This document shows, one piece after another, positions 1 to 64,000 of a stretch of 64,000 bases of DNA. The notes below the pieces were generated by a model that did no database searches, was not told where the DNA came from, and saw only the letters and a program-made list of their open reading frames with translations. This DNA comes from Candidatus Bathyarchaeota archaeon (lineage in GTDB: Archaea; Thermoproteota; Bathyarchaeia; 40CM-2-53-6), in assembly GCA_963726255.1 (NCBI GenBank), contig CAVSBL010000002.1, positions 1,888,001 to 1,952,000 of the forward strand, read 5' to 3'. Numbering within the stretch: position 1 is the first letter of the stretch; the number at the start of each line of letters is the position of its first letter. Position numbers and translations under genes: made by a program.

Positions 1-471
1 TCTGAGAATCCTGAGTTCGTGCGGCTCAGCGTAGATGATTTGCGCGACATGTTCTTCGGCCCCATCGAACCCCCGAAGGACGAGGAATTCGTTTACAACA
101 CACTCGCCGCCCTGCGCGACCTAACGCTCAGAAGAGGCCTTAGCGTTGTGTTGGATTCCACATCGCCCAAGAACAGCACGCGCAATTTTCTCCTCCACAC
201 AAGGGTCCCAGGCGTCATAACGGTCCTGGTGCTAATGATCGTCGAGAAGGATGAGTTGGAAGGGCGAAACCGTGAACACGGCGTACAAGGCGCTGTCGAA
301 GCCTGGGATAAAGTGTGGGAAAAGCCTACAGCGAACATGCCTGCACTGAAATTTAGAAACAACTCCTTGAATGAATTCGAAACCAGCTACTATGTTCTAA
401 CCGACCTTCTCAGAAGTAAGGTCCACCCCTACAGGCGCCGATTCTTCGCGGACCTTTACCCTAGGCTGTGA
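1..471 (+). CDS. AAA_33/P-loop kinase-like protein, 5'-truncated by window edge
   Basis: Frame is open from position 1 (SENPEFVRLSVDDLR...). 'LSVDDLR' and 'VVLDST' resemble small-molecule P-loop kinases. Walker A would lie upstream of the window. Confidence 0.55.
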   Translation, partial: SENPEFVRLSVDDLRDMFFGPIEPPKDEEFVYNTLAALRDLTLRRGLSVVLDSTSPKNSTRNFLLHTRVPGVITVLVLMIVEKDELEGRNREHGVQGAVEAWDKVWEKPTANMPALKFRNNSLNEFETSYYVLTDLLRSKVHPYRRRFFADLYPRL

Positions 472-479
472 TCATCCAT

Positions 480-953
480 TCAATCCAGTGTCTTTTTCCC
501 TCTGAGGGGCCCCGTTTTGGATATGAAGATAAGAGTTACTGCGAGCGTGAGAGCCGTCACCCACTGTGCCATGTTAGATTGGAATTCAGGAACCGCGACT
601 TCTAGTTGGAAGTTTGCCGTATTCGATGAATTCGCTGTCACATTAACCGTTACGCCGTCAGCCCTGTATCCTGGAACATCAACCGTAACAGAGTACGTCC
701 CAACTGGGACACGCATGAGGTAGACTCCACTCATACCGGAAAATACTTGGTAAGTCTGTTGGCCGTCACTGGCATGAACTTCCGCCCAATCAACAGGGTA
801 CCCGTCGATTCCGACTACGCGTCCGGTAATCTCTCCTCCCAGCTCGCCGTAGTACTGCTGCGGCGATTGAGCCTCAACCAACCTACACCCAACCAGCAAC
901 AACGCAACAAAGAGTGACGCCATTAGAATAGGCCGCATAAGTTCCCAATCCAA
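480..953 (-). CDS. Secreted carboxypeptidase-regulatory-like (beta-sandwich) protein with PEF-CTERM-like sorting signal
   Basis: N-terminal signal peptide. 'GEITGRVV..GYPV..AEV...GVY...VPVGTYSVTVDVPGY' is the CarboxypepD_reg-like pattern. C-terminus has VPEF + TM helix + basic tail. Confidence 0.7.
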   Translation of the reverse strand: MDWELMRPILMASLFVALLLVGCRLVEAQSPQQYYGELGGEITGRVVGIDGYPVDWAEVHASDGQQTYQVFSGMSGVYLMRVPVGTYSVTVDVPGYRADGVTVNVTANSSNTANFQLEVAVPEFQSNMAQWVTALTLAVTLIFISKTGPLRGKKTLD

Positions 954-960
954 CAGCTGA

Positions 961-987
961 GTTAGTTAGTTGACTCAACTAACTGAC
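961..987. promoter_or_regulatory. Perfect palindrome, candidate operator
   Basis: AGTTAGTTGA-C-TCAACTAACT (964-984), extendable to 961-987 with one mismatch. Lies between a minus-strand TTTATT box (~988-993) and the TTG start at 953. Confidence 0.55.
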
Positions 988-1156
988 AATAAAAGAGTTA
1001 GGAGTAGAGCATCACAGGGAATGTGAATTCCACAGCGATGAGTAGAGATCCACAAGAGATTGTAGACGTCTACTAGGTGTCCGTGATAAAGAGACATTCT
1101 TGAGATTCGGAGTCGGCTTACCCTTAATACGTTCTTTAGCGCCGAAGTACGTTGGC

Positions 1157-1339
1157 GCCGGGGTAGCCTAGCTAGGTAAGGCGACAGAGCCACCGGACAA
1201 CCGGGACGTCCAACCTCGAGATCTGTGAAGTATGGGCCAAGATAGCTGTTGGTCCTCTGGGCCTCGTGGGTTCAAATCCCGCCTTAGAGGATAATGACGG
1301 AACCTTGGAGGGCGGGGGAAACTCCCACCCCCGGCGCCA
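1157..1339 (+). tRNA. tRNA-Ser(CGA) with three introns (approx. 30/31: 1188-1213; 37/38: 1221-1243; 59/60: 1277-1322), encoded CCA
   Basis: Removing the three segments gives GCCGGGG-TA-GCCT AGCTAGGTA AGGC-G-ACAGC CTCGAGA GCTGT-T-GGTCC TCT GGGCC-TC-GTGGG TTCAAAT CCCAC-CCCCGGC-G-CCA. This is a full cloverleaf with long variable arm and G discriminator. The T-loop intron forms a clear BHB. TTAATA box at ~1124-1129. Confidence 0.9.
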
Positions 1340-1460
1340 TTAACTGAACCAATAATTCTGGTCTGAACATGTTTATCACGGCTTAGGAGGTAGGAAGTTG
1401 GCTGCTGCTTTTGGCTTCGACGGAATTATCGTCTCTTGACCAGTTGCTTGGGAGGTAACG

Positions 1461-2366
1461 TCAAGCACATCTGACGTTACCAAAGATTCCCATGATCTCC
1501 TTGATCAAAATCGCTGAAGTGAAGGCAGTCGTTCCCGCTCGTGAGTCGCAACGTGGTGAGTACTCAACGATGTCAGCCGCGATTATGTCTAAATCTGCGA
1601 TGCCGTGCAATATCTCAATCAACTGTCTTGTGGTCAAACCACCTGGTTGCGGATTTCCAACTCCGGGTGCATAAGCGGGATCTAGACAGTCAAGATCGAT
1701 GGATAGGTATACAGGCCCGCCTTGCAGCCTCTCTCTTATTGCAGAGCTGACAGTATCGCATCCTTTTGTGTACACGTCGTGCGACGTGTATTGCATGAGA
1801 TTAAGTGACCTGATGCGGTCATCTTGTTCCTTCGTCGAGGCTCTTATGCCAACGAAGCAAACCAGTCCCGAACTTGAGCCCTTTTCATCCAGTATTCTCG
1901 AGACGACGGTGGCGTGGGAGTACGGGGTATTGCCATAACTCATGTATAGATCTGGATGGGCGTCGAAGTAAAGTAGTGACAGTCGATTCCTCTGAATTTC
2001 CGATGCAACCATGAAGGCTGGGTACGTAACAAAATGATCTCCACCAAGGAAAAGCAATGGACTCCTGCCATGATCGTGAAGGGTTGCCGTCGAGTAGAGA
2101 GCTTTGTGAAGACTCGAATGTTTCTTAACTCTTACATTGCCGTGGTCGCAGACCTTCCAACGCTCCGTCAAGTCATCCCCTCGTTCCGTGAAGTGATTAT
2201 ACAGTAGACTGCTCGTTGCCCGCCTAATGGCGTCCGGGCCTCCGGCAGCACCGCGCGTGAAGGAAGAAGTGGCATCCCATGGTATGCCTACGACCACGAA
2301 ATCCTTACCGTGAGAACGAGTTAGGCCAAAGAAGCTCTCGCTCCGTTTGAATTTCAAACTACGCAA
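1461..2366 (-). CDS. speB: Agmatinase (ureohydrolase/arginase family)
   Basis: Motifs GIPWD...GAAGGPDAIR, GGDH, DAHPD, SHAT, SIDLDCLDPAYAPGVG.P.PGGL, DIVE. Confidence 0.85.
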   Translation of the reverse strand: MRSLKFKRSESFFGLTRSHGKDFVVVGIPWDATSSFTRGAAGGPDAIRRATSSLLYNHFTERGDDLTERWKVCDHGNVRVKKHSSLHKALYSTATLHDHGRSPLLFLGGDHFVTYPAFMVASEIQRNRLSLLYFDAHPDLYMSYGNTPYSHATVVSRILDEKGSSSGLVCFVGIRASTKEQDDRIRSLNLMQYTSHDVYTKGCDTVSSAIRERLQGGPVYLSIDLDCLDPAYAPGVGNPQPGGLTTRQLIEILHGIADLDIIAADIVEYSPRCDSRAGTTAFTSAILIKEIMGIFGNVRCA

Positions 2367-2474
2367 ACTTGCTCATCGCGGATAGCCGCCGCTACTTGTC
2401 TTATGGCTTTGGATATCTCGTTAGTCTGATTGCTGTAGGATTCAGCTACTAGGTTACTTCGCAGGTGAGGCTTG

Positions 2475-3209
2475 CTACTTTTCGAGAGTGACTTCGAAAT
2501 TCTCGCCGACCTTTAGTCCATGCCAACGTCTATCAACCCCGACATTCCGCGTGTTCCTGACTCGCATAAGGTCTCGCGGGGGGTCGCTAGTCTCATCAAG
2601 TCTGAAGTCTACCACGATCTCACATGCCCCTTCCAATCTCTTGTAGGCCCAGTCGCTGAGCACTCCTTTCATTACTCCGGCGACATAGACCATCTTACGT
2701 ATTCCCGCGATCGGAAGAAACCGAGTTAGCTCCAACTCCACCCAAGCTCTTTCGTCGTTAAACCGGGCAAATAATGAATCGTCATCGATAATCATCAGAT
2801 GTTCTGGGTTTGGGGTTCGCCGCATATCTTCCCGGGACATGATGAGGCTGATGTCTGCAACTTTCAAGGAATCCCAATGGTACTTTTCCTTTGATTTCTG
2901 GCCAAGCGAGATCGTGTACGCGTCGAAGATCTGCAGTCTCTCATATTCAGCATCTACGAACGTGTTCTCAAGTTGAGATGCATCCAGCCCGAGACGCTTG
3001 AGCTGTGAGCGCACCTGGTCAGGTGGTTGGGTTCCCGCCTCATAGTGAACACTTCTGTTTTCTGTGCTCTTCAACCAACCAGCTGCGATCGTAACGGAAG
3101 CGTTGAACCATTGCGAGGCCGGATCATACTCTACCAGAATGTTAGATCCTGCAGGCACTGGCCCAGAAGTTAGATCCTCAATTATCGGAATTCGTGTCAA
3201 AGCTGCCAT
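2475..3209 (-). CDS. KaiC/RAD55-like RecA-fold protein with degenerate Walker A
   Basis: 'TRIPIIEDLTSGPVPAGSNILV' is the typical KaiC-like N-terminus, but the P-loop reads EYDPASQW. C-terminus 'VVDFRL....RDLMRVRNTR'. ATG at 3209 preferred over the ORF-track TTG at 3257. Confidence 0.7.
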   Translation of the reverse strand: MAALTRIPIIEDLTSGPVPAGSNILVEYDPASQWFNASVTIAAGWLKSTENRSVHYEAGTQPPDQVRSQLKRLGLDASQLENTFVDAEYERLQIFDAYTISLGQKSKEKYHWDSLKVADISLIMSREDMRRTPNPEHLMIIDDDSLFARFNDERAWVELELTRFLPIAGIRKMVYVAGVMKGVLSDWAYKRLEGACEIVVDFRLDETSDPPRDLMRVRNTRNVGVDRRWHGLKVGENFEVTLEK

Positions 3210-3317
3210 TGAGGAAGTGTGAGATGTACATTGTAGGTTTTTCTGTGTGTGGGTCAACTGGTGCGAATGTCCGATTTTGCGCTCCTCTTTTTGTGCGTAT
3301 CAGTGTTGCGGTAGAAC

Positions 3318-3337
3318 AAATTTGAACTTTCAAATTT
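3318..3337. promoter_or_regulatory. Perfect inverted repeat, candidate protein-binding site
   Basis: AAATTTGAA-CT-TTCAAATTT in the divergent intergenic region between the KaiC-like gene and the integrase remnant. Confidence 0.4.
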
Positions 3338-3467
3338 CGTGATCATAATGGAAATCGGAAAATGAGGCCACCCAGAAGTTTATCTTCAAAGTTAGCGAAT
3401 AGATGTTCGGTGTGAGATTTGACAGAGATTCCTTCGAAAGACGAAAGTACGCCCCCAGGTTCGCGGA

Positions 3468-3683
3468 GTGAATTCAACTCACACCCGTCGGTTCAAATCC
3501 CACCCCCGGCGCCATTTTCCGAACCTACGGCGGGTCATGGGTGAGTTCTTCACCTACGCCTTCCGGATGCAAAAACAGGGCTACAGACCATCAACCATCC
3601 GCAGCGCCATCAGCAGCCTAAAAGCGGTAGCAAAGAAAGCCAACCGACTCAATCAGGATGCTGCGGACATCATCTCTCTCTGA
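3468..3683 (+). pseudogene. Truncated tyrosine-integrase-like fragment carrying the att sequence in frame
   Basis: RFKSHPRRH is the translated tRNA 3' end. It is followed by 'FTYAFRMQKQGYRPSTIRSAISSLKAVAK', resembling the N-terminal core-binding helices of archaeal tyrosine recombinases. No catalytic domain follows. Confidence 0.55.
3486..3516 (+). repeat. att-like copy of the mature (spliced) tRNA-Ser 3' end
   Basis: CGTCGGTTCAAATCCCACCCCCGGCGCCATT matches the spliced tRNA sequence CGTGGGTTCAAA|TCCCACCCCCGGCGCCATT at 30/31 positions. 3490-3516 is exact. Confidence 0.85.
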
Positions 3684-3711
3684 TGAAACGAAAACTCAAG
3701 AAATAGAGGGG

Positions 3712-3730
3712 TGAGCTCTTTCAGAGCTCA
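3712..3730 (-). terminator. Hairpin at stop of APC permease followed by T-rich tract on minus strand
   Basis: TGAGCTCT-TTC-AGAGCTCA (8-bp stem) includes the stop codon. The minus strand continues ...TCTATTTCTTGAGTTTTCGTTT. Confidence 0.45.
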
Positions 3731-5347
3731 TTCTGGAGGTACTTCTTTGTGAAGCAGGTCTAGGTCGATTCCGGCGCGCTTGCGATATGACCGGGCAAGG
3801 TAGTAGATCACCACGCCCGCTGCATATATTCCAACTACGAATCCCGTTGAGTATGGTCCTACGGGTCCTGAGAATGCTGGCAGTGCGAAGGACGAGTAGA
3901 GAATGAGGCTGAACAGGATTACACTGATCAATCCAGAGATGCTGATCAGGGGGATTCCAGCAATCTTCTTCTTGACGAGTTCTGGTGCGGCGTCAAACAT
4001 GTCCTTTCTTACGTAGGGGAATAGTAGGGCAGAGACACCCGTTATCCAGAAGCATACCGAGAAAATGACCGTGTAGTTCACTACGTAAGTGAAGAATGGT
4101 GTGAACACGTACAATGTCATCAGTACCCAAGCGACGAATGCGATGGTTACGCTGGCCACCCAAGGTTGTCCCGATTTGCTTACGGCCGCGAGCTTCTCAG
4201 GTATCACGCGGTCGAAGGACCATGCGAAGACGTTTCTGACACAGATGGTCATCATCACAATTAGTAGCAAGAACGTCCAAAGGAAGAAGCTAGCTCCTAT
4301 CAGAGCGTTAGCCAGTGGATTTCCTGCCAGTATGCCCGCGAAGAAGTTCACTACGGGGGGTACAGGGATTGGGTTAGCTGAGGGGTTATTGAGATTGAGA
4401 TAAGCTATTGCGTCGTTGAACTTCGCGCCTACAACGTTGTAGTATAGAGCGAAAGTGACCGCGTAGAACACGAAGCCAAAGAGCAATGAGAACAGAATTG
4501 CCTTGTTCTGGTTCTTCTGCGGTTCCTTTACCTCTCCACCGATGTACACAGAGTACGTGAACCCTATGTACACCCAGTATCCGATTGGGATTGAGAGAAG
4601 TGTAGCAATCAGCGAGGGGGCGGGTACGGAATACCCTTGGGTTGTGGCTGTTGAGATTATCGAATTGTAGGCATCCGGGAGATTCGTTGTCTTGAGCATG
4701 AAGGCATTGAAAATCTGGATGAACTGCGCATTATTGTAGGATAAGAATACGATTAATGTTGCGAAGGAGCCTACCGTAGCGATGACCATCCCGTAGGTCA
4801 ATATTCTTCGAACCAATCGGGTTGGCATTAGTAATATGACCGTAACCACGGCCATCACTATCGTGCCGACGACCCAAGTATAGGTTGGCGTCGCGATAAG
4901 ACTGCCGAATGTGATCATGCCTGCATCTGCAGTTTGATATCCTAATGTCAGTATTGCTGAAGCGAGTGCATAGTTCGTGATCCATGCCGTGTAGATTCCG
5001 ATTCCTAGGAATTGTGACCACGTGAAGCCCCAGTTGGACATGAACCCAATCGCTGGATGAAGTATCCTGCCGTTATAGACGTAGTCTCCGCCAGAGCGGG
5101 GCATAGCTCCGGCAAGCAAACCGTAGCACAGACCGTTGAAGACCGTCAGGATTGTTCCGATGATGAGCATACCGAAAATGTTTGCTCCTGGGAACAGGCC
5201 ACCCACGAACAGCGGCGTGACCATTATCACGAGGCCCAGAGCGAAGCCGAGGGTGTTGAAAGCAAAAGCATCGAAGAGGCCGAATTCTCTTGTTAGACCC
5301 GAAGCGCGTCGTACGAACATTTCAGGTCTTTTGTGACTTTCTGACAA
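3728..5347 (-). CDS. APC-family amino acid/polyamine permease (paralog 1)
   Basis: About 12-14 hydrophobic segments. Motifs FVRRASGLTREFG, MPRSGGDYVY, GGEVKEP, FAWSFDR. Confidence 0.9.
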   Translation of the reverse strand: MSESHKRPEMFVRRASGLTREFGLFDAFAFNTLGFALGLVIMVTPLFVGGLFPGANIFGMLIIGTILTVFNGLCYGLLAGAMPRSGGDYVYNGRILHPAIGFMSNWGFTWSQFLGIGIYTAWITNYALASAILTLGYQTADAGMITFGSLIATPTYTWVVGTIVMAVVTVILLMPTRLVRRILTYGMVIATVGSFATLIVFLSYNNAQFIQIFNAFMLKTTNLPDAYNSIISTATTQGYSVPAPSLIATLLSIPIGYWVYIGFTYSVYIGGEVKEPQKNQNKAILFSLLFGFVFYAVTFALYYNVVGAKFNDAIAYLNLNNPSANPIPVPPVVNFFAGILAGNPLANALIGASFFLWTFLLLIVMMTICVRNVFAWSFDRVIPEKLAAVSKSGQPWVASVTIAFVAWVLMTLYVFTPFFTYVVNYTVIFSVCFWITGVSALLFPYVRKDMFDAAPELVKKKIAGIPLISISGLISVILFSLILYSSFALPAFSGPVGPYSTGFVVGIYAAGVVIYYLARSYRKRAGIDLDLLHKEVPPE

Positions 5348-5485
5348 TTTTCCTCGAGGCTACTGAACAGTGTTCGGATATATGCCTTGTCATATGTTGG
5401 CGAATATAGATTTGCAGTAACAGTAACTTCACACAATTTATAAGTTCCCCTACAGCCGCACGTAGCAAGCGGCGCTGTTACGAAC

Positions 5486-6430
5486 ATGAAGATTTTCTTC
5501 ACATCAGACGTTCACGGATCCGAGAAGACGTTCATGAAGTTCTTGAACTCGGGGAAGTTCTACAAAGCAGACGTACAAATCCTGGGAGGAGACATCACAG
5601 GTAAAGTTGTGATACCCATCTTCGCGGAAGCAAATGGGAAGTATCAAGTTCACTTTCAGGGTGGAGATTACACACTCACCCAAGAGGATGAAGTCTTGAG
5701 CATGGAGAAGCAGATTCGCGACGCCGGATTCTACAGCTTTAGAGCGAGACCTGAGGAAGTTGAGAAAATCAATACCTCCCCAGCAGAGAAGAATGCACTC
5801 TTCGAAAAACTCATGGTCGAACGACTCACGAGATGGATGCAAATCGCGGATGAAAGACTTAGTGGAACGAACATTCAGTGCTATGTCATGGCTGGCAATG
5901 ATGACGCGCACATAGTGGACTCAGTTCTGAATGGTGCGAAAGCAGTTATCAACCCGGAGGGGAAAGTGGTGGAGGTCACTGATCATTTGGAGATGGTCAG
6001 CTCAGGATATAGTAACATGACGCCGTGGAAGTGCCCTAGAGACGTATCTGAAGAGGAACTCGCGAAAAGGATTGAGGACATGGCGTCCAAGGTTAAAGAT
6101 TTCTCGAAATGTATCTTTAACCTCCACTGCCCTCCCTATGGCACAAACATTGACCAAGCGCCTTTGCTTGATGAGAAGCTTTCACCTAAGATGGGACCGT
6201 CCGGTATGCAGATGGAGCCTGTGGGGAGTAAAGCGGTGAAGAACGCGATAGAGAAGTATCAACCACTGTTGGGTTTGCACGGACACATACATGAATCTCG
6301 CGGCGTTTGCAAGATCAATAAGACACTCTGCATAAATCCTGGTAGTGAGTATGGAGAGGGTATTCTGCGTGGCGCTTTGATTAGCATAAAGAACGATCGA
6401 GTTGAAAGTTACAGTTTCACCTCTGGTTAA
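5486..6430 (+). CDS. Calcineurin-like metallophosphoesterase (paralog 1)
   Basis: Motifs SDVHG, GGDITG, GNDD, NLHCPP, GHIHE, NPGS. Confidence 0.9.
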   Translation: MKIFFTSDVHGSEKTFMKFLNSGKFYKADVQILGGDITGKVVIPIFAEANGKYQVHFQGGDYTLTQEDEVLSMEKQIRDAGFYSFRARPEEVEKINTSPAEKNALFEKLMVERLTRWMQIADERLSGTNIQCYVMAGNDDAHIVDSVLNGAKAVINPEGKVVEVTDHLEMVSSGYSNMTPWKCPRDVSEEELAKRIEDMASKVKDFSKCIFNLHCPPYGTNIDQAPLLDEKLSPKMGPSGMQMEPVGSKAVKNAIEKYQPLLGLHGHIHESRGVCKINKTLCINPGSEYGEGILRGALISIKNDRVESYSFTSG

Positions 6431-6433
6431 CCA

Positions 6434-7210
6434 TTGAAGGTTATCTGCTTGTACATTGCTTCCCCTTTCGAGCAGCAGCTCTTTGATGAAGGTAAGAGAA
6501 TTCTCGATACGGCACGCGACAGAGGCATTGTACTCCGACTTCTTGGAGCGTTAGCCATCAGAACGCACTGTCCCGAGTTTTCGTACATACATGAGAAAGC
6601 AGGTAGAACGCTTTCAGACCTCGACATGGCCGCTTACCAAAAGCAGGGCCCAGAGATATCGCGCTTCTTCAAGGATGTAGGTTATAGGCACTCGGCATTG
6701 GCTGCAATTCCCGGCTTGAAAAGGGCCGTTTTTCTTGGCGACGGGGAATTGCACGTCGACATATTCTATGAAGGTTTAGAGATGTGCCACGATATTTCCT
6801 TCAAGGATAGATTGGAGGTGGATTACCCAACCATCCCTTTGGCGGAACTCCTCCTTGAAAAGATGCAGATCGTTCAGATTAACGAAAAGGATCTCATCGA
6901 CACGATAATGCTCCTAAGAGAGCATCAAATTAGTGACAACGACAAGGAGGCCGTGAATGGACCTAGGATAGCCAGCCTATGTGCAGCCGAGTGGGGGCTG
7001 TGGAGAACTATCACTATGAACCTGGGCAAAGTCACTAATTACGCCAAGTCTTTCGCCGCTATCCAAGACGAAGACAAGAGGGACGTCACAGAGAAAATCG
7101 ACCAACTGCTGAAAATGATCGAGGACGAACCGAAGACGTTCAAGTGGAAGATGAGAGCGAAAGTAGGCGATAGCAGGGTCTGGTACAAGACAGTCGAGGA
7201 ACGAGCATAA
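6434..7210 (+). CDS. Putative Pol-beta/AbiEii-like nucleotidyltransferase (paralog 1)
   Basis: LLGALA..., RTLSDLD, HVDIF, LLEKMQ, EKDLID correspond to the hG[GS/A]xA, RxxxDxD, K and KDxxD motifs. Starts 3 nt after the phosphoesterase stop. Confidence 0.6.
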   Translation: MKVICLYIASPFEQQLFDEGKRILDTARDRGIVLRLLGALAIRTHCPEFSYIHEKAGRTLSDLDMAAYQKQGPEISRFFKDVGYRHSALAAIPGLKRAVFLGDGELHVDIFYEGLEMCHDISFKDRLEVDYPTIPLAELLLEKMQIVQINEKDLIDTIMLLREHQISDNDKEAVNGPRIASLCAAEWGLWRTITMNLGKVTNYAKSFAAIQDEDKRDVTEKIDQLLKMIEDEPKTFKWKMRAKVGDSRVWYKTVEERA

Positions 7211-7266
7211 GCTTCGTCGTCCAAATCATTGTAATCTGTCTTCCAGCATTGAAAATGCGCGCAGTG

Positions 7267-8127
7267 CTATCTTGGGCCTGACCCTTTCTCCAGAAGCATC
7301 TTGTAGAGCTCCGGTCGCCGATTATGGAAGTAATTGTAGGTTTCCCTCTCTCGATGTGCCTGTTCTAAATCAACCTCGGCGAGGAACATTTTCTCTCCTT
7401 GATCGGCGCTGGCTATGATCTCTCCCTGTGTCCCAATGATGCGGCTCATACCGTAGAAGTGGCTCTTCAGGTCCGGGTCGTCGCCGACTCTGTTGCATAC
7501 AGCAACCACAAGCCTATTCTCCAACGCGCGAGCGCGGAAACTAAGTTCGAACACTCTCTCTGGAAGCCCAGGGACACCTTCTGGCCAGTCAGCGACAAGA
7601 TGGAAGATTACCTCGGCACCCTTGAGAGCAAGTATCCTGGCTGTTTCGGGGAACTCAAGGTCGTAGCATATCAGGAGTCCCACCGTTCCAAAGTCGGTTT
7701 TGTAAACTGGTAATTCTTCGCCTCGCGTGAAGATGCTCTCGGTCGGAGGATACGTGTGCGACTTTCTGTAGTTGCCTAAGATCCCGCCTAGCCTATCAAT
7801 CAACACCGCAGAATCGAATAGTGTGCCGCCGGTCGATCTCTCGGCGAGCCCAACAATAACGTACACCTTGTTCTCTGCAGCTTTCTTGGCAACCGCCTCA
7901 ATTGTCGGTCCTGGAACCGATTCTGCTACATTCCTGAACCGCTCACCGAGCGCGTACCCTGCAGAGAGGATGAGTTCGGGAAACAGGACCACATCGGCGC
8001 GCTCAGCAGCTGCCTTGTCAATCCAGTCACAAACCTTGGAGAGTGTACTCTTAACATTCCCATAGACAACGTCCATTTGCACGCATGCTATCTTCACTTT
8101 ACGATTTGTAGTCTTCAATTTTGTCAC
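7267..8127 (-). CDS. Carbon-nitrogen hydrolase (nitrilase superfamily amidase)
   Basis: E-K-C triad in FPE, YRKSH, ICYDLEFPE; also NRVG and YGMSRII. Confidence 0.9.
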   Translation of the reverse strand: MTKLKTTNRKVKIACVQMDVVYGNVKSTLSKVCDWIDKAAAERADVVLFPELILSAGYALGERFRNVAESVPGPTIEAVAKKAAENKVYVIVGLAERSTGGTLFDSAVLIDRLGGILGNYRKSHTYPPTESIFTRGEELPVYKTDFGTVGLLICYDLEFPETARILALKGAEVIFHLVADWPEGVPGLPERVFELSFRARALENRLVVAVCNRVGDDPDLKSHFYGMSRIIGTQGEIIASADQGEKMFLAEVDLEQAHRERETYNYFHNRRPELYKMLLEKGSGPR

Positions 8128-8128
8128 T

Positions 8129-9445
8129 CTACCGGTCAGTTCCGCACCATTCTGTAACCGCGACGCAGAGAATTTTCGCCGTCTTCACTATTGAATCGAT
8201 TGAAACGAACTCGTCGACGACGTGAGCTTGTTCTGTAGGTCCGGGTCCTAAGGCGATTGAGGGAATCTGCAGCAGGTTCATGAGGTGGGCCCCGTCGTCC
8301 CATGAGTCTAAGGCGGAGATTCGCGCTTTTACGGAAACTGCGTCAGCAGCGGACATAACATTACGGACTAGTGGATGATCACGTTCCACTTCCATGGGGG
8401 GAAGGTCCATTATCCACTCGATTCGGGCAGGGTGTTCTGCCAGCCAACTGTCCGCTTGACAAGAACGGGCAAGATGTTCTTCGATTTCTCTCTTGACTTT
8501 GGTTCCATAGCCTTTCTCATCGCGATCGGCGGGAAGGTATTGAATGTCCATCTCCATCTCGCACTTGTCAGGTATCGTCGCCCAGAAGTCGCCTGACTTG
8601 ATTATTGTTGGCATTATTCTGGGTGCGGATAACAACTCGTGTTTCTTCGCGGACCTTTTAGTCCAATCCGCCTCTAAGGTTCGAAATGCGTCGAGAACTA
8701 TGGATGCCTTCTCGATCGCGTTGACTGCTCCCCCCTCGCTCCAGTGTGGGTGGTTCAGTTCCGCATGACCAGCCCGCCCATCAACAATCGCCCTCGCCCA
8801 GAGCAGACCTCTGGTCGCAATCCAGAGGTTCAAATTGCTGGGCTCTGGGATTATCGCAGCGTCAGCCTTGTAGCCTCGATCAATGCAGGCGACTGTACCC
8901 ATTCCATTGATTTCCTCGTCAAGGACGGTTTCTATGATCAAGTCGCCCTTCAGTTTCAACTTGGAACTGCTAATCACTTTCGCGGTGGCGATTATTGCTG
9001 CTGCTCCAGCTTTCATGTCGCAAGAACCGCGGCCAAAGATCTTACCATCCTTGACTTCTCCTCCCCATGGATCATGTTTCCATTTTGACGCGTGGTCGGC
9101 TGGTACGACGTCGATGTGTGCGTTGAGGATTAGTGAACGGCCGTCCCCAGAGCCTTTGAGTGTGGCTGCGAGCATGGGCCTCTTGTTGAAATTTTGTCCC
9201 TTGATGTAGAACGGGTGGTGTGATAACTTGTTGATGTCGGGTTCCCAAAGGTCTACTTTGAATCCGAGCTCTTTGAGTTCTTCAGCGACGTATTCTTGGC
9301 ATTGTTTATCATCGAATGCTGCCTGCCCAGGGTTGGGTGAGGTTGTGTTGAACTTTACTAGGTCGCTGGTGAGCTTAACGATTTGGTCGGTCCTTTTCTC
9401 AACGGCGTTTAGTAGCGTCTTTGTTTCATCTTGCAAGTGAAACAT
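8129..9445 (-). CDS. M20 ArgE/DapE-family deacylase
   Basis: NAHIDVV, GRGSCDMKAG, DEE, IIPEP, GPG...AHVVDE. Confidence 0.9.
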   Translation of the reverse strand: MFHLQDETKTLLNAVEKRTDQIVKLTSDLVKFNTTSPNPGQAAFDDKQCQEYVAEELKELGFKVDLWEPDINKLSHHPFYIKGQNFNKRPMLAATLKGSGDGRSLILNAHIDVVPADHASKWKHDPWGGEVKDGKIFGRGSCDMKAGAAAIIATAKVISSSKLKLKGDLIIETVLDEEINGMGTVACIDRGYKADAAIIPEPSNLNLWIATRGLLWARAIVDGRAGHAELNHPHWSEGGAVNAIEKASIVLDAFRTLEADWTKRSAKKHELLSAPRIMPTIIKSGDFWATIPDKCEMEMDIQYLPADRDEKGYGTKVKREIEEHLARSCQADSWLAEHPARIEWIMDLPPMEVERDHPLVRNVMSAADAVSVKARISALDSWDDGAHLMNLLQIPSIALGPGPTEQAHVVDEFVSIDSIVKTAKILCVAVTEWCGTDR

Positions 9446-9453
9446 TCAACCGT

Positions 9454-10800
9454 CTAAGCTATGGCCTTGAGGGCTTGCTCTGCAGCGGTAACGGCTTTCT
9501 GAACGTCTTCCGTTGTGTGCTCTGTACATACGAAAAGGTGCTCGTACTGTTGTGGGTGGAAGTAGATCCCTCTTTTGAGGAGCTCCTTGTGAAATCGTAG
9601 ATATTTCTCGGAGTCAGTGCTGAAGAAGTCTCGATAGTTTCGAATCTTCTTCATCTTTGTGAAGTATAGTTGGCAGCCGCCAGCTCCTACGCCTTGCACA
9701 ATTCCATCTGTTCGCGTCTTCTCCACCGCGCCCTGCAAGCCGTCCTGGAGCATCCTGCCCACCCTATGCATGTGTTTGTAGGCTGCACCGTCGTTCTTGG
9801 TAAGTTCAGTTAAAGCGGTGTATGCCGCGGCGACGCAGAGCGGATTTGCATTGAAGGTTCCGGCATGCATTATCTTCCCGGGTACGACTTGTTCCATGAT
9901 CTCTTTCACGCCCGTTATTGCTGAAATTGGAAACCCTGCGCCCAAAGCCTTCGCGAATGTTGCAAGGCCGGGTTCAAGACCGAAGTATTCTTGGGCTCCG
10001 CCTGGGGCCAATCTGAAGCCGCTGATGACTTCATCGAGGATGAAGACAACATCGTATTTTTCGCAAAGTTCCTGCAGTCCCTTCAGGTAACCTTTCTCTG
10101 GAAGGACGGTTCCAATGTTCATCAGGATAGGTTCGGTTATTATTGCAGCGATCTCATGTGCCCTTCTCTTCAGTGTCTTTTCGACCACTGAGAGGTCGTT
10201 CCATGGCAGAAGGATGACGGTGCGAGCAGTCTCTTCGGGTATACCCCACGTCGCAGCGATCTTGAAGGGTGCAATTGAGGATCCGAGTGAAGGGGTCCCT
10301 AGACCCCCCAGCAATACATAATCATGAGCTCCGTGGTAACAACCTTCGAATTTGATGATCTTGTCTTTTCCGGTGTAGCCTCGTGCAATCCTGATCGCAT
10401 GCATGGTCGCCTCTGCGCCAGAGTTCGAGAACCTAACCATATCTGCGTTTGGGACAATTTCGCAGACCTTCTCGGCCAGTTTGACTTCCGTCTCGTTGAG
10501 TACCGCGAAAGCTGTACCCTTTTCCAATTGTGCACGAACAGCTTCCATCAATTTGGGATGGCAGTGGCCGAGGATACATGGTCCCATAGATAGGATGAAA
10601 TCGATGTATTGGTTTCCGTCTGCGTCCCAAATCTTTGACCCTTTCCCCCTCTCGAAGGTTAGTGGATAGGGATCGAAGACAGGGTAACATTGACCGTGTG
10701 AGCTGGCCCCGCCGGGCATTACCTTGAGCGCCCTTTGGTAGAGGTTCCATGACTTGCGCGTTGTCAGGCCAGGAGTGTATTCAACATAGGAGTTAGGCAT
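9454..10800 (-). CDS. Class III PLP aminotransferase, glutamate-1-semialdehyde aminomutase-like
   Basis: DADGNQYIDF, NSGAEA, KFEGCYHG, DEVISGFR, AKALGAGFP (PLP Lys), GTFNANP. Catabolic operon context argues against assigning hemL. Confidence 0.85.
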   Translation of the reverse strand: MPNSYVEYTPGLTTRKSWNLYQRALKVMPGGASSHGQCYPVFDPYPLTFERGKGSKIWDADGNQYIDFILSMGPCILGHCHPKLMEAVRAQLEKGTAFAVLNETEVKLAEKVCEIVPNADMVRFSNSGAEATMHAIRIARGYTGKDKIIKFEGCYHGAHDYVLLGGLGTPSLGSSIAPFKIAATWGIPEETARTVILLPWNDLSVVEKTLKRRAHEIAAIITEPILMNIGTVLPEKGYLKGLQELCEKYDVVFILDEVISGFRLAPGGAQEYFGLEPGLATFAKALGAGFPISAITGVKEIMEQVVPGKIMHAGTFNANPLCVAAAYTALTELTKNDGAAYKHMHRVGRMLQDGLQGAVEKTRTDGIVQGVGAGGCQLYFTKMKKIRNYRDFFSTDSEKYLRFHKELLKRGIYFHPQQYEHLFVCTEHTTEDVQKAVTAAEQALKAIA

Positions 10801-11034
10801 CGATCATTCCTCTTCTCAAGATTAGTGAGTGTGCCCATTCACACTATGGATATTTATTACGTTCGAGCAACTGCCCGAGGCCAGACTTTTGGCGTACAGA
10901 GTACCTATTCGAGAGTAGGCCTCACTGACCACTCGTCACTTTGTCCGTGGATAGAATCAAGGGTCATAATCCGACAAGAAGTTAAACTATCACGCGGAAA
11001 TTCTGGATCGAGTGACTAAGGAGCGCTCGTTTTA

Positions 11035-12006
11035 GTGAATACCACACTCACGGCGGTTGAGGGGTTAAGGGTCGGACATGCCCAAGACAAATCTACGCCG
11101 ACCGGTTGCACCGTGATTCTATTCGAGCCCGAAGCTGACGTCGCGTGCGAAGCACGCGGTGGATGGCCGGGAACCTACGATACGCATTCAATAGACGTGA
11201 CCAAGACCTTCGTCAAGAAACACGCCGTATTCCTTACGGGGGGTGACGTATTTGGATTTGACACGGCGATCGGGATAAGGCGGTATTTGATTGAGCGCGG
11301 TTTAGCTTCTGCCACGGGAGTTGGCAAGCTCCCTGGCATCGTGGGAGCAAACATCTACGACCTACCCATCGCTACAGTCGACAAAGTCCGATACCCCGAT
11401 TTAGGGTACCTAGCATGCATGAATGCTTCAAGGGAACCAGTTGGAGAGGGCAATATTGGTGCGGGAGTAGGCGGGACAGTGGGAAAACTCAAAGGCATCG
11501 AATTTGCCTGCAAAGGCGGATGCGGCACAACCGCAATGGCTCTGCGTAACGAAATTGTTGTGGCTGCAATAGTCGTCACAAATGCGTATGGGAACGTATA
11601 CGACATTGAAACAGGGAAGACCATAGCCGGCACCAGAAAAACCGACCGAGGTTTCATCGAATTCGACGAAGCAATCGCTGATTACCTGAATGACCATGCT
11701 CCACACCATACTACGATTGGTCTCGTTGCAACCAATATTGACTTGTCTCACGAGCAATTGATCAAGGTCGCACAGATGGCTCATGATGGGCTGGCAATGT
11801 CGATCAGGCCCGTGCACATGTCAACCGACGGTGATACTATGTTCGCTGCCTCCACGGCTAAAGTGAGGGGATTACGTGATCTAGACCGAATTGTTGACAT
11901 TGTAGGGTATGCTGGAGCCCAATGCGTCGCTAAATCGGTCGTCAGAAGCGTAAAGGCAGCACAAACATTGGCCAATGTCCCTGGCTGGAGCGACACACCG
12001 AAATAG
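11035..12006 (+). CDS. Peptidase family S58 (DmpA/P1-like aminopeptidase/amidase)
   Basis: LTAVEGLRVGHA, TGCTVI, RGGWPGT, GNIGAGVG, HTTIG (autoprocessing region), DGDTMFA. Confidence 0.85.
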   Translation: MNTTLTAVEGLRVGHAQDKSTPTGCTVILFEPEADVACEARGGWPGTYDTHSIDVTKTFVKKHAVFLTGGDVFGFDTAIGIRRYLIERGLASATGVGKLPGIVGANIYDLPIATVDKVRYPDLGYLACMNASREPVGEGNIGAGVGGTVGKLKGIEFACKGGCGTTAMALRNEIVVAAIVVTNAYGNVYDIETGKTIAGTRKTDRGFIEFDEAIADYLNDHAPHHTTIGLVATNIDLSHEQLIKVAQMAHDGLAMSIRPVHMSTDGDTMFAASTAKVRGLRDLDRIVDIVGYAGAQCVAKSVVRSVKAAQTLANVPGWSDTPK

Positions 12007-12220
12007 AAACTTCAACATATCTCGCAATCTGTAACCAGCGATCATCGAGCACACCCCCAGAGTGACCAGCTCACCCAAGAGCTTATTCCTGCTCCAGTCG
12101 CTCGCAGATTCCTTCTTGTTGTATGCGCCAAGTCGATCTGAACCGTCCGCGGAGTTACTTAGAACAGCCGATTTTGACTGCCCCGTAAAGAAAGTAAGGG
12201 TCTTGTTCTGAATAGAGCCC

Positions 12221-12493
12221 ATGAGCAGACGTAAGGATGATGCGTTTTACCTTTACTTCATAGTCAGATCAATATTGATGGGTTTGCTGGGGGCGCTGAT
12301 ATTCTCAGTTATCATATGGCTCCTCAACACTTCCAAATTACTCTACGTCCTCTCTATCTCCGCCGGAAGCTTCTTCATCGTAATGTTCCTCACTCGAGTA
12401 TTCGATAATCAGATACGGAGTTTAGTTAACAAAATCCTTGAGAAATTAGATAAGTGGCCCCGAGCGAAGGATTTCCTCTTGAGGCATTTCTAA
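12221..12493 (+). CDS. Small two-TM membrane protein
   Basis: Two hydrophobic helices followed by an amphipathic basic tail; ATG start. Confidence 0.6.
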   Translation: MSRRKDDAFYLYFIVRSILMGLLGALIFSVIIWLLNTSKLLYVLSISAGSFFIVMFLTRVFDNQIRSLVNKILEKLDKWPRAKDFLLRHF

Positions 12494-12603
12494 CAAGTCT
12501 CATTGTTTAGAGGCGTTTCTTGTAATCGCCTCGAAACGTAAGAAAAAAGAAAGGAAGCGGGGAGGTTCAGCCGTCGTAGTTTTGGTTTGCGCTCGGGATG
12601 AGG

Positions 12604-14208
12604 TTATACTGGTGGGATTTCGTGGAATGCGAGTTCAATGTCCAGTCCGTGTTTCTTGTGGTAGTAGACGCTTGCATAGTAGACTATGATGCATCCGACG
12701 ACGATTGCAAGAGCGATTCCTGCTCCAGTCAGTGTTGGAACGACAATCAGTGGGTTGATCAATGCTAAGTAGCCTATGTAGAAGAATGATATGGTTGTCA
12801 ACAGCCCTAGTATGCTAATGATGGGCACGCTGCCTACTTTCTTCCTCATCCAGCCAGGAGCCGAATCTAGCAGATCTTTCTTTGTGAATGGGAATATTGT
12901 TGTGGCAATCCCTGGAACGACGAAACAGAACGCCCAAAGGAATGTGCCTATGGTTTCAGCAGTAGGCCATGATGTGAACCAGTATAGGGCAAAGATGAGT
13001 ATTGACATCAACGTTATGGTAATTATGGAGACGTGCGGCGTTCTGAATCGCTTGCTCACATCGGCCATCTTTGTGGGGATGATTCGGTCAAATGACCATG
13101 CGAAGAAGTACCTGCTTGGGATCCAGAAGTAAACGAATGGGGCGGTAAGGGAACCCGCTAGCATTGTGAATAGGACCAAGAAGACTAGAAACTGGTTCGG
13201 GTAGGCGATTAGGGAAACCATCATGGGATAGGTCGGTGCGTAGGGCATTACACCAGAGTAGGCGGAGGGGGCGTTGTCCCATAGGTAGCCCACCGAGTAC
13301 ATCCAGTTCTCGCCTAGGTTGTTCAACGTCAATGCCGCGGTGACACTCCATATCACTATGCCGAGGATTAACGAAAGTAGCAATGCAATTGGGATGGCGC
13401 GTTTGACGTTTTTCACTTCACCTGCAACTACGTTGGCGAAGTTTCCTCCGAGGAGGAACAGAGCGGCGAAGGGAGCGCTAGCTATAGAGGCGGCCAGGGT
13501 GATGGTTGGGGGTGACCATCCAGATTGGGTTGCCAGTTTTGTCAATCCTCCGTAGGTTGAGAACTGGCCTAGGACAGTGTCCCATTTGGCTGCAAAGGCT
13601 GTTGGGTTCGTTGAACCTACGAAGCTCCACATCACGACGATTCCTATGACGGCTAGGGCCCATGCTACGTAGAGGAAGCCTCTCACAGCTTTGGCTCCGA
13701 CGATGGCGAGGGTTGCGAAGCACACAGTAATTAGAACTGAAAGTCCGAACCCTCCCACCGGACTACTGAGAAATGTGCCTAGGCTGATCAATCCCTGCGA
13801 ATTGTAGAGGAAGCCCCAGATTGTCAACGCTGTTGAAATGCCGGATGCGTAGGCGGCTGTGCCGCCGACGTATGCCGTGGCGAAGACTGAGAACATGTAG
13901 AGGAAGGACCAAGCGAAGCCTATGGCCGGATGCATAATTCTTGCAACCCAGACGTAGTCGTTGCCGGACCTGGGCATTATGACGCCCATAGCCCAGTAGA
14001 TCACCATCAACAGGACGAATGGGATGCCGGTTATGACGAGGGCCAATGGAAGGTTCGCGCCAGGGTTGAAGCCGTAATACCATGGGAATTGGAGGATTGT
14101 GTAGGTGAGGGCGAAAACGGCGGCTGATGCAATTAACAAAGTGTCGAGTGTTCCGAATTCTCTGACTAAACCACTTGACGTTCTTGCGAAGAAGGTCTTT
14201 TGAGCCAT
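12604..14208 (-). CDS. APC-family amino acid/polyamine permease (paralog 2)
   Basis: FARTSSGLVREFG, MPRSGNDYVW, AGEVKN, FAWSFDR. C-terminus FHEIPPV parallels HKEVPPE of paralog 1. Confidence 0.9.
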   Translation of the reverse strand: MAQKTFFARTSSGLVREFGTLDTLLIASAAVFALTYTILQFPWYYGFNPGANLPLALVITGIPFVLLMVIYWAMGVIMPRSGNDYVWVARIMHPAIGFAWSFLYMFSVFATAYVGGTAAYASGISTALTIWGFLYNSQGLISLGTFLSSPVGGFGLSVLITVCFATLAIVGAKAVRGFLYVAWALAVIGIVVMWSFVGSTNPTAFAAKWDTVLGQFSTYGGLTKLATQSGWSPPTITLAASIASAPFAALFLLGGNFANVVAGEVKNVKRAIPIALLLSLILGIVIWSVTAALTLNNLGENWMYSVGYLWDNAPSAYSGVMPYAPTYPMMVSLIAYPNQFLVFLVLFTMLAGSLTAPFVYFWIPSRYFFAWSFDRIIPTKMADVSKRFRTPHVSIITITLMSILIFALYWFTSWPTAETIGTFLWAFCFVVPGIATTIFPFTKKDLLDSAPGWMRKKVGSVPIISILGLLTTISFFYIGYLALINPLIVVPTLTGAGIALAIVVGCIIVYYASVYYHKKHGLDIELAFHEIPPV

Positions 14209-14361
14209 TACATGATCACATCTTGTTTGCAGATTTTCAGTCCATCACTTGAACTAGTCAGGATATAAGATATTCCAAACAAGAACCATCCTTGGAAAAA
14301 GGGTAACACTCGGTAGCAAAGGATAATTGGTGCACGGGCAAACCGCTGGCGGCGCCTATTC

Positions 14362-15141
14362 TTGGAAAATCGAAGCGGCCTCTCAGACTTCTTCAAAGAT
14401 GCTTTGATGATAATTGAGGCCGCGAAGCAGAAACAAATCGAGTTGAGGTTGATGGGTGCAACGGCCATTTACTACCGTTGCCCAAACTCAAGAAACTTGA
14501 CTGGGGCAATGAGTAGGGCACTTACCGATTTAGATTTCATGACGCTGTCCAAGTATGTGAGGCATATTCCTGATTTGTTTGCAAGTCTCGGCTTCGAAGG
14601 GAATGAGCGAGTAAATGCCCTATACGGGCTGAGGCGCCAAATCTACGCTGACCCGAAAAATGCAAGGCACATCGATGTGTTCGTTGACAAACTTACTTTC
14701 TGCCACCAACTCGACCTAACCCGCAGATTGGAGTTGGACCCGGTCACACTATCGTTGGCTGATCTTCTCCTGGAGAAGATGCAAATCGTGAAGATCGGAG
14801 AGAAAGACGTGAAAGACACAATCATACTCCTTCGGGAACACGAACTAGGTGACAGTGACAATGGGAGAATAAACATGGACTACGTAGCAAAACTGTTGGC
14901 GGACGATTGGGGATTCTATTACACCGTGACAACCAACCTAAAGAAAACAAAGGACTATGCGAACAGCCTCACAGTCCTTAGCCAAGAGGACCGCAAGCTG
15001 GTGGGCAGCAAGATAGATATGCTCCTGGATAAAATCGAGCGAGAAGGCAAGTCATTCAAGTGGAAGATGCGCGCAAAGGCTGGCACCAAGGTACAATGGT
15101 ATAGCGACGCCGAGGATGTTGAAAACAGAGCCGCGACCTGA
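14362..15141 (+). CDS. Putative Pol-beta/AbiEii-like nucleotidyltransferase (paralog 2)
   Basis: LMGATA, RALTDLD, HIDVF, LLEKMQIV, EKDVKD, FKWKMRAK shared with 6434-7210. Confidence 0.6.
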   Translation: MENRSGLSDFFKDALMIIEAAKQKQIELRLMGATAIYYRCPNSRNLTGAMSRALTDLDFMTLSKYVRHIPDLFASLGFEGNERVNALYGLRRQIYADPKNARHIDVFVDKLTFCHQLDLTRRLELDPVTLSLADLLLEKMQIVKIGEKDVKDTIILLREHELGDSDNGRINMDYVAKLLADDWGFYYTVTTNLKKTKDYANSLTVLSQEDRKLVGSKIDMLLDKIEREGKSFKWKMRAKAGTKVQWYSDAEDVENRAAT

Positions 15142-15160
15142 TTAATCAGAATGAAGTTCG

Positions 15161-16111
15161 ATGCCAACTAAAATATTCTTCGCGACCGACCTGCATGGGT
15201 CGGAGAAGTGCTTTCTGAAGTTCGTTAACGCAGCCAAGTTCTACAAAGCAAACACCCTGATAATGGGTGGCGATATTACCGGGAAGATGATTATACCGAT
15301 CATTAAGGAGCCGAACGGTAAGTACCACGCAACATTCGTGGGAAACAAACGTACGGCGAAGAATGAAGAGGAGCTCCAGGATCTGCAAAGGGCGATACGG
15401 TTTGCTGGTTACTACCCTTATTTGACGAATCCTCAGCAGATGGAGCAGCTTCAGGCTGACGATTCGAGAGTGCAAGCGATTTTCAAAGAACTCATGTTGG
15501 ACACCGTGAAGAGATGGGTTCAACTCGCGGAAGCGCGTTTGAAGGAGTCTAACATAAGGGTGTACATTACCGGCGGGAACGATGACATAGCAGAAATCGA
15601 AAGCATCATCGGAAGTTCAAGCTACGTGATCGACCCTGAGGACAAGGTTGTAGAACTCGACGGGAAGTTTGAGATGATTAGTACAGGCTGGAGTAACCCG
15701 ACACCTTGGAAGACCGCACGCGAGTGCCCTGAAGATCAACTTTGGGCCAAGATAGAAAAGATGGCTGCCCAGGTCCAGAACATGAAGAACTGCATCTTCA
15801 ACTTGCATGTGCCGCCCATAGACTCCGGCCTCGACACATGCCCCAAACTAGATGAGAACCTCAAACCCGTTCTCGCGGGCGGAGAGATCGTGATGACCTC
15901 AGGTGGAAGCACTTCGGTTCGAAAGGCTATTGAGGTATACCAGCCATTGCTGGGTTTACACGGCCACATCCATGAATCCAAAGGATTCTTGAAAGTTGGT
16001 AGAACTCTCTGCCTCAACCCTGGAAGTGAATATGGCGAAGGGATTTTACGAGGTGCGCTAGTCGAATTGGATGATGGCTCAGTCAAGAACTTCCTGCTCA
16101 CACAAGGTTGA
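15161..16111 (+). CDS. Calcineurin-like metallophosphoesterase (paralog 2)
   Basis: TDLHG, GGDITGK, GNDD, NLHVPP, YQPLLGLHGHIHES, NPGSEYGEGILRGAL. Confidence 0.9.
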   Translation: MPTKIFFATDLHGSEKCFLKFVNAAKFYKANTLIMGGDITGKMIIPIIKEPNGKYHATFVGNKRTAKNEEELQDLQRAIRFAGYYPYLTNPQQMEQLQADDSRVQAIFKELMLDTVKRWVQLAEARLKESNIRVYITGGNDDIAEIESIIGSSSYVIDPEDKVVELDGKFEMISTGWSNPTPWKTARECPEDQLWAKIEKMAAQVQNMKNCIFNLHVPPIDSGLDTCPKLDENLKPVLAGGEIVMTSGGSTSVRKAIEVYQPLLGLHGHIHESKGFLKVGRTLCLNPGSEYGEGILRGALVELDDGSVKNFLLTQG

Positions 16112-16117
16112 CGAACT

Positions 16118-17011
16118 ATGAGCCCATTAGCGCGAGATTTCATCGGTTACGGCAAGAAAGTACCGAAGGTTCGATGGCCCAAAGGAGCAAGGCTCGCGTT
16201 AACCTTCGCCATCAATTATGAGGCTGGAGGCGAACACTCCGTCGCCTTCGGGGATCAGGGAGCCGAAACTTTCGGCGAGTTTCCCGCATACGGAACCCCG
16301 CCCAAGCGCGACCTAGCGATCGAATCCATCTTCGAATACGAGACCAGGGTCGCGATATGGAGAATCCTGCGGACGTTCGACAAATACAACACGAAAACTA
16401 CATTCTTTGCTACCGCGAAAACATTGGAAACCAACCCGGAGGCAGCTAGGGACATAGTTCAGAGAGGGCATGAGATATGCAGCCACGGTTACCGTTGGAT
16501 CGAACACTTTACACTAACCCGCGAAGAAGAGCGCGACGCCATTCGCAAGGCTGTAGCCTCAATTGAGAGCGTGACAGGACAGAGGCCTGTTGGCTGGTAT
16601 TGTAGGGAGCCCAGCGAGAACACGATTGAGCTTCTTGTCGAAGAGGGAGGATTTCTGTACGATTCAGACGTCTACAACGACGACTTCCCTTATTACGCAA
16701 ATGTCAACGGAGAACATTTCCTTCTGATCCCATACACGCCGGACGTGAACGACTTTCACTACTTCTCCAACAGATTCAGCAATTCCGAGGAGTTCTACCA
16801 ATATCTCAAAGATTCCTTCGACCAAATGTACGATGAGGGGCGTCAGAACCCTAAGATGATGAACGTAGGCTTGCACGTAAGAATATCAGGCAGAGCCGGG
16901 AGGACGGTTGCTGTCGGCAGATTTCTCAAATACGTTAACGCGAAGCCAAAGGTTTGGATAGCCCGTAGGGTTGACATCGCGAAATGGTGGCTTGAAAACC
17001 ACAAACCCTAG
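16118..17011 (+). CDS. puuE: PuuE-type allantoinase / polysaccharide deacetylase family
   Basis: RDFIGYG...WP, NYEAGGE, ESIFEY, HEICSHGYRW, GWY, YDSD.YNDD.PY, KMM.VGLH.RI.GR match the PuuE pattern. Confidence 0.7.
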   Translation: MSPLARDFIGYGKKVPKVRWPKGARLALTFAINYEAGGEHSVAFGDQGAETFGEFPAYGTPPKRDLAIESIFEYETRVAIWRILRTFDKYNTKTTFFATAKTLETNPEAARDIVQRGHEICSHGYRWIEHFTLTREEERDAIRKAVASIESVTGQRPVGWYCREPSENTIELLVEEGGFLYDSDVYNDDFPYYANVNGEHFLLIPYTPDVNDFHYFSNRFSNSEEFYQYLKDSFDQMYDEGRQNPKMMNVGLHVRISGRAGRTVAVGRFLKYVNAKPKVWIARRVDIAKWWLENHKP

Positions 17012-17023
17012 AATAACTGAATG

Positions 17024-17188
17024 TCATTGGGGCCGCAGAACCGCTTTCTTGGTTATTTGCGGCGAACAATTCTTGTGCGCTCGACAGTAAATCTCGCAGC
17101 TGTTCGCTGTAGCCTGGTCGGCGTACCCCGAACCGCAGATTTCACAGAGATACACGATTTTCTGCAGATAGCTGATTACTAAAACCAA
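17024..17188 (-). CDS. Small Cys-rich metal-binding protein (54 aa)
   Basis: TTG at 17188 after GGTGGA RBS; YLCEICGSGY...CEIYC..H..CS.QITKKAV. The ORF-track upstream extension is likely spurious. Confidence 0.65.
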   Translation of the reverse strand: MVLVISYLQKIVYLCEICGSGYADQATANSCEIYCRAHKNCSPQITKKAVLRPQ

Positions 17189-17401
17189 CCGTGGTCCACC
17201 TTGATTCATCAATTCGGGTAGATGAGGATTAGTTTGCAGCTGGTCGGCCGCTCCAACCGCCTTCCACACCGACAATATAGTAGTGCAAGATAGCTGATCG
17301 GCCAGAGAGCGACAACTTAACGGCGCCACGCACCACGCTTTCCAAATTTGACGTCGAGAGAGTTTTCTACCAAGTGGAAATAGGTTTAAGGAATCATCCT
17401 C

Positions 17402-18040
17402 ATGGTCATCAATGCGTGCTTAGTTATGCCCAAGGCTAAGGAAGTGAACGCCCCGAGCGATTCAAATCGTGGCCATCGTTCATTGGCGGTCGTCGGACTC
17501 GTTCTAGTCATAATTCTTAGCTTAGCGTTCTTAGGGTACGCTGTGCTGAACAATCACACAACATTAATCACCCAAAACCTATTGATTACAAACACGACCA
17601 ACCTTTACACTATACAAACGCAGACAGTAACTACGGCACTAACGGCCGCCACGACGGTCACGAGAACAACATTCACCGGGTTCGGTTATGGCTATTATCC
17701 GGGTTGCATGAGTTACGGTTGTCCCGAACAGAACCTCGCCTATTATGGTAATTTCAACACATGCCGGGGTTCGGGGTCCAATAGCGAGGCTCAATGCTAC
17801 GGATACATAGAAGGGTCCTCGGACGGATGCATAATCCTCGCAGCCCCATTCATCGACCCGCATAACAGCAGCCCCTACGTAGTCTACCAGTACTATACGT
17901 TACATAATCTACCGTCACCATACCCCAGTGCGGGTACCTGGGTTACTGTGACAGGACAGCTATACCAAGGCTACACCACGAGCCCCACTGGCGCCGCTTG
18001 CCCAAGCAACAACATCAACGTAACTTCAATCACGCAGTAA
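17402..18040 (+). CDS. Membrane-anchored extracellular protein (Thr-rich stalk, Cys-containing head)
   Basis: N-terminal TM helix, Thr-rich linker, six Cys in the distal domain, 'GTWVTVTGQL' OB-like strand. Confidence 0.65.
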   Translation: MVINACLVMPKAKEVNAPSDSNRGHRSLAVVGLVLVIILSLAFLGYAVLNNHTTLITQNLLITNTTNLYTIQTQTVTTALTAATTVTRTTFTGFGYGYYPGCMSYGCPEQNLAYYGNFNTCRGSGSNSEAQCYGYIEGSSDGCIILAAPFIDPHNSSPYVVYQYYTLHNLPSPYPSAGTWVTVTGQLYQGYTTSPTGAACPSNNINVTSITQ

Positions 18041-18343
18041 GTTCATGTCAGCGGTTCGTTCACTGCAATATTGATCCCTGCTCGGAAATGGGACTCAGTC
18101 GGTCTCTGAGTCTCCTAGTTCGAACGTGAGGTACTGAGACCGTAACTCACGGTACGTCGCCCTCTAACCGAGTTGGCAAAGCGCCCTGATACGCGGGAAG
18201 TTCAGGCTGGGTAAGCCCAAGGTTACGCTAGAAATCACTTGGCGAGGCATTCATCTGGGAAGAGAAGTTAGAAGCCTAGGTCAGCCGCAACCTGTGCTTC
18301 AGGTTTATCTGCCCAGACGTTTTCTCTTAGGGTCTGCACGAAG

Positions 18344-19243
18344 TTGAGTGGCGGTAAGTTGGATCAAGCAACCTTTTCAGACATCGCGTTCGAGAGCGCG
18401 AGAGACGAGTATACTGACTTTGCTGTCTACAAGAGGCTGTCGGAACTTAAGTTCAAGAATCGTGAGTTTAGCAGCATACTTCGCCGGCTTGCAGGTATGG
18501 AATATCGGCACTATATTCTCTGGAAGAAATATTGCCCGGGAAGAAAGCCCACAATTAACAAGCTAACTGTTTACGTGATCGTTTTCGTCAGATTCATTTT
18601 GGGCCTAACCTTTGCCGTAAGATACCTTGAGCGGAATGAGAAGAATACCATCAAGAAATACCGGGAACTCGCACACATGATTCCCTCTAAGGACAAGAAG
18701 CAATACAACGAGATGATAGCTAACGAAGAAGAACATGAAATAAAGCTCTCAGACTTCAATGAACCCCAAGTCAAATACATTTCATTCATTGTTCTGGGCT
18801 TGGCTGATGCCTTGGTTGAAATCGCAGGCATCCATGCTGGCTCTCTAGGCATATACAATTCAACTGAGCTGGCAGGGTTGGCGGGAATAATTGCTGGAGC
18901 GGCAGCGTCAGTAGCGATGGCGTCGGCCGCGTACGCACAGGCCAAGACGGGCTTCAAGGGGTCTGCGACGCTTTCAGCCGTGTATACAGGAGTGTCTTAC
19001 TTCGTTACGGCAGTGATTTTGGCAACCCCATATTTCCTCACCAAGGTGATGGTTGACGCGTTAGGTGCCTCACTGTTCTTTGCAGTGTTGCTCATAGCCT
19101 TCAGTAGCTTCTACGGTGCCGTCATTTCCGGAGCTGACTTCAAGAGAGACTTCATTGAGATCACAAGCATAATGTTCGGTGCCACGGTTGCCCTATACCT
19201 GCTTGGAACAGCGATCAGGTATTTCACTGGAATAACCATCTAG
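18344..19243 (+). CDS. Rubrerythrin-VIT1/CCC1 fusion (MbfA-like iron exporter)
   Basis: Ferritin-like ExxH motifs (MEYRH, EEEH) followed by VIT1 motifs IVLGLADALVE and GAAASVAMAS. Confidence 0.85.
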   Translation: MSGGKLDQATFSDIAFESARDEYTDFAVYKRLSELKFKNREFSSILRRLAGMEYRHYILWKKYCPGRKPTINKLTVYVIVFVRFILGLTFAVRYLERNEKNTIKKYRELAHMIPSKDKKQYNEMIANEEEHEIKLSDFNEPQVKYISFIVLGLADALVEIAGIHAGSLGIYNSTELAGLAGIIAGAAASVAMASAAYAQAKTGFKGSATLSAVYTGVSYFVTAVILATPYFLTKVMVDALGASLFFAVLLIAFSSFYGAVISGADFKRDFIEITSIMFGATVALYLLGTAIRYFTGITI

Positions 19244-19432
19244 TCGCCGTATGATCTACGAACTGGGGTATGTTCATTAGATTCCGTTCGTATGTTATTG
19301 GTGCGGCTCATGCCGTGTGGTTCGCATGAATCAGGAATCACTTTCGGAAGGCCTGAATTCGGCCTGTGTCGGCCGGTAAACTTCCCTTTTTTCTTATCCA
19401 ACTCTCCTACGATTGACGCTGGCAGGAAATAA

Positions 19433-19558
19433 TCATGGGCCAGAAGTTAGATGGTATACGACGAGTATGACTGAGAGGGTTACGATTCCGAATAGGAAAC
19501 CTATCAACAGCATGACAATCATCATGCCCCTTTGACCACCGATATTCCACCGTTGCAT
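19433..19558 (-). CDS. 41-aa single-TM microprotein (not in ORF track)
   Basis: ATG..TGA reads MQRWNIGGQRGMMIVMLLIGFLFGIVTLSVILVVYHLTSGP; 25 nt downstream of the corrected GAPN stop, same strand. Confidence 0.5.
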   Translation of the reverse strand: MQRWNIGGQRGMMIVMLLIGFLFGIVTLSVILVVYHLTSGP

Positions 19559-19583
19559 ACCGAGCCACTCAGTAGAGCCAGTG

Positions 19584-21112
19584 TTAGTCCTTGATAAGGT
19601 CGGCCCAGACTTTTGCGGGCTTCCAGTTGTAAACGACCGTCTTTAGCCGAGTCATCTCTTCAATGCTGTAGCCGATGCCTTCCCTGCCGATGCCGGAGTC
19701 CTTGTTGCCGCCGAATGGGTAGTAACCCACCCCGTGCCGGGCGCGGCGTTTATGGTAACCTCACCCTCCTCTAATCGCTTGGCTACTTTTCTTGCGAGGT
19801 TGAGATCATTAGTGAAGACGCATGAATCCAACCCATACCTGGATTTGTTGGTGAGGTCGATGGCTTCATCAACACTCTTCACGTGGGCGATGGGGATTAC
19901 GGGGCCGAATGTTTCATCCCACATGACCCTCGCGTCCAGTGGAACGTAATCCAGAACCGTCGGCTGGTAGTAGTTCCCATCGTATTTCCCTCCTGTCAAA
20001 AGCTTGGCACCTTTACTGATCGCGTCCGTAACGAGACTATGAACTCTCTCTACCGCATCACGTTCAATCAACGGGCCAATCTTAACCGAAGGGTCACGGG
20101 GGTCGCCCACCTTGTACGACCCTACTATCTTGAGAACTCTCTCTACGAAACTGTCTCCGATTTCGTCCTCCACAAGAACCCGGCTTATAGCGTCGCAACG
20201 TTGACCACTGAAACTTAGCGACCCCTTCACAGTCTCACTTGCAGCGAGGTCTAGATCTGCGTCCTTCAGAACGATGGCGCAACCCTTTCCACCGAGCTCC
20301 ATATGCAGTCTCTTCAAGCCGGCCACACGGGCCAGAGCTCTTCCAACATCCGTGCTGCCTGTGAAAGTCAGCATGCTAATCTTATCGTGAGCCGCCATAT
20401 ACTGGCCGATCGGCCCTCGGCCGGTGATTACATTAAGCGTGCCCGGGGGTATGCCCGCGACTTCCAATAATCTGGCAAACATTAGGAAAGACAGCGGGTC
20501 TTTGCTGGAAGTCTTTACCACGACCGAATTGCCTGCTAAGAGTGCAGGTATGACCTTCGTGGAGGTTATGTAGAGAGGGTAGTTGAAAGGCGAAATTGCT
20601 AAAACAACTCCCAGCGGTTCCCTTAGGACATCCGCGGATGTACCCACAGTCTCCTCCGACCAGTCCCCCGGTATGTGTTCGCCACGAATCTTCCCGTACT
20701 CATCCGGCGTCAGCTTCAATCGCTCAGCTGTAGACTTGACCTCTCCCTCGGCATTGGAAATCGGTTTGCCAGCTTCGAGATTCAAGACACTGACGAAATT
20801 CTCCATGTTCTGGAGCAGTAATTCGCGTGCTTGCTGGAAGATTTCTATCTTTTTCACAGCTGGAATGGTTCTGATCGAGTTTCGGTTGATGAAGGACGAT
20901 TCGATCGCACGTTCGGCTTCACGTTCTGAAGCCGAGGGAACAGTTGCGACCACTGCACCATCAATGGGGCTCCGAACTTCGATCCTCTGGGCTAGGGTCA
21001 CCCACTGGCCATCCAAGAGCATTTTGAAATCCATCGAACCTGAATCTGAGATGGAATAAATCGGGTCGAAAACAGCTGCTAATTTGACTACCTTGCCCTT
21101 CATATCGATCAC
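19584..21112 (-). CDS. gapN: Non-phosphorylating glyceraldehyde-3-phosphate dehydrogenase (GAPN), with a 1-nt frameshift near 19740
   Basis: ALDH motifs PFNYP, FTGS, ELGGK, GQRCDA, ETFGP; archaeal GAPN-type 'GEHIPGDWS' segment. The shifted frame supplies [40 protein letters not shown]...KD* ending at 19584. Confidence 0.8.
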
Positions 21113-21125
21113 GAACTTCTCCTTC

Positions 21126-21515
21126 TTAGTCTAGGATGGCTTCTGCCTCTATTTCCACAAGCATATCGGGGTTGACGAAGCCTTTCACTTCGACCATGGA
21201 TGTGGTCGGTCGTATTTCTCTGAAGAATGCACCGTGCGCCTTGCCAACCTCTTCCCAGCGGTTAATGTCGGTAATGTAGATTCTTGTGCGGACCACGTCT
21301 TCGAGTTTCGCACCTACTGATTCCAAAGCCTTCTGAATGTTCTTCAAGGCCTGAACAGTTTGTGTTCCCGCCTCTCCGATTCCAACAATGTTTCCTTGCG
21401 AGTCAGTTGCAGTTGTCCCCGAAACGTGAACGATATTTCCGACTCTCACAACCCTTGAGTAACCAACTATTGGCTCCCACTTTGTACCAGACGAGATCTT
21501 CATGCGAGAGGTCAA
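21126..21515 (-). CDS. RidA/YjgF-family protein
   Basis: [38 protein letters not shown]. Confidence 0.9.
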
Positions 21516-21577
21516 ACTTACGCACTCGAGACTCTGAAGGGGGGCCCGTTCTATTAAGGAAGGTCTAAGCCAGGTGG

Positions 21578-22462
21578 CTACGTCTTTTCTGCGCGGACAA
21601 AAATCATCTTCCAGTCAAAAAGAAAACGCTCGCCACGAACAAACTGTCTCAATTCGTCCTTGAGCGCACGCCGAAATTCTTGCCGGCTTTTCGCGGAGAG
21701 TTCCTTAAGTTCCTGTTTGAGAGTGGCCCTCTTCAGCCGCATATCCAGGTACCCCTGAATACCGCGCAATGCAATCCTGTAACTGCGGTTTTTGACCTCA
21801 ATCTTCTTGAAACCCATCATTCTTAGGTGGCGTATCTGTTCACCCAGGTTCATTTCGTGATTTCCGAACCGCTCCAAGGTTGCAAGGGCTGTTCTCTGAA
21901 GGCGCAACTCTGCCGAAGGATTCTGCGTGCGATGCTGATGCAAGATTTCGCCAAATATTCTGTGCGCTGACACATCTCTTAGACGCCAATCACTGTATAC
22001 GAGAGTGCCCCCTCCCCTGAGCACCCGAAAGACTTCACAAATTGTCTGACGGAATCCCACGGGAGAAATTCCGCAGTTTGAGACTACCACATCGAACATT
22101 TGGTCTGGAAGTAGTAGCCGCTGCGAACCCATCAAAATGAAACGTACGTTCTTGAGCCTCTTCGCCTCAGGGTTTGCCTTTGCAGGAGTCAACATCGATT
22201 CCAAACGATCAATCCCGAAAACGAATCCGTCTGGTTTGGTTCTTCCAGCCGCCTCAAGGGCAGCTACGCCAGTACCAGTTCCAATATCCAGAACGATTTG
22301 ACCAGGAGAAATTCTTGCATCCAGAACGAGGTCTTTTGCGAACTTTCGGAATGTTGGAGCCCAGTGCGCCTCCCAAACCTTAACATCCTCCGCCCAAAGT
22401 TTCTGGACGACTTGGTCCGCCTGTTCTAAACTCATGCTCGACAGGGTCATACGTGCGCACAA
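21578..22462 (-). CDS. Class I SAM-dependent methyltransferase (UbiE-like)
   Basis: [23 protein letters not shown]. Confidence 0.85.
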
Positions 22463-22612
22463 CGGTTCCGTGCTGTGAAGTTCTTCCCTTAACGTTTATC
22501 GAAATCGCGCAGAGAAGGCATGTGGCCTGACTCAGATAACCTCTAAGAAAAAGGGAGGGGAGGGGTCGTCGACCGCTGATTTAGATTAGGTTGTAGCGGT
22601 AGGCTACGAAGT

Positions 22613-23092
22613 CTATGGCCATAGCGCCCCGTACTCGCCGCTAAAGTCGCTGTGAATATTCATGTAGGTACCTTGTTGTGTTTCAGACGTATCTTGACCG
22701 AACAAGACGAAGTAGCCGTTTCGCCCGTCGGGCGCTGTCGCGGGCCCTTGGTATACAGATGTGTGGGTGTCGGGATTGTAGTCACCTCGCCATTGCCCGA
22801 TATCGATCAGGTATGGTTTGTCCCTGACCTGGAAAGTGCCGGATACGACCTTGAAGACGATGTTGTGCGGGCCTACGAAAGTCACCTGTACTTGGAGCTG
22901 TAAGTTTGCGGGGCCTGTTATCAGCCTCCCATTGATCCAGGCCTGTGCCTCCCCACGTATGGTCGTCACCATGTACTGGTCTCCGACCATTACGTTGCCA
23001 CCCGCAACGAGTGGGTCGGCAAAGGCTAAAGTCGCGGACAAGCTCAACACGATTACGCCTAGTATGATGGGTAGCAAATGTTTCATGTGCAT
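22613..23092 (-). CDS. Secreted beta-rich hypothetical protein
   Basis: GGTGA RBS then M(HM)KHLLPIILGVIVLSLSATLAFA signal peptide. The ORF-track extension to 23230 overlaps the next gene and is rejected. The C-terminus may extend to ~22581 via a frameshift. Confidence 0.65.
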   Translation of the reverse strand: MHMKHLLPIILGVIVLSLSATLAFADPLVAGGNVMVGDQYMVTTIRGEAQAWINGRLITGPANLQLQVQVTFVGPHNIVFKVVSGTFQVRDKPYLIDIGQWRGDYNPDTHTSVYQGPATAPDGRNGYFVLFGQDTSETQQGTYMNIHSDFSGEYGALWP

Positions 23093-23166
23093 TTCTTCAT
23101 CACCGGCCGCTCGTTGGGTTAGTTGATTTAAGGCGGTTCGGAAGGAATCATCTGGATGAATCATCA

Positions 23167-24810
23167 ATGGCCCCCAAGTCGCTAGAAAGGCCGTGGCTAA
23201 GCAGCTGGCCCAAGAATGTACCACAATCAATTGATTATCCGAAAATCTCGTTGGGAGAAATTCTTCGAGTAGCAGCTAAATCGCAGGGAAAGCCTGCGGT
23301 GCACCACGGAGGTCGCGAGATTACTTACGGGGAGCTTGATGAGCTGGCCGATCGCTTCGGCGCGGCCCTTCAAGACCTAGGAGTTAAGAAAGGTGACCGA
23401 GTTGCAATTTACCTACCAAATCTTCCTCAGTTTGTGTTTGCCTATTACGGCGCGCTGCGCGTTGGCGCAATTGTGGTCACAGCGAGCCCTCTCTACAAGG
23501 AAAGGGAACTTGCCCATATCCTGATAGACTCAGGCGCGAAGGTTCTCCTGTGTTTGGACAAACTCTACCCATATGTTGAGTCGGTGAGAGAGAAGGCCCC
23601 GCTCAGCCACGTCTACACAACAAGTGCGACTGACTACCTCCCTAATCCTGCTACGTCGTCCCCTCCAGCGGACGCGGAGAATCTTCGCACGTCTCTCGCA
23701 GGTTACAATGGTCACCCGAAAACGGTGGAGATTGACCCAAGAAGAGACCTCGCGCTTCTCCAATACACCGGGGGCACAACAGGTTTACCGAAAGGCGCGA
23801 TGCTAACCCACTACAATCTTGTAGTTAACGCCGTGCAATTCTCTTCGTGGCTCGGGATGATTCCCAGCGTCGAAGTGCACTTGTCAGTTTTACCGTTCTT
23901 TCACATATACGGGATGACCGTGGCCCTGAATGTCCCGGTTTACACATCATCTGCAATGATTCTCATCCCAGACGGTCGGGACATTGCGGCCATCCTTCAA
24001 GCCGTCGACACGTACAAGCCCACGATTTTTTGCGGAGTACCGGCGATGTACATTGCCCTAATCGACCAGCCAGACATAATGCAACATGACCTACGTTCAA
24101 TTCGCGTTTGTGTTTCAGGGGCTTCACCGCTCCCCGTTCGGGTCCAAAGGGACTTCGAGGAATTGACAGGTGGGAGGCTCGTCGAAGGTTATGGGTTAAC
24201 TGAAACAAGTCCCGTCACGCACGTCAACCCCTTGGATGAACCAGGCAAGAACCGGTCCGGATCAATCGGCATCCCGATCTCGGACACGGAAGCGAAGATT
24301 GTTGATTTGGATAAAGGTGTGAACGAACTGCCTCCAGGGACGGCTGGAGAGTTAATCATTCGGGGGCCGCAGCTTATGATGGGTTACTGGAACAACCCAG
24401 AAGAAGCCGAGATGGTGCTTAGGGACGGTTGGTTCTACACCGGCGATATTGCGTTAATGGACTCTGACGGTTACTTCCATATCGTAGACCGGAAGAAGGA
24501 TGTGATTAACGTTTCTGGTTTGAAGGTGTGGCCTGGGGAGGTTGAAGAGGTTCTCTACGAACATCCTGCCATTAAAGAAGCGACAGCGGTCGCTGTGGCT
24601 GACCGGAAGAGCGGCGAAGCCGTAAAGGCGGTTGTGGTGTTGAGGGAGGAATTCAAAGGAAAAATTGCGGCTGCAGATCTTATTGAGTTCTGCAGGGATA
24701 GAATCGCCGTCTACAAGGCTCCTAGGATAATTGAGTTCAGAGACTCTCTACCCAAGAGCTCCGTTGGCAAAATTCTGAGAAGAGAGCTTAGAGCCAAGTC
24801 ATCGCAGTAG
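23167..24810 (+). CDS. fadD: Long-chain fatty acid-CoA ligase
   Basis: YTGGTTGLPKG, EGYGLTE, GWFYTGD, DRKKD, PKSSVGKILRR. Confidence 0.85.
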   Translation: MAPKSLERPWLSSWPKNVPQSIDYPKISLGEILRVAAKSQGKPAVHHGGREITYGELDELADRFGAALQDLGVKKGDRVAIYLPNLPQFVFAYYGALRVGAIVVTASPLYKERELAHILIDSGAKVLLCLDKLYPYVESVREKAPLSHVYTTSATDYLPNPATSSPPADAENLRTSLAGYNGHPKTVEIDPRRDLALLQYTGGTTGLPKGAMLTHYNLVVNAVQFSSWLGMIPSVEVHLSVLPFFHIYGMTVALNVPVYTSSAMILIPDGRDIAAILQAVDTYKPTIFCGVPAMYIALIDQPDIMQHDLRSIRVCVSGASPLPVRVQRDFEELTGGRLVEGYGLTETSPVTHVNPLDEPGKNRSGSIGIPISDTEAKIVDLDKGVNELPPGTAGELIIRGPQLMMGYWNNPEEAEMVLRDGWFYTGDIALMDSDGYFHIVDRKKDVINVSGLKVWPGEVEEVLYEHPAIKEATAVAVADRKSGEAVKAVVVLREEFKGKIAAADLIEFCRDRIAVYKAPRIIEFRDSLPKSSVGKILRRELRAKSSQ

Positions 24811-24881
24811 TCCAGAACGTGGAATTTGAACTAAACAGTTAAGAATTCGCAAAGTTCGGAAGCCACATCGCAATTGAGACG

Positions 24882-26858
24882 GTGTATGTATTGGCGCTTC
24901 GCGAAATTCTCCCGACTACTACAATGATATTTCCTGAGACTCGGAATAACCTAAAGACTCTGAGGGACCTTCACAAGAAAAGCCTCCAAGATCCCGATTC
25001 TTTCTGGCGCAAAGCCGCCGAGGAACTCTTCTGGTATCAGAAGGCCGGACCGGCATTTGAAAGGATGGACCAGCCCCCCTACGGGAGATGGTTCCCCGAA
25101 TGGAAGACTAACCTCTCTTACAACGCCTTGGACAGACAAGTGGCCGGCTCGAGAAAGAAGAAGGTAGCCTACTACTGGGAGGGTGAGAATGGCGATAAAC
25201 GAACTCTAACCTACAATGACCTATACGAGGAAGTGAACAAGCTCGCTTCGGCGCTGAAGAAACTTGGAGTCAAGAAAGGTGACAGGATTACACTCTATCT
25301 TCCTATGATCCCCGAACTTCCTATCAGTATGTTAGCTGTCACCCGGCTCGGCGCACTGCACACCGTAATCTTCGCTGGTTTCACAGCCCAATCAATCGCC
25401 ACCAGAATGACGGATTCTAAATCGAAAATTGTGATTACTTCAGACGGTGCTTATAGGAAAGGGAAAACGCTCGACCTGAAGTCCATCGTTGATGAAGCGA
25501 TCAAACTATCGGGCGGGATTGAGAAAGTCATCGTCGTAAAGAGGGCGAACAATCAGGTACCGATGGTTAGCGGGCGCGATTTATGGTACCACGACCTACT
25601 TGCTTCCGCGGATAAATTCGTTGAGCCCGAACCTGTCGAAGGCACTCACCCAAGCTTCATTTTGTATACTTCAGGAACCACAGGCAAGCCGAAGGGCTGT
25701 ACCCACAGCACTGGTGGCTATATGGTGTGGGCCGACTATACGCAGAAGGCAGTCTTCGACTCAAAAGATGATGATATCTTCTGGTGCACTGCTGACATTG
25801 GTTGGATAACGGGGCACACGTATATCGTCTACGGCCCACTGATAGCAGGCCTTACTTCTGTGATGTATGAAGGGGCTCCTGATTACCCTCAGCCCGACCG
25901 TTGGTGGGACCTAGTCGAAAAATATCGGGTCACAATCATTTACACGAGCCCCACCGCGATTAGAATGCACATGAAGTTTGGGGAAAAATGGGCCCAAGCA
26001 CACAAGCTAGATTCACTTAGACTGCTAGGTACGGTCGGGGAACCAATCAACCCTGAAGCATGGAGATGGTACTTCAAGAACATAGGCCGCGAAAAATGCC
26101 AAATCGTAGACACATGGTGGCAAACGGAGACAGGGGGAATCCTAATCAGCGCTCAGCCGGGGATCGCCCCAATCCCACTAAAAGCAGGATCAGCTTCACT
26201 ACCAATTGCAGGAGTCGACGCTGACGTCTTCAGTGAATCAGGCGAAGCCGTCAAGGTTGGCGAGAAGGGGTACATGGTGATAAAGAAACCGTGGCCAGGC
26301 CAATTCACAACATTATGGAACGACCCTGAGAAATTCAAGCAGGTATACTTCACAAGGTTCCCAGGAATCTACAATGCTGGCGACTACGCGCTCAAGGATG
26401 ATGACGGTTACTTCTGGCTACTGGGCCGGGCGGACGAGGTGTTGAAAGTCGCAGGGCACAGAATCGGCACCATCGAATTAGAAGACAGCCTCATCTCACA
26501 CCCAGCGGTCGCGGAATCAGCCGTCATCGGAAAATCGGACCCAATCAAAATGGAAGTGCCCGTCGCCTTCGTCGTTCTCAAGCCCGGCTTCGCACCAACA
26601 CCAGAACTCAAGAAGGAATTGTCAAACCACGTGAGAACAACCATCGGCCCAATAGCCGTGCCGGAAGCAATCTACTTCGTCGCCAAACTCCCCAAAACTC
26701 GCAGCGCTAAAATCATGAGACGGGTCGTGCGAGCCGTCGTCGAAGGTAAACCAATCGGAGATGTCACAACGCTCGAAGACGAGACAAGCGTCGAGGAAAT
26801 GAAAAGCGCATACAGCGAACTACAAGCCGAAATGGCAAGAACCGCGTCATCGAAATGA
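24882..26858 (+). CDS. acs: AMP-forming acetyl-CoA synthetase
   Basis: YTSGTTGKPKG, DIGWITGH, VGEPINP, DTWWQTETG, LPKTRSAKIMRR. Exact start uncertain. Confidence 0.92.
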   Translation: MYVLALREILPTTTMIFPETRNNLKTLRDLHKKSLQDPDSFWRKAAEELFWYQKAGPAFERMDQPPYGRWFPEWKTNLSYNALDRQVAGSRKKKVAYYWEGENGDKRTLTYNDLYEEVNKLASALKKLGVKKGDRITLYLPMIPELPISMLAVTRLGALHTVIFAGFTAQSIATRMTDSKSKIVITSDGAYRKGKTLDLKSIVDEAIKLSGGIEKVIVVKRANNQVPMVSGRDLWYHDLLASADKFVEPEPVEGTHPSFILYTSGTTGKPKGCTHSTGGYMVWADYTQKAVFDSKDDDIFWCTADIGWITGHTYIVYGPLIAGLTSVMYEGAPDYPQPDRWWDLVEKYRVTIIYTSPTAIRMHMKFGEKWAQAHKLDSLRLLGTVGEPINPEAWRWYFKNIGREKCQIVDTWWQTETGGILISAQPGIAPIPLKAGSASLPIAGVDADVFSESGEAVKVGEKGYMVIKKPWPGQFTTLWNDPEKFKQVYFTRFPGIYNAGDYALKDDDGYFWLLGRADEVLKVAGHRIGTIELEDSLISHPAVAESAVIGKSDPIKMEVPVAFVVLKPGFAPTPELKKELSNHVRTTIGPIAVPEAIYFVAKLPKTRSAKIMRRVVRAVVEGKPIGDVTTLEDETSVEEMKSAYSELQAEMARTASSK

Positions 26859-26873
26859 ATGAGGTAATCTGAA

Positions 26874-27446
26874 ATGAGTTCGAAACCGTCGCCACTTGCG
26901 AACCCAGCTCCCCTCGGCTTGATGGGTTTTGGAATGACCACAGTCCTACTCAACCTTCACAACATGGGCCTCTTCGGAATCAACAGCATAGTTGTTGCAA
27001 TGGGGATTTTCTACGGCGGTCTTGCGCAAATCATCGCTGGGGCTATGGAGTTCCGGAAGGGAAACACATTCGGAACCTTAGCCTTCACCTCGTATGGGCT
27101 TTTCTGGCTAACGCTTGTCTTCATAATCATGTCCGGTGTTGAGCGTCCAATGTTTGCGCCTGACAGCGCAGCGTGGGCGGCCTATCTGTTCATATGGGGG
27201 CTCTTCACCGCAATCATGTTCTTCGGAACCCTCAAAACCAATAGAGGCCTTCAAACGGTGTTTCTGTCACTTGCAATACTGTTCTTCCTACTCGCCGCAG
27301 CGCAATTACTCCCTCAGCTTGGACTAGTCGCTGGAATAGAAGGAGTCTTCTGCGGTTTCAGCGCATTCTACCTCTCGCTCGCAGAGGTGCTAAACGAAAC
27401 CTACCATCGTCCCGTGCTACCTGTCGGCCCTATCAAAAACGACTAG
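26874..27446 (+). CDS. satP: Acetate uptake channel, GPR1/FUN34/SatP family
   Basis: Signature [30 protein letters not shown]; directly downstream of acs. Confidence 0.9.
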
Positions 27447-27711
27447 CTCATCGTGCTCAGACTGTAGACACCTGTGAATTCCACGCGTCTTTACTTATCG
27501 CGCTCGGGTGTATGACACCAATTCAATGAATGTGTATGCTCGCCAACACGTCCGCTTCGATAGGGCATGTCTACAGAGTCAGTTCTGCGATTCGGAACGC
27601 CGTCAACTGATAATGATTGGCAGGGACATATGTAGAAGTATATGCTGAATGTGCGGTCTAATTAAATCACGAACATTCTATGTAGCTTCCTTACCTAGGA
27701 GATGAACGAGT

Positions 27712-29061
27712 CTGCAGACGCTTACGAAAGAGCAGCTTCTTGAAAAGGCCAAGAAACCCGCACTCGACGCGATGAAACTCCACCCCTTTTACCACGGAAA
27801 AATGGAGATTGTACCAAAATGTTGTATTCGTGATTTCAATGACTTCGCAATCTGGTACACGCCAGGGGTGGCTGAGCCTTGCAAGGCAATTCAGAAGGAC
27901 GAGAGGCTTGTTTACGATTATACGAACAAGTGGAATATGGTCGCAATTGTTACTGATGGGACGCGCGTCCTAGGCCTTGGAGACATAGGTCCGAAGGCCG
28001 GACTTCCAGTCATGGAAGGAAAGTCGATTCTCTTTAAGTACATGGGGGGTGTCGACGCTGTTCCAATCTGCTTGGGAACGAAGGACCCTGACGAGATCAT
28101 AACGGCCGTGAAATGGCTTCAGCCATCTTTCGGCGGTGTCAACCTAGAAGACATTTCGCAACCAAAATGTTTTCGCATACTCGATACGCTCAGAAGCACA
28201 GCTGAAATTCCAGTTTGGCACGATGACCAGCAAGGAACCGCGACGATTGTTCTAGCTGGCTTGATCAACGCCCTCGAATTAGTCGGGAAGAAAGCCAAAG
28301 ATGTGACGCTTACTATGGTCGGTTCTGGCGCATCCAACGTTGCGTGTAGTAGGCTGATGTTTGCGTACGGCATCAAACCGGAGAACACCATCGTTGTCGA
28401 CACGAAAGGCACCCTCAACCAGGACAGGCAGGATATTGCGATGCGTAAGGCCGAGTTTGTCGACAAGTGGCGGCTTTGCCAGACCACGAATAAAGAACAA
28501 CGGAAAGGTGGGATACCCGAAGCCATGAAAGGTTCCGATGTCTGCATAGCCCTATCCAAACCCGGGCCGGACACAATTAAGAAAGAATGGGTTGCATCAA
28601 TGGCGAATGACTCCATCATCTTCGCATGCGCTAACCCCATCCCCGAGATCTGGCCATGGGAAGCCAGAGAGGCCGGGGCTCGGGTAATCGCAACCGGCAG
28701 ATCCGACTTTCCTAATCAAGTCAACAATTCACTTGGCTTTCCAGGAATCTTCCGCGGCGCTCTTGACGTTCGGGCTAGGACCATCACAGACGAGATGTGC
28801 ATCGCGGCAGCTAACGAACTTGCAAAATGCGCGCGTGAGAAAGGCCTTAGCGAAGACTACATTGCTCCAACGATGGATGAGTGGGAGGTTTACCCGAGGG
28901 AAGCTGTGGCAGTCGCACTTAAGGCGCAAGAAGTCGGGGTAGCTGGCCTGAAGCTGACAAGAACGCAATTACTCGAACAAGCCACGTCGATTATCAAGAG
29001 GTCAAGGGACATGACACAGACTGCCATGAAACTCGGCTACATACCGAAGGCGCCGGAATAG
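27712..29061 (+). CDS. mae: NAD(P)-dependent malic enzyme (probable CTG start at 27712)
   Basis: YTPGVAE, TDGTRVLGLG, VMEGK, NLEDI, HDDQQGT, TGRSDFPNQVNN. The frame extends upstream of ATG 27772 as QTLTKEQLLEKAKKPALDA to a CTG preceded by GGAGATGA. Confidence 0.9.
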   Translation: MQTLTKEQLLEKAKKPALDAMKLHPFYHGKMEIVPKCCIRDFNDFAIWYTPGVAEPCKAIQKDERLVYDYTNKWNMVAIVTDGTRVLGLGDIGPKAGLPVMEGKSILFKYMGGVDAVPICLGTKDPDEIITAVKWLQPSFGGVNLEDISQPKCFRILDTLRSTAEIPVWHDDQQGTATIVLAGLINALELVGKKAKDVTLTMVGSGASNVACSRLMFAYGIKPENTIVVDTKGTLNQDRQDIAMRKAEFVDKWRLCQTTNKEQRKGGIPEAMKGSDVCIALSKPGPDTIKKEWVASMANDSIIFACANPIPEIWPWEAREAGARVIATGRSDFPNQVNNSLGFPGIFRGALDVRARTITDEMCIAAANELAKCAREKGLSEDYIAPTMDEWEVYPREAVAVALKAQEVGVAGLKLTRTQLLEQATSIIKRSRDMTQTAMKLGYIPKAPE

Positions 29062-29076
29062 TGGAGGCGAATTGAT

Positions 29077-30012
29077 TTGAAGAAAAGTACTGCAGAAAAA
29101 GAATACGACCTCTTAATCATTGGCGGAGGGCCAGCAGGCCTAACCGCAGCCGCCTACGCTATCAGAAAAAGAATCGAAACAATGTTAATCAGCGAAGACC
29201 TCGGCGGCAAAACCAACTACACGTTTTCCATACCGGGAGTTGAGACGCACCTCGTCATAGATGGTGAAGAACTTGTTGGCAAGTTTAAGAGCCAAATGCA
29301 GTACCTCGACTTTGCACATTACCTAGACCAAGTCACGCAACTAGAACGAACAAGTGATGGGTTTGCTGCAAGAACAAAGGGCGGAAAAACATTCAGGGGC
29401 AAAGCCGCAATAATCGCTATAGGCGTAATGCCAAGGCGACTGAACGTTCCTGGCGAGAAGGAGTTCCTGGGCCGCGGAGTCAGCTACTCTGCTGTCAGCC
29501 ACGCACCATTATTCATTGACATGGAAGTCGCCGTCGTAGGCGACGGACCGTCAGCACTTCATGCCGCCGCTGAACTTGCACAAATAGCTAGGAAAGTCAA
29601 CGTGATCGGTGTCCCTGGCAAGTACGTGGACTCTGAGCTAGGCAAGAGTCTTAGCCGCTCTGGAAAAGTAGAATTCTTCAGCAACTATGAGGTTGAGGAA
29701 ATTCGCGGCAAGATGACCGTGGAACACATACTGATAAAATCCAAGGCCGACAAGACCGAGAAAGAAATCAGCGTGAGCGGAGTCTTCGTCGAGTTAGGCT
29801 ACATTCCGAACAAAGAGTTGTTCTCCGGCCTTGTGAAGACCACCGCCGAGGGAAGAATCATGATCAGCGAGAACAACCAAACTAGCGCTCCAGGCCTCTT
29901 TGCAGCGGGAGACGTAACCGATGTGAACGCTCAACAGGTTGTCATAGCGATCGGGGAAGGAGCCAACGCCGCACTAAGCGCCTACAACTACCTACTCAGC
30001 ATGAAGCGCTAG
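29077..30012 (+). CDS. Thioredoxin-reductase-fold flavoprotein lacking the CxxC
   Basis: GGGPAG, LNVPGEKEFLGRGVSY, GLFAAGDVT; active-site position reads SAVSH. Confidence 0.85.
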   Translation: MKKSTAEKEYDLLIIGGGPAGLTAAAYAIRKRIETMLISEDLGGKTNYTFSIPGVETHLVIDGEELVGKFKSQMQYLDFAHYLDQVTQLERTSDGFAARTKGGKTFRGKAAIIAIGVMPRRLNVPGEKEFLGRGVSYSAVSHAPLFIDMEVAVVGDGPSALHAAAELAQIARKVNVIGVPGKYVDSELGKSLSRSGKVEFFSNYEVEEIRGKMTVEHILIKSKADKTEKEISVSGVFVELGYIPNKELFSGLVKTTAEGRIMISENNQTSAPGLFAAGDVTDVNAQQVVIAIGEGANAALSAYNYLLSMKR

Positions 30013-30060
30013 CGCTATTCGCCGGCAGGAGTAATGCCACTTAGTAGAAAAGTGGAACAA

Positions 30061-30077
30061 TCTCCTTTTTTTATTTC
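30061..30077 (+). terminator. Oligo-T archaeal terminator candidate
   Basis: TCTCCTTTTTTTATTTC about 50 nt after the TrxR-like stop. Confidence 0.45.
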
Positions 30078-30252
30078 ATCTCCAACCCATTTTAATACCT
30101 AGCAAATGCTAACCTTCTGATAGGAATGTGTGGTGAAATGAGTTTGCCTAAGAAACGCAAGGTCAAGATGGTAGCGCGACGGAGCCAGCCTGTGGGTTCG
30201 TCCGACCCGCCTGAATATGTGGCGTAGCGATCTGGTATATTCTGCCGCGAGC

Positions 30253-31653
30253 CTAGGACAACCAGTCGCTGTGAAATTGCCCTGGCTTGTCGATTCGTTC
30301 GTAGCCGTGCGCGCCGAAAAGGTCACGTAACGCCTGTATGAAATTGGCCGGTAGTCTTTCGCTTCTATAGCCGTCATAATAGTCTAACGAAGCATCAATT
30401 GCCGGAATCGGGACGCCGGCGAGCTTCGCGCACTTAACCGTATCTCGCCATTTATTATCAAGTCTGGTTAGCGTTGCAGCAAATTCAGGGTCAAGCAAGA
30501 AGTTTTCCAAGTTCGCGTTCGCCTGGAAGGCCCTACTGATTGAGTCGAGAACTCTAGCGCGAATTATGCACCCCCCCTTCCATATGCGCGCGACTTCGGT
30601 AAATGGAATTCCGTACTGATAGTTTTCTGAAGCAGCGCTCATCAAATGAAAACCCTGCGCATAGGATACAACTATTGAGGCACGGACCCCACCCTCCAGT
30701 CTCTCCGTGAAGTTTCCCGGCAGCGAATGGGAGGCAGTTTTTCTACGCGTTTTCGTTATGTGTGCAGCTCTTACGCGTTGATCCTTCAGCGCCGAAAGAT
30801 TCCTTGATGCGACGGCTGCGTCGATCGTGGGTGTTGGTATTCCTAGATCCATAGCGTTCTGTGAGGTCCATTTTCCAGTTCCTTTTTGTTTTGCTCGGTC
30901 AAGAATCAACGAAACTAGCGGGCGCTTGGTTTCCGGGTCTGTTTTCTCTAAGGCGTGGGTGGCGATTTCCATTAGGAATGAGTTGAGTTCGCGTTCGTTC
31001 CATTCTTTGAAAACGTTCCGCACCTGTCTGGTGCTAAGTCGGCCGGCTCGTGTTAGTAAGTCGTATGCTTCAGCTATGACTTGGATTATGGCGTATTCAA
31101 TGCCGTTATGAATCATTTTGACGTAGTGGCCTGCGCCGCGTGGGCCGAGGTATTGGCAGCAAGCACCATCCACCTGCGCCGCTATTCGGTCTAGCATCTC
31201 GCCGACGTGGTCGTAGCCCTCTTTCGGCCCTCCAACCATAATGCATGGACCTTTGAGCGCACCTTCTTCACCACCGCTAACGCCCACCCCTAAGAAGTGA
31301 ATTCCAAGCTTGGCTAGTTCGCTGCTTCTTCGCTCTGTGTCCTGAAAGTATGAATTCCCCCCATCCATCACCACGTCACCACGCGAAAGTAAGTTTGTAA
31401 GTCCGCTGATAGCGGCGTCTACCGCCGAACCGGCCGTCACCATCAAAAAGACACGCCGTGGTTGAGAGAGCGTGTTGACGAAGTCGGGGAGAGTGTAGGT
31501 TGCGGCGATTTCAGGATGTTTGCCTGCGAATTCCTTAGTCCTCGCTTCGGTGCGATTGTAGACGGCGACTGAATAGCCGTGATTTTGAAAGTTCAATGCC
31601 AGGTTTTGGCCCATGACGCCAAGCCCAATCAATCCTACGTCTTTCCCTTCCAA
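30253..31653 (-). CDS. gndA: NADP-dependent 6-phosphogluconate dehydrogenase (long form)
   Basis: GLGVMG, YNRT, DGGNS, GVSGGEEGA, KMIHNGIEY, QKGTGKWT, GCIIRA, QALRDLFGAHGY. Confidence 0.95.
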   Translation of the reverse strand: MEGKDVGLIGLGVMGQNLALNFQNHGYSVAVYNRTEARTKEFAGKHPEIAATYTLPDFVNTLSQPRRVFLMVTAGSAVDAAISGLTNLLSRGDVVMDGGNSYFQDTERRSSELAKLGIHFLGVGVSGGEEGALKGPCIMVGGPKEGYDHVGEMLDRIAAQVDGACCQYLGPRGAGHYVKMIHNGIEYAIIQVIAEAYDLLTRAGRLSTRQVRNVFKEWNERELNSFLMEIATHALEKTDPETKRPLVSLILDRAKQKGTGKWTSQNAMDLGIPTPTIDAAVASRNLSALKDQRVRAAHITKTRRKTASHSLPGNFTERLEGGVRASIVVSYAQGFHLMSAASENYQYGIPFTEVARIWKGGCIIRARVLDSISRAFQANANLENFLLDPEFAATLTRLDNKWRDTVKCAKLAGVPIPAIDASLDYYDGYRSERLPANFIQALRDLFGAHGYERIDKPGQFHSDWLS

Positions 31654-31713
31654 CAGTCTCAGCCCAGGCTACCTAATGTCGCGCGTAGCTTCAAAAAGAG
31701 TTCAGCTTTGCAG

Positions 31714-32805
31714 CTAAACCTGCTTGCGGCGGCTGCGTGAACGGCGTCTTATAGGCTTGGTTCTTCTGCGTGCGAGAAGGTAAGCGAATGCTAGGATGAC
31801 TACGATTCCTCCAAGGATAACGGCTGGCTCAGAATAATCTCCTTGCCAGGCGGCGGTGATCGTGTGTGGTTGGTTCATGGATATGGTTCCCGCTGTTGAG
31901 CGTGCGAGTAATTGGCCGTTTTCATACCAGCCTTGAAAGTTCAGTTTACCTCCTAAAATTCCGAGAGGCCCGCCCATCGGTTCGGTTTGGGCCACCGAGA
32001 ATGTTGCCGTCGTGCCTTCATCATACCACCCTGCTCCCGTAGAGTTTGTTTGTGGCCCGGTTATTGCTAGGAGGTTCTGCGTCGTGTAGGTCACATCGAG
32101 GTTTGTGTCACCGGTTACGAAGACGTTCCTGTTGGCGTTGGTCGACCCATCTGGCCAGTGGTCAAACCTTAACCGTGTTGTTGGATTGACCTGAACGAGG
32201 AGGGGCACTGTGATATTATGTTCACCCAATGCGACTCCAACCGCGGCCGGTCCTGGCGGTTGTTGTAACCCGTCGACGGAGACGGCCACAGCCGCTGGAA
32301 CAGTCACCCTCAAGGTTACAGGGGTCAGCTCGATTCCGAATAGGACGCTGTTGGTTGTCTTCGGGATTAGCGCGCCACTCGAGTCGAAAAATGCTGCTGT
32401 CATGTTCAACTTCCAAATTCCGGGTTGATGTTTCCCGCCGAGTACTCCGCCGATTCTGAAGCTCAACTGTTCAACACCTGATGCTGCGCTGACGTTAATG
32501 ATGCAAAACGCTGTGAGTACAAACTGGTTTATGCATGGGTTGGGTGAAGACGTGGCAATGCCTGGTACGATTCTCTGAGGCGTCATTTCCGCGTCAAGTA
32601 CGCCCACCGCGAGGGAATTGCCCGGGAGAGCATCACTGTAGTTGACAGTTGCCGTGACGTAGATAGGTTCTGCGCTGCCGGCGGTCGTCTGGCTAGGGTG
32701 TGTGAGCCCATAGATACTTGTCGCCTGAACTGCATAAGCGTTAGGCAACGCGATAACGAGAGAAGTTACGAGCAAGCTTACGATTAAGATTTGAGCGTTA
32801 TTCAA
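31714..32805 (-). CDS. Cell-surface protein with beta-sandwich domains and C-terminal TM anchor
   Basis: Signal peptide; 'FDHW.DG' and 'GAGWY..GT.AT...FQGWY' repeat-type motifs; TM helix + Arg-rich tail. Confidence 0.75.
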   Translation of the reverse strand: MNNAQILIVSLLVTSLVIALPNAYAVQATSIYGLTHPSQTTAGSAEPIYVTATVNYSDALPGNSLAVGVLDAEMTPQRIVPGIATSSPNPCINQFVLTAFCIINVSAASGVEQLSFRIGGVLGGKHQPGIWKLNMTAAFFDSSGALIPKTTNSVLFGIELTPVTLRVTVPAAVAVSVDGLQQPPGPAAVGVALGEHNITVPLLVQVNPTTRLRFDHWPDGSTNANRNVFVTGDTNLDVTYTTQNLLAITGPQTNSTGAGWYDEGTTATFSVAQTEPMGGPLGILGGKLNFQGWYENGQLLARSTAGTISMNQPHTITAAWQGDYSEPAVILGGIVVILAFAYLLARRRTKPIRRRSRSRRKQV

Positions 32806-32877
32806 TTGGAAGCCTGCGCAAATTGAAGTCTAACGGCAAGGGTCCGTTCTGGGTGAAAACCCTTCCGGTTAACTTCA

Positions 32878-35805
32878 TCAGATTCTGGTTTGCAGGGTTT
32901 TCGCGAGTTTAGCAGAGGTCAAAGCGGCGGACAGGAAGAGCATTGAAAGCACGACGGTTGCAGAGGATGCCATTAGAAGTTGTGGAAAACTGAAGATTTC
33001 ACCGAGCAGAAGACCCGCCATACCGCCGAGTAAGCAAACTCCGAGCAATTTCACGAGTAAGTTTTGCTCTCTCAACCCACGTAAGCGCCGGACCTTTGTC
33101 CTGACTAGGCTGAGCGGCAAGCCAAGATAGAAGGCGCCAATTAGGCTGCTCGCCAATAGTCCCGAGAGGAGTGCGGCGAGTTCAGGATAGGCTGATGTCG
33201 TCGAAAACAGGTTTGAGGTTAGGTAAAGGATTCCTATGAGCGGGTACAACACGCCTTTCATTATTGTTCGCTCAACCCAATGCGTTGTCAGGTAACTCGC
33301 CGCGTACGGGCTGAAGGAATAGTACCATGCGTTGAAGGCAACCATGAAGTTTGAACCAGCCTGCGTCTTCATAATTGAAAAGTCACGGAAATTACGCAGC
33401 AACTGTACTTCTGGAGCAAGCTCGGAACCGTATGTTGCGGTGGCAATGAGACATTTCGGAGCTGCTGCAGCTGCAATTAGTATTGCTAGATTCGCGCTAT
33501 GAGTTATCGCGCCACTCGTCCCGGTAATAGACAAGGTGAAGGAACCTGTTGACGACGTGGACGTTGCGCTCACCGTGAGTGTAGAACTTGCAGGAGTGCC
33601 TGTTGAGGGTGTTACAGGACTCGACAAGCTAGCTGAAACACCGGACGGGGCCGACCCTACCCAAGAATAGCTTAGGTCAACCGCCGAATTGAAGCCGTTT
33701 ATTGAAGTAACCGTGATTGTCGACGTCCCGCTCGCTCCTTGGGTTACCGATATTGATGTCGGGTTTCCGCTAACCGAGAAGTCGGGTGTTATCGTGATCG
33801 TCAACCCTAGTGGTTGTGAGTGGATCAAACTTCCGCTTGTGCCGGTGATTGTTATCGTTGTAACTAGAGGGAGCGTTCCAGCGTCGACGCTCACGGTTGC
33901 CATGGATGTTACCGTACCGCCGGCGGGCGGCGTCACAGCTGGTGGAGAGAAAGTCACGTGGACGCCAGCCGGTAAGGCGCTTGTGCTCAGGGCGACAGCT
34001 GAGTTGAACGACCCCATGGATGTAATCGTGACGGTGTCAGTTGCCGAGCCACTAGCTCCAACACTTAGGGTCGGCGAGGTGAGTGACAATGAGAAGTCAG
34101 CACCAGAAGTAACGGTGAGCGCGAAAGATGTTGTATGCGTTCCTGACGAACCCGTCCCACTTACCGTTATGGTTGTAGTTCCCACGGGTACGCTAGCGCC
34201 AACGTTGATGGTCAGCGTGGCAGAGGCGCTCCCACTCGATGGAATCGAAATGGGATTCGGGCTGAAAGCTGAGAAGGTGACGCCGGCTGGGACTGAGCCG
34301 GTTACTGAGAGTGCGACAGGGCCCGAAAAGCCTAGTTGGGAAGTGCCTGTAATCGTAACCATGCCCGAACCGCCCTGCGGAACTGAAACGGTTGGCGGTG
34401 AGGGGCTTAGGGTGAAGTCTGAGGCGGTCGGCGATAGCTCGGCGACTTTGTTCGCTCCGGCCTCCAGGATCCAAACGTTGCCAGAAGAGTCGACTACGAC
34501 ATCATGCGGCTGTGTGTGACTGCCTATTGACCATTCTGTGAACTGCCCGTTCGGTGCACCAACGTTAGGCGCACTTGCCGGCGCAACCACATTCGTTGAA
34601 ACTGCAGTCGGAGGAAGAACTGCCGCCGTAACTGCGACTGGTCCACCACCTGAGGGCGAGGTAACTGGTGTCGCAGAGACAACTGAACCACCTGCAGACG
34701 GGTCGAGTTCAGCCACTTTCCCATTCCCTGCGCTTACCGAGTCTTCCGCTATCCAGGGGTGTTGAGTTAGCGGGTTGATGCTGATCAGCCTCGGGTCCGC
34801 GCCGATGGTTGGGATCTGCCATTCCTTGATAGTGTTAGCTCCAATATTCAGTAATCCAACATAATTATCGGCACCCGACGCCGACTGGACGCCTTGTGTG
34901 TACCATACTTGTCCAAGGCTATCGACCGATATGAAATCCCCTTGTGCCGAGCCGTGAGTTGGCAATGGCCAGACTGTATATTGGTTCGTTACCCTATCCC
35001 ATTTCACAATGCCAGAAATCCCTTGATACCAGACGACTCCTGGACCCGCGTAGACACCATTAGCGCCTCCGCCCGCGCCTGCAGGAAAAGTATCTTCATA
35101 AAGCGTGCCGCTGTTCGGAGTTCCAGGGCTATAGATTATTTCCCCATTCACATTTCTAAGGATCTCAGTGAACCACACTCTCACATACGTTCCCGAAGGT
35201 TCAATTGAGACATACTCCGGCCCCGAACCTGCGGTGGGCAACGGGAATTCCTTAAACGTGGACGTGCTTGGCAAGAAAACAAAGACCTTGTCCTTTGCGA
35301 ATTCAGTTCCCCAAACTTCCAACTGGCCGGAAAATGTAGTTGTTGTAATCCCTGTTGGCTGTGCACCCGCCGTGGGTATTGCCCATTCCTGGAAGGTGCC
35401 GGTTGTAGGGTCAAGGTGGGCGAGATTATTGGTAAAGTATTCCAGAAACCAACAGCAGTTACCAGACGGATCGAGTGACAAACCATATGGTCCACTGTTT
35501 GCTGTCGGTACAGTCCACTCGGTCAAGGTGTAGTTAGTGGACGGGGCATATACGGGCTTAACGAGTGGGCTCCCAACGCCAACGAATGAGATTGAAAGCA
35601 GGAATACGGACAGAACAATCAAAGACTTGACGAAAACTCTTCGACTTCGGGCGGCATGACCATTTCTATTGAAGGTTACGGCCAAGGTTAGAACAACTAC
35701 CCACATATTCTGAATTGTAGGTATTTCTTGTTTTCTGCGGCCCCTCCTGCTTCCTTCATGCGGGTTGCAAGCCCAACGGAACAGGTACCTACGCGAACTA
35801 CACAA
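32878..35805 (-). CDS. Large surface protein: Vgb-like beta-propeller + three Ig-like repeats + CFI-box-CTERM domain
   Basis: Repeated EW.[IV]PT...P blades; three ~105-aa 'DF.LS...SV..G.S....ITS..GF...V.LS' repeats; CLIATATYGSELAPEVQLLRNFRD followed by TM helices. True start is probably downstream of 35805. Confidence 0.8.
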   Translation of the reverse strand: MCSSRRYLFRWACNPHEGSRRGRRKQEIPTIQNMWVVVLTLAVTFNRNGHAARSRRVFVKSLIVLSVFLLSISFVGVGSPLVKPVYAPSTNYTLTEWTVPTANSGPYGLSLDPSGNCCWFLEYFTNNLAHLDPTTGTFQEWAIPTAGAQPTGITTTTFSGQLEVWGTEFAKDKVFVFLPSTSTFKEFPLPTAGSGPEYVSIEPSGTYVRVWFTEILRNVNGEIIYSPGTPNSGTLYEDTFPAGAGGGANGVYAGPGVVWYQGISGIVKWDRVTNQYTVWPLPTHGSAQGDFISVDSLGQVWYTQGVQSASGADNYVGLLNIGANTIKEWQIPTIGADPRLISINPLTQHPWIAEDSVSAGNGKVAELDPSAGGSVVSATPVTSPSGGGPVAVTAAVLPPTAVSTNVVAPASAPNVGAPNGQFTEWSIGSHTQPHDVVVDSSGNVWILEAGANKVAELSPTASDFTLSPSPPTVSVPQGGSGMVTITGTSQLGFSGPVALSVTGSVPAGVTFSAFSPNPISIPSSGSASATLTINVGASVPVGTTTITVSGTGSSGTHTTSFALTVTSGADFSLSLTSPTLSVGASGSATDTVTITSMGSFNSAVALSTSALPAGVHVTFSPPAVTPPAGGTVTSMATVSVDAGTLPLVTTITITGTSGSLIHSQPLGLTITITPDFSVSGNPTSISVTQGASGTSTITVTSINGFNSAVDLSYSWVGSAPSGVSASLSSPVTPSTGTPASSTLTVSATSTSSTGSFTLSITGTSGAITHSANLAILIAAAAAPKCLIATATYGSELAPEVQLLRNFRDFSIMKTQAGSNFMVAFNAWYYSFSPYAASYLTTHWVERTIMKGVLYPLIGILYLTSNLFSTTSAYPELAALLSGLLASSLIGAFYLGLPLSLVRTKVRRLRGLREQNLLVKLLGVCLLGGMAGLLLGEIFSFPQLLMASSATVVLSMLFLSAALTSAKLAKTLQTRI

Positions 35806-35824
35806 TGTTTCTGAAGATAGCAGC

Positions 35825-36055
35825 CTAGTTCTTTCCAGCTGTAGCCCCGTAGAGCAACAAGAGTGCTCCCAGGAGAATCAGGGGAACCGCGAACAAAAGG
35901 TTCGGGTAGATCACAACGCTGCGAGCGGGGTTCTGCAACCCCACTATGAGGGGTATGGGAGCTGCAAGAAGAGCCACCACAAGCACAAGAAAGCCAAGGA
36001 GAATTCCGAACTTATTCACGCTGCCCACCCGACGTCTTACTAGTCCACTCACCAA
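35825..36055 (-). CDS. Small two-TM membrane protein
   Basis: Two hydrophobic helices; start overlaps the upstream gene end. Confidence 0.6.
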   Translation of the reverse strand: MVSGLVRRRVGSVNKFGILLGFLVLVVALLAAPIPLIVGLQNPARSVVIYPNLLFAVPLILLGALLLLYGATAGKN

Positions 36056-36462
36056 GCGTACCCGTACAACGCAACTAATCTCGCGACCACGCTTTCAGAA
36101 ACTACGGCCTTGATAGGTCTTTGCTCTTTCGTTGAGATGTTTTCTACGGTGGCCTTTGACCATTGGGCTTCAGATGAGCCGTACATCGAAAGCTCAAGAG
36201 TAGATTGCAATGCATCCAGCTTAACTCTCTGAGTTGGATAAGTGAGATTCAATTCATAATCGTAGCCAGTGAGTTCATCTTTGAAGATGAGGCGCTTACT
36301 TTCTCCGCCGCCACCCTCGCCTATTATGTAACGTACTAGAAAGATGCGTCGCGGAGAATTGCCCGGGCCGCGGTCTGCGATAAGAAGCGGCTCAACGCCG
36401 TGCTCCTCAGCAAACAGGAGTCTCAGGAAGCTATCAGACAAGCGGTACACCAATGTCTCCAT
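36049..36462 (-). CDS. Hypothetical protein
   Basis: Open frame from ATG 36462 (METLVYRL...), coupled to the downstream small membrane gene. Confidence 0.55.
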   Translation of the reverse strand: METLVYRLSDSFLRLLFAEEHGVEPLLIADRGPGNSPRRIFLVRYIIGEGGGGESKRLIFKDELTGYDYELNLTYPTQRVKLDALQSTLELSMYGSSEAQWSKATVENISTKEQRPIKAVVSESVVARLVALYGYAW

Positions 36463-36755
36463 GTAAATTGGGCCTCTCGGCGAGTGCACATTTCTCAAGG
36501 GTTAGCTGAGAGCGATAAAGTATAAGCATGAGAATGTAACACTGCTGGCGGAGTTGCATACCGTTGATGTCAAGGTTTGAAAAGGAAGGCCAGCGCCTAA
36601 CATGCGACAAGTGCGGCTTTGAAACAAACAGTCAAGAAATCTTCGCATTGCACAAGAAAAACTGCCCAAGAATTTGACCCGCTCCGTTACATCCCAAACT
36701 CTAGCGGAAAAGACGCTCTTCACCTTCTTTCAGCCCTCACAGGGGTAGTAGTGTC

Positions 36756-37016
36756 ATGGGGATTGAAATCGAAGGTTTCGCGTTCAACGACTACTGCCTG
36801 CAATGCCAGAAAACCACTGTACACAAGATCGAACTAGAAAGCAAAGAGCTGCTGGGGGCTTGCTCTTCATGCGGGGAAAAGCGTGCATTGACCGAATTAG
36901 AACAGGTCCATTACTCGAATACAGATCTTTGGGTTACTCGATTCAAGATAGGGAATCTTCCGAGTGTTGTTGCAGGCAGACTCCTGAACGCCGTACGCAA
37001 CACTAAACGGACGTAA
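36756..37016 (+). CDS. Zn-ribbon protein
   Basis: CLQC..TT.H...CSSCG. Confidence 0.6.
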   Translation: MGIEIEGFAFNDYCLQCQKTTVHKIELESKELLGACSSCGEKRALTELEQVHYSNTDLWVTRFKIGNLPSVVAGRLLNAVRNTKRT

Positions 37017-37405
37017 GCGTGTATAATTCCTCAGTCTACGTTTTTCGACTGAACTCGAGCTCGCCCATCATATCCGCTACTAGGAAATTTCCGGTGAATC
37101 ATCCACCACGAACTTTGAATTCCTCATCCAGATTTGTCCCAAAAACTCCATTCTATCTTCACGTGTAATTCAAAACTCGCGTGCGATCGATGGGAAAATT
37201 TCGCTTGTCGCGAACGTCAATCGGGATTCGTTGTAACATTTCGGGTTTGCGCGGGAATGCAAACCAAAATTCGTGATGACGCGGATAAATCTGGTGAAGA
37301 AATTTTCCGCGCGGCGCGTGATCATTTTGGAGTAACGCTTATATGCAGATTATTTAAATTAAGGGTAGAGTCGGGAATTCTTCCGGAGGATCTTGAGTAC
37401 AAAAA

Positions 37406-37813
37406 TTGTCTGCTAGACCTTACGCTTACAGGCAAATTGTTGCAACGCTTTTCGGATGCCGCTCAGACCTTCTCGACGACAAACTTCTCCTGAACACAAC
37501 TGTGAGAGCAATCCACAACGCGAACATGGAACTCGCGAAAACGAAAACCGCGAACCCACTCGTCTATCGAGTTGCCGACGACATAATGGGTGGTGGAGTA
37601 AGCGTGAATGCTATAATTACGACAAGCCACCTTACAGTTCACACTTCAAAGATGCATTCTACAGCGGAGTTTGATTGCGCGACATGCGGTTGTGACAGTA
37701 ATCCGTGGGCTGCGCTCGAGACTTTCAAACGTGCCTTAAGGCCTACGCACGTTATAATGCATTATCAGCATGGTGAGCAGCCAGTTCTAACAGTTCCACC
37801 CATCCAAGCCTAA
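37406..37813 (+). CDS. Divergent pyruvoyl-dependent decarboxylase proenzyme (AdoMetDC/SpeD-like)
   Basis: RQIVATLFGC...L.D, GGGVS...ITTSHLTVHT, D..TCG, PWAALE.FK.AL.P follow the SpeD layout. TTTAAA box at ~37353. Confidence 0.75.
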   Translation: MSARPYAYRQIVATLFGCRSDLLDDKLLLNTTVRAIHNANMELAKTKTANPLVYRVADDIMGGGVSVNAIITTSHLTVHTSKMHSTAEFDCATCGCDSNPWAALETFKRALRPTHVIMHYQHGEQPVLTVPPIQA

Positions 37814-37831
37814 GCGAACTGCCCGTAAGTT

Positions 37832-38227
37832 TTACTGCGCTTCTTCCCTTGAATTATCGGCGGTAGCAAGCTCAAGCTTTCTAACCGAGTTACCGATCTC
37901 GTCCAAGAGGACCTCTTCCACTCCCGGTTCCAGACTCAAAACTACCAGATGAGCCGCAGTACGGTAGAAAACCAAGAGCACTTTATCGTAACGCAAAGCC
38001 ACACGCTTAGTTGAGCCGCAGAATGGCCGCAGTTTCTCCGCAGCATCCACAATCAAGGGTGTAGCGATGGTAATGAAGTCGCGGTCGGTTTGCGCAGGTG
38101 TTAAAGAAGAAACTCCTTCTCGCATTCTCGATTCCAGAAGGTCATACTGGTGATTTAGAATAGCGATGTACCGGATGCGCTTGTCAAGTTTGAAGATGGT
38201 ATCAGTAATCTCCTTGTTCTCGATCAA
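37832..38227 (-). CDS. Profilin/roadblock-like archaeal hypothetical protein
   Basis: 'IFKLDKRIRYIAILN....ESRMREGV.SL' and 'LRYDKV...VVLSLE' pattern of TACK-type small alpha/beta proteins. Confidence 0.6.
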   Translation of the reverse strand: MIENKEITDTIFKLDKRIRYIAILNHQYDLLESRMREGVSSLTPAQTDRDFITIATPLIVDAAEKLRPFCGSTKRVALRYDKVLLVFYRTAAHLVVLSLEPGVEEVLLDEIGNSVRKLELATADNSREEAQ

Positions 38228-38340
38228 GTTTCCCAGCGATTAACCGCTGTCTACGTGGATATATGGGCTTGCAGGCGGAGGTTTTAGTGTAAGACTTAAT
38301 TCGGGCCAACGCCGGTAGGCAAATCAGTGGCGTTCAACCC

Positions 38341-38859
38341 TTGCTTGACTCGACAAAATTACGACACGAAATATCAAAGTTGTACGATAAGAACCCTCAA
38401 GGCTGGAGGGTTCTAGTCGGCAAGGACAGAACCGGATTCTACGACGTACTAATCTCGCATGGGACGGACGCTTGGCAAGTAAAAGAGTACCAGGTAAACC
38501 CCTACAAGTTCGTGGGCTTAGGGTCGAGGCTCCCTAACTCAACGCCTGGACCGTTGATTTCCAACGAAAATACCTTCGGTTTTAGACCTCTCGGAGTCGG
38601 TCAAATGAAAGAACTTGCGGCCCTAATAGATGACCCAAGGGCGGTAAGCGACCTCGCAACCAAGCTTCTAACCAAGAAACCCGTCAGCTCAACCGAAGCC
38701 CTAGAGAGCCCAGCGGTTCTGCACGGCCCAATTCTTCAAACCCCAAGGCCGATCGAAGCCCTCTCCTCTTCTCATACGAAGCTAGACGAGAAACTGAGGA
38801 GGGAGTTACAGCGGATCGTCAACAGGGAATTCAGGCACACAGTCGCCCCATACATTTGA
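38341..38859 (+). CDS. Hypothetical protein
   Basis: 172-aa ORF with protein-like composition filling the gap upstream of gad. Confidence 0.65.
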   Translation: MLDSTKLRHEISKLYDKNPQGWRVLVGKDRTGFYDVLISHGTDAWQVKEYQVNPYKFVGLGSRLPNSTPGPLISNENTFGFRPLGVGQMKELAALIDDPRAVSDLATKLLTKKPVSSTEALESPAVLHGPILQTPRPIEALSSSHTKLDEKLRRELQRIVNREFRHTVAPYI

Positions 38860-38920
38860 ACAGAATGCGCGGAACCTTCCGGGTTCACGTTCAAGGTTGA
38901 GCGCATAGGTTGCATGAATT

Positions 38921-40105
38921 ATGAAGATAGCCAACGTTGACATTTTCCAACTCGGTGAACAGGCGGCGGGGGTAAGTGCAACTTGGGCAGCGAACTCCAT
39001 AATCCTCAAGCTCACCACCTCCACCGGCCTTGTAGGCTATGGCGAGGCGGTCCCCACGCTTAGAGTTCAACCAGTAATACAGTCTCTTCGTGAAGTCGCT
39101 CGAGTCTACGTAGGGAAGGACCCTTGTGATGTTGAGCGCAATTGGCATGAGTGGCGTAAGCACGACTTTTACCTACCCGTATCCTTCGAGTCGACAACCG
39201 CGGTTAGTGCATTCGACATAGCCTGCTGGGACATAATCGGAAAGCAGTTCGGCGCACCATTACACAAGCTGATGGGGGGATCAACGAGAACGAAAGTGCG
39301 TCTGTACTCAAATGGATGGTACAATGACTGCGTAACACCAGACCAATTCGGCCAACGTGCGAAGCAGTTTGCTGGAATGGGATACACTGGCCTAAAGTTC
39401 GACCCCTTCGGAGATTACTATGACTGGATCGATACGAAAGGGTTGAGCATAGCATACGAACGGGTCAAGGCCGTACGGGATGCAACTGGCGGGAAAGTGG
39501 ACTTGCTCATCGAACACCATGGAAGATTCAACCCTAACTCCGCCATAATGATCGCCCGGAAACTTCGTGAATTTGACCCGCTCTTCATGGAGGAGCCAGT
39601 TCACCCAGAGAACGAAGACGGTCTGAGAAAGTACAGAGAGGCAACCGACGTAAGAGTTGCCATCGGCGAGAGAATACTAACCAAAGAGCAGGCGGCCCAT
39701 ATCCTCTCGAACAACCTCACAGATTTTCTTCAACCCGACATAACAAACATCGGCGGAGTAACGCAGGCGGTAAAAGTTGCGGCCATCGCAGAGGCATACG
39801 ACGTGGAAATCGCATTCCACAACGCGTTCGGCCCCATCCAAAACGCGGTAACCATCCAACTGGATGCCACCATACCCAACTTCCTGATACAGGAATCCTT
39901 CTACGACGTTTTTCCACCCTGGAAACGACAATTGGTGAAGGATCAGTCAAAGGTTGAGAACGGCTACGCCTCAGTGCCAACAAAACCTGGTCTAGGCGTT
40001 GAGGTAGACGAGAAGATTCTAGAGGATCACAAGGCGGAAGGTCAAGAATACTTCAACCCAGACGAACCTGTCTGGGTCGTGAAGAACACTTGGAGGAGTC
40101 CGTAA
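38921..40105 (+). CDS. gad: Gluconate/galactonate dehydratase (enolase superfamily, crenarchaeal GAD type)
   Basis: SATWA, GYGEAVPTLRV, DFYL..SFES, KFDPFG.YYDWID, IEHHGRFN.NSAIMIA, AFHNAFG, EPVWVVK.TW, which I recall as Sulfolobus/Thermoproteus GAD blocks. Confidence 0.88.
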   Translation: MKIANVDIFQLGEQAAGVSATWAANSIILKLTTSTGLVGYGEAVPTLRVQPVIQSLREVARVYVGKDPCDVERNWHEWRKHDFYLPVSFESTTAVSAFDIACWDIIGKQFGAPLHKLMGGSTRTKVRLYSNGWYNDCVTPDQFGQRAKQFAGMGYTGLKFDPFGDYYDWIDTKGLSIAYERVKAVRDATGGKVDLLIEHHGRFNPNSAIMIARKLREFDPLFMEEPVHPENEDGLRKYREATDVRVAIGERILTKEQAAHILSNNLTDFLQPDITNIGGVTQAVKVAAIAEAYDVEIAFHNAFGPIQNAVTIQLDATIPNFLIQESFYDVFPPWKRQLVKDQSKVENGYASVPTKPGLGVEVDEKILEDHKAEGQEYFNPDEPVWVVKNTWRSP

Positions 40106-40175
40106 GAGAGTAGCCACCGCAATCCAACCGAATGAGAGAACGGGTTAAGTTACCGCAGAATAATCGGGATATTCT

Positions 40176-41180
40176 ATGCAGATTCAATTCGGGTATAGGG
40201 CAGAAGCCGAAGGGCACCAGCCCGACGAACTCTTACGGTTCGCAGCGCTTGCTCAAACCAGCGGGTTCGATTTCATCCCAATAAGCGACCACTTCCACCC
40301 GTGGTTTCACACAAACGCTGCTTGCCCATTTGCGTGGTCATGGATGTCCGCTGCGGCTGCAACTATTCCTAACATTAGATTCGGAACGATAGTCACCGCG
40401 CCCATTGGCAGATACCACCCTGCTGTCATTGCTCAAGCCTTCGCAACCATGGACGCCATGTTCCCGAACAGAGTCTTCATTGCACTAGGAACTGGCGAAG
40501 CCATGAACGATTCTCCCCTCGGCTACCCATGGCCAAAATTCCCGGAAAGACTGGAACGGTTGAAGGAGGCCCTAGAAATAATTCGCCAACTATGGACCAT
40601 GGACTTTGTTAACTATTCAGGCACCTACTATACACTAAACGGTGCGAAACTCTACACCAAACCCAAAGGTCGTATTCCGATTTATGTTGCTGCCAACGGC
40701 CCGCAAGCGGCCAGCCTAGTTGGCAAATACGCCGACGGATACGCTACTATTGACCCAGTGATGAGCAACATCAAGACCTTATGGCCCATAATTGAACAGG
40801 CAGCAAAAGACGCTGGACGAGACGCAAACCAGCTTAACAAGAACGTTGAACTCTTCTTCTCCTACTCTCAGAATTATGATGAAGCCTTAGCTTCCGCGAG
40901 GAAATGGAAATCCAGCCTAATACCAAACATACTGAACCTGCCCATTCATGATCCCAGAGAGCTCGAAAGACAGGGAAACGAAATCTCAGACGATGAACTC
41001 GCAAAAGTCTGGACGATCGCAATTGACGCTGAACCAATAATCAAGAAGGCAGAGGCGGCAATATCGTTGGGATACAATGAGATTCAACTCCACAGCGCGA
41101 GCCCCTCCGAGGAGAATTTTCTGAACATGTGTAACAAAGATGTGCTACCTCATCTCAAACAAGAATTCGGTTCGGTTTAG
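40176..41180 (+). CDS. F420-dependent LLM-class oxidoreductase, Fgd/Adf-like
   Basis: ISDHFHPW, RYHPAVIAQAFAT, LGTGEAMN, LYTKP, AANGP. Confidence 0.85.
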   Translation: MQIQFGYRAEAEGHQPDELLRFAALAQTSGFDFIPISDHFHPWFHTNAACPFAWSWMSAAAATIPNIRFGTIVTAPIGRYHPAVIAQAFATMDAMFPNRVFIALGTGEAMNDSPLGYPWPKFPERLERLKEALEIIRQLWTMDFVNYSGTYYTLNGAKLYTKPKGRIPIYVAANGPQAASLVGKYADGYATIDPVMSNIKTLWPIIEQAAKDAGRDANQLNKNVELFFSYSQNYDEALASARKWKSSLIPNILNLPIHDPRELERQGNEISDDELAKVWTIAIDAEPIIKKAEAAISLGYNEIQLHSASPSEENFLNMCNKDVLPHLKQEFGSV

Positions 41181-41297
41181 TCCTTGCATGTATACCCCTG
41201 AATATTGTAGGTAACGCTCAGGCCGCTGTGTCTCTGAATTAAGGGATAGCCGTAAATCGCTACTCGGGCGATGCAGATCTGGTCCTGGGAACTACAT

Positions 41298-41549
41298 ATG
41301 TCAACGAAAAAAGTGCGGAAATGTGTTGCTTGCGGGAAACCGATTCGGGGGAAACCAGCATTGATGCAGCTGCAAATCACCCATGAGCAGAGGAAGCTCA
41401 TGGAACGCGCGAAGGAACTCGGGTTTACTTCGGAGAGCTGGCGGGCGGGTGATAGTATGGAAGGTGTTTTCGATAAGAACTGTTTCAACGTGGCGATGCT
41501 GGTTTGGCAAGTGGCCTTCAACACACGTGCGTTAAGCCCACGTCGTTAA
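41298..41549 (+). CDS. Small Zn-finger-like protein
   Basis: ATG 41298; KCVACGKPI...FDKNCF (treble-clef-like). Confidence 0.55.
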   Translation: MSTKKVRKCVACGKPIRGKPALMQLQITHEQRKLMERAKELGFTSESWRAGDSMEGVFDKNCFNVAMLVWQVAFNTRALSPRR

Positions 41550-41648
41550 CAGATAATGCTCCGCCGAGCTCGCCGAGAGGAACTATTAAGGCTCAGTCTA
41601 CAGGACTGGTTTAGGAAGAACTCCATTCCGCATTAGGAAAAGATCGCA

Positions 41649-42476
41649 TTGCAGTCTCCAGCACAAGCCAAGCTTTGCCCGCTCTGCGGCCAACCCTCAA
41701 TGTTTGATGATTTGACAGAATTCTACTACTGTAACCATTGCGACCAGTTCGTTCAATGGTTACCCGACAGCTATGCGCTAATGATGAGTGGCCCGCCTGG
41801 AGCCGGAAAGACCCCTAGTCTCCATTATTGGTGCGATTTCTATCTGCGGAACAATCGCCCTGTCGTCCTACTAGCGTTCGACGACTCCCCCTCAAATCTT
41901 CGGGGTCCCTTAGGAATGTATACCCACGAGAAACTGGCGGAGTACGAAAAGTCGGGCCTAGCAGCTCTCGTGGATTGCTATGGGTCGATAGCCGGAGTGA
42001 CCAGCCAGGAGAAGTATGCGCTGAAGAACCGGGCTGACCTAAACGAGTTAAGCCTTCTAATTACCGACCTGCTGAATGAGAAAGCGAAGCTTGGCAGCCC
42101 TAAGGTCTTTATGGATTCTGCTACGCCTCTCTTTACCTACAAAGACCCCCAACTTGTCCTGCAATTTCTCACGACTATGGCAGTTAAAATCAAAGCGAAG
42201 GGCGGCGCCTTCATAATCGCTGTCACGTCGGGGACAATTAACGAGGAAGTCTCTAAGCGTTTGGAGACGCTTCTGGATCTATCAGTGGAGCTTCGAATAT
42301 TGGAAGTCGACGGGCGCAAGAAACGCCAGATGAGAATTGCTAAGGCACGGGGGCAGCGGGTCTACGAAGATTGGATTCCCATATACATTGGGAATAAAGC
42401 GATTTCAATAGATGTAGGAGAGGACCCCGCCAAGTACGACCGGTTGAAAAAGGCCCTCCGCGGTACGACAGCCTAA
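41649..42476 (+). CDS. KaiC/RAD55-like ATPase with N-terminal Zn ribbon
   Basis: CPLCG...CNHCD; Walker A GPPGAGKT; Walker B VFMDS; C-terminal MRIAKARG. Confidence 0.85.
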   Translation: MQSPAQAKLCPLCGQPSMFDDLTEFYYCNHCDQFVQWLPDSYALMMSGPPGAGKTPSLHYWCDFYLRNNRPVVLLAFDDSPSNLRGPLGMYTHEKLAEYEKSGLAALVDCYGSIAGVTSQEKYALKNRADLNELSLLITDLLNEKAKLGSPKVFMDSATPLFTYKDPQLVLQFLTTMAVKIKAKGGAFIIAVTSGTINEEVSKRLETLLDLSVELRILEVDGRKKRQMRIAKARGQRVYEDWIPIYIGNKAISIDVGEDPAKYDRLKKALRGTTA

Positions 42477-42559
42477 CTCATCATTTTCATTTGTGCCCCA
42501 CAACACATACCAGGCGTGCTCGATTCTTTGCCGCAGGATTCACATTTGTACATAGCCAT
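42473..42559 (-). CDS. 28-aa desulforedoxin-like metal-binding microprotein (not in ORF track)
   Basis: MAMYKCESCGKESSTPGMCCGAQMKMMS*; perfect GGAGGTGA RBS 8 nt upstream (42568-42575); TTTAAT box at ~42616-42621. Confidence 0.8.
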   Translation of the reverse strand: MAMYKCESCGKESSTPGMCCGAQMKMMS

Positions 42560-42732
42560 TCTGAAACTCACCTCCAGAAAGGAACGAGAACTATTCGGTA
42601 TGACAATGAATATGCATTAAACAGTATATTTTGTTTGTGCAAAGTGTTTGCATGCGTGTTCGAGAGGATGGAATCAACGAACCTAATTAGGGGCCGTTAT
42701 TGTTGCGTGCTCGCGAAAAATACTGATGCGCC

Positions 42733-43722
42733 ATGAACCCTGTAGAAGTTAATGCACTGTCGAAGACCTTCGAAACGAAAGAAGGGCCACTGTTTCGTAA
42801 GGTTCCTAGGACGGTAGTTGCCGTGGACGGCATTAGCTTCAACGTGCCCGAAGGCGAAATCTTCGGGCTACTCGGGCCAAACGGGGCGGGGAAGACGACG
42901 ACTATCAAAATGCTCTGCACTCTGATAACGCCCACATCCGGAGACGCTCACGTCGCAGGGTTCAGCGTAGCGAAAGAACAACAGAAGGTTCGTGCGAACT
43001 TGGGCGTAATGTTGACGGGGGAACGAACGCTCTACTGGAAGCTCACAGGGCGAGAGAACCTCGAGTACTTTGCTGCTCTCTACCACATGGACCCGAGCTA
43101 CGCGAAGAATCGCATCGAAGACTTGCTCACGTTGGTTGGTTTGAAGGAACGTGAGGACATGTTGGTTGAGAATTATTCAACCGGCATGCGAATTCGGCTC
43201 TCGTTCGCCAAGGCACTTCTCAACGAAGCCCCAGTCCTGCTTTTCGACGAACCAACAGCAAGCCTTGACCCTCAATCTTCACGGTTAATCCGGGACATCA
43301 TTCGGGATTTGAAGAAGGGCGGCCACGCTATTATCCTCACGACCCACAACATGGAGGAAGCCGACATGTTGAGTGACAGGGTAGCAATAATCGACCACGG
43401 CAAGATCGTAAGCCTCGGACCCCCATCAGAATTGAAGCAGAAAGTGAAGAGTAGCGACGTAATAGAGATAGAAGGTCGCAACCTTACCGACGAAACCGCG
43501 AATTCTCTTCAATCCTTCAGCGAGGTTTCAAAAGCCGCATACTCAACGGAGGCCGGCGAGAAAGGATTGCTGCGCATCCACGTGGAGAAGGGAAAGGAAA
43601 TACTGCCGAAAATTCTTGAATTTCTGGTTCGCAAACAAGCCACCATCACCAAAGTCAATTTCATAGAACCCACTCTAGAGGACGTCTTCATCGCTCAAAC
43701 AGGCAGAAGCCTGAGGGATTAG
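42733..43722 (+). CDS. ABC-2 exporter ATP-binding subunit (DrrA-like)
   Basis: GPNGAGKTT, YSTGM, LLFDEPT, TTHNMEEA, EPTLEDVF. Confidence 0.92.
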   Translation: MNPVEVNALSKTFETKEGPLFRKVPRTVVAVDGISFNVPEGEIFGLLGPNGAGKTTTIKMLCTLITPTSGDAHVAGFSVAKEQQKVRANLGVMLTGERTLYWKLTGRENLEYFAALYHMDPSYAKNRIEDLLTLVGLKEREDMLVENYSTGMRIRLSFAKALLNEAPVLLFDEPTASLDPQSSRLIRDIIRDLKKGGHAIILTTHNMEEADMLSDRVAIIDHGKIVSLGPPSELKQKVKSSDVIEIEGRNLTDETANSLQSFSEVSKAAYSTEAGEKGLLRIHVEKGKEILPKILEFLVRKQATITKVNFIEPTLEDVFIAQTGRSLRD

Positions 43723-43723
43723 A

Positions 43724-44563
43724 ATGCGAACTAGGTCAGGCCTTAAGGCCACGTTTGGGGCGTTGGCCGCAATTTTCTGGAAGGCAATAAAGCACTACAC
43801 ACGTTACCCTGGGGGATTTGTGATATACCTAATCATGCCTTTCCTGTTTTCGATCCTGATCTTCGGGATGGGTCAATTTGTCGGTGGCGGGAATGCCGCG
43901 TCGAATTTCGCAGTTCGAACTGGAACAACCAATTTCATCGTCTACGAAATTCTTGGCAGTGCTGTTTGGATGACAAGTTGGGTGGTAGTAGAGGATGTCG
44001 GGGTAGCTTTGCGAGATGAGCAGATGAAAGGAACTCTGGAGCAGAACTTCTTGGCACCAATTAGTCGGTTCACTCTCTTAGTCGGCATGAGCCTCGCTGA
44101 CGTTGTTATCACATCAGTCATCTTCCTTGTAGTTGTTGGCGTGACGATGGCGGTCGTTCTACCTTCCGGTTTTCTGAACATTTTTCAGGCCTTCCTGACT
44201 TTGCTTATTGGTCTGGTTCCGATGTTTGGCATCGGTTTTCTGTTCGCTGGGTTCGTGGTCAAGTTCAAGGAACCCTATGTGTTCACTCAGTTGATCAATC
44301 TCATCTTCGCCACGCTGACCGGGACATATTATCCCGTGACGTTCCTGCCATACTGGGTTCAATTCATGTCCGGAGTGCTTCCCCAAACCTACGTGATCGA
44401 AGATATGCGCCGTATTGTTCTGGCTGACCAGACACTTGTGAGCCTTTACGGGAGCGTCTTCATACTGCTAACGCTGGCTCTCGCTTACCCAGTTATTGGG
44501 TACGCGATTTTCAGGCAACTTGAGAGGAGGGCAAGTGTGACCGGTGAATTCTCAAAATACTAG
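43724..44563 (+). CDS. ABC-2 permease
   Basis: Six TM segments; EQMKGTLEQNFLAP, GTYYPV..LP.W. Confidence 0.88.
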   Translation: MRTRSGLKATFGALAAIFWKAIKHYTRYPGGFVIYLIMPFLFSILIFGMGQFVGGGNAASNFAVRTGTTNFIVYEILGSAVWMTSWVVVEDVGVALRDEQMKGTLEQNFLAPISRFTLLVGMSLADVVITSVIFLVVVGVTMAVVLPSGFLNIFQAFLTLLIGLVPMFGIGFLFAGFVVKFKEPYVFTQLINLIFATLTGTYYPVTFLPYWVQFMSGVLPQTYVIEDMRRIVLADQTLVSLYGSVFILLTLALAYPVIGYAIFRQLERRASVTGEFSKY

Positions 44564-45374
44564 CTTCACCAGACAGTTGTTTGTGGAATTCAAAGCTTCA
44601 TTCGTAAAGGACCTTCGCTCTTACGTGCGGTACCCAGCTTGGGTCTTGGGCGAGTTCATTAGCACGCCGCTTTGGTTCTTCTTCTTCGCCCTAGGCGTAA
44701 CGCTGTTCGCGCCAGCTACAGCTTCTTCCTCACGTGGCGGGGGCTTAGCTTTCTTCTTTTTCGGGTTTGTCTTCATAATTCTCTTCAGCACGTCAGTCTG
44801 GGGCGTGGGTCAAAGCATTCGCAATGAGCAGACTGCTGGGACGCTTGAACAATTTTTCCTCGCACCCGTCAACCGAGCCACACTTATCGTAGGTAGGTGG
44901 GCACGTGTTTTTCTCACGGACGCTCTCATCATCAGCTACACGACGTTTCTACTCTACCTGCTCGGCGGCGGGCTCGTAACTCTCCTCAATCCTGTGTCCT
45001 TCCTCTTCTCGTTGGGGTTGTATGAAGTAGCCCTCGTAGGCTTCGGGCTGTTCATAGCGGGGTTGACAATGCGTATCAAATCGTACAATACTCTATCCAA
45101 CTTAGTTTTCTTTGGTTACATGATCCTCACAGGCGCGCTATTCCCGGTCACAGTCATTCCCATGCCGTTCCGCTATCTTTCATTAGCGATTCCTTTCACA
45201 TACTTCAACGACCTTATGCGGCACGCAGCGTTGGGCAGTCCAACACTTTTTCCACAAGTCCTAGAATACGTCGCTGCAGTTCTCTTATCGATCTCTATGC
45301 TATTAGTGGGCTTTGTTACATTCAATAAAATTGAGGAAGAAGCACGAATTCAAGGCAGCATCGGAACAAGTTAA
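44544..45374 (+). CDS. ABC-2 permease
   Basis: EQTAGTLEQFFLAP, GALFPV..IP; overlaps the previous gene. Confidence 0.88.
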   Translation: MNSQNTSFTRQLFVEFKASFVKDLRSYVRYPAWVLGEFISTPLWFFFFALGVTLFAPATASSSRGGGLAFFFFGFVFIILFSTSVWGVGQSIRNEQTAGTLEQFFLAPVNRATLIVGRWARVFLTDALIISYTTFLLYLLGGGLVTLLNPVSFLFSLGLYEVALVGFGLFIAGLTMRIKSYNTLSNLVFFGYMILTGALFPVTVIPMPFRYLSLAIPFTYFNDLMRHAALGSPTLFPQVLEYVAAVLLSISMLLVGFVTFNKIEEEARIQGSIGTS

Positions 45375-45500
45375 TTTGCACTGCGTCCAAGAAGGCGATA
45401 GCATGTTTACGATAAACACGTGCGTGGACGAAGCAAGACGGCCTGGAAGCTTTAATGAATAGGATGCCATACTGAAGGACTGCTTCAAAGGCGCGTCTAA

Positions 45501-46541
45501 TTGATGGCCACGCTTCGGCTCGGGTATTGGGCTGCGCAAGAACAATACGACCCGGAACGCCTGTTGCAGAACGCGGTCCATGCTGAAGTCGTTGGCTTCG
45601 ACATGATAGTTACGAGCGACCATTTTCATCCGTGGGGCGACACGGGCGGCCAGGCAGGGTTCCCATGGGTGTGGCTGGCAGCAGCTGCGGAGAAAACTAG
45701 GAAGGTTGAGGTGGGGACCGCTGTTACGACTCCCCTCTTTCGGTACCACCCCGCAATCGTCGCGCAGGCTTTCGCAACGCTCGACAACCTCTACCCTGGA
45801 AGAATTTTCATAACCCTTGGCACCGGCCACTCCATGAACGAGACACCGCTGGGTTTCAAGTGGCCTGGCTTTGAGGAAAAAGTTGCGAGGCTGCAGGAGT
45901 CGCTTGAGATAATACAGAAACTTTGGACGGGCGACTTTGTCACATACGAAGGAAAATATTACCAACTTAACAAGGCCAAACTCTACACGAAACCGAAGAC
46001 CAAGATCCCAGTTTACTTAGCTACTTCAAACGAGCGGGTCGCAAGACTCGCCGGCCAATTCAGCGACGGAATCCTCACCAACCCCAGGGGGCTGGACCGC
46101 TTCAGGAAGATTGTGAGGGCCATGGAGAAATCCGCCGCAAAAGTAGGCCGCAATCCGAGCAAGCTCAGCAAGAGCATGGAGTTCAAGGTCGCCTACGACA
46201 TCGACTACAATCGAGCCCTCAAATCAGCCATGTTCTGGGCGACCACTGCCATACCCCGCGAGAAACGAGAGCACATTTGGGACCCAAGGGAATTGCAGGC
46301 GCTCGTTGGCCCCGAAGAGGAAAGAAAAATCAAAGAATCCTGGCTCATAACAACTGATTCCGACGACATCATAAAGCGCCTGGGTGATTTTCTCAAGATG
46401 GGTTTCGATCGAGTTTACATCCACAGCGCCAGCCCCATCGAAGGACGATTCTTGAACTTGCTGGGACGCGAAATACTGCCATGGATGAGAGAGTATTATG
46501 AAAGCCTATTCCGCCCCGTCCGCACAGTAGCCGTAGAATAA
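45501..46541 (+). CDS. F420-dependent LLM-class oxidoreductase, Fgd-like (paralog with GTGHSMNE)
   Basis: AAQEQ, TSDHFHPW, TAVTTPLFRYHPAIVAQAFATL, LYTKP. Confidence 0.85.
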   Translation: MMATLRLGYWAAQEQYDPERLLQNAVHAEVVGFDMIVTSDHFHPWGDTGGQAGFPWVWLAAAAEKTRKVEVGTAVTTPLFRYHPAIVAQAFATLDNLYPGRIFITLGTGHSMNETPLGFKWPGFEEKVARLQESLEIIQKLWTGDFVTYEGKYYQLNKAKLYTKPKTKIPVYLATSNERVARLAGQFSDGILTNPRGLDRFRKIVRAMEKSAAKVGRNPSKLSKSMEFKVAYDIDYNRALKSAMFWATTAIPREKREHIWDPRELQALVGPEEERKIKESWLITTDSDDIIKRLGDFLKMGFDRVYIHSASPIEGRFLNLLGREILPWMREYYESLFRPVRTVAVE

Positions 46542-46959
46542 CGATGCTTCAGCGACCCTCCAACATTACAGTATGTCGCTGCTGACTAACTGCATAGTTG
46601 CTAGGCAACCCGCTTCAACCTAGTAACCAGGAAAGTGGTTAATGGGATCACGGCCAGCGTTGCGGTGCTGTTGGATATTCAGGGATTGGGGTCATCGTGA
46701 ACGTGAAGGAAAGGCATTCGACCCCACGCCACACCTAGACGCTTGCGGTATGCACCGTCCTTACAGCGCAGATGGTAAGTGGATTGGTCCAAATCCACAT
46801 GCACTTTGTCAAGCGGTTCAGTTACGGCCTTCTCCACCTTCGGCGCCTACGCAACAGGAACACGTTTCCAGAGGTTCTCTCAAAGGATTCGAGTGACTAA
46901 GGATCAATCAGGTGGTTCCGAGTTCCTTAGCTCTCTCTCTCGCGAATGGAGATATTTTT

Positions 46960-48129
46960 TCAAGAGGTTACGGAATGGTGCCATCTGAGTATGTATTCAG
47001 GTAACCTTAGGCCGCGTTCTGCAACCTTCTCTACTAGGTATATCGGAAGTGGGCTGAGTGCGAAGGCGGCCTTCACGTAGAAACTGTTAGGCCTCCCCTC
47101 AAGCCCGTTCCCCTTTATTGTGAAGGACAGGTCGGAGGTTGCGGCTATGGTGCTGTCTGGGTTTCCAACCACTGATGCGACGAGTGCTCCCATGCGTTTG
47201 AAGTTTTTGCACCAGCCAGCCACAATCTCCGTCTCTCCACTATTAGAGATGACAATTAGAACGTCGCCCGCGCGTGGTGCCGGTGTATTAGATTCCCCTG
47301 CCACGTAAATCTGGTCGCCCATCGCACGCTTCACATGCCCAACCCGCACGGCCGTCATGCGCGCAACCTCCCTACCGCTACCCAGCCCAACGAAGAAGCA
47401 TGAGTGCCTCTGTTCGAGGGCGTCTACTAATGATTTGAAGAAACCTGAGGCGACGAACTCATCCACAAGCGAGCCGATTTCTGAGAAGAGCTGTTTAGAT
47501 CGTGATACAACGCGATCCGCCGGCGCGTTCTCGTATAATGCTTCGGCAATTGATTGAAAGAGCACACCCGTGCCTAGGATAAACAGGTCTTCAAGGATTC
47601 CAGTCGTCCGAAACTCTTTGGATTCGGTCGGTGCCTCATCAGGCTCCCGCCCCTTGAGCAGGAGCACATTCCCATACTTAGTGCCGAGTTTACCGATAGG
47701 TGAGTCTCGGTCGGAGGTCACCGCGTCTATGCGGAAGTCTCGTGAGTTTCCATGCTCCGCAATATACATGGCCAAATGTTGTGCGTCAAGGAGAGGCATC
47801 AGTGACTTGCCGCTGCCCGAGTTGATCAGTAAACATACCTGCCCAAAACGCTGCCTCAGCATTGGTGCAGCTTCCATGAGGTTTCGACCCGGGAACCCGA
47901 TGTCTCCACGGTCTAGAACGAGCTTACCGCCGCGCATCTTGGCCATTTCACTGCAAGCTATGCTGAGCGCGCCTTTCGAACGCCCTTCACCTGAGGGGAG
48001 AATCACTGCAGCACCCATAATATCGTGGTATAATGCTTCGATTTCCGCCCGGTTGGCTTCCTCTAGGTTTTGGTATATCCGATTTACGAAGGTAACCGAG
48101 CTGATTTCGCTTGGCATTTCACTCTTCAC
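46960..48129 (-). CDS. Tandem SIS-domain protein, 6-phospho-3-hexuloisomerase-like
   Basis: N-half: GEGRS...INSGSGKS...VTS..DSPIG. C-half: GLGSG...YVAGESNTP..RAGDVLIVISNSGET...NPDSTIA..SD. Confidence 0.75.
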   Translation of the reverse strand: MKSEMPSEISSVTFVNRIYQNLEEANRAEIEALYHDIMGAAVILPSGEGRSKGALSIACSEMAKMRGGKLVLDRGDIGFPGRNLMEAAPMLRQRFGQVCLLINSGSGKSLMPLLDAQHLAMYIAEHGNSRDFRIDAVTSDRDSPIGKLGTKYGNVLLLKGREPDEAPTESKEFRTTGILEDLFILGTGVLFQSIAEALYENAPADRVVSRSKQLFSEIGSLVDEFVASGFFKSLVDALEQRHSCFFVGLGSGREVARMTAVRVGHVKRAMGDQIYVAGESNTPAPRAGDVLIVISNSGETEIVAGWCKNFKRMGALVASVVGNPDSTIAATSDLSFTIKGNGLEGRPNSFYVKAAFALSPLPIYLVEKVAERGLRLPEYILRWHHSVTS

Positions 48130-48330
48130 AGCGCACTCCGGGTGGTCGTTTCAACCTTGGTATGAATCTCAAATAAGTGGTTTCGCGTTGAGGACCAATG
48201 GCAAATGAGAGAACTGTAAGTATGATTCGAAGGCAACCTAGAAAAGGAATATAGTCTCACTACTTTTTGCGTGAAAAGCTTCTTTTCAGGCACGAGAACT
48301 ATAGTGACCGCTTAAGTAGCTTCTGGCGCA

Positions 48331-48915
48331 GTGGCCCGCATTGAGGTTCGTCTGATCTTGGCTAAGCTAGAACGGCCACGAGAACAGACGACCTCGGCTG
48401 AAATTTGGCAAGACCTACTAAAGAAAATCGTGAAGGCTTGTTCTTCAAAAGAAAAGCTTGGTATCGTCGGCGTTGGCCACCCTATGCGCGGCGACGATTA
48501 TGTTGGAAGCTATGCCGTGAAGGCCGTAATGGAAGCAACGGATGGAACGTTGCCGCAGGGCGCCTACCTATTTGACGCTGAAGATAACGTGGAAGCGCTT
48601 ATTTCGGGGATTGCCAGGCTCGGACTCAAACGTGTAGTATTCATCGATGCCTGCGAGATGGCGCGGCGGCCTGGGGAAGCAGCCCTGTTGCCTCTTGGGA
48701 AGACAAGCTATCCGTTCTTTACAACTCACGGCATCCCGCTGAAGGTTCTAGCAGAACGATTGTTCCCCGAGAGCGAGGTCTGGATTCTGGCAATCCAGCC
48801 GAGGCAGACGGAGTTCAATGATGCTCTTTCTCCAGAAATTCGGGAAACCGCGATGAACGTTTCAAAGTTCATCGCAACTAATTTGATAGAAGGAGGCTGC
48901 TCGATTGCTGGTTAG
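48331..48915 (+). CDS. hycI: Hydrogenase maturation endopeptidase (HycI-like)
   Basis: VGVGHPMRGDDYVG, VFIDA, TTHGIPL, LAIQP. Exact start uncertain. Confidence 0.85.
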   Translation: MARIEVRLILAKLERPREQTTSAEIWQDLLKKIVKACSSKEKLGIVGVGHPMRGDDYVGSYAVKAVMEATDGTLPQGAYLFDAEDNVEALISGIARLGLKRVVFIDACEMARRPGEAALLPLGKTSYPFFTTHGIPLKVLAERLFPESEVWILAIQPRQTEFNDALSPEIRETAMNVSKFIATNLIEGGCSIAG

Positions 48916-49252
48916 CTTTGACCTTGCCACTGTGATCTCGTCGGTCGTAATCTTCGTGCTGGTCTTCTACTTTGTGGCGGGAAGGCTTGGCAAGGTTAGT
49001 ATGGGCAGCGGTCCGAAGTATGACGCGTTTGCGGGGGGAGAAGAACTTCCACCCGAGCGTGGGAAATACAGCTCCGAGCTATTCGTCTACGCAGCGCTCT
49101 TTGTAGCATTCGAAGTAATCGGGTTACTTCTCGCTAGTTCGATTGCAGCTAGGGGATTTCTCTGGCCGCTTCTATTCACTTTGGCGGGGGATTTCTCCCT
49201 GTTCGTTATGATGCTTTGGTTCGTGGGAACTGGAGGCGCGGAGCTTGCTTGA
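48905..49252 (+). CDS. NuoA-like 3-TM subunit
   Basis: TM1, loop KYDAFAGGE, TM2 YAALFVAFEV, TM3. Confidence 0.75.
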   Translation: MLVSFDLATVISSVVIFVLVFYFVAGRLGKVSMGSGPKYDAFAGGEELPPERGKYSSELFVYAALFVAFEVIGLLLASSIAARGFLWPLLFTLAGDFSLFVMMLWFVGTGGAELA

Positions 49253-49667
49253 ACAAGTAGCAAAATGGGCGAGAAAGCGGTCCCCTTGGGTCTACCACAT
49301 AAACGCCTCCTCATGCAACGGCTGCGATATCGAGCTTGTCGCTAGCCTGACGCCACGCTACGACATTGAGAGGTTCGGAGCCGTCCTTGTACCGAGCCCT
49401 AGGCATGCCGACGTTCTCATGGTTACTGGAACAGTGAACGCTCAGACCAAGGACAGGTTGAAACGGGTCTACGAACAGATACCAGAACCGAAACATGTGA
49501 TTGCCATAGGAGCCTGCGCGGCTGCTGGCGGTGTATTCAAGGGCTGCTACAATGTTGGCCAGGGAGTTCAAGACGTCATACCTGTCGACATGTTCATCCC
49601 AGGTTGCCCACCGCGCCCTGAGGCAATTATGTACGGAGTGCTGAAGCTTTTGGGGGAAGTGAAATGA
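49245..49667 (+). CDS. Group 4 [NiFe]-hydrogenase small subunit (NuoB-like)
   Basis: SCNGCDIE, SPRHAD, GACA..GG, PGCPPRPE. Confidence 0.92.
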   Translation: MLEQVAKWARKRSPWVYHINASSCNGCDIELVASLTPRYDIERFGAVLVPSPRHADVLMVTGTVNAQTKDRLKRVYEQIPEPKHVIAIGACAAAGGVFKGCYNVGQGVQDVIPVDMFIPGCPPRPEAIMYGVLKLLGEVK

Positions 49668-50146
49668 GCGAAGTTTTGCTTCGGCAACTCAAGAATTACG
49701 CGGCGGACGCTAATGGCAAGTTCACCGTGCTGAGGGAGGGCGAGGTCACCGTCGAAATCGACCAGAAAAACGTCAAGGGTTTCATCTCCCGCCTTGTCAA
49801 CGACCTCCGCGTCCGCCACTTATCCACAATGACAGGCCTCGACCTAGGCCAGAATATTGGAATCATCTATCACTTCTCGAGGGACAAGGACATGATCGAC
49901 GTGAAAACATTCGTCCCGAATACGCAGCCAACTGCTGTCTCAATAGTGGACATTGTTCCAGGCGCAATACTCTACGAGATGGAAATTCATGACATGTTCG
50001 GCGCCAACTTCGAAGGCAACCCATGGATGGATAGAAAGCTGCTGCTCCCGGACACTTGGCCCGCGGACCTGCCACCGCCACTTCTGAAAAGCTCGAAACC
50101 TGATGAAATTCGAAAAAGGCTGCACCTGGAGGTTGAAAGAAAATGA
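49664..50146 (+). CDS. NuoC-like subunit
   Basis: HLSTMTGLD, SI..IVPGA.LYEMEIHDMFG..FEGNP...LLLPD.WP. Confidence 0.88.
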   Translation: MSEVLLRQLKNYAADANGKFTVLREGEVTVEIDQKNVKGFISRLVNDLRVRHLSTMTGLDLGQNIGIIYHFSRDKDMIDVKTFVPNTQPTAVSIVDIVPGAILYEMEIHDMFGANFEGNPWMDRKLLLPDTWPADLPPPLLKSSKPDEIRKRLHLEVERK

Positions 50147-51393
50147 GCGCTGAGGATCAATCGAAGCGAAGGGAAGAATCAGCGGGCCTGATGAAGTACT
50201 CCGCGGAGAACCTTGTTCCCTTCGGACCAATCCATCCCGCCCTAAAGGAGCCTGAATACTTCAAACTGATTCTCGAGGGGGAAAGAATCGTACAGGTCAT
50301 TCCGAGAATCGGATATGTTCACCGGGGCCTTGAGAAGGCAGCTGAAACTCGGCCTTGGGTACAGAACATGTACATGTTCGAGAGGACCTGTGGCATCTGT
50401 AGCTTCGTCCACAGCCTAGCCTACGGGCAAGCGGTAGAGGGCCTAACAATCTATGAGGTGCCGAGACGGGCCAAATACATCCGGCTAATCATCGCAGAGA
50501 TGGAAAGGATCCACAGCCACCTACTCTGGGTCGGGCTAATGGGGCACTGGGCTGGCTTCGAAACATTATTCATGTGGGTCTGGCGCGACCGCGAAGTTGT
50601 GCTCGACCTAGTGGAAGCGATTTCTGGCAACCGAGTTCACAAATCAATGAACGCCTTCGTAGGCGTTAGGCGCGACATGCCTGAAGGCATGGAAGATAGA
50701 ATTGTAGAGCGAATGAAATTCCTCGTGGACCGGGCGCGGTATTACAAGGAAATCATTGACACTGAGGAAACAATGCTTGAGCGGACAGAGAAGATCGGAA
50801 AGCTAAGCTCGGAGACTGCGGAGAAGCTTTGTGCTGTTGGGCCGATGGCCCGTTATGTGGGGCTGCAGAAGGACGTTCGGTTGAACGACCCCTACGCGGC
50901 CTACGATGAAGTACCCTTCGACATAATTATCAGAAACGAAGCCGATGTCCACGCACTCCTCCAACTCCGCTTGGATGAAATCGTAGCCTCAGCCAACATG
51001 ATCAGTTATGCCGTTCAGCATCTACCCGACGGCCCAATCAGGGTTAAGATTCCGCCGATAATTCCAGCGGGCGAGTATTCCACGCATTGCGAAGCCCCAA
51101 GGGGCGAGATTTTCTATTACGTCAAGTCTGGCGGCGGAAGAACCCCAGAACGCGTTAAGGTCAGGACTCCAACCTTAGCTAACCTGCCCACCGCCTTAGA
51201 GATTTTGAAGGGGCAGACCATCGCCGACGTACCAATAGTTCTCACGGCAATTGACCCTTGCTTCGGCTGCATGGACAGGATGTCTTTCTTGGACACTGAG
51301 ACGAACCGCCAGTGGACATGGTCTGGAGAGCAGCTGAGGCAGTACGGTATCAATTACTACTTCCCAGAGAGGGCGAAAAAGTGTCGGCCATAA
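50143..51393 (+). CDS. Group 4 [NiFe]-hydrogenase large subunit (NuoD-like)
   Basis: GPIHP.LKEP, GYVHRGLEK, L1 ERTCGICSFVH, EAPRGE, L2 DPCFGCMDR plus a cleavable C-terminal tail. Confidence 0.93.
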   Translation: MSAEDQSKRREESAGLMKYSAENLVPFGPIHPALKEPEYFKLILEGERIVQVIPRIGYVHRGLEKAAETRPWVQNMYMFERTCGICSFVHSLAYGQAVEGLTIYEVPRRAKYIRLIIAEMERIHSHLLWVGLMGHWAGFETLFMWVWRDREVVLDLVEAISGNRVHKSMNAFVGVRRDMPEGMEDRIVERMKFLVDRARYYKEIIDTEETMLERTEKIGKLSSETAEKLCAVGPMARYVGLQKDVRLNDPYAAYDEVPFDIIIRNEADVHALLQLRLDEIVASANMISYAVQHLPDGPIRVKIPPIIPAGEYSTHCEAPRGEIFYYVKSGGGRTPERVKVRTPTLANLPTALEILKGQTIADVPIVLTAIDPCFGCMDRMSFLDTETNRQWTWSGEQLRQYGINYYFPERAKKCRP

Positions 51394-52370
51394 CAATCTT
51401 GGAAGCCATAGTTTTCCCCGGCGTACTATTCACCATCATGATGGGATTTCTGTTTGACTGGCTTGATAGAAAAACTGCGGCCCGAATGCAAGGCCGAATA
51501 GGGCCGAAGATTACTGGCCCATCAGGAATACTTCAGCCGCTGGCCGATTTCCTGAAACTACTCTTCAAGGAGGAGATAATTCCTTCCCATGCAGACAAAG
51601 TGATCTTTCTATTCGCCCCAGCGCTCTACTTCCTTGCTCCTCTACTATCGATGCTTTTCATTCCGATAATCGGTTTGGTGCCTATTGCTGGTTTCGATTT
51701 CGATTTATTGGCCATACTCTTCCTCCTAGCCTTTGCAGCGTTCGTAGTTGCAGTTCTCAGCTACTCCTCCGCTAGCAGCTTCACGACCATAGCTACGGGG
51801 AGGCTGGTCTTGCAGTACGTTAGCTACGAAATCCCGTTAGTCCTCGCAATAATCACATCAGCAATCTACTCGCGAAGCCTCTCCGTGGAGGGAATCGTTG
51901 CATCCCAAACTAGGGTCTGGAACGTTTTCGTAATGCCGTTCGCCTTCGCAGTTTACATTATCGCCCTCATGGCAGAACTAGAGAAACCCCCCTTCGATAT
52001 CCCCAGCGCCAAAACAGAAATTGTGGCCGGCTGGCTCACAGAATTCTCCGGCCGCGCATTAGCCTTTCTTAAACTCACAAAAGAAGTGGGTTATGTCTTC
52101 GGTTCAGCGCTGGCAGTCTCACTCTTCCTCGGCGGACCCCTTGGCCCACAGCTTGGCGCAACTGTCCCGGGCTGGGCCCAGTACTTCATCTATTTCATAA
52201 TCAAAGTTCTAGCCGTTGGCTTCCTGATATTCGTGCTGAAAACTGCGCTCGCCCGCATAAAAATAGGGCAAGCAACCGAACTGTTCTGGAAGGTACTGAC
52301 ACCCGTCAGCTTGGGGCAGCTTGCACTAGTCCTAGTGATAATTCAGGGAGGAGTCTTTCTTGCCGCGTAG
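51381..52370 (+). CDS. NuoH-like membrane subunit
   Basis: GTG 51381; DRK..ARMQGRIGP, QPLADFLKL..KE, SYEIP, PFDIP.A..EIVAG..TEFSG. Confidence 0.9.
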   Translation: MSAITILEAIVFPGVLFTIMMGFLFDWLDRKTAARMQGRIGPKITGPSGILQPLADFLKLLFKEEIIPSHADKVIFLFAPALYFLAPLLSMLFIPIIGLVPIAGFDFDLLAILFLLAFAAFVVAVLSYSSASSFTTIATGRLVLQYVSYEIPLVLAIITSAIYSRSLSVEGIVASQTRVWNVFVMPFAFAVYIIALMAELEKPPFDIPSAKTEIVAGWLTEFSGRALAFLKLTKEVGYVFGSALAVSLFLGGPLGPQLGATVPGWAQYFIYFIIKVLAVGFLIFVLKTALARIKIGQATELFWKVLTPVSLGQLALVLVIIQGGVFLAA

Positions 52371-52749
52371 AAGAGCGGGCGCGGCCATCCCCGAAATGTT
52401 CCGCACGTTAATCGAGAAACCCAGCACGCAATTCTACCCATACCAGAAGGTGGACTTACCGCAACGGTTCCGTGGGAAATTAGACATTGACCCAGAGAAA
52501 TGCACCGGTTGCCAGGTCTGCGCAATGGTCTGCCCTGCCAGCGTCATAACGATGGTTGATTTTGGGACTCGCAAGGTCGGCGATCGCGTATTGCCCGTCA
52601 AACGGCCAGTCTTCGAGTTAGCTACGTGCATTTTCTGCGGTGAATGCGTCGACAATTGCGCGTTCAATGCGCTTGAGATGACGAAACAGTTCGAGTTAGC
52701 TACACCACACAAAGAAGACTTGGTGATGAGGAAGGCTCTTGTAAAATGA
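52360..52749 (+). CDS. NuoI-like 2[4Fe-4S] subunit
   Basis: CTGCQVCAMVCP and CIFCGECVDNCA. Confidence 0.92.
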   Translation: MPRRRAGAAIPEMFRTLIEKPSTQFYPYQKVDLPQRFRGKLDIDPEKCTGCQVCAMVCPASVITMVDFGTRKVGDRVLPVKRPVFELATCIFCGECVDNCAFNALEMTKQFELATPHKEDLVMRKALVK

Positions 52750-53264
52750 GCTTCGAAATTTCCCTAATCCTGGGAGCAATGCTAGTCGGCGCCACCATCG
52801 TAGCCTTGATGGTACGCAAACTCGTTTGGTCTCTAATCATGCTCTTCTACTCTAGCATAATCTTCGGCGTGTTACTGATTAGTTATGGCGCAACTTTCGC
52901 GGGCTTATTCCACATCATAACCTTCGCCGGCGCGGTATCCGTGCTCTTCATGGTCATACTAATGATCGTCGGCGGCCAAGCCTTCAGCTACACGGATAAG
53001 CTCAGCAAAGAAAACTATACTGGAATGATTATTGCGATTCTCGCCGCGATCCCCCTCGTTGTCTTGGTCTCAAACTTTGAGCCATTCGCCGTCAGAGTGC
53101 AGGAACAAACCCAACTTGTAGGGTTGGCAAGCCAAGCGGGCGACCCGCTCGCGTTTCTGTGGGCCCTACGGTCTTGGGATCTACTGCTGGTTGTCATACT
53201 AGTAGCCGCCGCTATGCTTGGTGTGATGAACTTGTTCTCAAGGGAAGGGGGCCCTGAAAAATGA
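52746..53264 (+). CDS. NuoJ-like subunit
   Basis: Five TM; GATFAGLFHIITFAGAVSVLF. Confidence 0.8.
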   Translation: MSFEISLILGAMLVGATIVALMVRKLVWSLIMLFYSSIIFGVLLISYGATFAGLFHIITFAGAVSVLFMVILMIVGGQAFSYTDKLSKENYTGMIIAILAAIPLVVLVSNFEPFAVRVQEQTQLVGLASQAGDPLAFLWALRSWDLLLVVILVAAAMLGVMNLFSREGGPEK

Positions 53265-53569
53265 ACGAGCAACAGCTCTTGCAGGTCTTCGCGGCCCTAC
53301 TGTTCGTTTCAGGTTTCGGGACAATCGCCGCTGCAAAGAACCTTGTCAAGGCGATTATGGGGTTCCAAGTGATGATTTGGGGCGTCAACCTCGCACTCTT
53401 CGCCGGAGGCCTAATCAACAACGAAGTCACGCTTTTCGCGACGTCGCTCGTCGTTCTCTCCATTTCCATCGGTGCAAGCGTTGAAGCGCTCGCCCTCTCC
53501 CTCGTGATTCTGACATTTCGAAGGTACGGTACCCTCAACCCATGGGAGATTAGGAGGCTCGCCCATTGA
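53261..53569 (+). CDS. NuoK-like subunit
   Basis: Three TM; KNLVKAIMG, ASVEALAL, FRRYGT. Confidence 0.82.
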   Translation: MNEQQLLQVFAALLFVSGFGTIAAAKNLVKAIMGFQVMIWGVNLALFAGGLINNEVTLFATSLVVLSISIGASVEALALSLVILTFRRYGTLNPWEIRRLAH

Positions 53570-55332
53570 CCACATTCTACGCGGAATGGCTCGTTTGGGC
53601 CCTGCCCTTCATCGCCATACCCTTCACCCTCGCCCTATCCCGCTGGCCAAAGGTAAGGAACTGGTTTGCCGCAACCATAACTGGGCTCGCTTTCCTCTTA
53701 GCCATTGACCTGCTGCTCGAGGTCCAGAGTGGCCGGATTATCGATTCGTCGATTTCGTGGCTGTCAGTTTACGGTTTCCAAGTGAAGGTGCACGTAGACG
53801 GCTTAGCGGCCTTCTTGGCGGTGGTGGTGAACTCGCTTGGTTTCCTCATCGTGGTCTATTCACAGGGTTACATCGGCCATGAGAAAGGCCTGCCCAGGTA
53901 CTATTCACTCGTCCAACTCTTCATCGGCGCTATGACTGGGCTCGTCCTTGCTGGAAACTTTCTCCAGCTCTACATATTCTGGGAAATAGTAGGCATCTGC
54001 TCCGCGTTCCTGATAGCCTTCTGGTATGACCGGCCTGAAGCAGTCCGTGCGGGACTGAAGGCTTTCCTCGTCACAAGGGTTGGGGACGCAGCGTTACTGG
54101 TCGGGTTTCTTTGGCTCTACGTCACAAGCGGCACCGTGGATTTCCAGAAACTAGGTACGCTCGCATCTCAGGGGTTAATTCCTGCAACGGTCCTTGCAGC
54201 CGCAGGACTCCTAATCCTAGTCGGTGCAATGGGGAAGTCGGCGCAAGTCCCGCTCCACGTTTGGCTACCAGACGCAATGGAAGGGCCGACGACCGTTAGC
54301 GCCCTAATCCATGCTGCAACAATGGTTAACGCCGGCGTATACCTAGTCGCCCGAACCTACACAATCTTCTCCTACAGCCAGACTTGGCTGTCCGCGGTTG
54401 GTTGGGTGGGCATAATCTCAGCCTTGTTAGCGGCAAGCATCGCCACCGTCACCATGGACATAAAACGAGTCCTAGCATACTCCACAATCAGCCAACTCGG
54501 GATGATGTTCGCGGCACTTGGAACGGGAACAGCGGGCGGATGGTTCGCGTCCCAGTTCCACCTCATGAGTCAAGGCTTCTTCAAAGCCCTGGGATTCTTG
54601 GCTGCAGGTTCTATCATCCACGTTCTGGGAACCCGGAATATGGATGAGATGGGCGGGTTGCGGAAGCGCATGCCGATCACGTTCATCGCATTCCTCTTCT
54701 CAACGCTTGCGCTGGCGGGTGTTCCCCCGTTCGTTGGTTTCTGGAGCAAAGACCTCATCATAACCGAACTATCCCTAGCCGGCCAAAACGTCCAAGCCAT
54801 GCTAATTCTTGTTGTCTCGATGCTCACATCCTTCTACATGTTCCGCGCGCTCTTCAAAGTCTTCTTCGGGCCCGAGAGCAAGATGGCGCAAGAGAAGGAT
54901 ACCCATGAGTCACCGAAGGTCATGACGATACCGCTCCTAATCCTAAGCGCTTGCGTACTCGGGTTGGGCTTTATAGAAAGCCCAGCCGCGAACCTACTTG
55001 GAATAACAGAGAACCTTACCTTCGAGCTGCCAATTATCGGCGCTTCCCTCATTGCGATTCTGATCGGGCTAACGCCCACGTACTTTGCGTTCTACCTGCA
55101 CAAACCTGACCCGCAGACATTTCTCGAACACCACCCCGGCCTTGGTGGCTTCAGGCGGGTTATGCTTGCTGGGTATGGGTTTGACGCACTCTACCTCGCA
55201 GTGTTCGTTCGACCCCTCTCCAAGATCTCGAGTGCGGTGAGAGAGTTTCAGACCGGAATTCTAGGGAAGAACCTCTGGCCTATGCTTGCAGTTTTGGCGA
55301 TTCTCGTGCTATGGATGGTGCTGTACCTATGA
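53566..55332 (+). CDS. NuoL/MrpA-like antiporter subunit
   Basis: FWEIVG, KAFLVTRVGD, GKSAQVPLHVWLPDAMEGPTTVSALIHAATMV, KRVLAYSTISQLG, SKD, HESP. Confidence 0.92.
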   Translation: MTTFYAEWLVWALPFIAIPFTLALSRWPKVRNWFAATITGLAFLLAIDLLLEVQSGRIIDSSISWLSVYGFQVKVHVDGLAAFLAVVVNSLGFLIVVYSQGYIGHEKGLPRYYSLVQLFIGAMTGLVLAGNFLQLYIFWEIVGICSAFLIAFWYDRPEAVRAGLKAFLVTRVGDAALLVGFLWLYVTSGTVDFQKLGTLASQGLIPATVLAAAGLLILVGAMGKSAQVPLHVWLPDAMEGPTTVSALIHAATMVNAGVYLVARTYTIFSYSQTWLSAVGWVGIISALLAASIATVTMDIKRVLAYSTISQLGMMFAALGTGTAGGWFASQFHLMSQGFFKALGFLAAGSIIHVLGTRNMDEMGGLRKRMPITFIAFLFSTLALAGVPPFVGFWSKDLIITELSLAGQNVQAMLILVVSMLTSFYMFRALFKVFFGPESKMAQEKDTHESPKVMTIPLLILSACVLGLGFIESPAANLLGITENLTFELPIIGASLIAILIGLTPTYFAFYLHKPDPQTFLEHHPGLGGFRRVMLAGYGFDALYLAVFVRPLSKISSAVREFQTGILGKNLWPMLAVLAILVLWMVLYL

Positions 55333-56834
55333 ACGATTGGCTCACGCTATTCGCAACTTTCGCCCCAGGCTTCTTAGGCGCATTCGCCATACTCATCCTC
55401 GACCTCATATTCAAGAGAAGAACAACGCACCGCTCTGCTCTTAGCGGGGTGATAGGCCTCGCAGCTTTCGCTCTGATCGGCTACAGCAACTGGCAACAGG
55501 CCGCGACTGTGCTGGCGACTGGTAACCCCATTGTAATTCGCCTCGAACCCAGCCTGCTAGCTACAACCTTCACGATAACGCAGTTAGGCGTTTACATTTC
55601 CACAATCGCACTTCTACTCTGCGTTCTGATCAGCGTGTACTCGATCGCATACCTCTCTAAGGAGGGGAGTTGCGCGCTCTTCCAATCCCTGATCCTCCTA
55701 CTCTACCTGAGCATATACGCCGTCACAGTCTCCGGCGACCTGCTCACCTTCTTCATTGGCTGGGAGGGTATGAGCGTCGCCGCCTACGGCCTAGTTGCCT
55801 TCTACAAGCACAGCTGGGAAGCCATCGAAGCGACCGTAAAATACCTCCTAATGAGCGGAATCGGAAGCCTCACCGCACTCTACGGCATCGCCCTGATCTA
55901 CGGCCTAACGGGAACGTTGAACATTGAGAATTATGTGAAAGGTTTCGCCAACATAACCCCCATTGGAACGTTGGCGATTCTCCTGATCTTCGTAGGGTTT
56001 GGTGTCGAAGCCGCGATTGCACCGCTACACATGTGGTTGCCTGACGCCCATCCCGCCGCCCCAAGCCCAATGAGCGCGCTCCTGTCTGGAATCATCATCG
56101 AGGTGGGTAGCTTCGCCTTCATACGCCTACTCGGCGGAATCCTAACCCTCCCAGCTTACGTGATTCTGGCTCAGCCAATGCTTGCAGCCGCGGCGGTAGC
56201 TACTATGTTCGTGGGCAACTTGTCTGCGTTACAGCAGGATGATTTGAAACGGCTATTAGCCTATTCGAGCATCGCGCAAGTCGGTTACATACTCCTCGGA
56301 ATCGCCACGCTTACACCGCAAGGTTTCGCGGCGAGCATTTTCCACATCTGGAACCATGCACTCCTGAAGGGGATGTTGTTCCTCCTCGCAGGAATCGTCA
56401 CTTTCCAGATTGGCACAAGAAGCCTAACTGAAATGGCAGGCTTAGGAAGGAAGAGCCCAATCCTCGCGGCCATGTTCGGGCTCAGCGCTTTAGCCATGAC
56501 CGGCGTCCCACCCTTCGGCTTGTTCTGGAGTGAACTGTTGATAGTTCTCTCAAGCCTGGCCGCGGGGTCGATTATCCTTGACGCGGCGGTTGTGATGATG
56601 CTGCTCAACCTACTAATCTCCATAGCGTACTATTTCCGTGTCATACGGGTTGTCGCCTTCGCACAACCAAGCAGCCACCTTAACGGAAACGGCGCGGTGA
56701 AGATACCGAAACTCCTACTGATTCCATGCATCATCCTAATCGCCTTAAGTTTGATTACAGGGCTCTACCCGAACGTTTTCTACCAGCCAGCAGCAAATGC
56801 GGTTAACGGCATACTGGCCGGATTCTCATGGTGA
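55329..56834 (+). CDS. NuoM/N/MrpD-like antiporter subunit
   Basis: ATG 55329 (ATGA overlap); WEGMS, EATVKY, PLHMWLPDAHPAAPSP.SA.LSG, DLKRLLAYSS, NHALLK. Confidence 0.9.
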   Translation: MNDWLTLFATFAPGFLGAFAILILDLIFKRRTTHRSALSGVIGLAAFALIGYSNWQQAATVLATGNPIVIRLEPSLLATTFTITQLGVYISTIALLLCVLISVYSIAYLSKEGSCALFQSLILLLYLSIYAVTVSGDLLTFFIGWEGMSVAAYGLVAFYKHSWEAIEATVKYLLMSGIGSLTALYGIALIYGLTGTLNIENYVKGFANITPIGTLAILLIFVGFGVEAAIAPLHMWLPDAHPAAPSPMSALLSGIIIEVGSFAFIRLLGGILTLPAYVILAQPMLAAAAVATMFVGNLSALQQDDLKRLLAYSSIAQVGYILLGIATLTPQGFAASIFHIWNHALLKGMLFLLAGIVTFQIGTRSLTEMAGLGRKSPILAAMFGLSALAMTGVPPFGLFWSELLIVLSSLAAGSIILDAAVVMMLLNLLISIAYYFRVIRVVAFAQPSSHLNGNGAVKIPKLLLIPCIILIALSLITGLYPNVFYQPAANAVNGILAGFSW

Positions 56835-56840
56835 CCTAAA

Positions 56841-57194
56841 ATGAGTGAAAATGTGAGTGAAGGAGGAAGAGAGCGAATAATCAAAGACGTAGAAACTCTT
56901 GACCAGGCAGTCAAAGCCGAGAAGGATGTTGAGTCCGGCTACCATGGCGTCATAGACGAAAACATCTCCTACTGGTTAGCCGTAGAAGAAGACATCGTTG
57001 AAAGCTACATGAAGCTGGCCAAGAAAAGCAGAAACAGGAAAACCAAGACCACCCTCAACAAAATCATAGCCGACTCTAAAAACCACATCCGAATGCTCAC
57101 ATCGATACGTAAAGCCTTCAACAAGATCATGGCAGACGAACACCGCCACGCAGCAATGCTCCAAGAATTAGCCGACAAATCCCACAAGAAATAA
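56841..57194 (+). CDS. Ferritin-like helical protein
   Basis: All-helical, E...ExxH-like motifs (AVEED...DSKNH, DEHRH); 6 nt after the hydrogenase operon. Confidence 0.65.
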   Translation: MSENVSEGGRERIIKDVETLDQAVKAEKDVESGYHGVIDENISYWLAVEEDIVESYMKLAKKSRNRKTKTTLNKIIADSKNHIRMLTSIRKAFNKIMADEHRHAAMLQELADKSHKK

Positions 57195-57251
57195 GCTACT
57201 GCATCGCCTTACTTGCTGTAGCAACAACGCTCTACGGCTTCCTGTGGTGTA

Positions 57252-57857
57252 TCATGATTTCTCTCTATTTAGTAGCATGTTGATTATCCTGAAAGTTAAC
57301 CCCCATATCACGTTCCCATCGTAAACGTAAGCTTCGACATCCAGTTTGCCTTCCTCAACTCCTACCTCGGATCTGCTGACAGTGATTCCATTCAGAGTAC
57401 TTAGGGGTACCCAGAAACTCTCCGCTACTTCATCGTTCGATTGAACGGCAACATCAGTCTTCAGTTGGAAAACGTAAGAGGCGACTGGGACTTGGCGAGT
57501 GCGGGAAAACATTACTGGAAGTTGACCGAGAAGCTCATGCTCCTGCAGGTCGATGCCAACTTCTTCCCGCGCTTCTCTGATGGCTGTTGCTAGGAGGTCT
57601 CGGTCGGCATGGTCCTTGTGGCCTCCGGGGAAGGCCACCTGCCCCGACCAAGGGTCACCCACACGTTCCGTCCTCCTGATTAGAAGAATGGAGCCTCCCC
57701 GATCGTTCGGATTGATGATAATTGCGACCGCCGCCACCGGTTCGCCCTGATCTGATTCAGAGGCGGATGGTTCCCTTCGAAGACGCTTCTTGAGAGACTC
57801 AAGGTCAACGGTACCTGTCAAAGCAGCCACCTGGTCAGGCCGCACTAAAGTGCGCAT
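57252..57857 (-). CDS. Nudix CoA pyrophosphatase
   Basis: AAVA, DPWSGQVAFPGG, TAIREAREEVG, IWGLT. Confidence 0.9.
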   Translation of the reverse strand: MRTLVRPDQVAALTGTVDLESLKKRLRREPSASESDQGEPVAAVAIIINPNDRGGSILLIRRTERVGDPWSGQVAFPGGHKDHADRDLLATAIREAREEVGIDLQEHELLGQLPVMFSRTRQVPVASYVFQLKTDVAVQSNDEVAESFWVPLSTLNGITVSRSEVGVEEGKLDVEAYVYDGNVIWGLTFRIINMLLNREKS

Positions 57858-57961
57858 TCTATTTGAACGGTCCCTCTCAGAGCATCAGTAATCGAACCGC
57901 CCTTTTGGATGCGTCCCTTTTATCCGAAAGCGTCGTAATCTTGCCAAAGAGGACGGGGACT

Positions 57962-59479
57962 ATGGGATACTCGTTTGAGCTTGACGAAGTTACGATAGAT
58001 GAATTTCAGCAGGGGATGCGGTCAGATAAATTCACAGCCCGTTCCATAACCGAGGCCTATCTAGCCCGCATTGAAGCGCTAGATAAACAGGGACCAGCAA
58101 TCAATGCTGTCATCGAGCTGAACCCTGATGCCCTCGCGATAGCTGATCAACTTGACATCGAATTCAGAGAGAAAGGGCCACACGGGCCTCTACACGGCAT
58201 CCCTATCCTGATTAAAGATAACATTGACACTGCAGACCGGATGAGCACCACCGCCGGATCCCTCGCCTTAGAGGGTTCCGCCGCTACGTACGACGCCTTT
58301 CTAGTGCAGCGTCTGCGTGTAGCAGGCGCCGTAATTCTTGGAAAGGCGAACTTGAGTGAGTGGGCGAATTTTCGAGCTTCCCATTCAGTTAGCGGTTGGA
58401 GCGGTCGTGGAGGGCAAACTCGCAACCCGTACATCCTTGACCGAAATCCATGTGGTTCAAGCTCAGGTTCTGCGGTAGCGGTTGCAGCAAACCTGTGCGC
58501 CGTTGCCGTTGGCACAGAAACCGACGGCTCAATCGTATGCCCCTCCGCGGTGAATGGGATTGTTGGGATTAAGCCGACGCTCGGCCTCGTTAGTCGGAGC
58601 GGAGTTATTCCCATCGCTCACAGCCAGGACACGCCGGGGCCGATGGCGCGCACCGTGCGCGATGCAACCATTCTCCTGAACACCCTTGCTGGCGCGGACC
58701 CCGATGACCCTGCCACGAAACAGGCTGCTTCCAAATCCGAACTTGACTATACGAAATTCCTAGACCTCAAAGGGCTCAGCGGCGCCCGTTTGGGGGTTGC
58801 GAAAAAATTCTTCGGTTACAATGCAGCAGTGGATCGAGTAATCAATGACTCCATTGCCAAAATGAAGCAGTGCGGCGCCAAAACGATAGACCTAGTCGAC
58901 TATCCGACGCAAAAATTAGGTGACTCCGAACTCGAGGTTCTACTATACGAGTTCAAAGCCGACCTCAACGCCTACCTCAAAAGACGGGGAGGCCCTTTCG
59001 CCATCAGGTCACTTGCGGATATCATAGCATTCAACGAGGGAAGGCGCAACGAGGAGATGCCTTACTTCGAACAGGACATTATGATCAAGGCCGAAATGAA
59101 AGGCCCCCTCACCGAGAAAGCGTACAGGGACGCGCTCGCTAGGAACCGCAAGTTCTCCCGGGCGGAAGGAATCGACGCTGTCATCGGCAAACACAACCTC
59201 GACGCCATCGTAGCCCCAACCACGGGCCCAGCTTGGCTTACGGACTGGGTCACAGGCGACCATGAGTCGGGAAGTTGTTCCACACCCGCAGCCGTAGCCG
59301 GCTACCCACACATCACAGTCCCAGCCGGATTCGTAGCCGGCTTACCCGTGGGCGTCTCATTCTTCGGCCCAGCTTGGAGCGAACCAACCCTACTCAGGTT
59401 AGCGTACGCTTTCGAGCAAGCCACAAAGATGCGGCGCGCACCAGGATTCCTTCCAACTGTTCGATTTGAAACAATTTGA
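57962..59479 (+). CDS. Amidase (amidase-signature family)
   Basis: IKDNIDT, GKANLSEWANF, GSSSGS, GTETDGSIVCP; ATG 57962 preferred. Confidence 0.92.
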   Translation: MGYSFELDEVTIDEFQQGMRSDKFTARSITEAYLARIEALDKQGPAINAVIELNPDALAIADQLDIEFREKGPHGPLHGIPILIKDNIDTADRMSTTAGSLALEGSAATYDAFLVQRLRVAGAVILGKANLSEWANFRASHSVSGWSGRGGQTRNPYILDRNPCGSSSGSAVAVAANLCAVAVGTETDGSIVCPSAVNGIVGIKPTLGLVSRSGVIPIAHSQDTPGPMARTVRDATILLNTLAGADPDDPATKQAASKSELDYTKFLDLKGLSGARLGVAKKFFGYNAAVDRVINDSIAKMKQCGAKTIDLVDYPTQKLGDSELEVLLYEFKADLNAYLKRRGGPFAIRSLADIIAFNEGRRNEEMPYFEQDIMIKAEMKGPLTEKAYRDALARNRKFSRAEGIDAVIGKHNLDAIVAPTTGPAWLTDWVTGDHESGSCSTPAAVAGYPHITVPAGFVAGLPVGVSFFGPAWSEPTLLRLAYAFEQATKMRRAPGFLPTVRFETI

Positions 59480-59537
59480 GCGAGCCGAAGCATTCCTTCG
59501 TTGGACAGGGGCCGCTACGCCGGCTAGTCGCCCGTGC

Positions 59538-60263
59538 TCAAAGTGGTTTGGTCCCGATGTACAACCCTCTTCCTATGAGGCCTTTCGAGTCGCGAACCAC
59601 TCTCAAACCAACCGAACGGAACGCTTTCATGTACTCATCATTCGTGAAGAGTCCGAACTCGTCTTCTTCCTTGAAATCGCTGATATTGTCCGGCGTCCCA
59701 ACCATGTAGTGAAAATCGAGTTTGGAAATTCGTCCTTTCACTACGGTTCGGTTCATTCGCACAATTTTCATTTTGGGTTGGTTCACAAATACAGCGCTTA
59801 TTCTGCCGGGATGGAAGGCGGTCGGCGTCAACCAGGGTTCAACAATTAACACGCCTCCCGGCTTCAGGTGCCGCTCCATGTTCCTGATAGCTTGCTGCAG
59901 CCTCTGGTAGCTTGTCATGTATCCGATTGCGCTGAAGAGGCAGGTGATGACGTCGAATTGTTTCTTGAGATTGAAGCTCAACATGTTACTATAATGAAAT
60001 CTAATCCCCGGGTTTCTCTTGCGTGCAATTGCCAGCAACCTTCGGTCTAAATCCAAGCCTTCAACCGTGAAAAACTGTTTCAGGAAGGAGATGTGGCGGC
60101 CTGTTCCACAGGCCACGTCCAGCAGCGTTTTGCCCGTGGATTTCTGCCGCTTTCGAATTATCTCGCGCAGCCGCTTTGCCTCTCTCCCATAATCCTTTCC
60201 AACAGCGTCGTAGATGGCATCGTAATAGCTAGCTGATTTCTCGAACAAACCCAACCCGAACAA
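59538..60263 (-). CDS. Class I SAM methyltransferase, TylM1/DesVI N-methyltransferase-like
   Basis: YYDAIY...KDY..EA, LLDVACGTG.H, FDVITCLFSAIGY, HLKPGGVLIVEPW. Confidence 0.85.
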   Translation of the reverse strand: MFGLGLFEKSASYYDAIYDAVGKDYGREAKRLREIIRKRQKSTGKTLLDVACGTGRHISFLKQFFTVEGLDLDRRLLAIARKRNPGIRFHYSNMLSFNLKKQFDVITCLFSAIGYMTSYQRLQQAIRNMERHLKPGGVLIVEPWLTPTAFHPGRISAVFVNQPKMKIVRMNRTVVKGRISKLDFHYMVGTPDNISDFKEEDEFGLFTNDEYMKAFRSVGLRVVRDSKGLIGRGLYIGTKPL

Positions 60264-60276
60264 CCCGTGTCAGATA

Positions 60277-60879
60277 TTAGCAGAGCTTGCTATGTGAGGT
60301 TAACGGGAAAAACTTCGGTACGCGCTTCTGATACTGACGGTAATCTCCCTTAAACCGTTTCGTCAATTCCCGTTCTTCCAAGGGGATTGTTAGAAAGTAT
60401 GAGGTGAAAAAATCAATCAAAGCGAGGACGCCTGTCCCGGCAAATCCTGTCATGAGGAAGATGCCCACGAAGATCATGGTATGGGCGAGGTAGGTGGGGT
60501 GCCTTACTAGTGAGAATGGCCCAACCTTCACCGGCTTCCTCGGTCCCGCTTGCGGCTTCAACTCTGAATAGGCGATCAGCGATTTCCAGCCAAGCAGTTT
60601 AGCAGTCCAAGCATTCAGTGAAAGTCCGAGAACGAACAATGACGCGCCCAACACCAACAAAAGCCCGAGGGCAAGCATCTGGCCCAGCAAAAATCCTTGG
60701 AAGGTAATTACGATAATCATGACCGGTATCATTTCCACAAGAACAATCAGGTAGGTATACGCTCCGAGTTTTCTCCAAAACGATGGGTTACCGTGCACTT
60801 GCAGGAAGAAGACTGGGATGAAGGGCCATAGAGCAAGTGCTGCAACAGCTAAGGCCCGTAGCAAGAACAACACCAGCAT
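60277..60879 (-). CDS. ICMT/PEMT-family membrane methyltransferase
   Basis: GPFSLVRHPTY, EEREL..RF..DY..YQKRVP.F.P. Confidence 0.88.
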   Translation of the reverse strand: MLVLFLLRALAVAALALWPFIPVFFLQVHGNPSFWRKLGAYTYLIVLVEMIPVMIIVITFQGFLLGQMLALGLLLVLGASLFVLGLSLNAWTAKLLGWKSLIAYSELKPQAGPRKPVKVGPFSLVRHPTYLAHTMIFVGIFLMTGFAGTGVLALIDFFTSYFLTIPLEERELTKRFKGDYRQYQKRVPKFFPLTSHSKLC

Positions 60880-60955
60880 CTGCGTAGACAGCGGTCAAGC
60901 TTTATCTTTCGGTCGAACGCCAACTCACGCCCTCGATGCTCTGGAGAGTTTTGAA

Positions 60956-62177
60956 TTGGCAAGTGTAGAAGATGCAATAGGTTGGATTGAGAAATCCCGC
61001 GATGACATGACACGTTTCATGCTAGAGGTCCTGAAGATAAAGGCCGTAAACCCAGATGGCGGCGGTAAAGGCGAGTATCAACGCGCGCTCTTCGTCAAAA
61101 AATGGCTGGAGGACATAGGGTTCAAAGTGACCCGCCACGATGTTGAGGATAAGCGCGTCCCAGAGGGCGTCCGCATAAACCTGACCTCAATCCTTGAGGG
61201 ACAGGACAAGAGTAAGACTCTCTGGTTAGCCGCGCACCTGGACACTGTCCCTGAGGGTTCCCGGGACTTATGGGCAACAGACCCGTATGACCCGGTCGTG
61301 AAGGAGGGTAAGATTTTCGGAAGGGGCTCCGAGGATAACGGCCAAGCCTTGGGTTCCACGCTGTTCACGGTGAAAGCGCTCAAACAGCTCGGCCTTAAAC
61401 CCAAAATGAACCTCGGAGTTGCATACGTGTCCGATGAAGAGTCAGGCAGCAAATACGGCGTCATCCCGCTTCTAGAAAGGAACGTGTTCAGCCCCACGGA
61501 CATCGCTATAGTTCCAGACACGGGGACGCCGGACGGCTCGCAGATCGAGGTCGCAGAAAAGAGCATCCTATGGTTGAAGATTACCACGAAGGGACGGCAG
61601 GTTCACGGAAGCACACCTGAAAAGGGGCTTAACGCAAGCAGAATTGGAATGAAACTAGCCCTTCAACTGGATGAATTGCTGCATGCAAAGTATGCTGCAA
61701 CCGACCCATTATTCGACCCGCCCGTCTCAACTTTCGAACCGACCAAGCATGAAGCCAACGTGGAAAATGTGAACACCGTTCCAGGCCTCGACGTGCAATA
61801 CTTTGACTGCCGGGTTCTTCCAAGTTACCCATTGGGAACTGTGATGAAGGATGTTGAATCATTGAAGTCGAAGCTGGAAAAAGAATCGGGCGCAACGATT
61901 GAACTCAAACCCGTACAATCCGAAGAGAACACCAACCCAACCCCGACTGACAGCGTTGTTGTTCAGAAGTTGAAAGCGGCGCTGAAGAAGCTACGCGACA
62001 TAGATGCAAAGCCTATTGGCATTGGGGGTGGGACTGTGGGATTATACTTCAGGCGGAAAGGAATTCAAACCGCCGTCTGGTCCACACTAGACGACATGGC
62101 TCACCAACCCAACGAGTACTGCAAGATTGACAACATGGTCAATGACGAAAATCTTCGTCCACGTAGCGATGAACTGA
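60956..62177 (+). CDS. M20-family metallohydrolase (DapE-like), frameshift near 62147
   Basis: TTG 60956 after GGAGA; AHLDTVP, GRGSEDNG, SDEESGS, VPD, AHQPNEY. The natural ending KIFVHVAMN* (stop 62177) is in another frame. Confidence 0.85.
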
Positions 62178-62219
62178 CCCCATAACCCCAGCTGCACTGA
62201 CCAACGAAGCCGTGTAAAC

Positions 62220-63011
62220 ATGTCGCTAATCAGCCTGCTAACTGATTTCGGGTTGTTAGATTCCTTTGTTGGTGAAATGAAGGCGGTTATTCTCTCCATT
62301 TGCCCCGATGCTAGAATCGTTGACATCACACATCAAGTAGAGAAATTCGACGTTCGAATGGGCGCTTTCCTCCTAGCCGGAGCAGCATCCTATTTTCCAG
62401 CAGGGACGGTTCATGTTGCTGTAGTCGACCCTGGCGTGGGGAGCAAACGTCGCCCAATCGTCGTTGAGACAGCGCGGGCTGTTTATGTTGGCCCGGATAA
62501 TGGACTGCTGGTTCCCGCCGCTCAGCGTGAAGGCATTCTTCACGTTTACGAGTTAACAACCCGTTCTTTCATGCGGGAGAAGGTTTCCGCGACATTTCAC
62601 GGGAGAGATGTTTTTGCTCCAGCCGCCGCGCACCTAGCTTCTGGGAAGCGGCCCAGCGAATGCGGGCCTGAGGTCACGGATTATGTGCAGCCATCCTATA
62701 CCAAGGCCCGCTTCGACGGTAAGAGAATCACTTGCGAAATTTTCCATATTGACGGTTTCGGAAACATCGTGACGAACGCTTCGAATGAAATCGAGAAATT
62801 GGGGTTGGCGTTCGGGGATAAGGTTTCGCTTACGCTGGAGAAGAGACGGTTTCAAGCGCGCTTCGTTCGAACCTATTCAGACCTTGACGGGAAAGAGCTC
62901 GGTGTCCTTTTCGGGAGCCATGGGTTTATGGAGGTCGCCTGCCGCGAAGCCAGTGCGGCCGATAGGCTTAGGGTTAGAATTGGGAGTGCTGTGCATGTCG
63001 GTGCTGTTTAG
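62220..63011 (+). CDS. SAM hydroxide adenosyltransferase (DUF62, chlorinase/fluorinase family)
   Basis: LLTDFG, DITH, VVDPGVGS.R, GPDNG, SATFHGRDVFAP, DGFGN. Confidence 0.92.
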   Translation: MSLISLLTDFGLLDSFVGEMKAVILSICPDARIVDITHQVEKFDVRMGAFLLAGAASYFPAGTVHVAVVDPGVGSKRRPIVVETARAVYVGPDNGLLVPAAQREGILHVYELTTRSFMREKVSATFHGRDVFAPAAAHLASGKRPSECGPEVTDYVQPSYTKARFDGKRITCEIFHIDGFGNIVTNASNEIEKLGLAFGDKVSLTLEKRRFQARFVRTYSDLDGKELGVLFGSHGFMEVACREASAADRLRVRIGSAVHVGAV

Positions 63012-63540
63012 GCTCGTCGGTTAGTGCAAGTTCTTTCAGCCTTTCATCGCCGAAAATGCTTTTGATGTACGCGGCGACTGAGTCGGGTACGAGTTTCTCC
63101 CAGCTGTCGCCGCGAACAACACGTTCGCGTATCTCGGTTGACGAGTACGTTTCCCGGTCGAAGAAGGGTATGGGTTCGACGCGGAAGCCTGCCTCCTTGA
63201 AAAGGCGTGAGGTAATGGGTTCGTTTGAGAATACGACTTCGAAGCGGGGAGTTTGGGAGACTAGGTGTGGAACCCAGAGGTCGTGGATTCGAAGGTCCCG
63301 TATCGGGATAAGGTAGTATTTGGCAGCGTCAATCTTAGCCTCATCGAGAGCCAAACGGATCATGGTGACCCGTTCCCCTGCTGTGAACGGGTTGTGCAGC
63401 GTATGGCTGAATTGCGCGCTCCCGATCGCGATGATAAGCTCAGGCATCTTCTTCAAGGCTTGTTGGACGCAATGCACGTGGCCTAAGTGGAAGGGTTGAA
63501 AGCGCCCGATCAACAATCCGCGATTCTTGCCGCTGTCCAA
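62974..63540 (-). CDS. nadM: Nicotinamide-nucleotide adenylyltransferase
   Basis: GRFQPFHLGH, GSAQFSH..HNPFTAGER, YSSTEIR, WEKLVP. Confidence 0.92.
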   Translation of the reverse strand: MDSGKNRGLLIGRFQPFHLGHVHCVQQALKKMPELIIAIGSAQFSHTLHNPFTAGERVTMIRLALDEAKIDAAKYYLIPIRDLRIHDLWVPHLVSQTPRFEVVFSNEPITSRLFKEAGFRVEPIPFFDRETYSSTEIRERVVRGDSWEKLVPDSVAAYIKSIFGDERLKELALTDEPKQHRHAQHSQF

Positions 63541-63708
63541 GCTTCAAGTACCCTAGCCCAGTTTCAGGCAGCGAACTCAACCTTCAACCGCCTATTAAGA
63601 GAACACCTTCACGCAGAGACGCGTTCGCGAATCTGTGCTGAGATGGTTTAGCTGAGCATGCTTGGGTCTAAGCGTTTGATGAAACGTGTCTTCTACTCTA
63701 GTCTTCGT

Positions 63709-64000
63709 TCATTCGGGTTTCCAAAGTGATTCCACGGAAACTCTTTCGCCTCGGAATACTACGCCCTCACGTTCAAGCAATCCGCGCTTGACATAGCCCC
63801 CCTCGGAAGGCTTCCGGCCTGGCATTCCATAGTTTCCAACCATCAACGACGCAGGAACAACTCTGTGACATGGGATAACTAATGGGAATGGATTGGTGGC
63901 CACCGCCGTCCCAACCGCACGAGCGTACCGCATACCTCCAAGCTTCTTAGCTAAGGTCCCATAGGTTGCGACCTTGCCGCTTGGAATTTCCCAGAGAAGA
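63709..64000 (-). CDS. ogt: O6-methylguanine-DNA methyltransferase (partial, 5' end beyond window)
   Basis: IPSGKVATYG.LA...ARAVG...NP...IPCHRV...K..LLEREG; frame open to the window end. Confidence 0.88.
   Translation of the reverse strand, partial: LLWEIPSGKVATYGTLAKKLGGMRYARAVGTAVATNPFPLVIPCHRVVPASLMVGNYGMPGRKPSEGGYVKRGLLEREGVVFRGERVSVESLWKPE

Follow-up and report, generated by a model that had tools for sequence, protein, structure and literature searches.

In a 64,000-nt window of a Candidatus Bathyarchaeota archaeon genome (the whole stretch of DNA that was analyzed), the segment of a tRNA-Ser(CGA) gene that runs from the T-loop through the 3′ end occurs twice, once within the gene, where a 46-nt intron splits it, and once downstream as an uninterrupted copy inside an integrase relic. 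We lean towards reading the locus as the decayed remains of successive SSV-type integrations at the 3′ part of tRNA-Ser(CGA), with the intron acquired by att recombination with an intron-bearing partner. According to this model, small SSV-type ("suicidal") elements would have integrated repeatedly into tRNA-Ser(CGA), from T-loop to acceptor end. The downstream copy would be an internal Int(N)-att-Int(C) junction within elements arrayed in tandem and would keep the tRNA end as it was when uninterrupted, and the intron would have entered the tRNA at or after a later integration. The attP of the element would act as the intron vector, as in the model of Sugahara et al. 2012, rather than the intron arising de novo. 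Core and overlap region would probably coincide with the T-arm dyad GTGGG-TTCAAAT-CCCAC.

The tRNA-Ser(CGA) gene and the two att copies

The tRNA-Ser(CGA) gene lies at 1157-1339 on the forward strand, has an encoded CCA at 1337-1339 and contains three intervening sequences. It was recognized by eye from its acceptor stem (GCCGGGG/CCCCGGC), discriminator G, anticodon loop CTCGAGA and long variable arm, and by in-silico splicing with ARAGORN, a permissive test in which tRNA-Ser(cga) was the commonest call after excision of three segments (2609 of 28404 calls from 41328 splice combinations). ARAGORN found 0 tRNA genes in the unspliced window and an Rfam search gave no tRNA match in 900-4000, because multi-intron genes defeat standard tools. 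A brute-force ARAGORN -i scan was too permissive for fixing boundaries, and a separate -i run over the whole genome returned many spurious calls with long introns. Intron 1 (26 nt, 1189-1214, forward strand), placed by eye between the 5′ strand of the anticodon stem and the anticodon loop, has the boundaries with which tRNA-Ser(cga) was called most frequently and recurs in every ortholog shown, its sequence varying between them. Intron 2 (∼20-22 nt, 1228-1249, forward strand) precedes the variable arm; its boundaries were set by eye only and are approximate, ARAGORN having accepted many alternatives. This gene is the sole Ser(CGA) candidate in the genome, and orthologs were found in 20 of the 23 genomes of the genus. 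An ARAGORN "tRNA-Ser(cga)" call at C2:1225067 was rejected, being a class-I tRNA whose intron had been placed wrongly.

Intron 3 (A-type, 46 nt, 1277-1322, forward strand) interrupts the T-loop at 59/60 and was delimited from an MFE fold, a manual BHB register and covariation. Its placement is ambiguous, from 1277-1322 up to 1281-1326, since both ends repeat TCCC. In the manual register the T-stem forms the outer helix, TTCA/GGAA a central helix with 3 of 4 pairs, and CCCGCC/GGCGGG the inner helix, with bulges AAT and ACT; the MFE fold retains the T-stem and the inner helix. Across 31 homologs of the A-type intron, 81.2% of cells are paired compared to 42-52% when the register is slid, with compensatory changes in 6 of 21 pairs, and in a second, B-type family all 59 of 59 sequences form the central helix TTCA/TGAA. 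Both families retain, with covariation, the archaeal BHB pattern of helix, 3-nt bulge, 4-bp helix, 3-nt bulge and helix at the exon-intron borders. In-silico removal of intron 3 restores the cloverleaf, giving a spliced T-arm identical to that of intron-less orthologs, and the genome contains two PF01974 genes of the EndA splicing endonuclease family (E 1e-22 and 6e-14). By its fold and its spliced product, intron 3 is a predicted archaeal BHB tRNA intron. The sole RNA-library contig (X19) retains introns 1 and 2 and so seems to derive from DNA, or from the unprocessed transcript of an allele that lacks intron 3. The 3′ end of the intron (GGTGAAAATCC) was considered as a duplicated att and rejected, as BHB symmetry explains it (TGAA pairs with TTCA, with identical bulges).

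Att copy 1 (1269-1341, forward strand) consists of GGTTCAAATCCC (1269-1280) and ACCCCCGGCGCCATT (1327-1341), split by intron 3, and att copy 2 lies uninterrupted at 3490-3516 on the same strand, equal to the spliced tRNA from the T-loop through the 3′ end. Direct reading gave an exact match of the joined halves to copy 2 over 27 nt, which bears out the claim of the first-pass annotation that 3490-3516 matches the spliced form of a gene split by a 46-nt intron. The likeness extends imperfectly past these 27 nt (CATT..C.GAACC.A), and the intron cuts the att identity block of 23 nt into parts of 11 and 12 nt. With ≤3 mismatches allowed, a 25-mer of the att has 10 matches across the 2.42-Mb genome, including 3 exact ones, and the reversed control has 0, so that a chance match of the copies is excluded; within the window this search revealed no third copy closing the array. 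The genome contains no intron-less tRNA having the same 3′ end, and the only other tRNA with that end, tRNA-Ser(GCU) at C2:1248189, likewise bears a 59/60 intron. Because of this, and because the homologous integrase fragment of genome G032 follows an intron-less tRNA-Ser(CGA), copy 2 plausibly records the pre-intron state of the tRNA. The assembly is supported by an independent contig that spans 1310-2809 with 1 mismatch (X2 record 8) and by one from a different study that spans 1310-1679 (X4 record 18).

Integrase relics and the DNA between the copies

Integrase sequence flanks copy 2 on both sides, the left flank being the N-terminal module of a later element and the right flank the truncated C-part start of an earlier one. 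The left module, IntN1 (3244-3489, forward strand), comprises an upstream region and a TTG-started frame from 3419 (MTEIPSKDESTPPGSRSEFNSHPS..); its identity is 78-82% with the DNA before att2 and att3 of G033:C155, and 80% with G016:C45:87477-87608. On the right, a fragment of the integrase SAM-like N-domain (3517-3683, forward strand) carries a frameshift near 3531 and breaks off at about residue 70 of the 325-358. The repeat had been described as lying in frame in an integrase-like fragment. The fragment proved to be a genuine N-terminal piece, with the att inside the ORF and homology to 325-358-aa PF00589 integrases, and the frame assignment held in part. Specifically, the authentic integrase frame crosses att copy 2 as ..SVQIPPPAPF.. 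in ORF 3419-3544, whereas the MGEFF.. frame of ORF 3468-3683 arises from an extra base near 3531, as judged against the unbroken 95-aa frame of the sister genome G033; this base is missing from an X2 contig.

A profile search of the fragment ORF gave a weak Pfam match only (PF13102, E 0.087). The fragment has homologs in 18 of the 23 genomes of the genus, and their open frames reach 387 aa; the full-length relatives L031 and L032 carry PF00589 (E 6e-19 and 8e-20, respectively), and the tRNA T-arm is translated inside the integrase frames of full-length relatives. The window fragment ends after ∼70 residues, without the tyrosine-recombinase catalytic domain, and is a relic of an SSV-type tyrosine integrase, no functional member. 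PF00589 had no match in the genome, where only N-terminal integrase fragments were found, and it is only together with the latter that the missing match is read as the lack of an intact integrase. With the integrase broken and no integrase catalytic domain found in the genome, nothing at the locus is still mobile. The relic beside copy 2 is old, as G033 has it next to the same permease: contig G033:C113 contains IntN1, an intron-less att, the same fragment and the permease at 87-97% identity (87% for the fragment itself). In G032 a homologous fragment of attL form, 81% identical over 193 nt and with the same truncation, directly follows a complete intron-less tRNA-Ser(CGA).

The tRNA is followed by a relic of its own. 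Translation of 1337-1452 (forward strand) revealed a second integrase C-part start (..APLTEPIILV*) and then element-derived DNA, 93% identical to the DNA following the second att copy of G033:C155 and also found in L130. Next come an agmatinase gene of the arginase family (1461-2366, reverse strand; PF00491, E 1.5e-70; 175.1 bits against TIGR01230, cut-off 174.3) and orf260 (2475-3257, reverse strand), a KaiC/RAD55-like ATPase paralog from a multi-copy family often located beside att relics. There are at least 9 orf260 paralogs in the same genome; orf260 had no Pfam, NCBIfam or PHROG match, and its match of 0.97 to KaiC clusters in the ESM Atlas is taken as no more than a lead. An amino-acid permease gene (3728-5347, reverse strand) forms the flank shared with G033:C113, at 97.4%. 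Judged by its gene content, the stretch between the repeats is a mosaic of integrase-start relic, agmatinase, KaiC-like gene and integrase N-terminal module, not one trapped element. The earlier view of the islet as a single element is not supported, and copy 2 is a putative internal Int(N)-att-Int(C) junction rather than the attR counterpart of a single element.

The surroundings of these genes vary among relatives. Neither the agmatinase nor orf260 was found in the sister genome G033, and the agmatinase of G014 is at another location with a different surrounding gene order. The tRNA-agmatinase adjacency is common to L130 and contigs of two studies; in L130, a recombination tract begins at the tRNA 5′ end. 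In G033, the DNA past the counterpart of 1342-1452 continues into a homolog of C2:122339-124115 of the present genome, which lies 1.77 Mb from the locus and adjoins another intron-less att at 124270; the G033 tRNA array ends in a different flank, with the copy-2 ortholog on a separate contig. A check for an excised circle yielded two candidate joints in X2 (3489->1269 and 3387->1297), which were rejected and attributed to a G033-type array (IntN1 + intron-bearing att + 1342-1452) that is also in X2.

Intron polymorphism and introns in att sites across the genus

The 59/60 intron of tRNA-Ser(CGA) was scored in 20 of the 23 genus genomes. The gene is intron-less in 14, has an A-type intron in 3 (G000, G033 and G018) and a B-type intron in 4, with G034 containing both intron-less and B-type copies. 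Contigs from related strains, two in X2 and one, 97% alike, in X19, pass from 1280 directly into ACCCCCGGCGC. The G033 gene carries the same intron as the window (44/46 nt) without the agmatinase and orf260, and G018 has a homologous intron with none of 1342-3700 within 8 kb. This comparison with islet-free relatives, which the first-pass annotation had proposed, goes against its reading of an intron gained after the islet. The polarity of intron gain rests on the genome counts and on G032, and the intron-less state of G032 could be a secondary loss rather than ancestral.

The two sequence families of 59/60 introns occur in tRNA-Ser genes and in element-side att copies, and the B-type is found in Ser(CGA) as well as in Ser(GCU), two genes whose 3′ ends are the same. 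Eight of 18 intron-bearing att sites in the genus have no tRNA 5′ motif within 230 nt; 7 of these follow an integrase N-module, and that of G034:C6 at 9161 shows variable-arm sequence by eye. Two or three intron copies of differing sequence are present on 6-7 contigs (G033:C155, G016:C45, G034:C6, L134/L191, L135 and L182). With one crossover per event, the two-intron contigs imply that both recombination partners carried an intron. The int(N)/int(C) split beside a tRNA is visible in G016:C45 (tRNA + Int(C) ... IntN1 + att), likewise in L134/L191 and G033:C155, and in G032 as tRNA + Int(C). These arrangements suggest that the 59/60 introns most likely move with att sites.

In a metagenome scan, an integrase C-part follows 20 of 58 sites with 38-43-nt introns and 0 of 26 sites with 45-47-nt introns. 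The metagenome contigs L161 and L164 have full-length frames of 327 and 326 aa (PF00589, E 5e-22 and 6e-20) that run through the T-arm and a 42-nt B-type intron. Translation across the 42-nt form would add 14 residues. In-frame stops interrupt the 46-nt form, and an integrase containing it would be made only if its mRNA were spliced. Open frames across B-type introns were rejected as proof of coding and are weak evidence by themselves, since two of the three frames lack stops in 35-36 of the 36 unique 42-nt forms. No element, whether free or in attP form, was found to combine an intact integrase with an intron-containing att, and the IntN-att-Int(C) junctions with an intron in the att (G016:C7/L152 and L138) are decayed. 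Viral contigs gave 0 matches to the intron pattern; their single match to the intron-less 23-mer was rejected as an unrelated AT-rich phage-borne tRNA. It is a tentative possibility that Bathyarchaeia elements with a BHB intron inside the attP and integrase gene install, swap or remove the tRNA-Ser 59/60 intron on integrating or leaving. If true, an integrase with the 46-nt form would need the host tRNA-splicing endonuclease and ligase on its mRNA, making it an MGE gene that relies on tRNA splicing for its expression.

The same downstream relic accompanies A-type introns (here, in L130 and at G033 att2) and a B-type intron (L162). On the element side, IntN1 is paired with A-type introns in 9 cases and B-type in 1, and IntN2 with A-type in 2 and B-type in 10. 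A Mantel test confined to the 10 sites with usable flanks gave r 0.34 (p 0.04) for intron against upstream sequence and r 0.15 (p 0.10) for intron against downstream sequence, which at n=10 sites offers no support for the intron being linked to the integrase C-part. Compared with G033, the tRNA of the window is att1-like through the intron and takes on the att2-type flank no earlier than inside the 3′ exon. This change is compatible with strand exchange on the 3′ side of the intron, or with a homologous deletion at a later time, and does not fit a T-loop crossover.

Alternative readings and known systems

These flank data weigh against our preferred reading and bear on another that we regard as rather unlikely, in which the intron was already in the tRNA and an intron-less element integrated nonetheless, with strand exchange confined to the 3′ exon (CACCCCCGGCGCC) or to the intron/exon-2 junction, a sequence resembling a T-arm (GGGGG-AAACT-CCCAC). 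The intron would then have been neither barrier nor passenger, and copy 2 would be the element's own intron-less attP. This corresponds to the alternative offered by the first-pass annotation. The att1-like to att2-like change inside the 3′ exon between G000 and G033 agrees with it, as do the finding of one downstream relic with different introns and a correlation of intron variants with the tRNA body upstream that is no weaker than that with the integrase part downstream (n=10). The association of IntN1 and IntN2 with A- and B-type introns would be expected where the intron stays with the left arm, but it could also come from target preference (IntN1 at Ser-CGA, IntN2 at Ser-GCU). However, GGTTCAAATCC is kept 5′ of the intron position in every element copy, although it would be unconstrained if exchange occurred 3′ of the intron, and G032 has the same integrase relic joined to an intron-less tRNA. 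The identity block, moreover, begins 2 nt before the T-loop; such a start is said, following Williams in 2002, to be the usual signature of loop crossover. A further reading, which we hold to be improbable, is that the copies are unrelated and owe their 2.1-kb spacing to chromosomal rearrangement between dispersed att/IntN repeats, which would make the intron difference uninformative on the order of events. The G033 DNA corresponding to sequence 1.77 Mb away beside the intron-less att at 124270, the different end flank of the G033 array with its copy-2 ortholog on another contig, the gene order around the G014 agmatinase and the L130 tract from the tRNA 5′ end are all in line with such rearrangement. 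Yet the junction in G032 of the same integrase relic directly to tRNA-Ser(CGA) argues that copy 2 originated at that gene, and the tRNA-agmatinase adjacency in L130 and the contigs of two studies argues against recent noise.

The main reading of the first-pass annotation was that one element lies between the repeats and that the T-loop intron arose post-integration, destroyed attL and trapped it. What stands of this is that copy 2 plausibly reflects a pre-intron state: it is intron-less while the tRNA bears an intron that divides the identity block, close strains have intron-less alleles, and the relic adjoins an intron-less gene in G032. The trapping itself we consider very improbable. The integrase is frameshifted and truncated, with the truncation common to G032 and G033, and none is intact in the genome, so immobility needs no intron. 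Integrase sequence on both sides marks copy 2 as a probable internal junction, and the tRNA has a separate integrase-start relic. The agmatinase and orf260 were not found in G033, which has the same intron, the intron occurs without the islet in G018, and two-intron pairs elsewhere show integration into intron-bearing sites.

Our preferred reading, of successive integrations with an att-borne intron, has parallels in known systems. As described in the excerpted text of PMC7253208 and PMC8371274, SSV-type integrases (SSV1/SSV2, pTN3, pT26-2) share with those here a translated attP inside the integrase ORF, integration into a tRNA 3′ part that splits the gene into int(N) and int(C), an att in alternate frames among relatives (here VQIPPPAP vs GSNPTPGA) and hybrid Int(N)-att-Int(C) junctions from tandem integration. 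In the same excerpts these systems belong to geothermal environments and hyperthermophiles, whereas the present genus consists of Bathyarchaeia MAGs from mesophilic habitats. Here the att can also bear a BHB intron, whereas the word "intron" occurs 0 times in the available text of PMC7253208 (Badel et al. 2020). We use "SSV-type" in an organizational sense only, as sequence kinship with SSV1/SSV2 integrases was not seen: in phmmer searches against PDB chains, the nearest solved proteins of the genus integrases were XerA-type (4A8E, E 7.7e-11; also 5HXY), with no SSV integrase chain at E≤0.01.

According to the excerpted text of bioRxiv 10.64898/2026.10.13.758758, no general route was found by which archaeal tRNA introns reach new positions, and the sole explicit DNA-level proposal that we found in the literature, likewise seen in excerpt, concerns a single Caldiarchaeum locus (PMC3293823). 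There, Sugahara et al. 2012 proposed intron gain at position 24/25 of Caldiarchaeum subterraneum tRNA-Thr(GGU) through an intron-bearing attP that brings the intron into an intron-less attB, with later homologous recombination scattering the pieces. As described in that excerpt, the case resembles ours in an att-region tRNA intron that is polymorphic among close genomes and in displaced tRNA fragments beside recombinase DNA, and it differs in comprising one locus, a tRNA 5′ part and a pNOB8-type element with the att outside the integrase gene. Here, in contrast, the intron lies inside the integrase frame, two families share one position in two tRNA-Ser genes, and there are dozens of independent contigs and junction pairs with introns in both copies.

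In the Thermoproteales, as here, related introns reportedly occupy one non-canonical position in several tRNA genes with local sequence in common, except that the common sequence here is an integrase att site. Fujishima and colleagues are said to have described such intron transposition among Thermoproteales tRNAs in 2010, with no DNA-level vehicle identified. This transposition serves as a positive control in the excerpted text of bioRxiv 10.64898/2026.10.13.758758.

The intron within the 23-nt att identity block also recalls the idea of protection. Randau and Soll reportedly hypothesized in 2008 that tRNA introns or split genes protect against integration. The Discussion of PMC3293823, as excerpted, cites this protective idea for tRNA introns and split genes. 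Here, however, element-side att copies bear introns and recombination would have taken place between two intron-bearing partners; introns therefore do not simply block integration, and simple protection is not supported. Both ideas, an intron riding on att and an intron protecting against integration, become testable in this genus, which offers many natural replicates: two intron families occupy a single tRNA position, two target genes contain the same att, the intron is present or absent even among strains as close as ∼97% identity, and the junctions retain both recombination products.

The tRNA-Ser(CGA) gene and a repeat matching its spliced sequence

The tRNA-Ser(CGA) gene at 1157-1339 was recognized by eye and by in-silico splicing; ARAGORN reported 0 genes in the window, and Rfam gave no tRNA match in 900-4000. 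By eye, its acceptor arms are GCCGGGG/CCCCGGC, the discriminator base is G and CCA is encoded; the gene also has a D-arm, an anticodon stem ACAGA/TCTGT enclosing the loop CTCGAGA (anticodon CGA), a long variable arm and the T-arm GTGGG-TTCAAAT-CCCAC. Three intervening segments, also placed by eye, lie at ~1189-1214, at ~1228-1249 and, with a length of 46 nt, in the T-loop. When the three segments were removed in silico, tRNA-Ser(cga) was the most frequent ARAGORN call (2609/28404 over 41328 combinations, a permissive test). In the fold of the T-loop segment, the T-stem forms the outer helix and CCCGCC/GGCGGG the inner one; in the bulge-helix-bulge (BHB) register the central helix TTCA/GGAA forms three of four pairs between the bulges AAT and ACT. 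With the cut placed behind the second base of the bulge, the intron spans 1277-1322, corresponding to position 59/60, and its in-silico removal regains TTCAAAT-CCCAC. Two EndA-family genes are present in the genome. Most of its tRNA genes appear interrupted (ARAGORN -i made only 35 calls, many with implausible introns), and the papers searched seemingly include no proper multi-intron tRNA census of this Bathyarchaeia genus.

The first-pass annotation held that the repeat at 3490-3516 (copy 2) matches the spliced tRNA, and indeed the two are identical across 27 nt. Exact copies of the 25-mer number three in the 2.42-Mb genome and 0 for the reversed control. Exact and near-exact non-tRNA copies of the att core lie on the genome's contig C2 at 124270, 913421, 1249144, 1250398 and 257672, each preceded by a conserved integrase N-terminal module. 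The prospect that an intron-less tRNA-Ser would match the repeat better was not borne out: the only other tRNA with the same 3' end, tRNA-Ser(GCU) at C2:1248189, itself carries a 59/60 intron, 42 nt long and unrelated in sequence to the 46-nt intron, and is followed by two intron-less att copies.

Integrase relics and a probable displaced tRNA end

Integrase sequence flanks copy 2 on both sides, with an N-terminal module at 3244-3489 and the start of a C-terminal part at 3517-3683. The ORF at 3468-3683 gave only a sub-threshold Pfam match (PF13102, E 0.087). Homologs of its translation occur in 18/23 genomes of the genus, the longest open frame reaching 387 aa, and two full-length relatives match PF00589 (E 6e-19 and 8e-20); the fragment is thus integrase-like, as first proposed. 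The accompanying claim that the repeat lies in frame within this ORF is correct only in part: the authentic frame across the att is ..SVQIPPPAPF.. (ORF 3419-3544), and one base near 3531, additional when compared with the sister genome G033, shifts it into the frame of ORF 3468-3683. A contig from the public run X2 lacks this base. In the window the integrase frame ends after ~70 of ~330 residues; PF00589 has no match anywhere in the genome, which contains only three N-terminal fragments of this family. Full-length relatives translate the tRNA T-arm near their N terminus, the same organization as in the SSV-type "suicidal" integrases, which carry attP within the gene (PMC7253208 and PMC8371274). 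The nearest solved proteins by sequence, however, are XerA recombinases and not the SSV1 integrase.

Several further integrase genes and fragments were seen. The N-terminal fragments at C2:2285683-2285952 and C2:2254016-2254276 carry other tRNA 3' ends in frame; one consists of N-module, att and C-part, and the other lies directly behind a multi-intron tRNA. In two other genomes (G003:C5 and G002:C42; homologs L098 and L094), a full-length 325-aa integrase translates the same att as in the window, in the frame GSNPTPGA; by eye only, the loop TTCTAAT of the tRNA-like sequence upstream could supply the anticodon CUA. One contig from the wetland run X4 skips 154 nt at 3529-3684, most of the integrase fragment, a sign that the relic may have decayed further in a related strain.

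The first reading also supposed a single element between the repeats, trapped by a later intron. This is unsupported, given the integrase sequence on both sides of copy 2 and the start of another integrase C-part (..APLTEPIILV*), likewise a relic, just behind the tRNA. Between this tRNA-side relic and copy 2 lie an agmatinase gene and orf260 (2475-3257, minus strand), which resembles KaiC/RAD55-like ATPases by ESM Atlas features only. The genome encodes at least nine paralogs of orf260 (among them C2:1249304-1249972 and C2:299222-299938). Several lie within tRNA-linked att relics or next to them, and orf260 may belong to the standard gene set of these small elements. A conserved motif, GTGTGTGG(G/A)TC.A.TGGTGCG ... 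AATTTGAAC, occurs ~200 nt upstream of integrase N-modules, at 3246-3270 in the window, where it overlaps the orf260 start, and near C2:913250, 1249190 and 1250220.

Contigs from two studies bridge 1310 into the agmatinase gene, and the metagenome contig L130 matches window 1153-1855 at 94.5%; the window arrangement is therefore real. The part shared with L130 covers the complete tRNA gene including its three introns, then 1342-1452 and 395 nt from the 3' end of the agmatinase gene, whereas the upstream AAA_33 gene (232-472) is only 71% identical. Judged by this sequence pattern, the likeness looks like a recombination or transfer tract beginning at the tRNA 5' end. A CarboxypepD_reg-domain ORF (480-953, minus strand) separates AAA_33 from the tRNA; the corresponding spacer in relatives is without it, the tRNA following within ~100 nt of AAA_33, and in this lineage and G033 the ORF was inserted ahead of the tRNA.

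In G033, whose flanks are 96-97% identical to the window, the tRNA has the same intron (44/46 nt). Behind this tRNA come a different 2.5-kb element, an N-module with a second intron-bearing att, a homolog of window 1342-1452, DNA whose homolog in the genome under study lies 1.77 Mb away, and finally an N-module with a third intron-bearing att. The agmatinase gene and orf260 were not found in G033 (95% complete), which keeps the copy 2 relic and its permease neighbor on another contig (87-97% identical). In a further genome, G032, a complete intron-less tRNA-Ser(CGA) stands directly before the same integrase fragment with the same truncation point (81% over 193 nt), which assigns the fragment to an old integration at tRNA-Ser(CGA). 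The proposal that the locus records an intron-less past of its target is supported in modified form. In the best reading, a later integration displaced the old tRNA end that is now copy 2, leaving a tandem-array junction like those in the model of Badel et al. (PMC7253208).

T-loop introns in tRNA genes and on elements

Among the 23 genomes of the genus (Candidatus Bathyarchaeia MAGs), tRNA-Ser(CGA) could be scored in 20. The gene is intron-less in 14 genomes, carries an A-type intron (46 nt) in three (the genome under study, G033 and G018) and a B-type intron (~42 nt) in four; G034 has two copies, one intron-less and one B-type. tRNA-Ser(GCU) is intron-less in ~14 genomes and B-type in three, with no A-type intron. 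Related strains in public runs, analyzed as contigs, join 1280 directly to ACCCCCGGCGC with no 59/60 intron between (two contigs in X2, one in X19); the contig from X19, an RNA-library run, is 97% alike and retains the other two introns. Both families fold as BHB introns. Specifically, 81% of cells are paired in 31 A-type sequences, versus 42-52% with the partner slid, with compensatory change in 6 of 21 A-type pairs, and 88% are paired in 59 B-type sequences, with the central helix paired in all 59.

Introns also occur on element-side att copies. The genus has 18 att sites with introns, and for eight of them no tRNA 5' motif lies within 230 nt; seven of the eight come after an integrase N-module, and one (G034:C6) has tRNA variable-arm sequence by eye. 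In a metagenome scan (84 sites from 80 of 101 stretches), an integrase C-part came next in 20/58 sites with 38-43-nt introns and in 0/26 with 45-47-nt introns, among the matches listed. Two contigs, L161 and L164, have full-length frames of 327 and 326 aa (PF00589 E 5e-22 and 6e-20) that run from the T-arm through a 42-nt intron. In RNA of the integrase context, the BHB would form with one mismatch in its outer helix. B-type introns are exactly 42 nt long in 43 of 61 unique sequences, and the integrase frame is open in 42 of these 43, a finding of little evidential weight by itself, since another frame is just as open; all 24 unique A-type sequences have a stop in the integrase frame. Two or three att copies with introns, differing in intron sequence, occur together on at least six or seven contigs. 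If each junction pair reflects one crossover, both element and tRNA had an intron at that time; the introns were thus no bar to recombination and were indeed carried by elements.

Proposed intron transfer and the side of strand exchange

We propose that introns move between tRNA-Ser genes and elements through site-specific recombination on one side of the intron. Where one partner bears the intron and the other lacks it, recombination would leave a displaced copy without the intron next to a tRNA that has it. Both SSV-type integrases and the idea of attP as intron vector have been published: the same transfer mechanism was put forward by Sugahara et al. for one Caldiarchaeum locus (PMC3293823), the only work cited for this proposal in the review PMC8371274. 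In a literature search that excluded supplements, no publication turned up that describes an intron within the translated att of a suicidal integrase or that analyzes tRNA introns in Bathyarchaeia. The many natural replicates seen here give the finding real interest for the question of how archaeal tRNA introns reach new positions.

Strand exchange may lie in the T-loop or in the 3' exon. The T-arm dyad with its 7-nt loop resembles a classical core plus overlap region, and the att identity block starts 2 nt before the T-loop, a sequence feature that favors exchange in the loop. With strands cut flanking TTCAAAT, the crossover would fall in the T-loop and the intron would enter the tRNA together with int(C), having been delivered by the incoming attP. 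Against T-loop exchange, comparison of the window with G033 puts the sequence switch within the 3' exon, and a Mantel test (10 sites) gave no link of the intron to the downstream integrase part. If the strands are instead cut in CACCCCCGGCGCC, in the 3' exon, the intron would remain with the left arm. Intron family is associated with N-module type (IntN1, nine A and one B; IntN2, two A and 10 B), an association that fits either side of exchange.

Follow-up and report, generated by a model that had tools for sequence, protein, structure and literature searches.

Two old paralogues of a conserved permease, metallophosphoesterase and nucleotidyltransferase trio in an archaeal genome

Results

Gene content of the window

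The window, the whole stretch of 64,000 nucleotides analysed here, carries two trios, each made of an APC-subfamily permease, a metallophosphoesterase (MPE) and a Pol-beta-fold nucleotidyltransferase (NT). As the initial annotation had claimed, the ORFs lie at 3728-7210 and 12604-16111. Their positions also bear out its description of a permease divergent from a closely spaced pair in both copies, with the order of MPE and NT reversed between them; the gap from the MPE1 stop to NT1 is 3 nt and that from NT2 to MPE2 is 19 nt. The relevant genes are as follows.

1461..2366, minus strand: agmatinase-family ureohydrolase (Pfam Arginase), context, close to permease copy 1
3728..5347, minus strand: APC-subfamily permease copy 1, ORF of 539 aa from a TTG start
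5486..6430, plus strand: MPE copy 1, 314 aa, from sequence and alignment
6434..7210, plus strand: NT copy 1, 258 aa, from sequence, alignment and AF2 model
7267-8127, minus strand: CN-hydrolase, between the modules, nitrogen-compound catabolism
8129-9445, minus strand: M20 deacylase, between the modules, nitrogen-compound catabolism
9454-10800, minus strand: class-III aminotransferase, between the modules, nitrogen-compound catabolism
11035-12006, plus strand: S58/DmpA peptidase, between the modules, nitrogen-compound catabolism
12604..14208, minus strand: APC-subfamily permease copy 2, ORF of 534 aa
14362..15141, plus strand: NT copy 2, 259 aa from a TTG start
15161..16111, plus strand: MPE copy 2, 316 aa, from sequence
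16118-17011, plus strand: PuuE-like (allantoinase-type) polysaccharide-deacetylase-family gene (Pfam Polysacc_deac_1)

Permease copy 1 may in fact start with the ATG of residue 10 rather than with the TTG, which would place its F-x-R-R-A-S-G-L at the extreme N-terminus. The start of NT copy 2 is uncertain, with an alternative ATG at residue 16 (about position 14407). The ureohydrolase scores 175.1 bits against NCBIfam TIGR01230 agmatinase (cut-off 174.3), and the PuuE-like gene 347.7 bits against TIGR03212 allantoinase PuuE, under the cut-off of 424.6. This last gene begins 6 nt 3' of MPE2 and accounts for the end at 17011 given in the initial annotation; the trio itself ends at 16111. The deacetylase is no fourth part of the module; it is probably an operon neighbour and cargo enzyme.

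The paralogues are clearly diverged, as had been stated: identity between copies is 30% over 547 aa for the permease, 48% over 313 aa for MPE and 41% over 243 aa for NT, and the two NTs sit in separate clades of a quick tree. Judged from these sequences, the two copies are old paralogues.

The permease subfamily

Both permeases match Pfam AA_permease_2 (85.5 bits for copy 1 and 40 bits for copy 2, cut-off 27). Copy 1 has FVRRASGL at its N-terminus and the C-terminal tail GIDLDLLHKEVPPE; copy 2 has FARTSSGL and the tail GLDIELAFHEIPPV. By sequence they belong to a distinct APC subfamily, recognised by the N-terminal F-x-R-[KR]-A-[ST]-G-L and a conserved ...E-I-P-P-E tail. Position 16 is Ser or Thr in 46/46 aligned sequences, and F11, R13 and G17 are each found in 46/47. 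Both terminal motifs are present in all 12 subfamily permeases of the host genome and absent from its single ordinary APC permease, a gene with no NT or MPE nearby. The subfamily has a mean column identity of 34% (22-33% identity to copy 1), and NT and MPE, at 54% and 50%, are far more conserved.

The putative nucleotidyltransferase

The AF2 model of NT copy 1 (pLDDT 92) indicates that NT folds as a Pol-beta nucleotidyltransferase. The fold check proposed in the initial annotation gave Pol-beta nucleotidyltransferases as top structural matches, and the top matches were nucleotidyltransferases throughout. With VIA-align, NT matched MenT1 (Z 12.7, rmsd 3.3, 169 aligned), ANT(2'')-Ia (Z 12.3), LnuA (10.3), MenT3 (9.6) and MenT4 (9.4), and cGAS/CD-NTase-like synthases gave merely Z 4.2-4.3. 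The closest characterised structures modify tRNA (MenT) or small molecules (ANT, LnuA), not proteins.

All four motifs quoted earlier were found in both NT proteins, and the key residues are invariant in 47/47 members of the family: G38, A41, R58, D62, D64, D109, E142, K143, K152, D153 and D156. NT copy 2 retains every catalytic residue, and the acidic triad is kept in 12/12 NT paralogues of the host genome. The C-terminal helical lobe of the family has W187, G188, K234, W238, R241, W250 and Y251 invariant.

Like MenT1, MenT3, MenT4 and AbiEii, NT has a bi-lobed Pol-beta nucleotidyltransferase fold, with G-x-x-A, R-x-x-[ST]-D-h-D, E-K and K-D-x-x-D in identical order. The label "AbiEii-like" holds for the Pol-beta fold and the closeness to MenT toxins, but not for Pfam AbiEii membership: the window NTs do not match that model, and 3/47 relatives do so weakly (best E 0.0068). 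Both window NTs were without any match in Pfam or NCBIfam. The nearest sequence model is PF14907 NTP_transf_5 ("uncharacterised nucleotidyltransferase"), a family without known function, which 37/47 relatives match, all weakly (best E 9.2e-6), and which is matched by 19% of one ESM Atlas cluster. Like ANT(2'')-Ia and LnuA, which transfer NMP to a hydroxyl group, NT contains the minimal nucleotidyltransferase core. However, identity to these enzymes of about 160-175 aa is just 12-18%, the NT family adds its conserved C-terminal lobe, and NT has no antibiotic-resistance context.

The MenT proteins among its closest structures raise the question whether the trio is a toxin-antitoxin or abortive infection system like AbiE or MenAT, in which NT would be the tRNA-modifying toxin and MPE the antidote. 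The DUF1814-type motifs, four in number according to PMC7450476, are recognisable by eye in NT. Nevertheless, we consider such a system extremely improbable. No antitoxin gene, AbiEi or MenA-like, was found among the neighbours scanned, and NT had no PADLOC match. Unlike MenT and AbiEii, NT lies in modules embedded in catabolic operons, where its linked genes encode a permease and a phosphodiesterase, and it co-occurs with the permease subfamily. NT and MPE are also mostly acidic (pI 5.3-8.1; 11/14 NT ORFs below 7), whereas an electropositive surface leads to the active site of MenT3, according to PMC7450476.

The metallophosphoesterase

MPE copy 1 has the metal ligands D8, H10, D36, N138, H214, H267 and H269, all retained in copy 2 and invariant or nearly so in the 33/33 sequences aligned; motif III is GNDD instead of GNH[DE]. 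Pfam Metallophos matches of both MPEs are weak. For the AF2 model of copy 1 (pLDDT 95), the nearest structures are the structural-genomics metallophosphoesterases aq_1956 (2yvt, Z 23.8) and TT1561 (1uf3, Z 23.0). They match MPE across the whole core at 16-17% identity and have no known substrate; aq_1956 is also the sole PDB sequence match at E <= 0.001 (E 0.0002). At 228-260 aa, these proteins are without about 55-85 residues of the window protein, which, judged from the secondary structure of the model, probably form an insert that separates motif II from motif III (about residues 40-125). The next structural matches are the diesterases and nucleases Mre11, MPPED2 (Z 19.6), Rv0805 (Z 17.5) and GpdQ, and no PPP protein phosphatase was among the 50 matches listed.

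MPE might act on NT itself. NT would auto-phosphorylate the Ser/Thr beside its DxD and switch off, MPE would dephosphorylate it, and the target of NT would lie elsewhere. Active-site auto-phosphorylation of MenT1 T39 and MenT3 S78, reported in PMC11375011, gives a precedent. Position 61, which precedes D62, is Thr or Ser in 47/47 members of alignment A1, and natural NT-MPE fusions occur. But in 4/12 NT paralogues of the host genome this position is A, N, H or V, and these proteins still keep the catalytic residues. A Ser/Thr ahead of the first Asp is moreover common across Pol-beta nucleotidyltransferases in general. The structural relatives of MPE are diesterases and nucleases, its motif III is GNDD rather than GNH[DE], and it is associated more closely with the permease than with NT (see below), so that this reading is very doubtful.

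Linkage and co-occurrence of the three genes

The 2.4 Mb host genome has 12 NT genes, 9 of them with MPE and permease within 9 kb and the other 3 at sites without MPE or permease. The neighbourhood survey called for by the initial annotation linked NT homologues to both partners: among the best 80 related loci, which come from five phyla, 59 had MPE and 50 had the permease, always together with MPE, and 21 had NT without MPE or permease on the fetched stretch. In the 9 loci with MPE and no permease, MPE was always at the edge of that stretch. With phyla taken from record titles, the trio was present in 10/12 archaeal, 6/6 Actinomycetota, 3/3 Caldisericota, 1/1 Methylomirabilota and 30/57 Chloroflexota loci. 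The trio is more than chance, because it is repeated nine times in the host genome and in 50/80 related loci of other organisms. MPE lay less than 400 nt from the permease in 49/53 cases, on the same strand in 43, and adjacency was 20/62 for MPE and NT and 10/57 for permease and NT.

In 201 genomes of the host's phylum, a single sample whose members are related to one another, NT was found in 28, MPE in 27 and the permease subfamily in 27, using three E-value thresholds of our own choice. The identical 27 genomes hold MPE and permease, and NT is in all of them plus one more (G045), where it has an in-frame TAG stop. These profiles, the tree and the linkage in related loci agree with the earlier reading of a conserved functional unit rather than a recent tandem duplication.

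The numbers of the three genes can differ within a genome, and NT is often present in a single copy. With at most seven permease candidates scored per genome, the NT/MPE/permease counts were 1/3/at least 7 in both G030 and G163, 1/2/6 in G059 and 1/4/5 in G110; therefore one NT serves many permeases, which fits a shared target better than differing solutes. NT can also be distant from any MPE, as it is in some of the phylum's complete genomes. Given the NT sites without partners, NT could have another target.

The close partner of the permease is MPE rather than NT. Over 8 host modules, the distances of MPE co-vary with those of the permease (Mantel r 0.53, permutation p 0.024), while NT distances in the host genome do not (r -0.04 against MPE, r -0.08 against permease). 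P0132, of 860 aa, is MPE fused to the permease N-terminus, with a clean junction 20 residues before F-A-R-K-A-T-G-L; P0131 is a second such fusion, and each is a single sequence. Two more candidates, P0133 and P0134, look like frameshift artefacts. NT and MPE are also found fused to each other, in 11 sequences of about 580 aa that fall into four clusters. Complex prediction for permease and MPE scored 0.39, against 0.01 for the best of 3 controls, with at least 81% contact agreement between runs and partner pLDDT of at least 84. The pass mark is reached by 58/80 solved complexes and 2/110 mismatched pairs, and 7 of those 80 complexes, plus both passing mismatches, pass at 0.60 or below; the predicted complex thus weakly suggests a direct contact.

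Catabolic neighbours vary by module and include creatininase with carbamoyltransferase, xanthine dehydrogenase with adenine deaminase, TldD/PmbA, peptidases and a dimethylglycine-dehydrogenase-like gene. Choline/ethanolamine-kinase-like genes adjoin the module in 32/80 loci, mostly of Chloroflexota. These kinase-like genes would suit metabolic trapping or processing, in which NT adds a nucleotidyl group to the solute after import, or to a shared intermediate, and a permease-bound MPE cleaves the adduct, for example to a phosphorylated product; this would draw uptake forward or accomplish the first step of catabolism. Small-molecule O-nucleotidyltransferases (ANT(2'')-Ia, LnuA) are among the closest structures, P0132 and the adjacency of MPE and permease resemble a transport metabolon, and NT-MPE fusions suit consecutive enzymes. 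In PnuC-NadR trapping, permease function likewise depends on a cytoplasmic nucleotide-handling enzyme. This pairing resembles the trio, although the folds differ and the enzyme of PnuC-NadR has the transported solute as its substrate, an arrangement that copy number and conservation make less likely here: a single NT accompanies at least 7 subfamily permeases in one genome, and NT and MPE are strongly conserved from archaea to bacteria while the permeases are only 22-33% identical to copy 1. The catabolic neighbours vary so widely that one shared small-molecule acceptor is hard to name. We therefore regard trapping as rather unlikely, though not implausible.

A protein with four CBS domains is encoded directly 3' of NT in 45/80 loci. 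CBS domains often bind adenosyl ligands. NT might make a diffusible, nucleotide-derived local signal, sensed by the permease or by an accessory receptor (the four-CBS protein in Chloroflexota) and degraded locally by the permease-bound MPE. One NT with several MPE-permease pairs would then be one synthase with many local hydrolases, and the relatives of MPE include the cyclic-nucleotide phosphodiesterase Rv0805 as well as MPPED2. However, the ORFs scanned in the window and in ten other host-genome regions included no CBS gene, the NT fold is of the MenT/ANT type and far from cGAS/CD-NTase-like synthases, the 12 host NT paralogues would cross-talk through a freely diffusing product, and NT-MPE fusions would join synthesis and destruction in one protein. 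Such a signal seems unlikely to us.

Discussion

The two trios of the window are old paralogues that represent a conserved, hitherto undescribed three-part unit, and permease, MPE and NT almost certainly form a real functional module. In agreement with the initial annotation, our literature searches turned up no publication on such a unit and no characterised system of this composition.

Our preferred account of how the module works is put forward tentatively, as a serious possibility. The permease, or a part shared by the subfamily, may carry a reversible nucleotidylyl mark, written by NT acting in trans and erased by permease-bound MPE. NT would move NMP from NTP to a hydroxyl common to all subfamily permeases. 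Its likeliest acceptor would be the invariant Ser/Thr of the cytoplasmic F-x-R-[KR]-A-[ST]-G-L segment directly before TM1. The cytoplasmic MPE, docked on or fused to the permease N-terminus, would cleave the phosphodiester and reset the permease. The NT/MPE pair would thereby toggle uptake of nitrogen-rich organic solutes, the permeases having diversified for different catabolic operons. We infer that NT and MPE are active and what their substrates are, and likewise the signal and the direction in which control runs. The acceptor residue is guessed purely from its conservation, and the invariant Ser/Thr could have a structural role alone. In the NT-MPE fusions, writer and eraser would run a futile cycle in one polypeptide unless regulated.

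The logic of this switch resembles that of GlnD-GlnK(PII)-AmtB and GlnE-glutamine synthetase, which use a Pol-beta-type nucleotidyltransferase to place a reversible mark on a protein and so control nitrogen uptake or assimilation. The parts, however, are unrelated, and the module has no PII protein. The proposed eraser of the trio is a metallophosphoesterase, in contrast to an HD domain or a second nucleotidyltransferase domain, and its transporter is a hypothetically marked APC permease instead of an Amt. The trio is spread over many archaea and bacteria, and it may be a new way to control uptake.

Two divergent copies of the module

The initial annotation had described two trios, each with an APC permease divergent from a metallophosphoesterase (MPE) and an uncharacterised protein, here called NT after its nucleotidyltransferase fold. 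Both trios are present in the window.

Genes of the two module copies (ORF list)
3728-5347, minus strand: permease, copy 1; Pfam AA_permease_2, 85.5 bits (cut-off 27)
5486-6430, plus strand: MPE, copy 1; weak Pfam Metallophos match
6434-7210, plus strand: NT, copy 1; no Pfam match
12604-14208, minus strand: permease, copy 2; Pfam AA_permease_2, 40 bits (cut-off 27)
14362-15141, plus strand: NT, copy 2; no Pfam match
15161-16111, plus strand: MPE, copy 2; weak Pfam Metallophos match

In both copies the permease is transcribed divergently from the enzyme pair. Both permeases score above the AA_permease_2 cut-off, which places them in the APC superfamily, and the NCBIfam results agree with the Pfam calls for the trio proteins. 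The order of MPE and NT is reversed between the copies, whose permeases, MPEs and NTs share 30%, 48% and 41% identity, respectively; the duplication is therefore old. The trios lie where the annotated span placed them, whereas the end of that span, 17011, is the end of a PuuE-like deacetylase gene (NCBIfam, ORF list) located 3' of the copy 2 MPE with a gap of 6 nt.

The neighbours of both copies are nitrogen-compound hydrolases and transaminases. Pfam identified an agmatinase-family enzyme, a CN-hydrolase, an M20 deacylase, a class-III aminotransferase, an S58 peptidase and an aldehyde dehydrogenase between and around them. A 260-aa ORF at 2475-3257 (minus strand), 3' of permease 1, had no Pfam or NCBIfam match. 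It was rejected as a fourth part of the module, because only one of its approximately nine paralogous places genome-wide (23-51% identical) is near a module. Convergent with permease 2 is a 90-aa ORF (12221-12493, plus strand) with two hydrophobic helices and a weak PADLOC match to the CARF_TM model (E 0.0034); its only counterpart is in the nearest relative (locus L009, 94% identical), none lies beside the other permeases of the host genome, and it was rejected there as a general part of the module. An 86-aa ORF (14208-14468, minus strand), which abuts the start codon of permease 2 and extends into the 5' end of the NT gene transcribed away from it, is probably spurious. No Rfam family and no tRNA were found in a scan of the whole window. 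Three further features of the window were recorded.

Other features of the window
23167-27446, plus strand: two AMP-forming acyl/acetyl-CoA synthetase genes, then a GPR1/FUN34/YaaH-family (acetate-channel-type) gene
32878-35805, minus strand: 975-aa predicted surface protein with a Vgb-lyase-like propeller region, long Ser/Thr-rich repeats and hydrophobic C-terminal helices
49664-56834, plus strand: complex-I/Mrp-like gene row (30 kDa and 49 kDa subunits, NuoH-like, chain 6, two antiporter-like subunits)

NT has a Pol-beta nucleotidyltransferase fold

The AlphaFold (AF2) model of NT (pLDDT 92, pTM 0.90) and structural searches with it revealed the alpha-beta-alpha-beta-alpha-beta core of the Pol-beta fold. 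The lowest Foldseek E-values belonged to MenT1, ANT(2'')-Ia, JHP933, LnuA and CCA-adding enzymes, all nucleotidyltransferases. VIA-align of the model against structure representatives gave eight nucleotidyltransferase chains at Z 8.6-12.7, MenT1 being first, so that the proposed fold was borne out.

Structural matches of NT (VIA-align)
MenT1: Z 12.7
ANT(2'')-Ia: Z 12.3
5uvd: Z 10.9
LnuA: Z 10.3
JHP933 homologue: Z 10.0
MenT3: Z 9.6
MenT4: Z 9.4
TM1012: Z 8.6

The glycine motif, the D-x-D pair and the third acidic residue of the Pol-beta superfamily correspond to G38, D62, D64 and D109. In a 47-member alignment 38 columns are invariant, among them G38, A41, R58, D62, D64, D109, C118, H119, E142, K143, K152, D153 and D156. 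The motifs G-A-x-A, R-x-x-[ST]-D-L-D, L-L-E-K and K-D-x-x-D all occur in NT and, given the structural similarity, may correspond one by one to motifs I-IV of AbiEii/DUF1814 proteins. The existence of four conserved motifs in these proteins is stated in PMC7450476.

The label AbiEii-like holds for the fold and its structural neighbourhood; it does not hold as Pfam membership. The two window NTs had no Pfam match at E <= 0.01, neither to AbiEii (PF08843) nor to PF14907, and none in NCBIfam or PADLOC. Among the 47 aligned members only weak Pfam matches were obtained, all to nucleotidyltransferase families: PF14907 NTP_transf_5 (37 members, best E 9.2e-6), MdcG (4), NTP_transf_8 (4) and AbiEii (3, best E 0.0068). 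The family member P0225 scored 19.7 bits against PF14907, whose cut-off is 31.2. Sequence searches of the PDB with NT gave only a chance match, PcfF (E 1.4 with the single sequence, 0.34 with the family profile).

Of 5325 candidates from a word-indexed search, 4183 were NT relatives at E <= 0.001, every named one annotated 'hypothetical protein'. Against 1.84 billion representatives of 50% identity clusters, the NT profile matched 2814 clusters at E <= 0.001, of which 1965 reached <= 1e-10 and 901 reached <= 1e-30. The family is present in at least six phyla, from soil, sediment and subsurface organisms. One member, P0142 (396 aa), carries an N-terminal winged-helix (MarR_2-like) domain and could be a genuine regulator fusion or a read-through. 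In spite of the MenT- and AbiEii-like neighbourhood of the fold, a toxin-antitoxin system is an extremely improbable reading of the module; no AbiEi/MenA-type antitoxin domain was found among 17 ORFs of the window or 149 ORFs around other modules.

MPE is read as a phosphodiesterase-type enzyme

MPE has the five motifs (DxH, GD, GN[HD], H, GHxH) and seven metal ligands of the calcineurin-like superfamily. In a 33-member alignment D8, H10, G137, N138, D139, D140, H214, G266, H267 and H269 are invariant and G35 and D36 nearly so (D36 at least 90% conserved), which gives the full metal ligand set. Motif III reads GNDD instead of GNH[DE], with Asp in place of the usual His.

The AF2 model (pLDDT 95) has the calcineurin-like fold and matched 66 chains at Z >= 8. 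The closest structures, aq_1956 (Z 23.8) and TT1561 (Z 23.0), are both uncharacterised structural-genomics proteins. They are followed by the phosphodiesterases and nucleases Mre11 (19.9), MPPED2 (19.6), Rv0805 (17.5) and GpdQ (16.9). From these model-based matches we read MPE as a phosphodiesterase-type enzyme. MenT1 and MenT3 are reported to auto-phosphorylate (PMC11375011), and on their model MPE might instead dephosphorylate an auto-phosphorylated NT. We hold this to be very unlikely; the 50 structural matches listed for MPE include no PPP-type protein phosphatase.

Linkage within the host genome

The host genome (2.42 Mb, 5 contigs, 98.5% complete, 9.3% contamination) has 14 places matched by the NT profile. 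Two of these, on contigs C1 and C5, have scores identical to C2:2131215-2131979 and the same neighbouring genes, and are therefore taken as assembly duplicates, leaving 12 distinct NT genes. The whole NT-permease-MPE module recurs there with identical scores (C1, C5 and C2:2128-2132 kb), which, with the contamination estimate, points to redundant contigs in the assembly.

Nine of the 12 NT genes have both MPE and permease within 9 kb, in varying gene orders. All 12 paralogues retain G38, D62, D64, D109, K143, [KR]152, [DE]153 and D156, and judged by these residues they look catalytically competent. In a quick tree ten of them form one archaeal clade (SH-aLRT 97), and the two window NTs fall in separate clades. 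The MPE metal ligands are retained in every intact paralogue. The MPE at C2:918027-918970 (6028-6971 of locus L090) is split into ORFs of 113 aa and 201 aa, and the genome-search match there contains two TGA stops. This MPE, which belongs to the 918-921 kb module, is probably either a pseudogene or the product of a faulty assembly.

A common regulatory site of the permease genes was sought and rejected, as no 7-mer in the 200 nt upstream is shared by more than 4 of the 12 genes. Around one solitary NT (L098, C2:893000-910000), partial ammonium-transporter ORFs lie near the NT gene, not adjacent to it, at 10020-11033 (minus) and 16268-16639 (plus) of the locus. Between these two Ammonium_transp ORFs, which are on opposite strands, lie DNA-methylase and DpnII-like restriction genes; the ORFs may come from an amt gene that was disrupted or rearranged.

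Linkage in other organisms

NT loci were surveyed by a pattern scan with one genome per species, and the best 80 of at least 517 confirmed loci were searched for partners with profile HMMs built from the host genome's paralogues. MPE was found at 59 of the 80 loci, permease at 50 and both at 50. At all nine loci with MPE alone, MPE lay at the extreme edge of the fetched stretch. The proposed linkage recurs in archaea and bacteria.

Loci with the complete trio among the 80, by phylum in the record titles
Archaea: 10 of 12
Actinomycetota: 6 of 6
Caldisericota: 3 of 3
Methylomirabilota: 1 of 1
Chloroflexota: 30 of 57
Thermodesulfobacteriota: 0 of 1 (contig begins inside MPE)

We also determined phyletic profiles in 201 evenly drawn, mutually related genomes from 94 genera of the window's phylum. 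One sample served all three profiles, with thresholds of our own choice (NT E <= 1e-20, MPE E <= 1e-40, permease subfamily E <= 1e-60). NT was present in 28 genomes, MPE in 27 and the permease subfamily in 27. MPE and the permease subfamily occupy the identical 27 genomes, and NT is present in all of them. The sole NT genome without partners, G045, has an in-frame TAG in its NT. Several carriers of the trio in the phylum are single-contig genomes.

A single NT match is found in the majority of the 28 NT-positive genomes; two relatives from the same order as the host have 4 and 5. Elsewhere in the phylum one NT stands alongside several MPEs and still more permeases. With at most seven permease candidates scored per genome, the NT/MPE/permease copy numbers are 1/3/7 in G030 and G163, 1/2/6 in G059 and 1/4/5 in G110.

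MPE is the close partner of the permease

Among the best 80 of at least 517 loci, MPE lies within 400 nt of the permease in 49 of 53 cases (43 on the same strand), and adjacency to NT is seen for MPE in 20 of 62 cases and for the permease in 10 of 57. In eight modules of the host genome, the one with the split MPE left out, MPE distances co-vary with permease distances (Mantel r 0.53, p 0.024); no such correlation with either was seen for NT distances (r -0.04 and -0.08).

Fusions of two kinds were found in a search among longer proteins. NT-MPE fusions of approximately 580 aa (four clusters, 11 member sequences) consist of an N-terminal NT, a linker of approximately 20 residues and MPE. P0132 (860 aa) is a predicted MPE-permease fusion with a clean junction 20 residues before the N-terminal motif of the permease; a second, P0131, is truncated. 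Two other candidates, P0133 and P0134, were not counted because of their long stretches rich in Arg and Ala, as are typical where high-GC DNA is frameshifted.

Complex prediction for permease and MPE gave a score of 0.39 (runs 0.40, 0.39 and 0.37; best of three controls 0.01), in the range up to 0.60 in which only 7 of 80 solved complexes passed, together with both passing mismatched pairs. Of the solved complexes, 58 of the 80 reach the pass mark itself, as do 2 of 110 mismatched pairs. Contacts agreed between runs to at least 81% and partner pLDDT was at least 84; the output came without an interface. The prediction gives weak support to a permease-MPE complex.

Taken together, adjacency, co-divergence, copy numbers, fusions and complex prediction show that MPE is the close partner of the permease and NT a looser one, which probably acts in trans.

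Permease subfamily and possible target of the enzymes

An alignment of 47 permeases gives the consensus F-x-R-[KR]-A-[ST]-G-L-x-[RK] for the stretch that precedes TM1. F11, R13 and G17 are each found in 46 of the 47, and position 16 is Ser or Thr in all 46 rows having a residue there. At the extreme C-terminus the consensus is G-[IVL]-[DN]-x4-[FYH]-x-E-[ILV]-P-P-E, with P537 in all 47. Both motifs are present in the 12 subfamily permeases of the host genome; its single ordinary APC permease has neither, and no NT or MPE nearby. Both termini are basic, and in the usual APC topology both are cytoplasmic.

The aligned permeases are 22-33% identical to copy 1, as against mean column identities of 54% for NT (47-member alignment) and 50% for MPE (33-member alignment). 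The catabolic neighbours also vary by module: creatininase, carbamoyltransferase and luciferase-like oxygenases; xanthine-dehydrogenase subunits with adenine deaminase; TldD/PmbA; or peptidases with an Opp transporter. In Chloroflexota, among the best 80 of at least 517 loci, the neighbours are dimethylglycine-dehydrogenase-like (50/80), choline-kinase-like (32/80) and a DeoR regulator (37/80), and a four-CBS protein is encoded directly 3' of NT (45/80).

The two enzymes form the constant part, permeases and cargo pathways the variable one, and one NT can serve many permeases; the most likely object of NT and MPE is therefore a feature shared by the permease subfamily rather than the transported solute. 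Solute trapping or processing is held unlikely. The sole common, subfamily-specific features visible are the two terminal motifs, of which the N-terminal one holds the invariant hydroxyl residue and is placed 20 residues from MPE by the predicted fusions. Our tentative preference is that the permease N-terminus would carry a reversible nucleotidylyl mark, which NT would write and the docked MPE would erase. A local nucleotide signal, in place of a mark on this shared motif, appears to us somewhat less likely even than solute processing.

The preferred reading, a mark on the permease, can be put more widely. A MenT-like NT would mark the Ser/Thr that is invariant in the N-terminal gate segment across the whole APC subfamily, and a permease-tethered phosphodiesterase would remove the mark. 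One writer would thus serve many nutrient-specific importers, in a new post-translational control of secondary transporters common to archaea and bacteria. This wider form is possible and rather doubtful. The module differs from the GlnD/PII/AmtB switch, with which the initial annotation had compared it: that unit includes PII and an Amt channel, whereas here the ORFs scanned around the modules all lack a PII domain and the transporter is an APC permease.

Significance of the module

Prokaryotic secondary transporters of the APC type are not known to have enzymes dedicated to them or to be regulated covalently. Literature searches on NT, MPE, amino acid permease, PF14907, TT1561/aq_1956 and AMPylation with APC transporters found no paper on the trio; PF14907 is mentioned once, in an unrelated phosphonate context, in PMC8942020. 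We rate the trio as categorically new in composition. Newly shown are the phyletic co-occurrence, the MPE-permease core pair with an often single-copy NT, the two kinds of fusion, the terminal motifs of the subfamily and the 12-fold expansion in the host genome.

Because a permease subfamily is tied to two enzymes with almost perfect fidelity, the unit is likely to be a new mode of transport control or of transport-coupled chemistry. It would provide the first physiological role for the MenT/AbiEii-related NT family and for the aq_1956/TT1561 phosphoesterases. The host genome, with 12 NT genes, is the extreme case and offers natural paralogue sets suited to specificity swaps. The module sits in operons for choline/betaine, guanidino compounds, purines and peptides, and therefore bears on organic-nitrogen scavenging by uncultured archaea and Chloroflexota.
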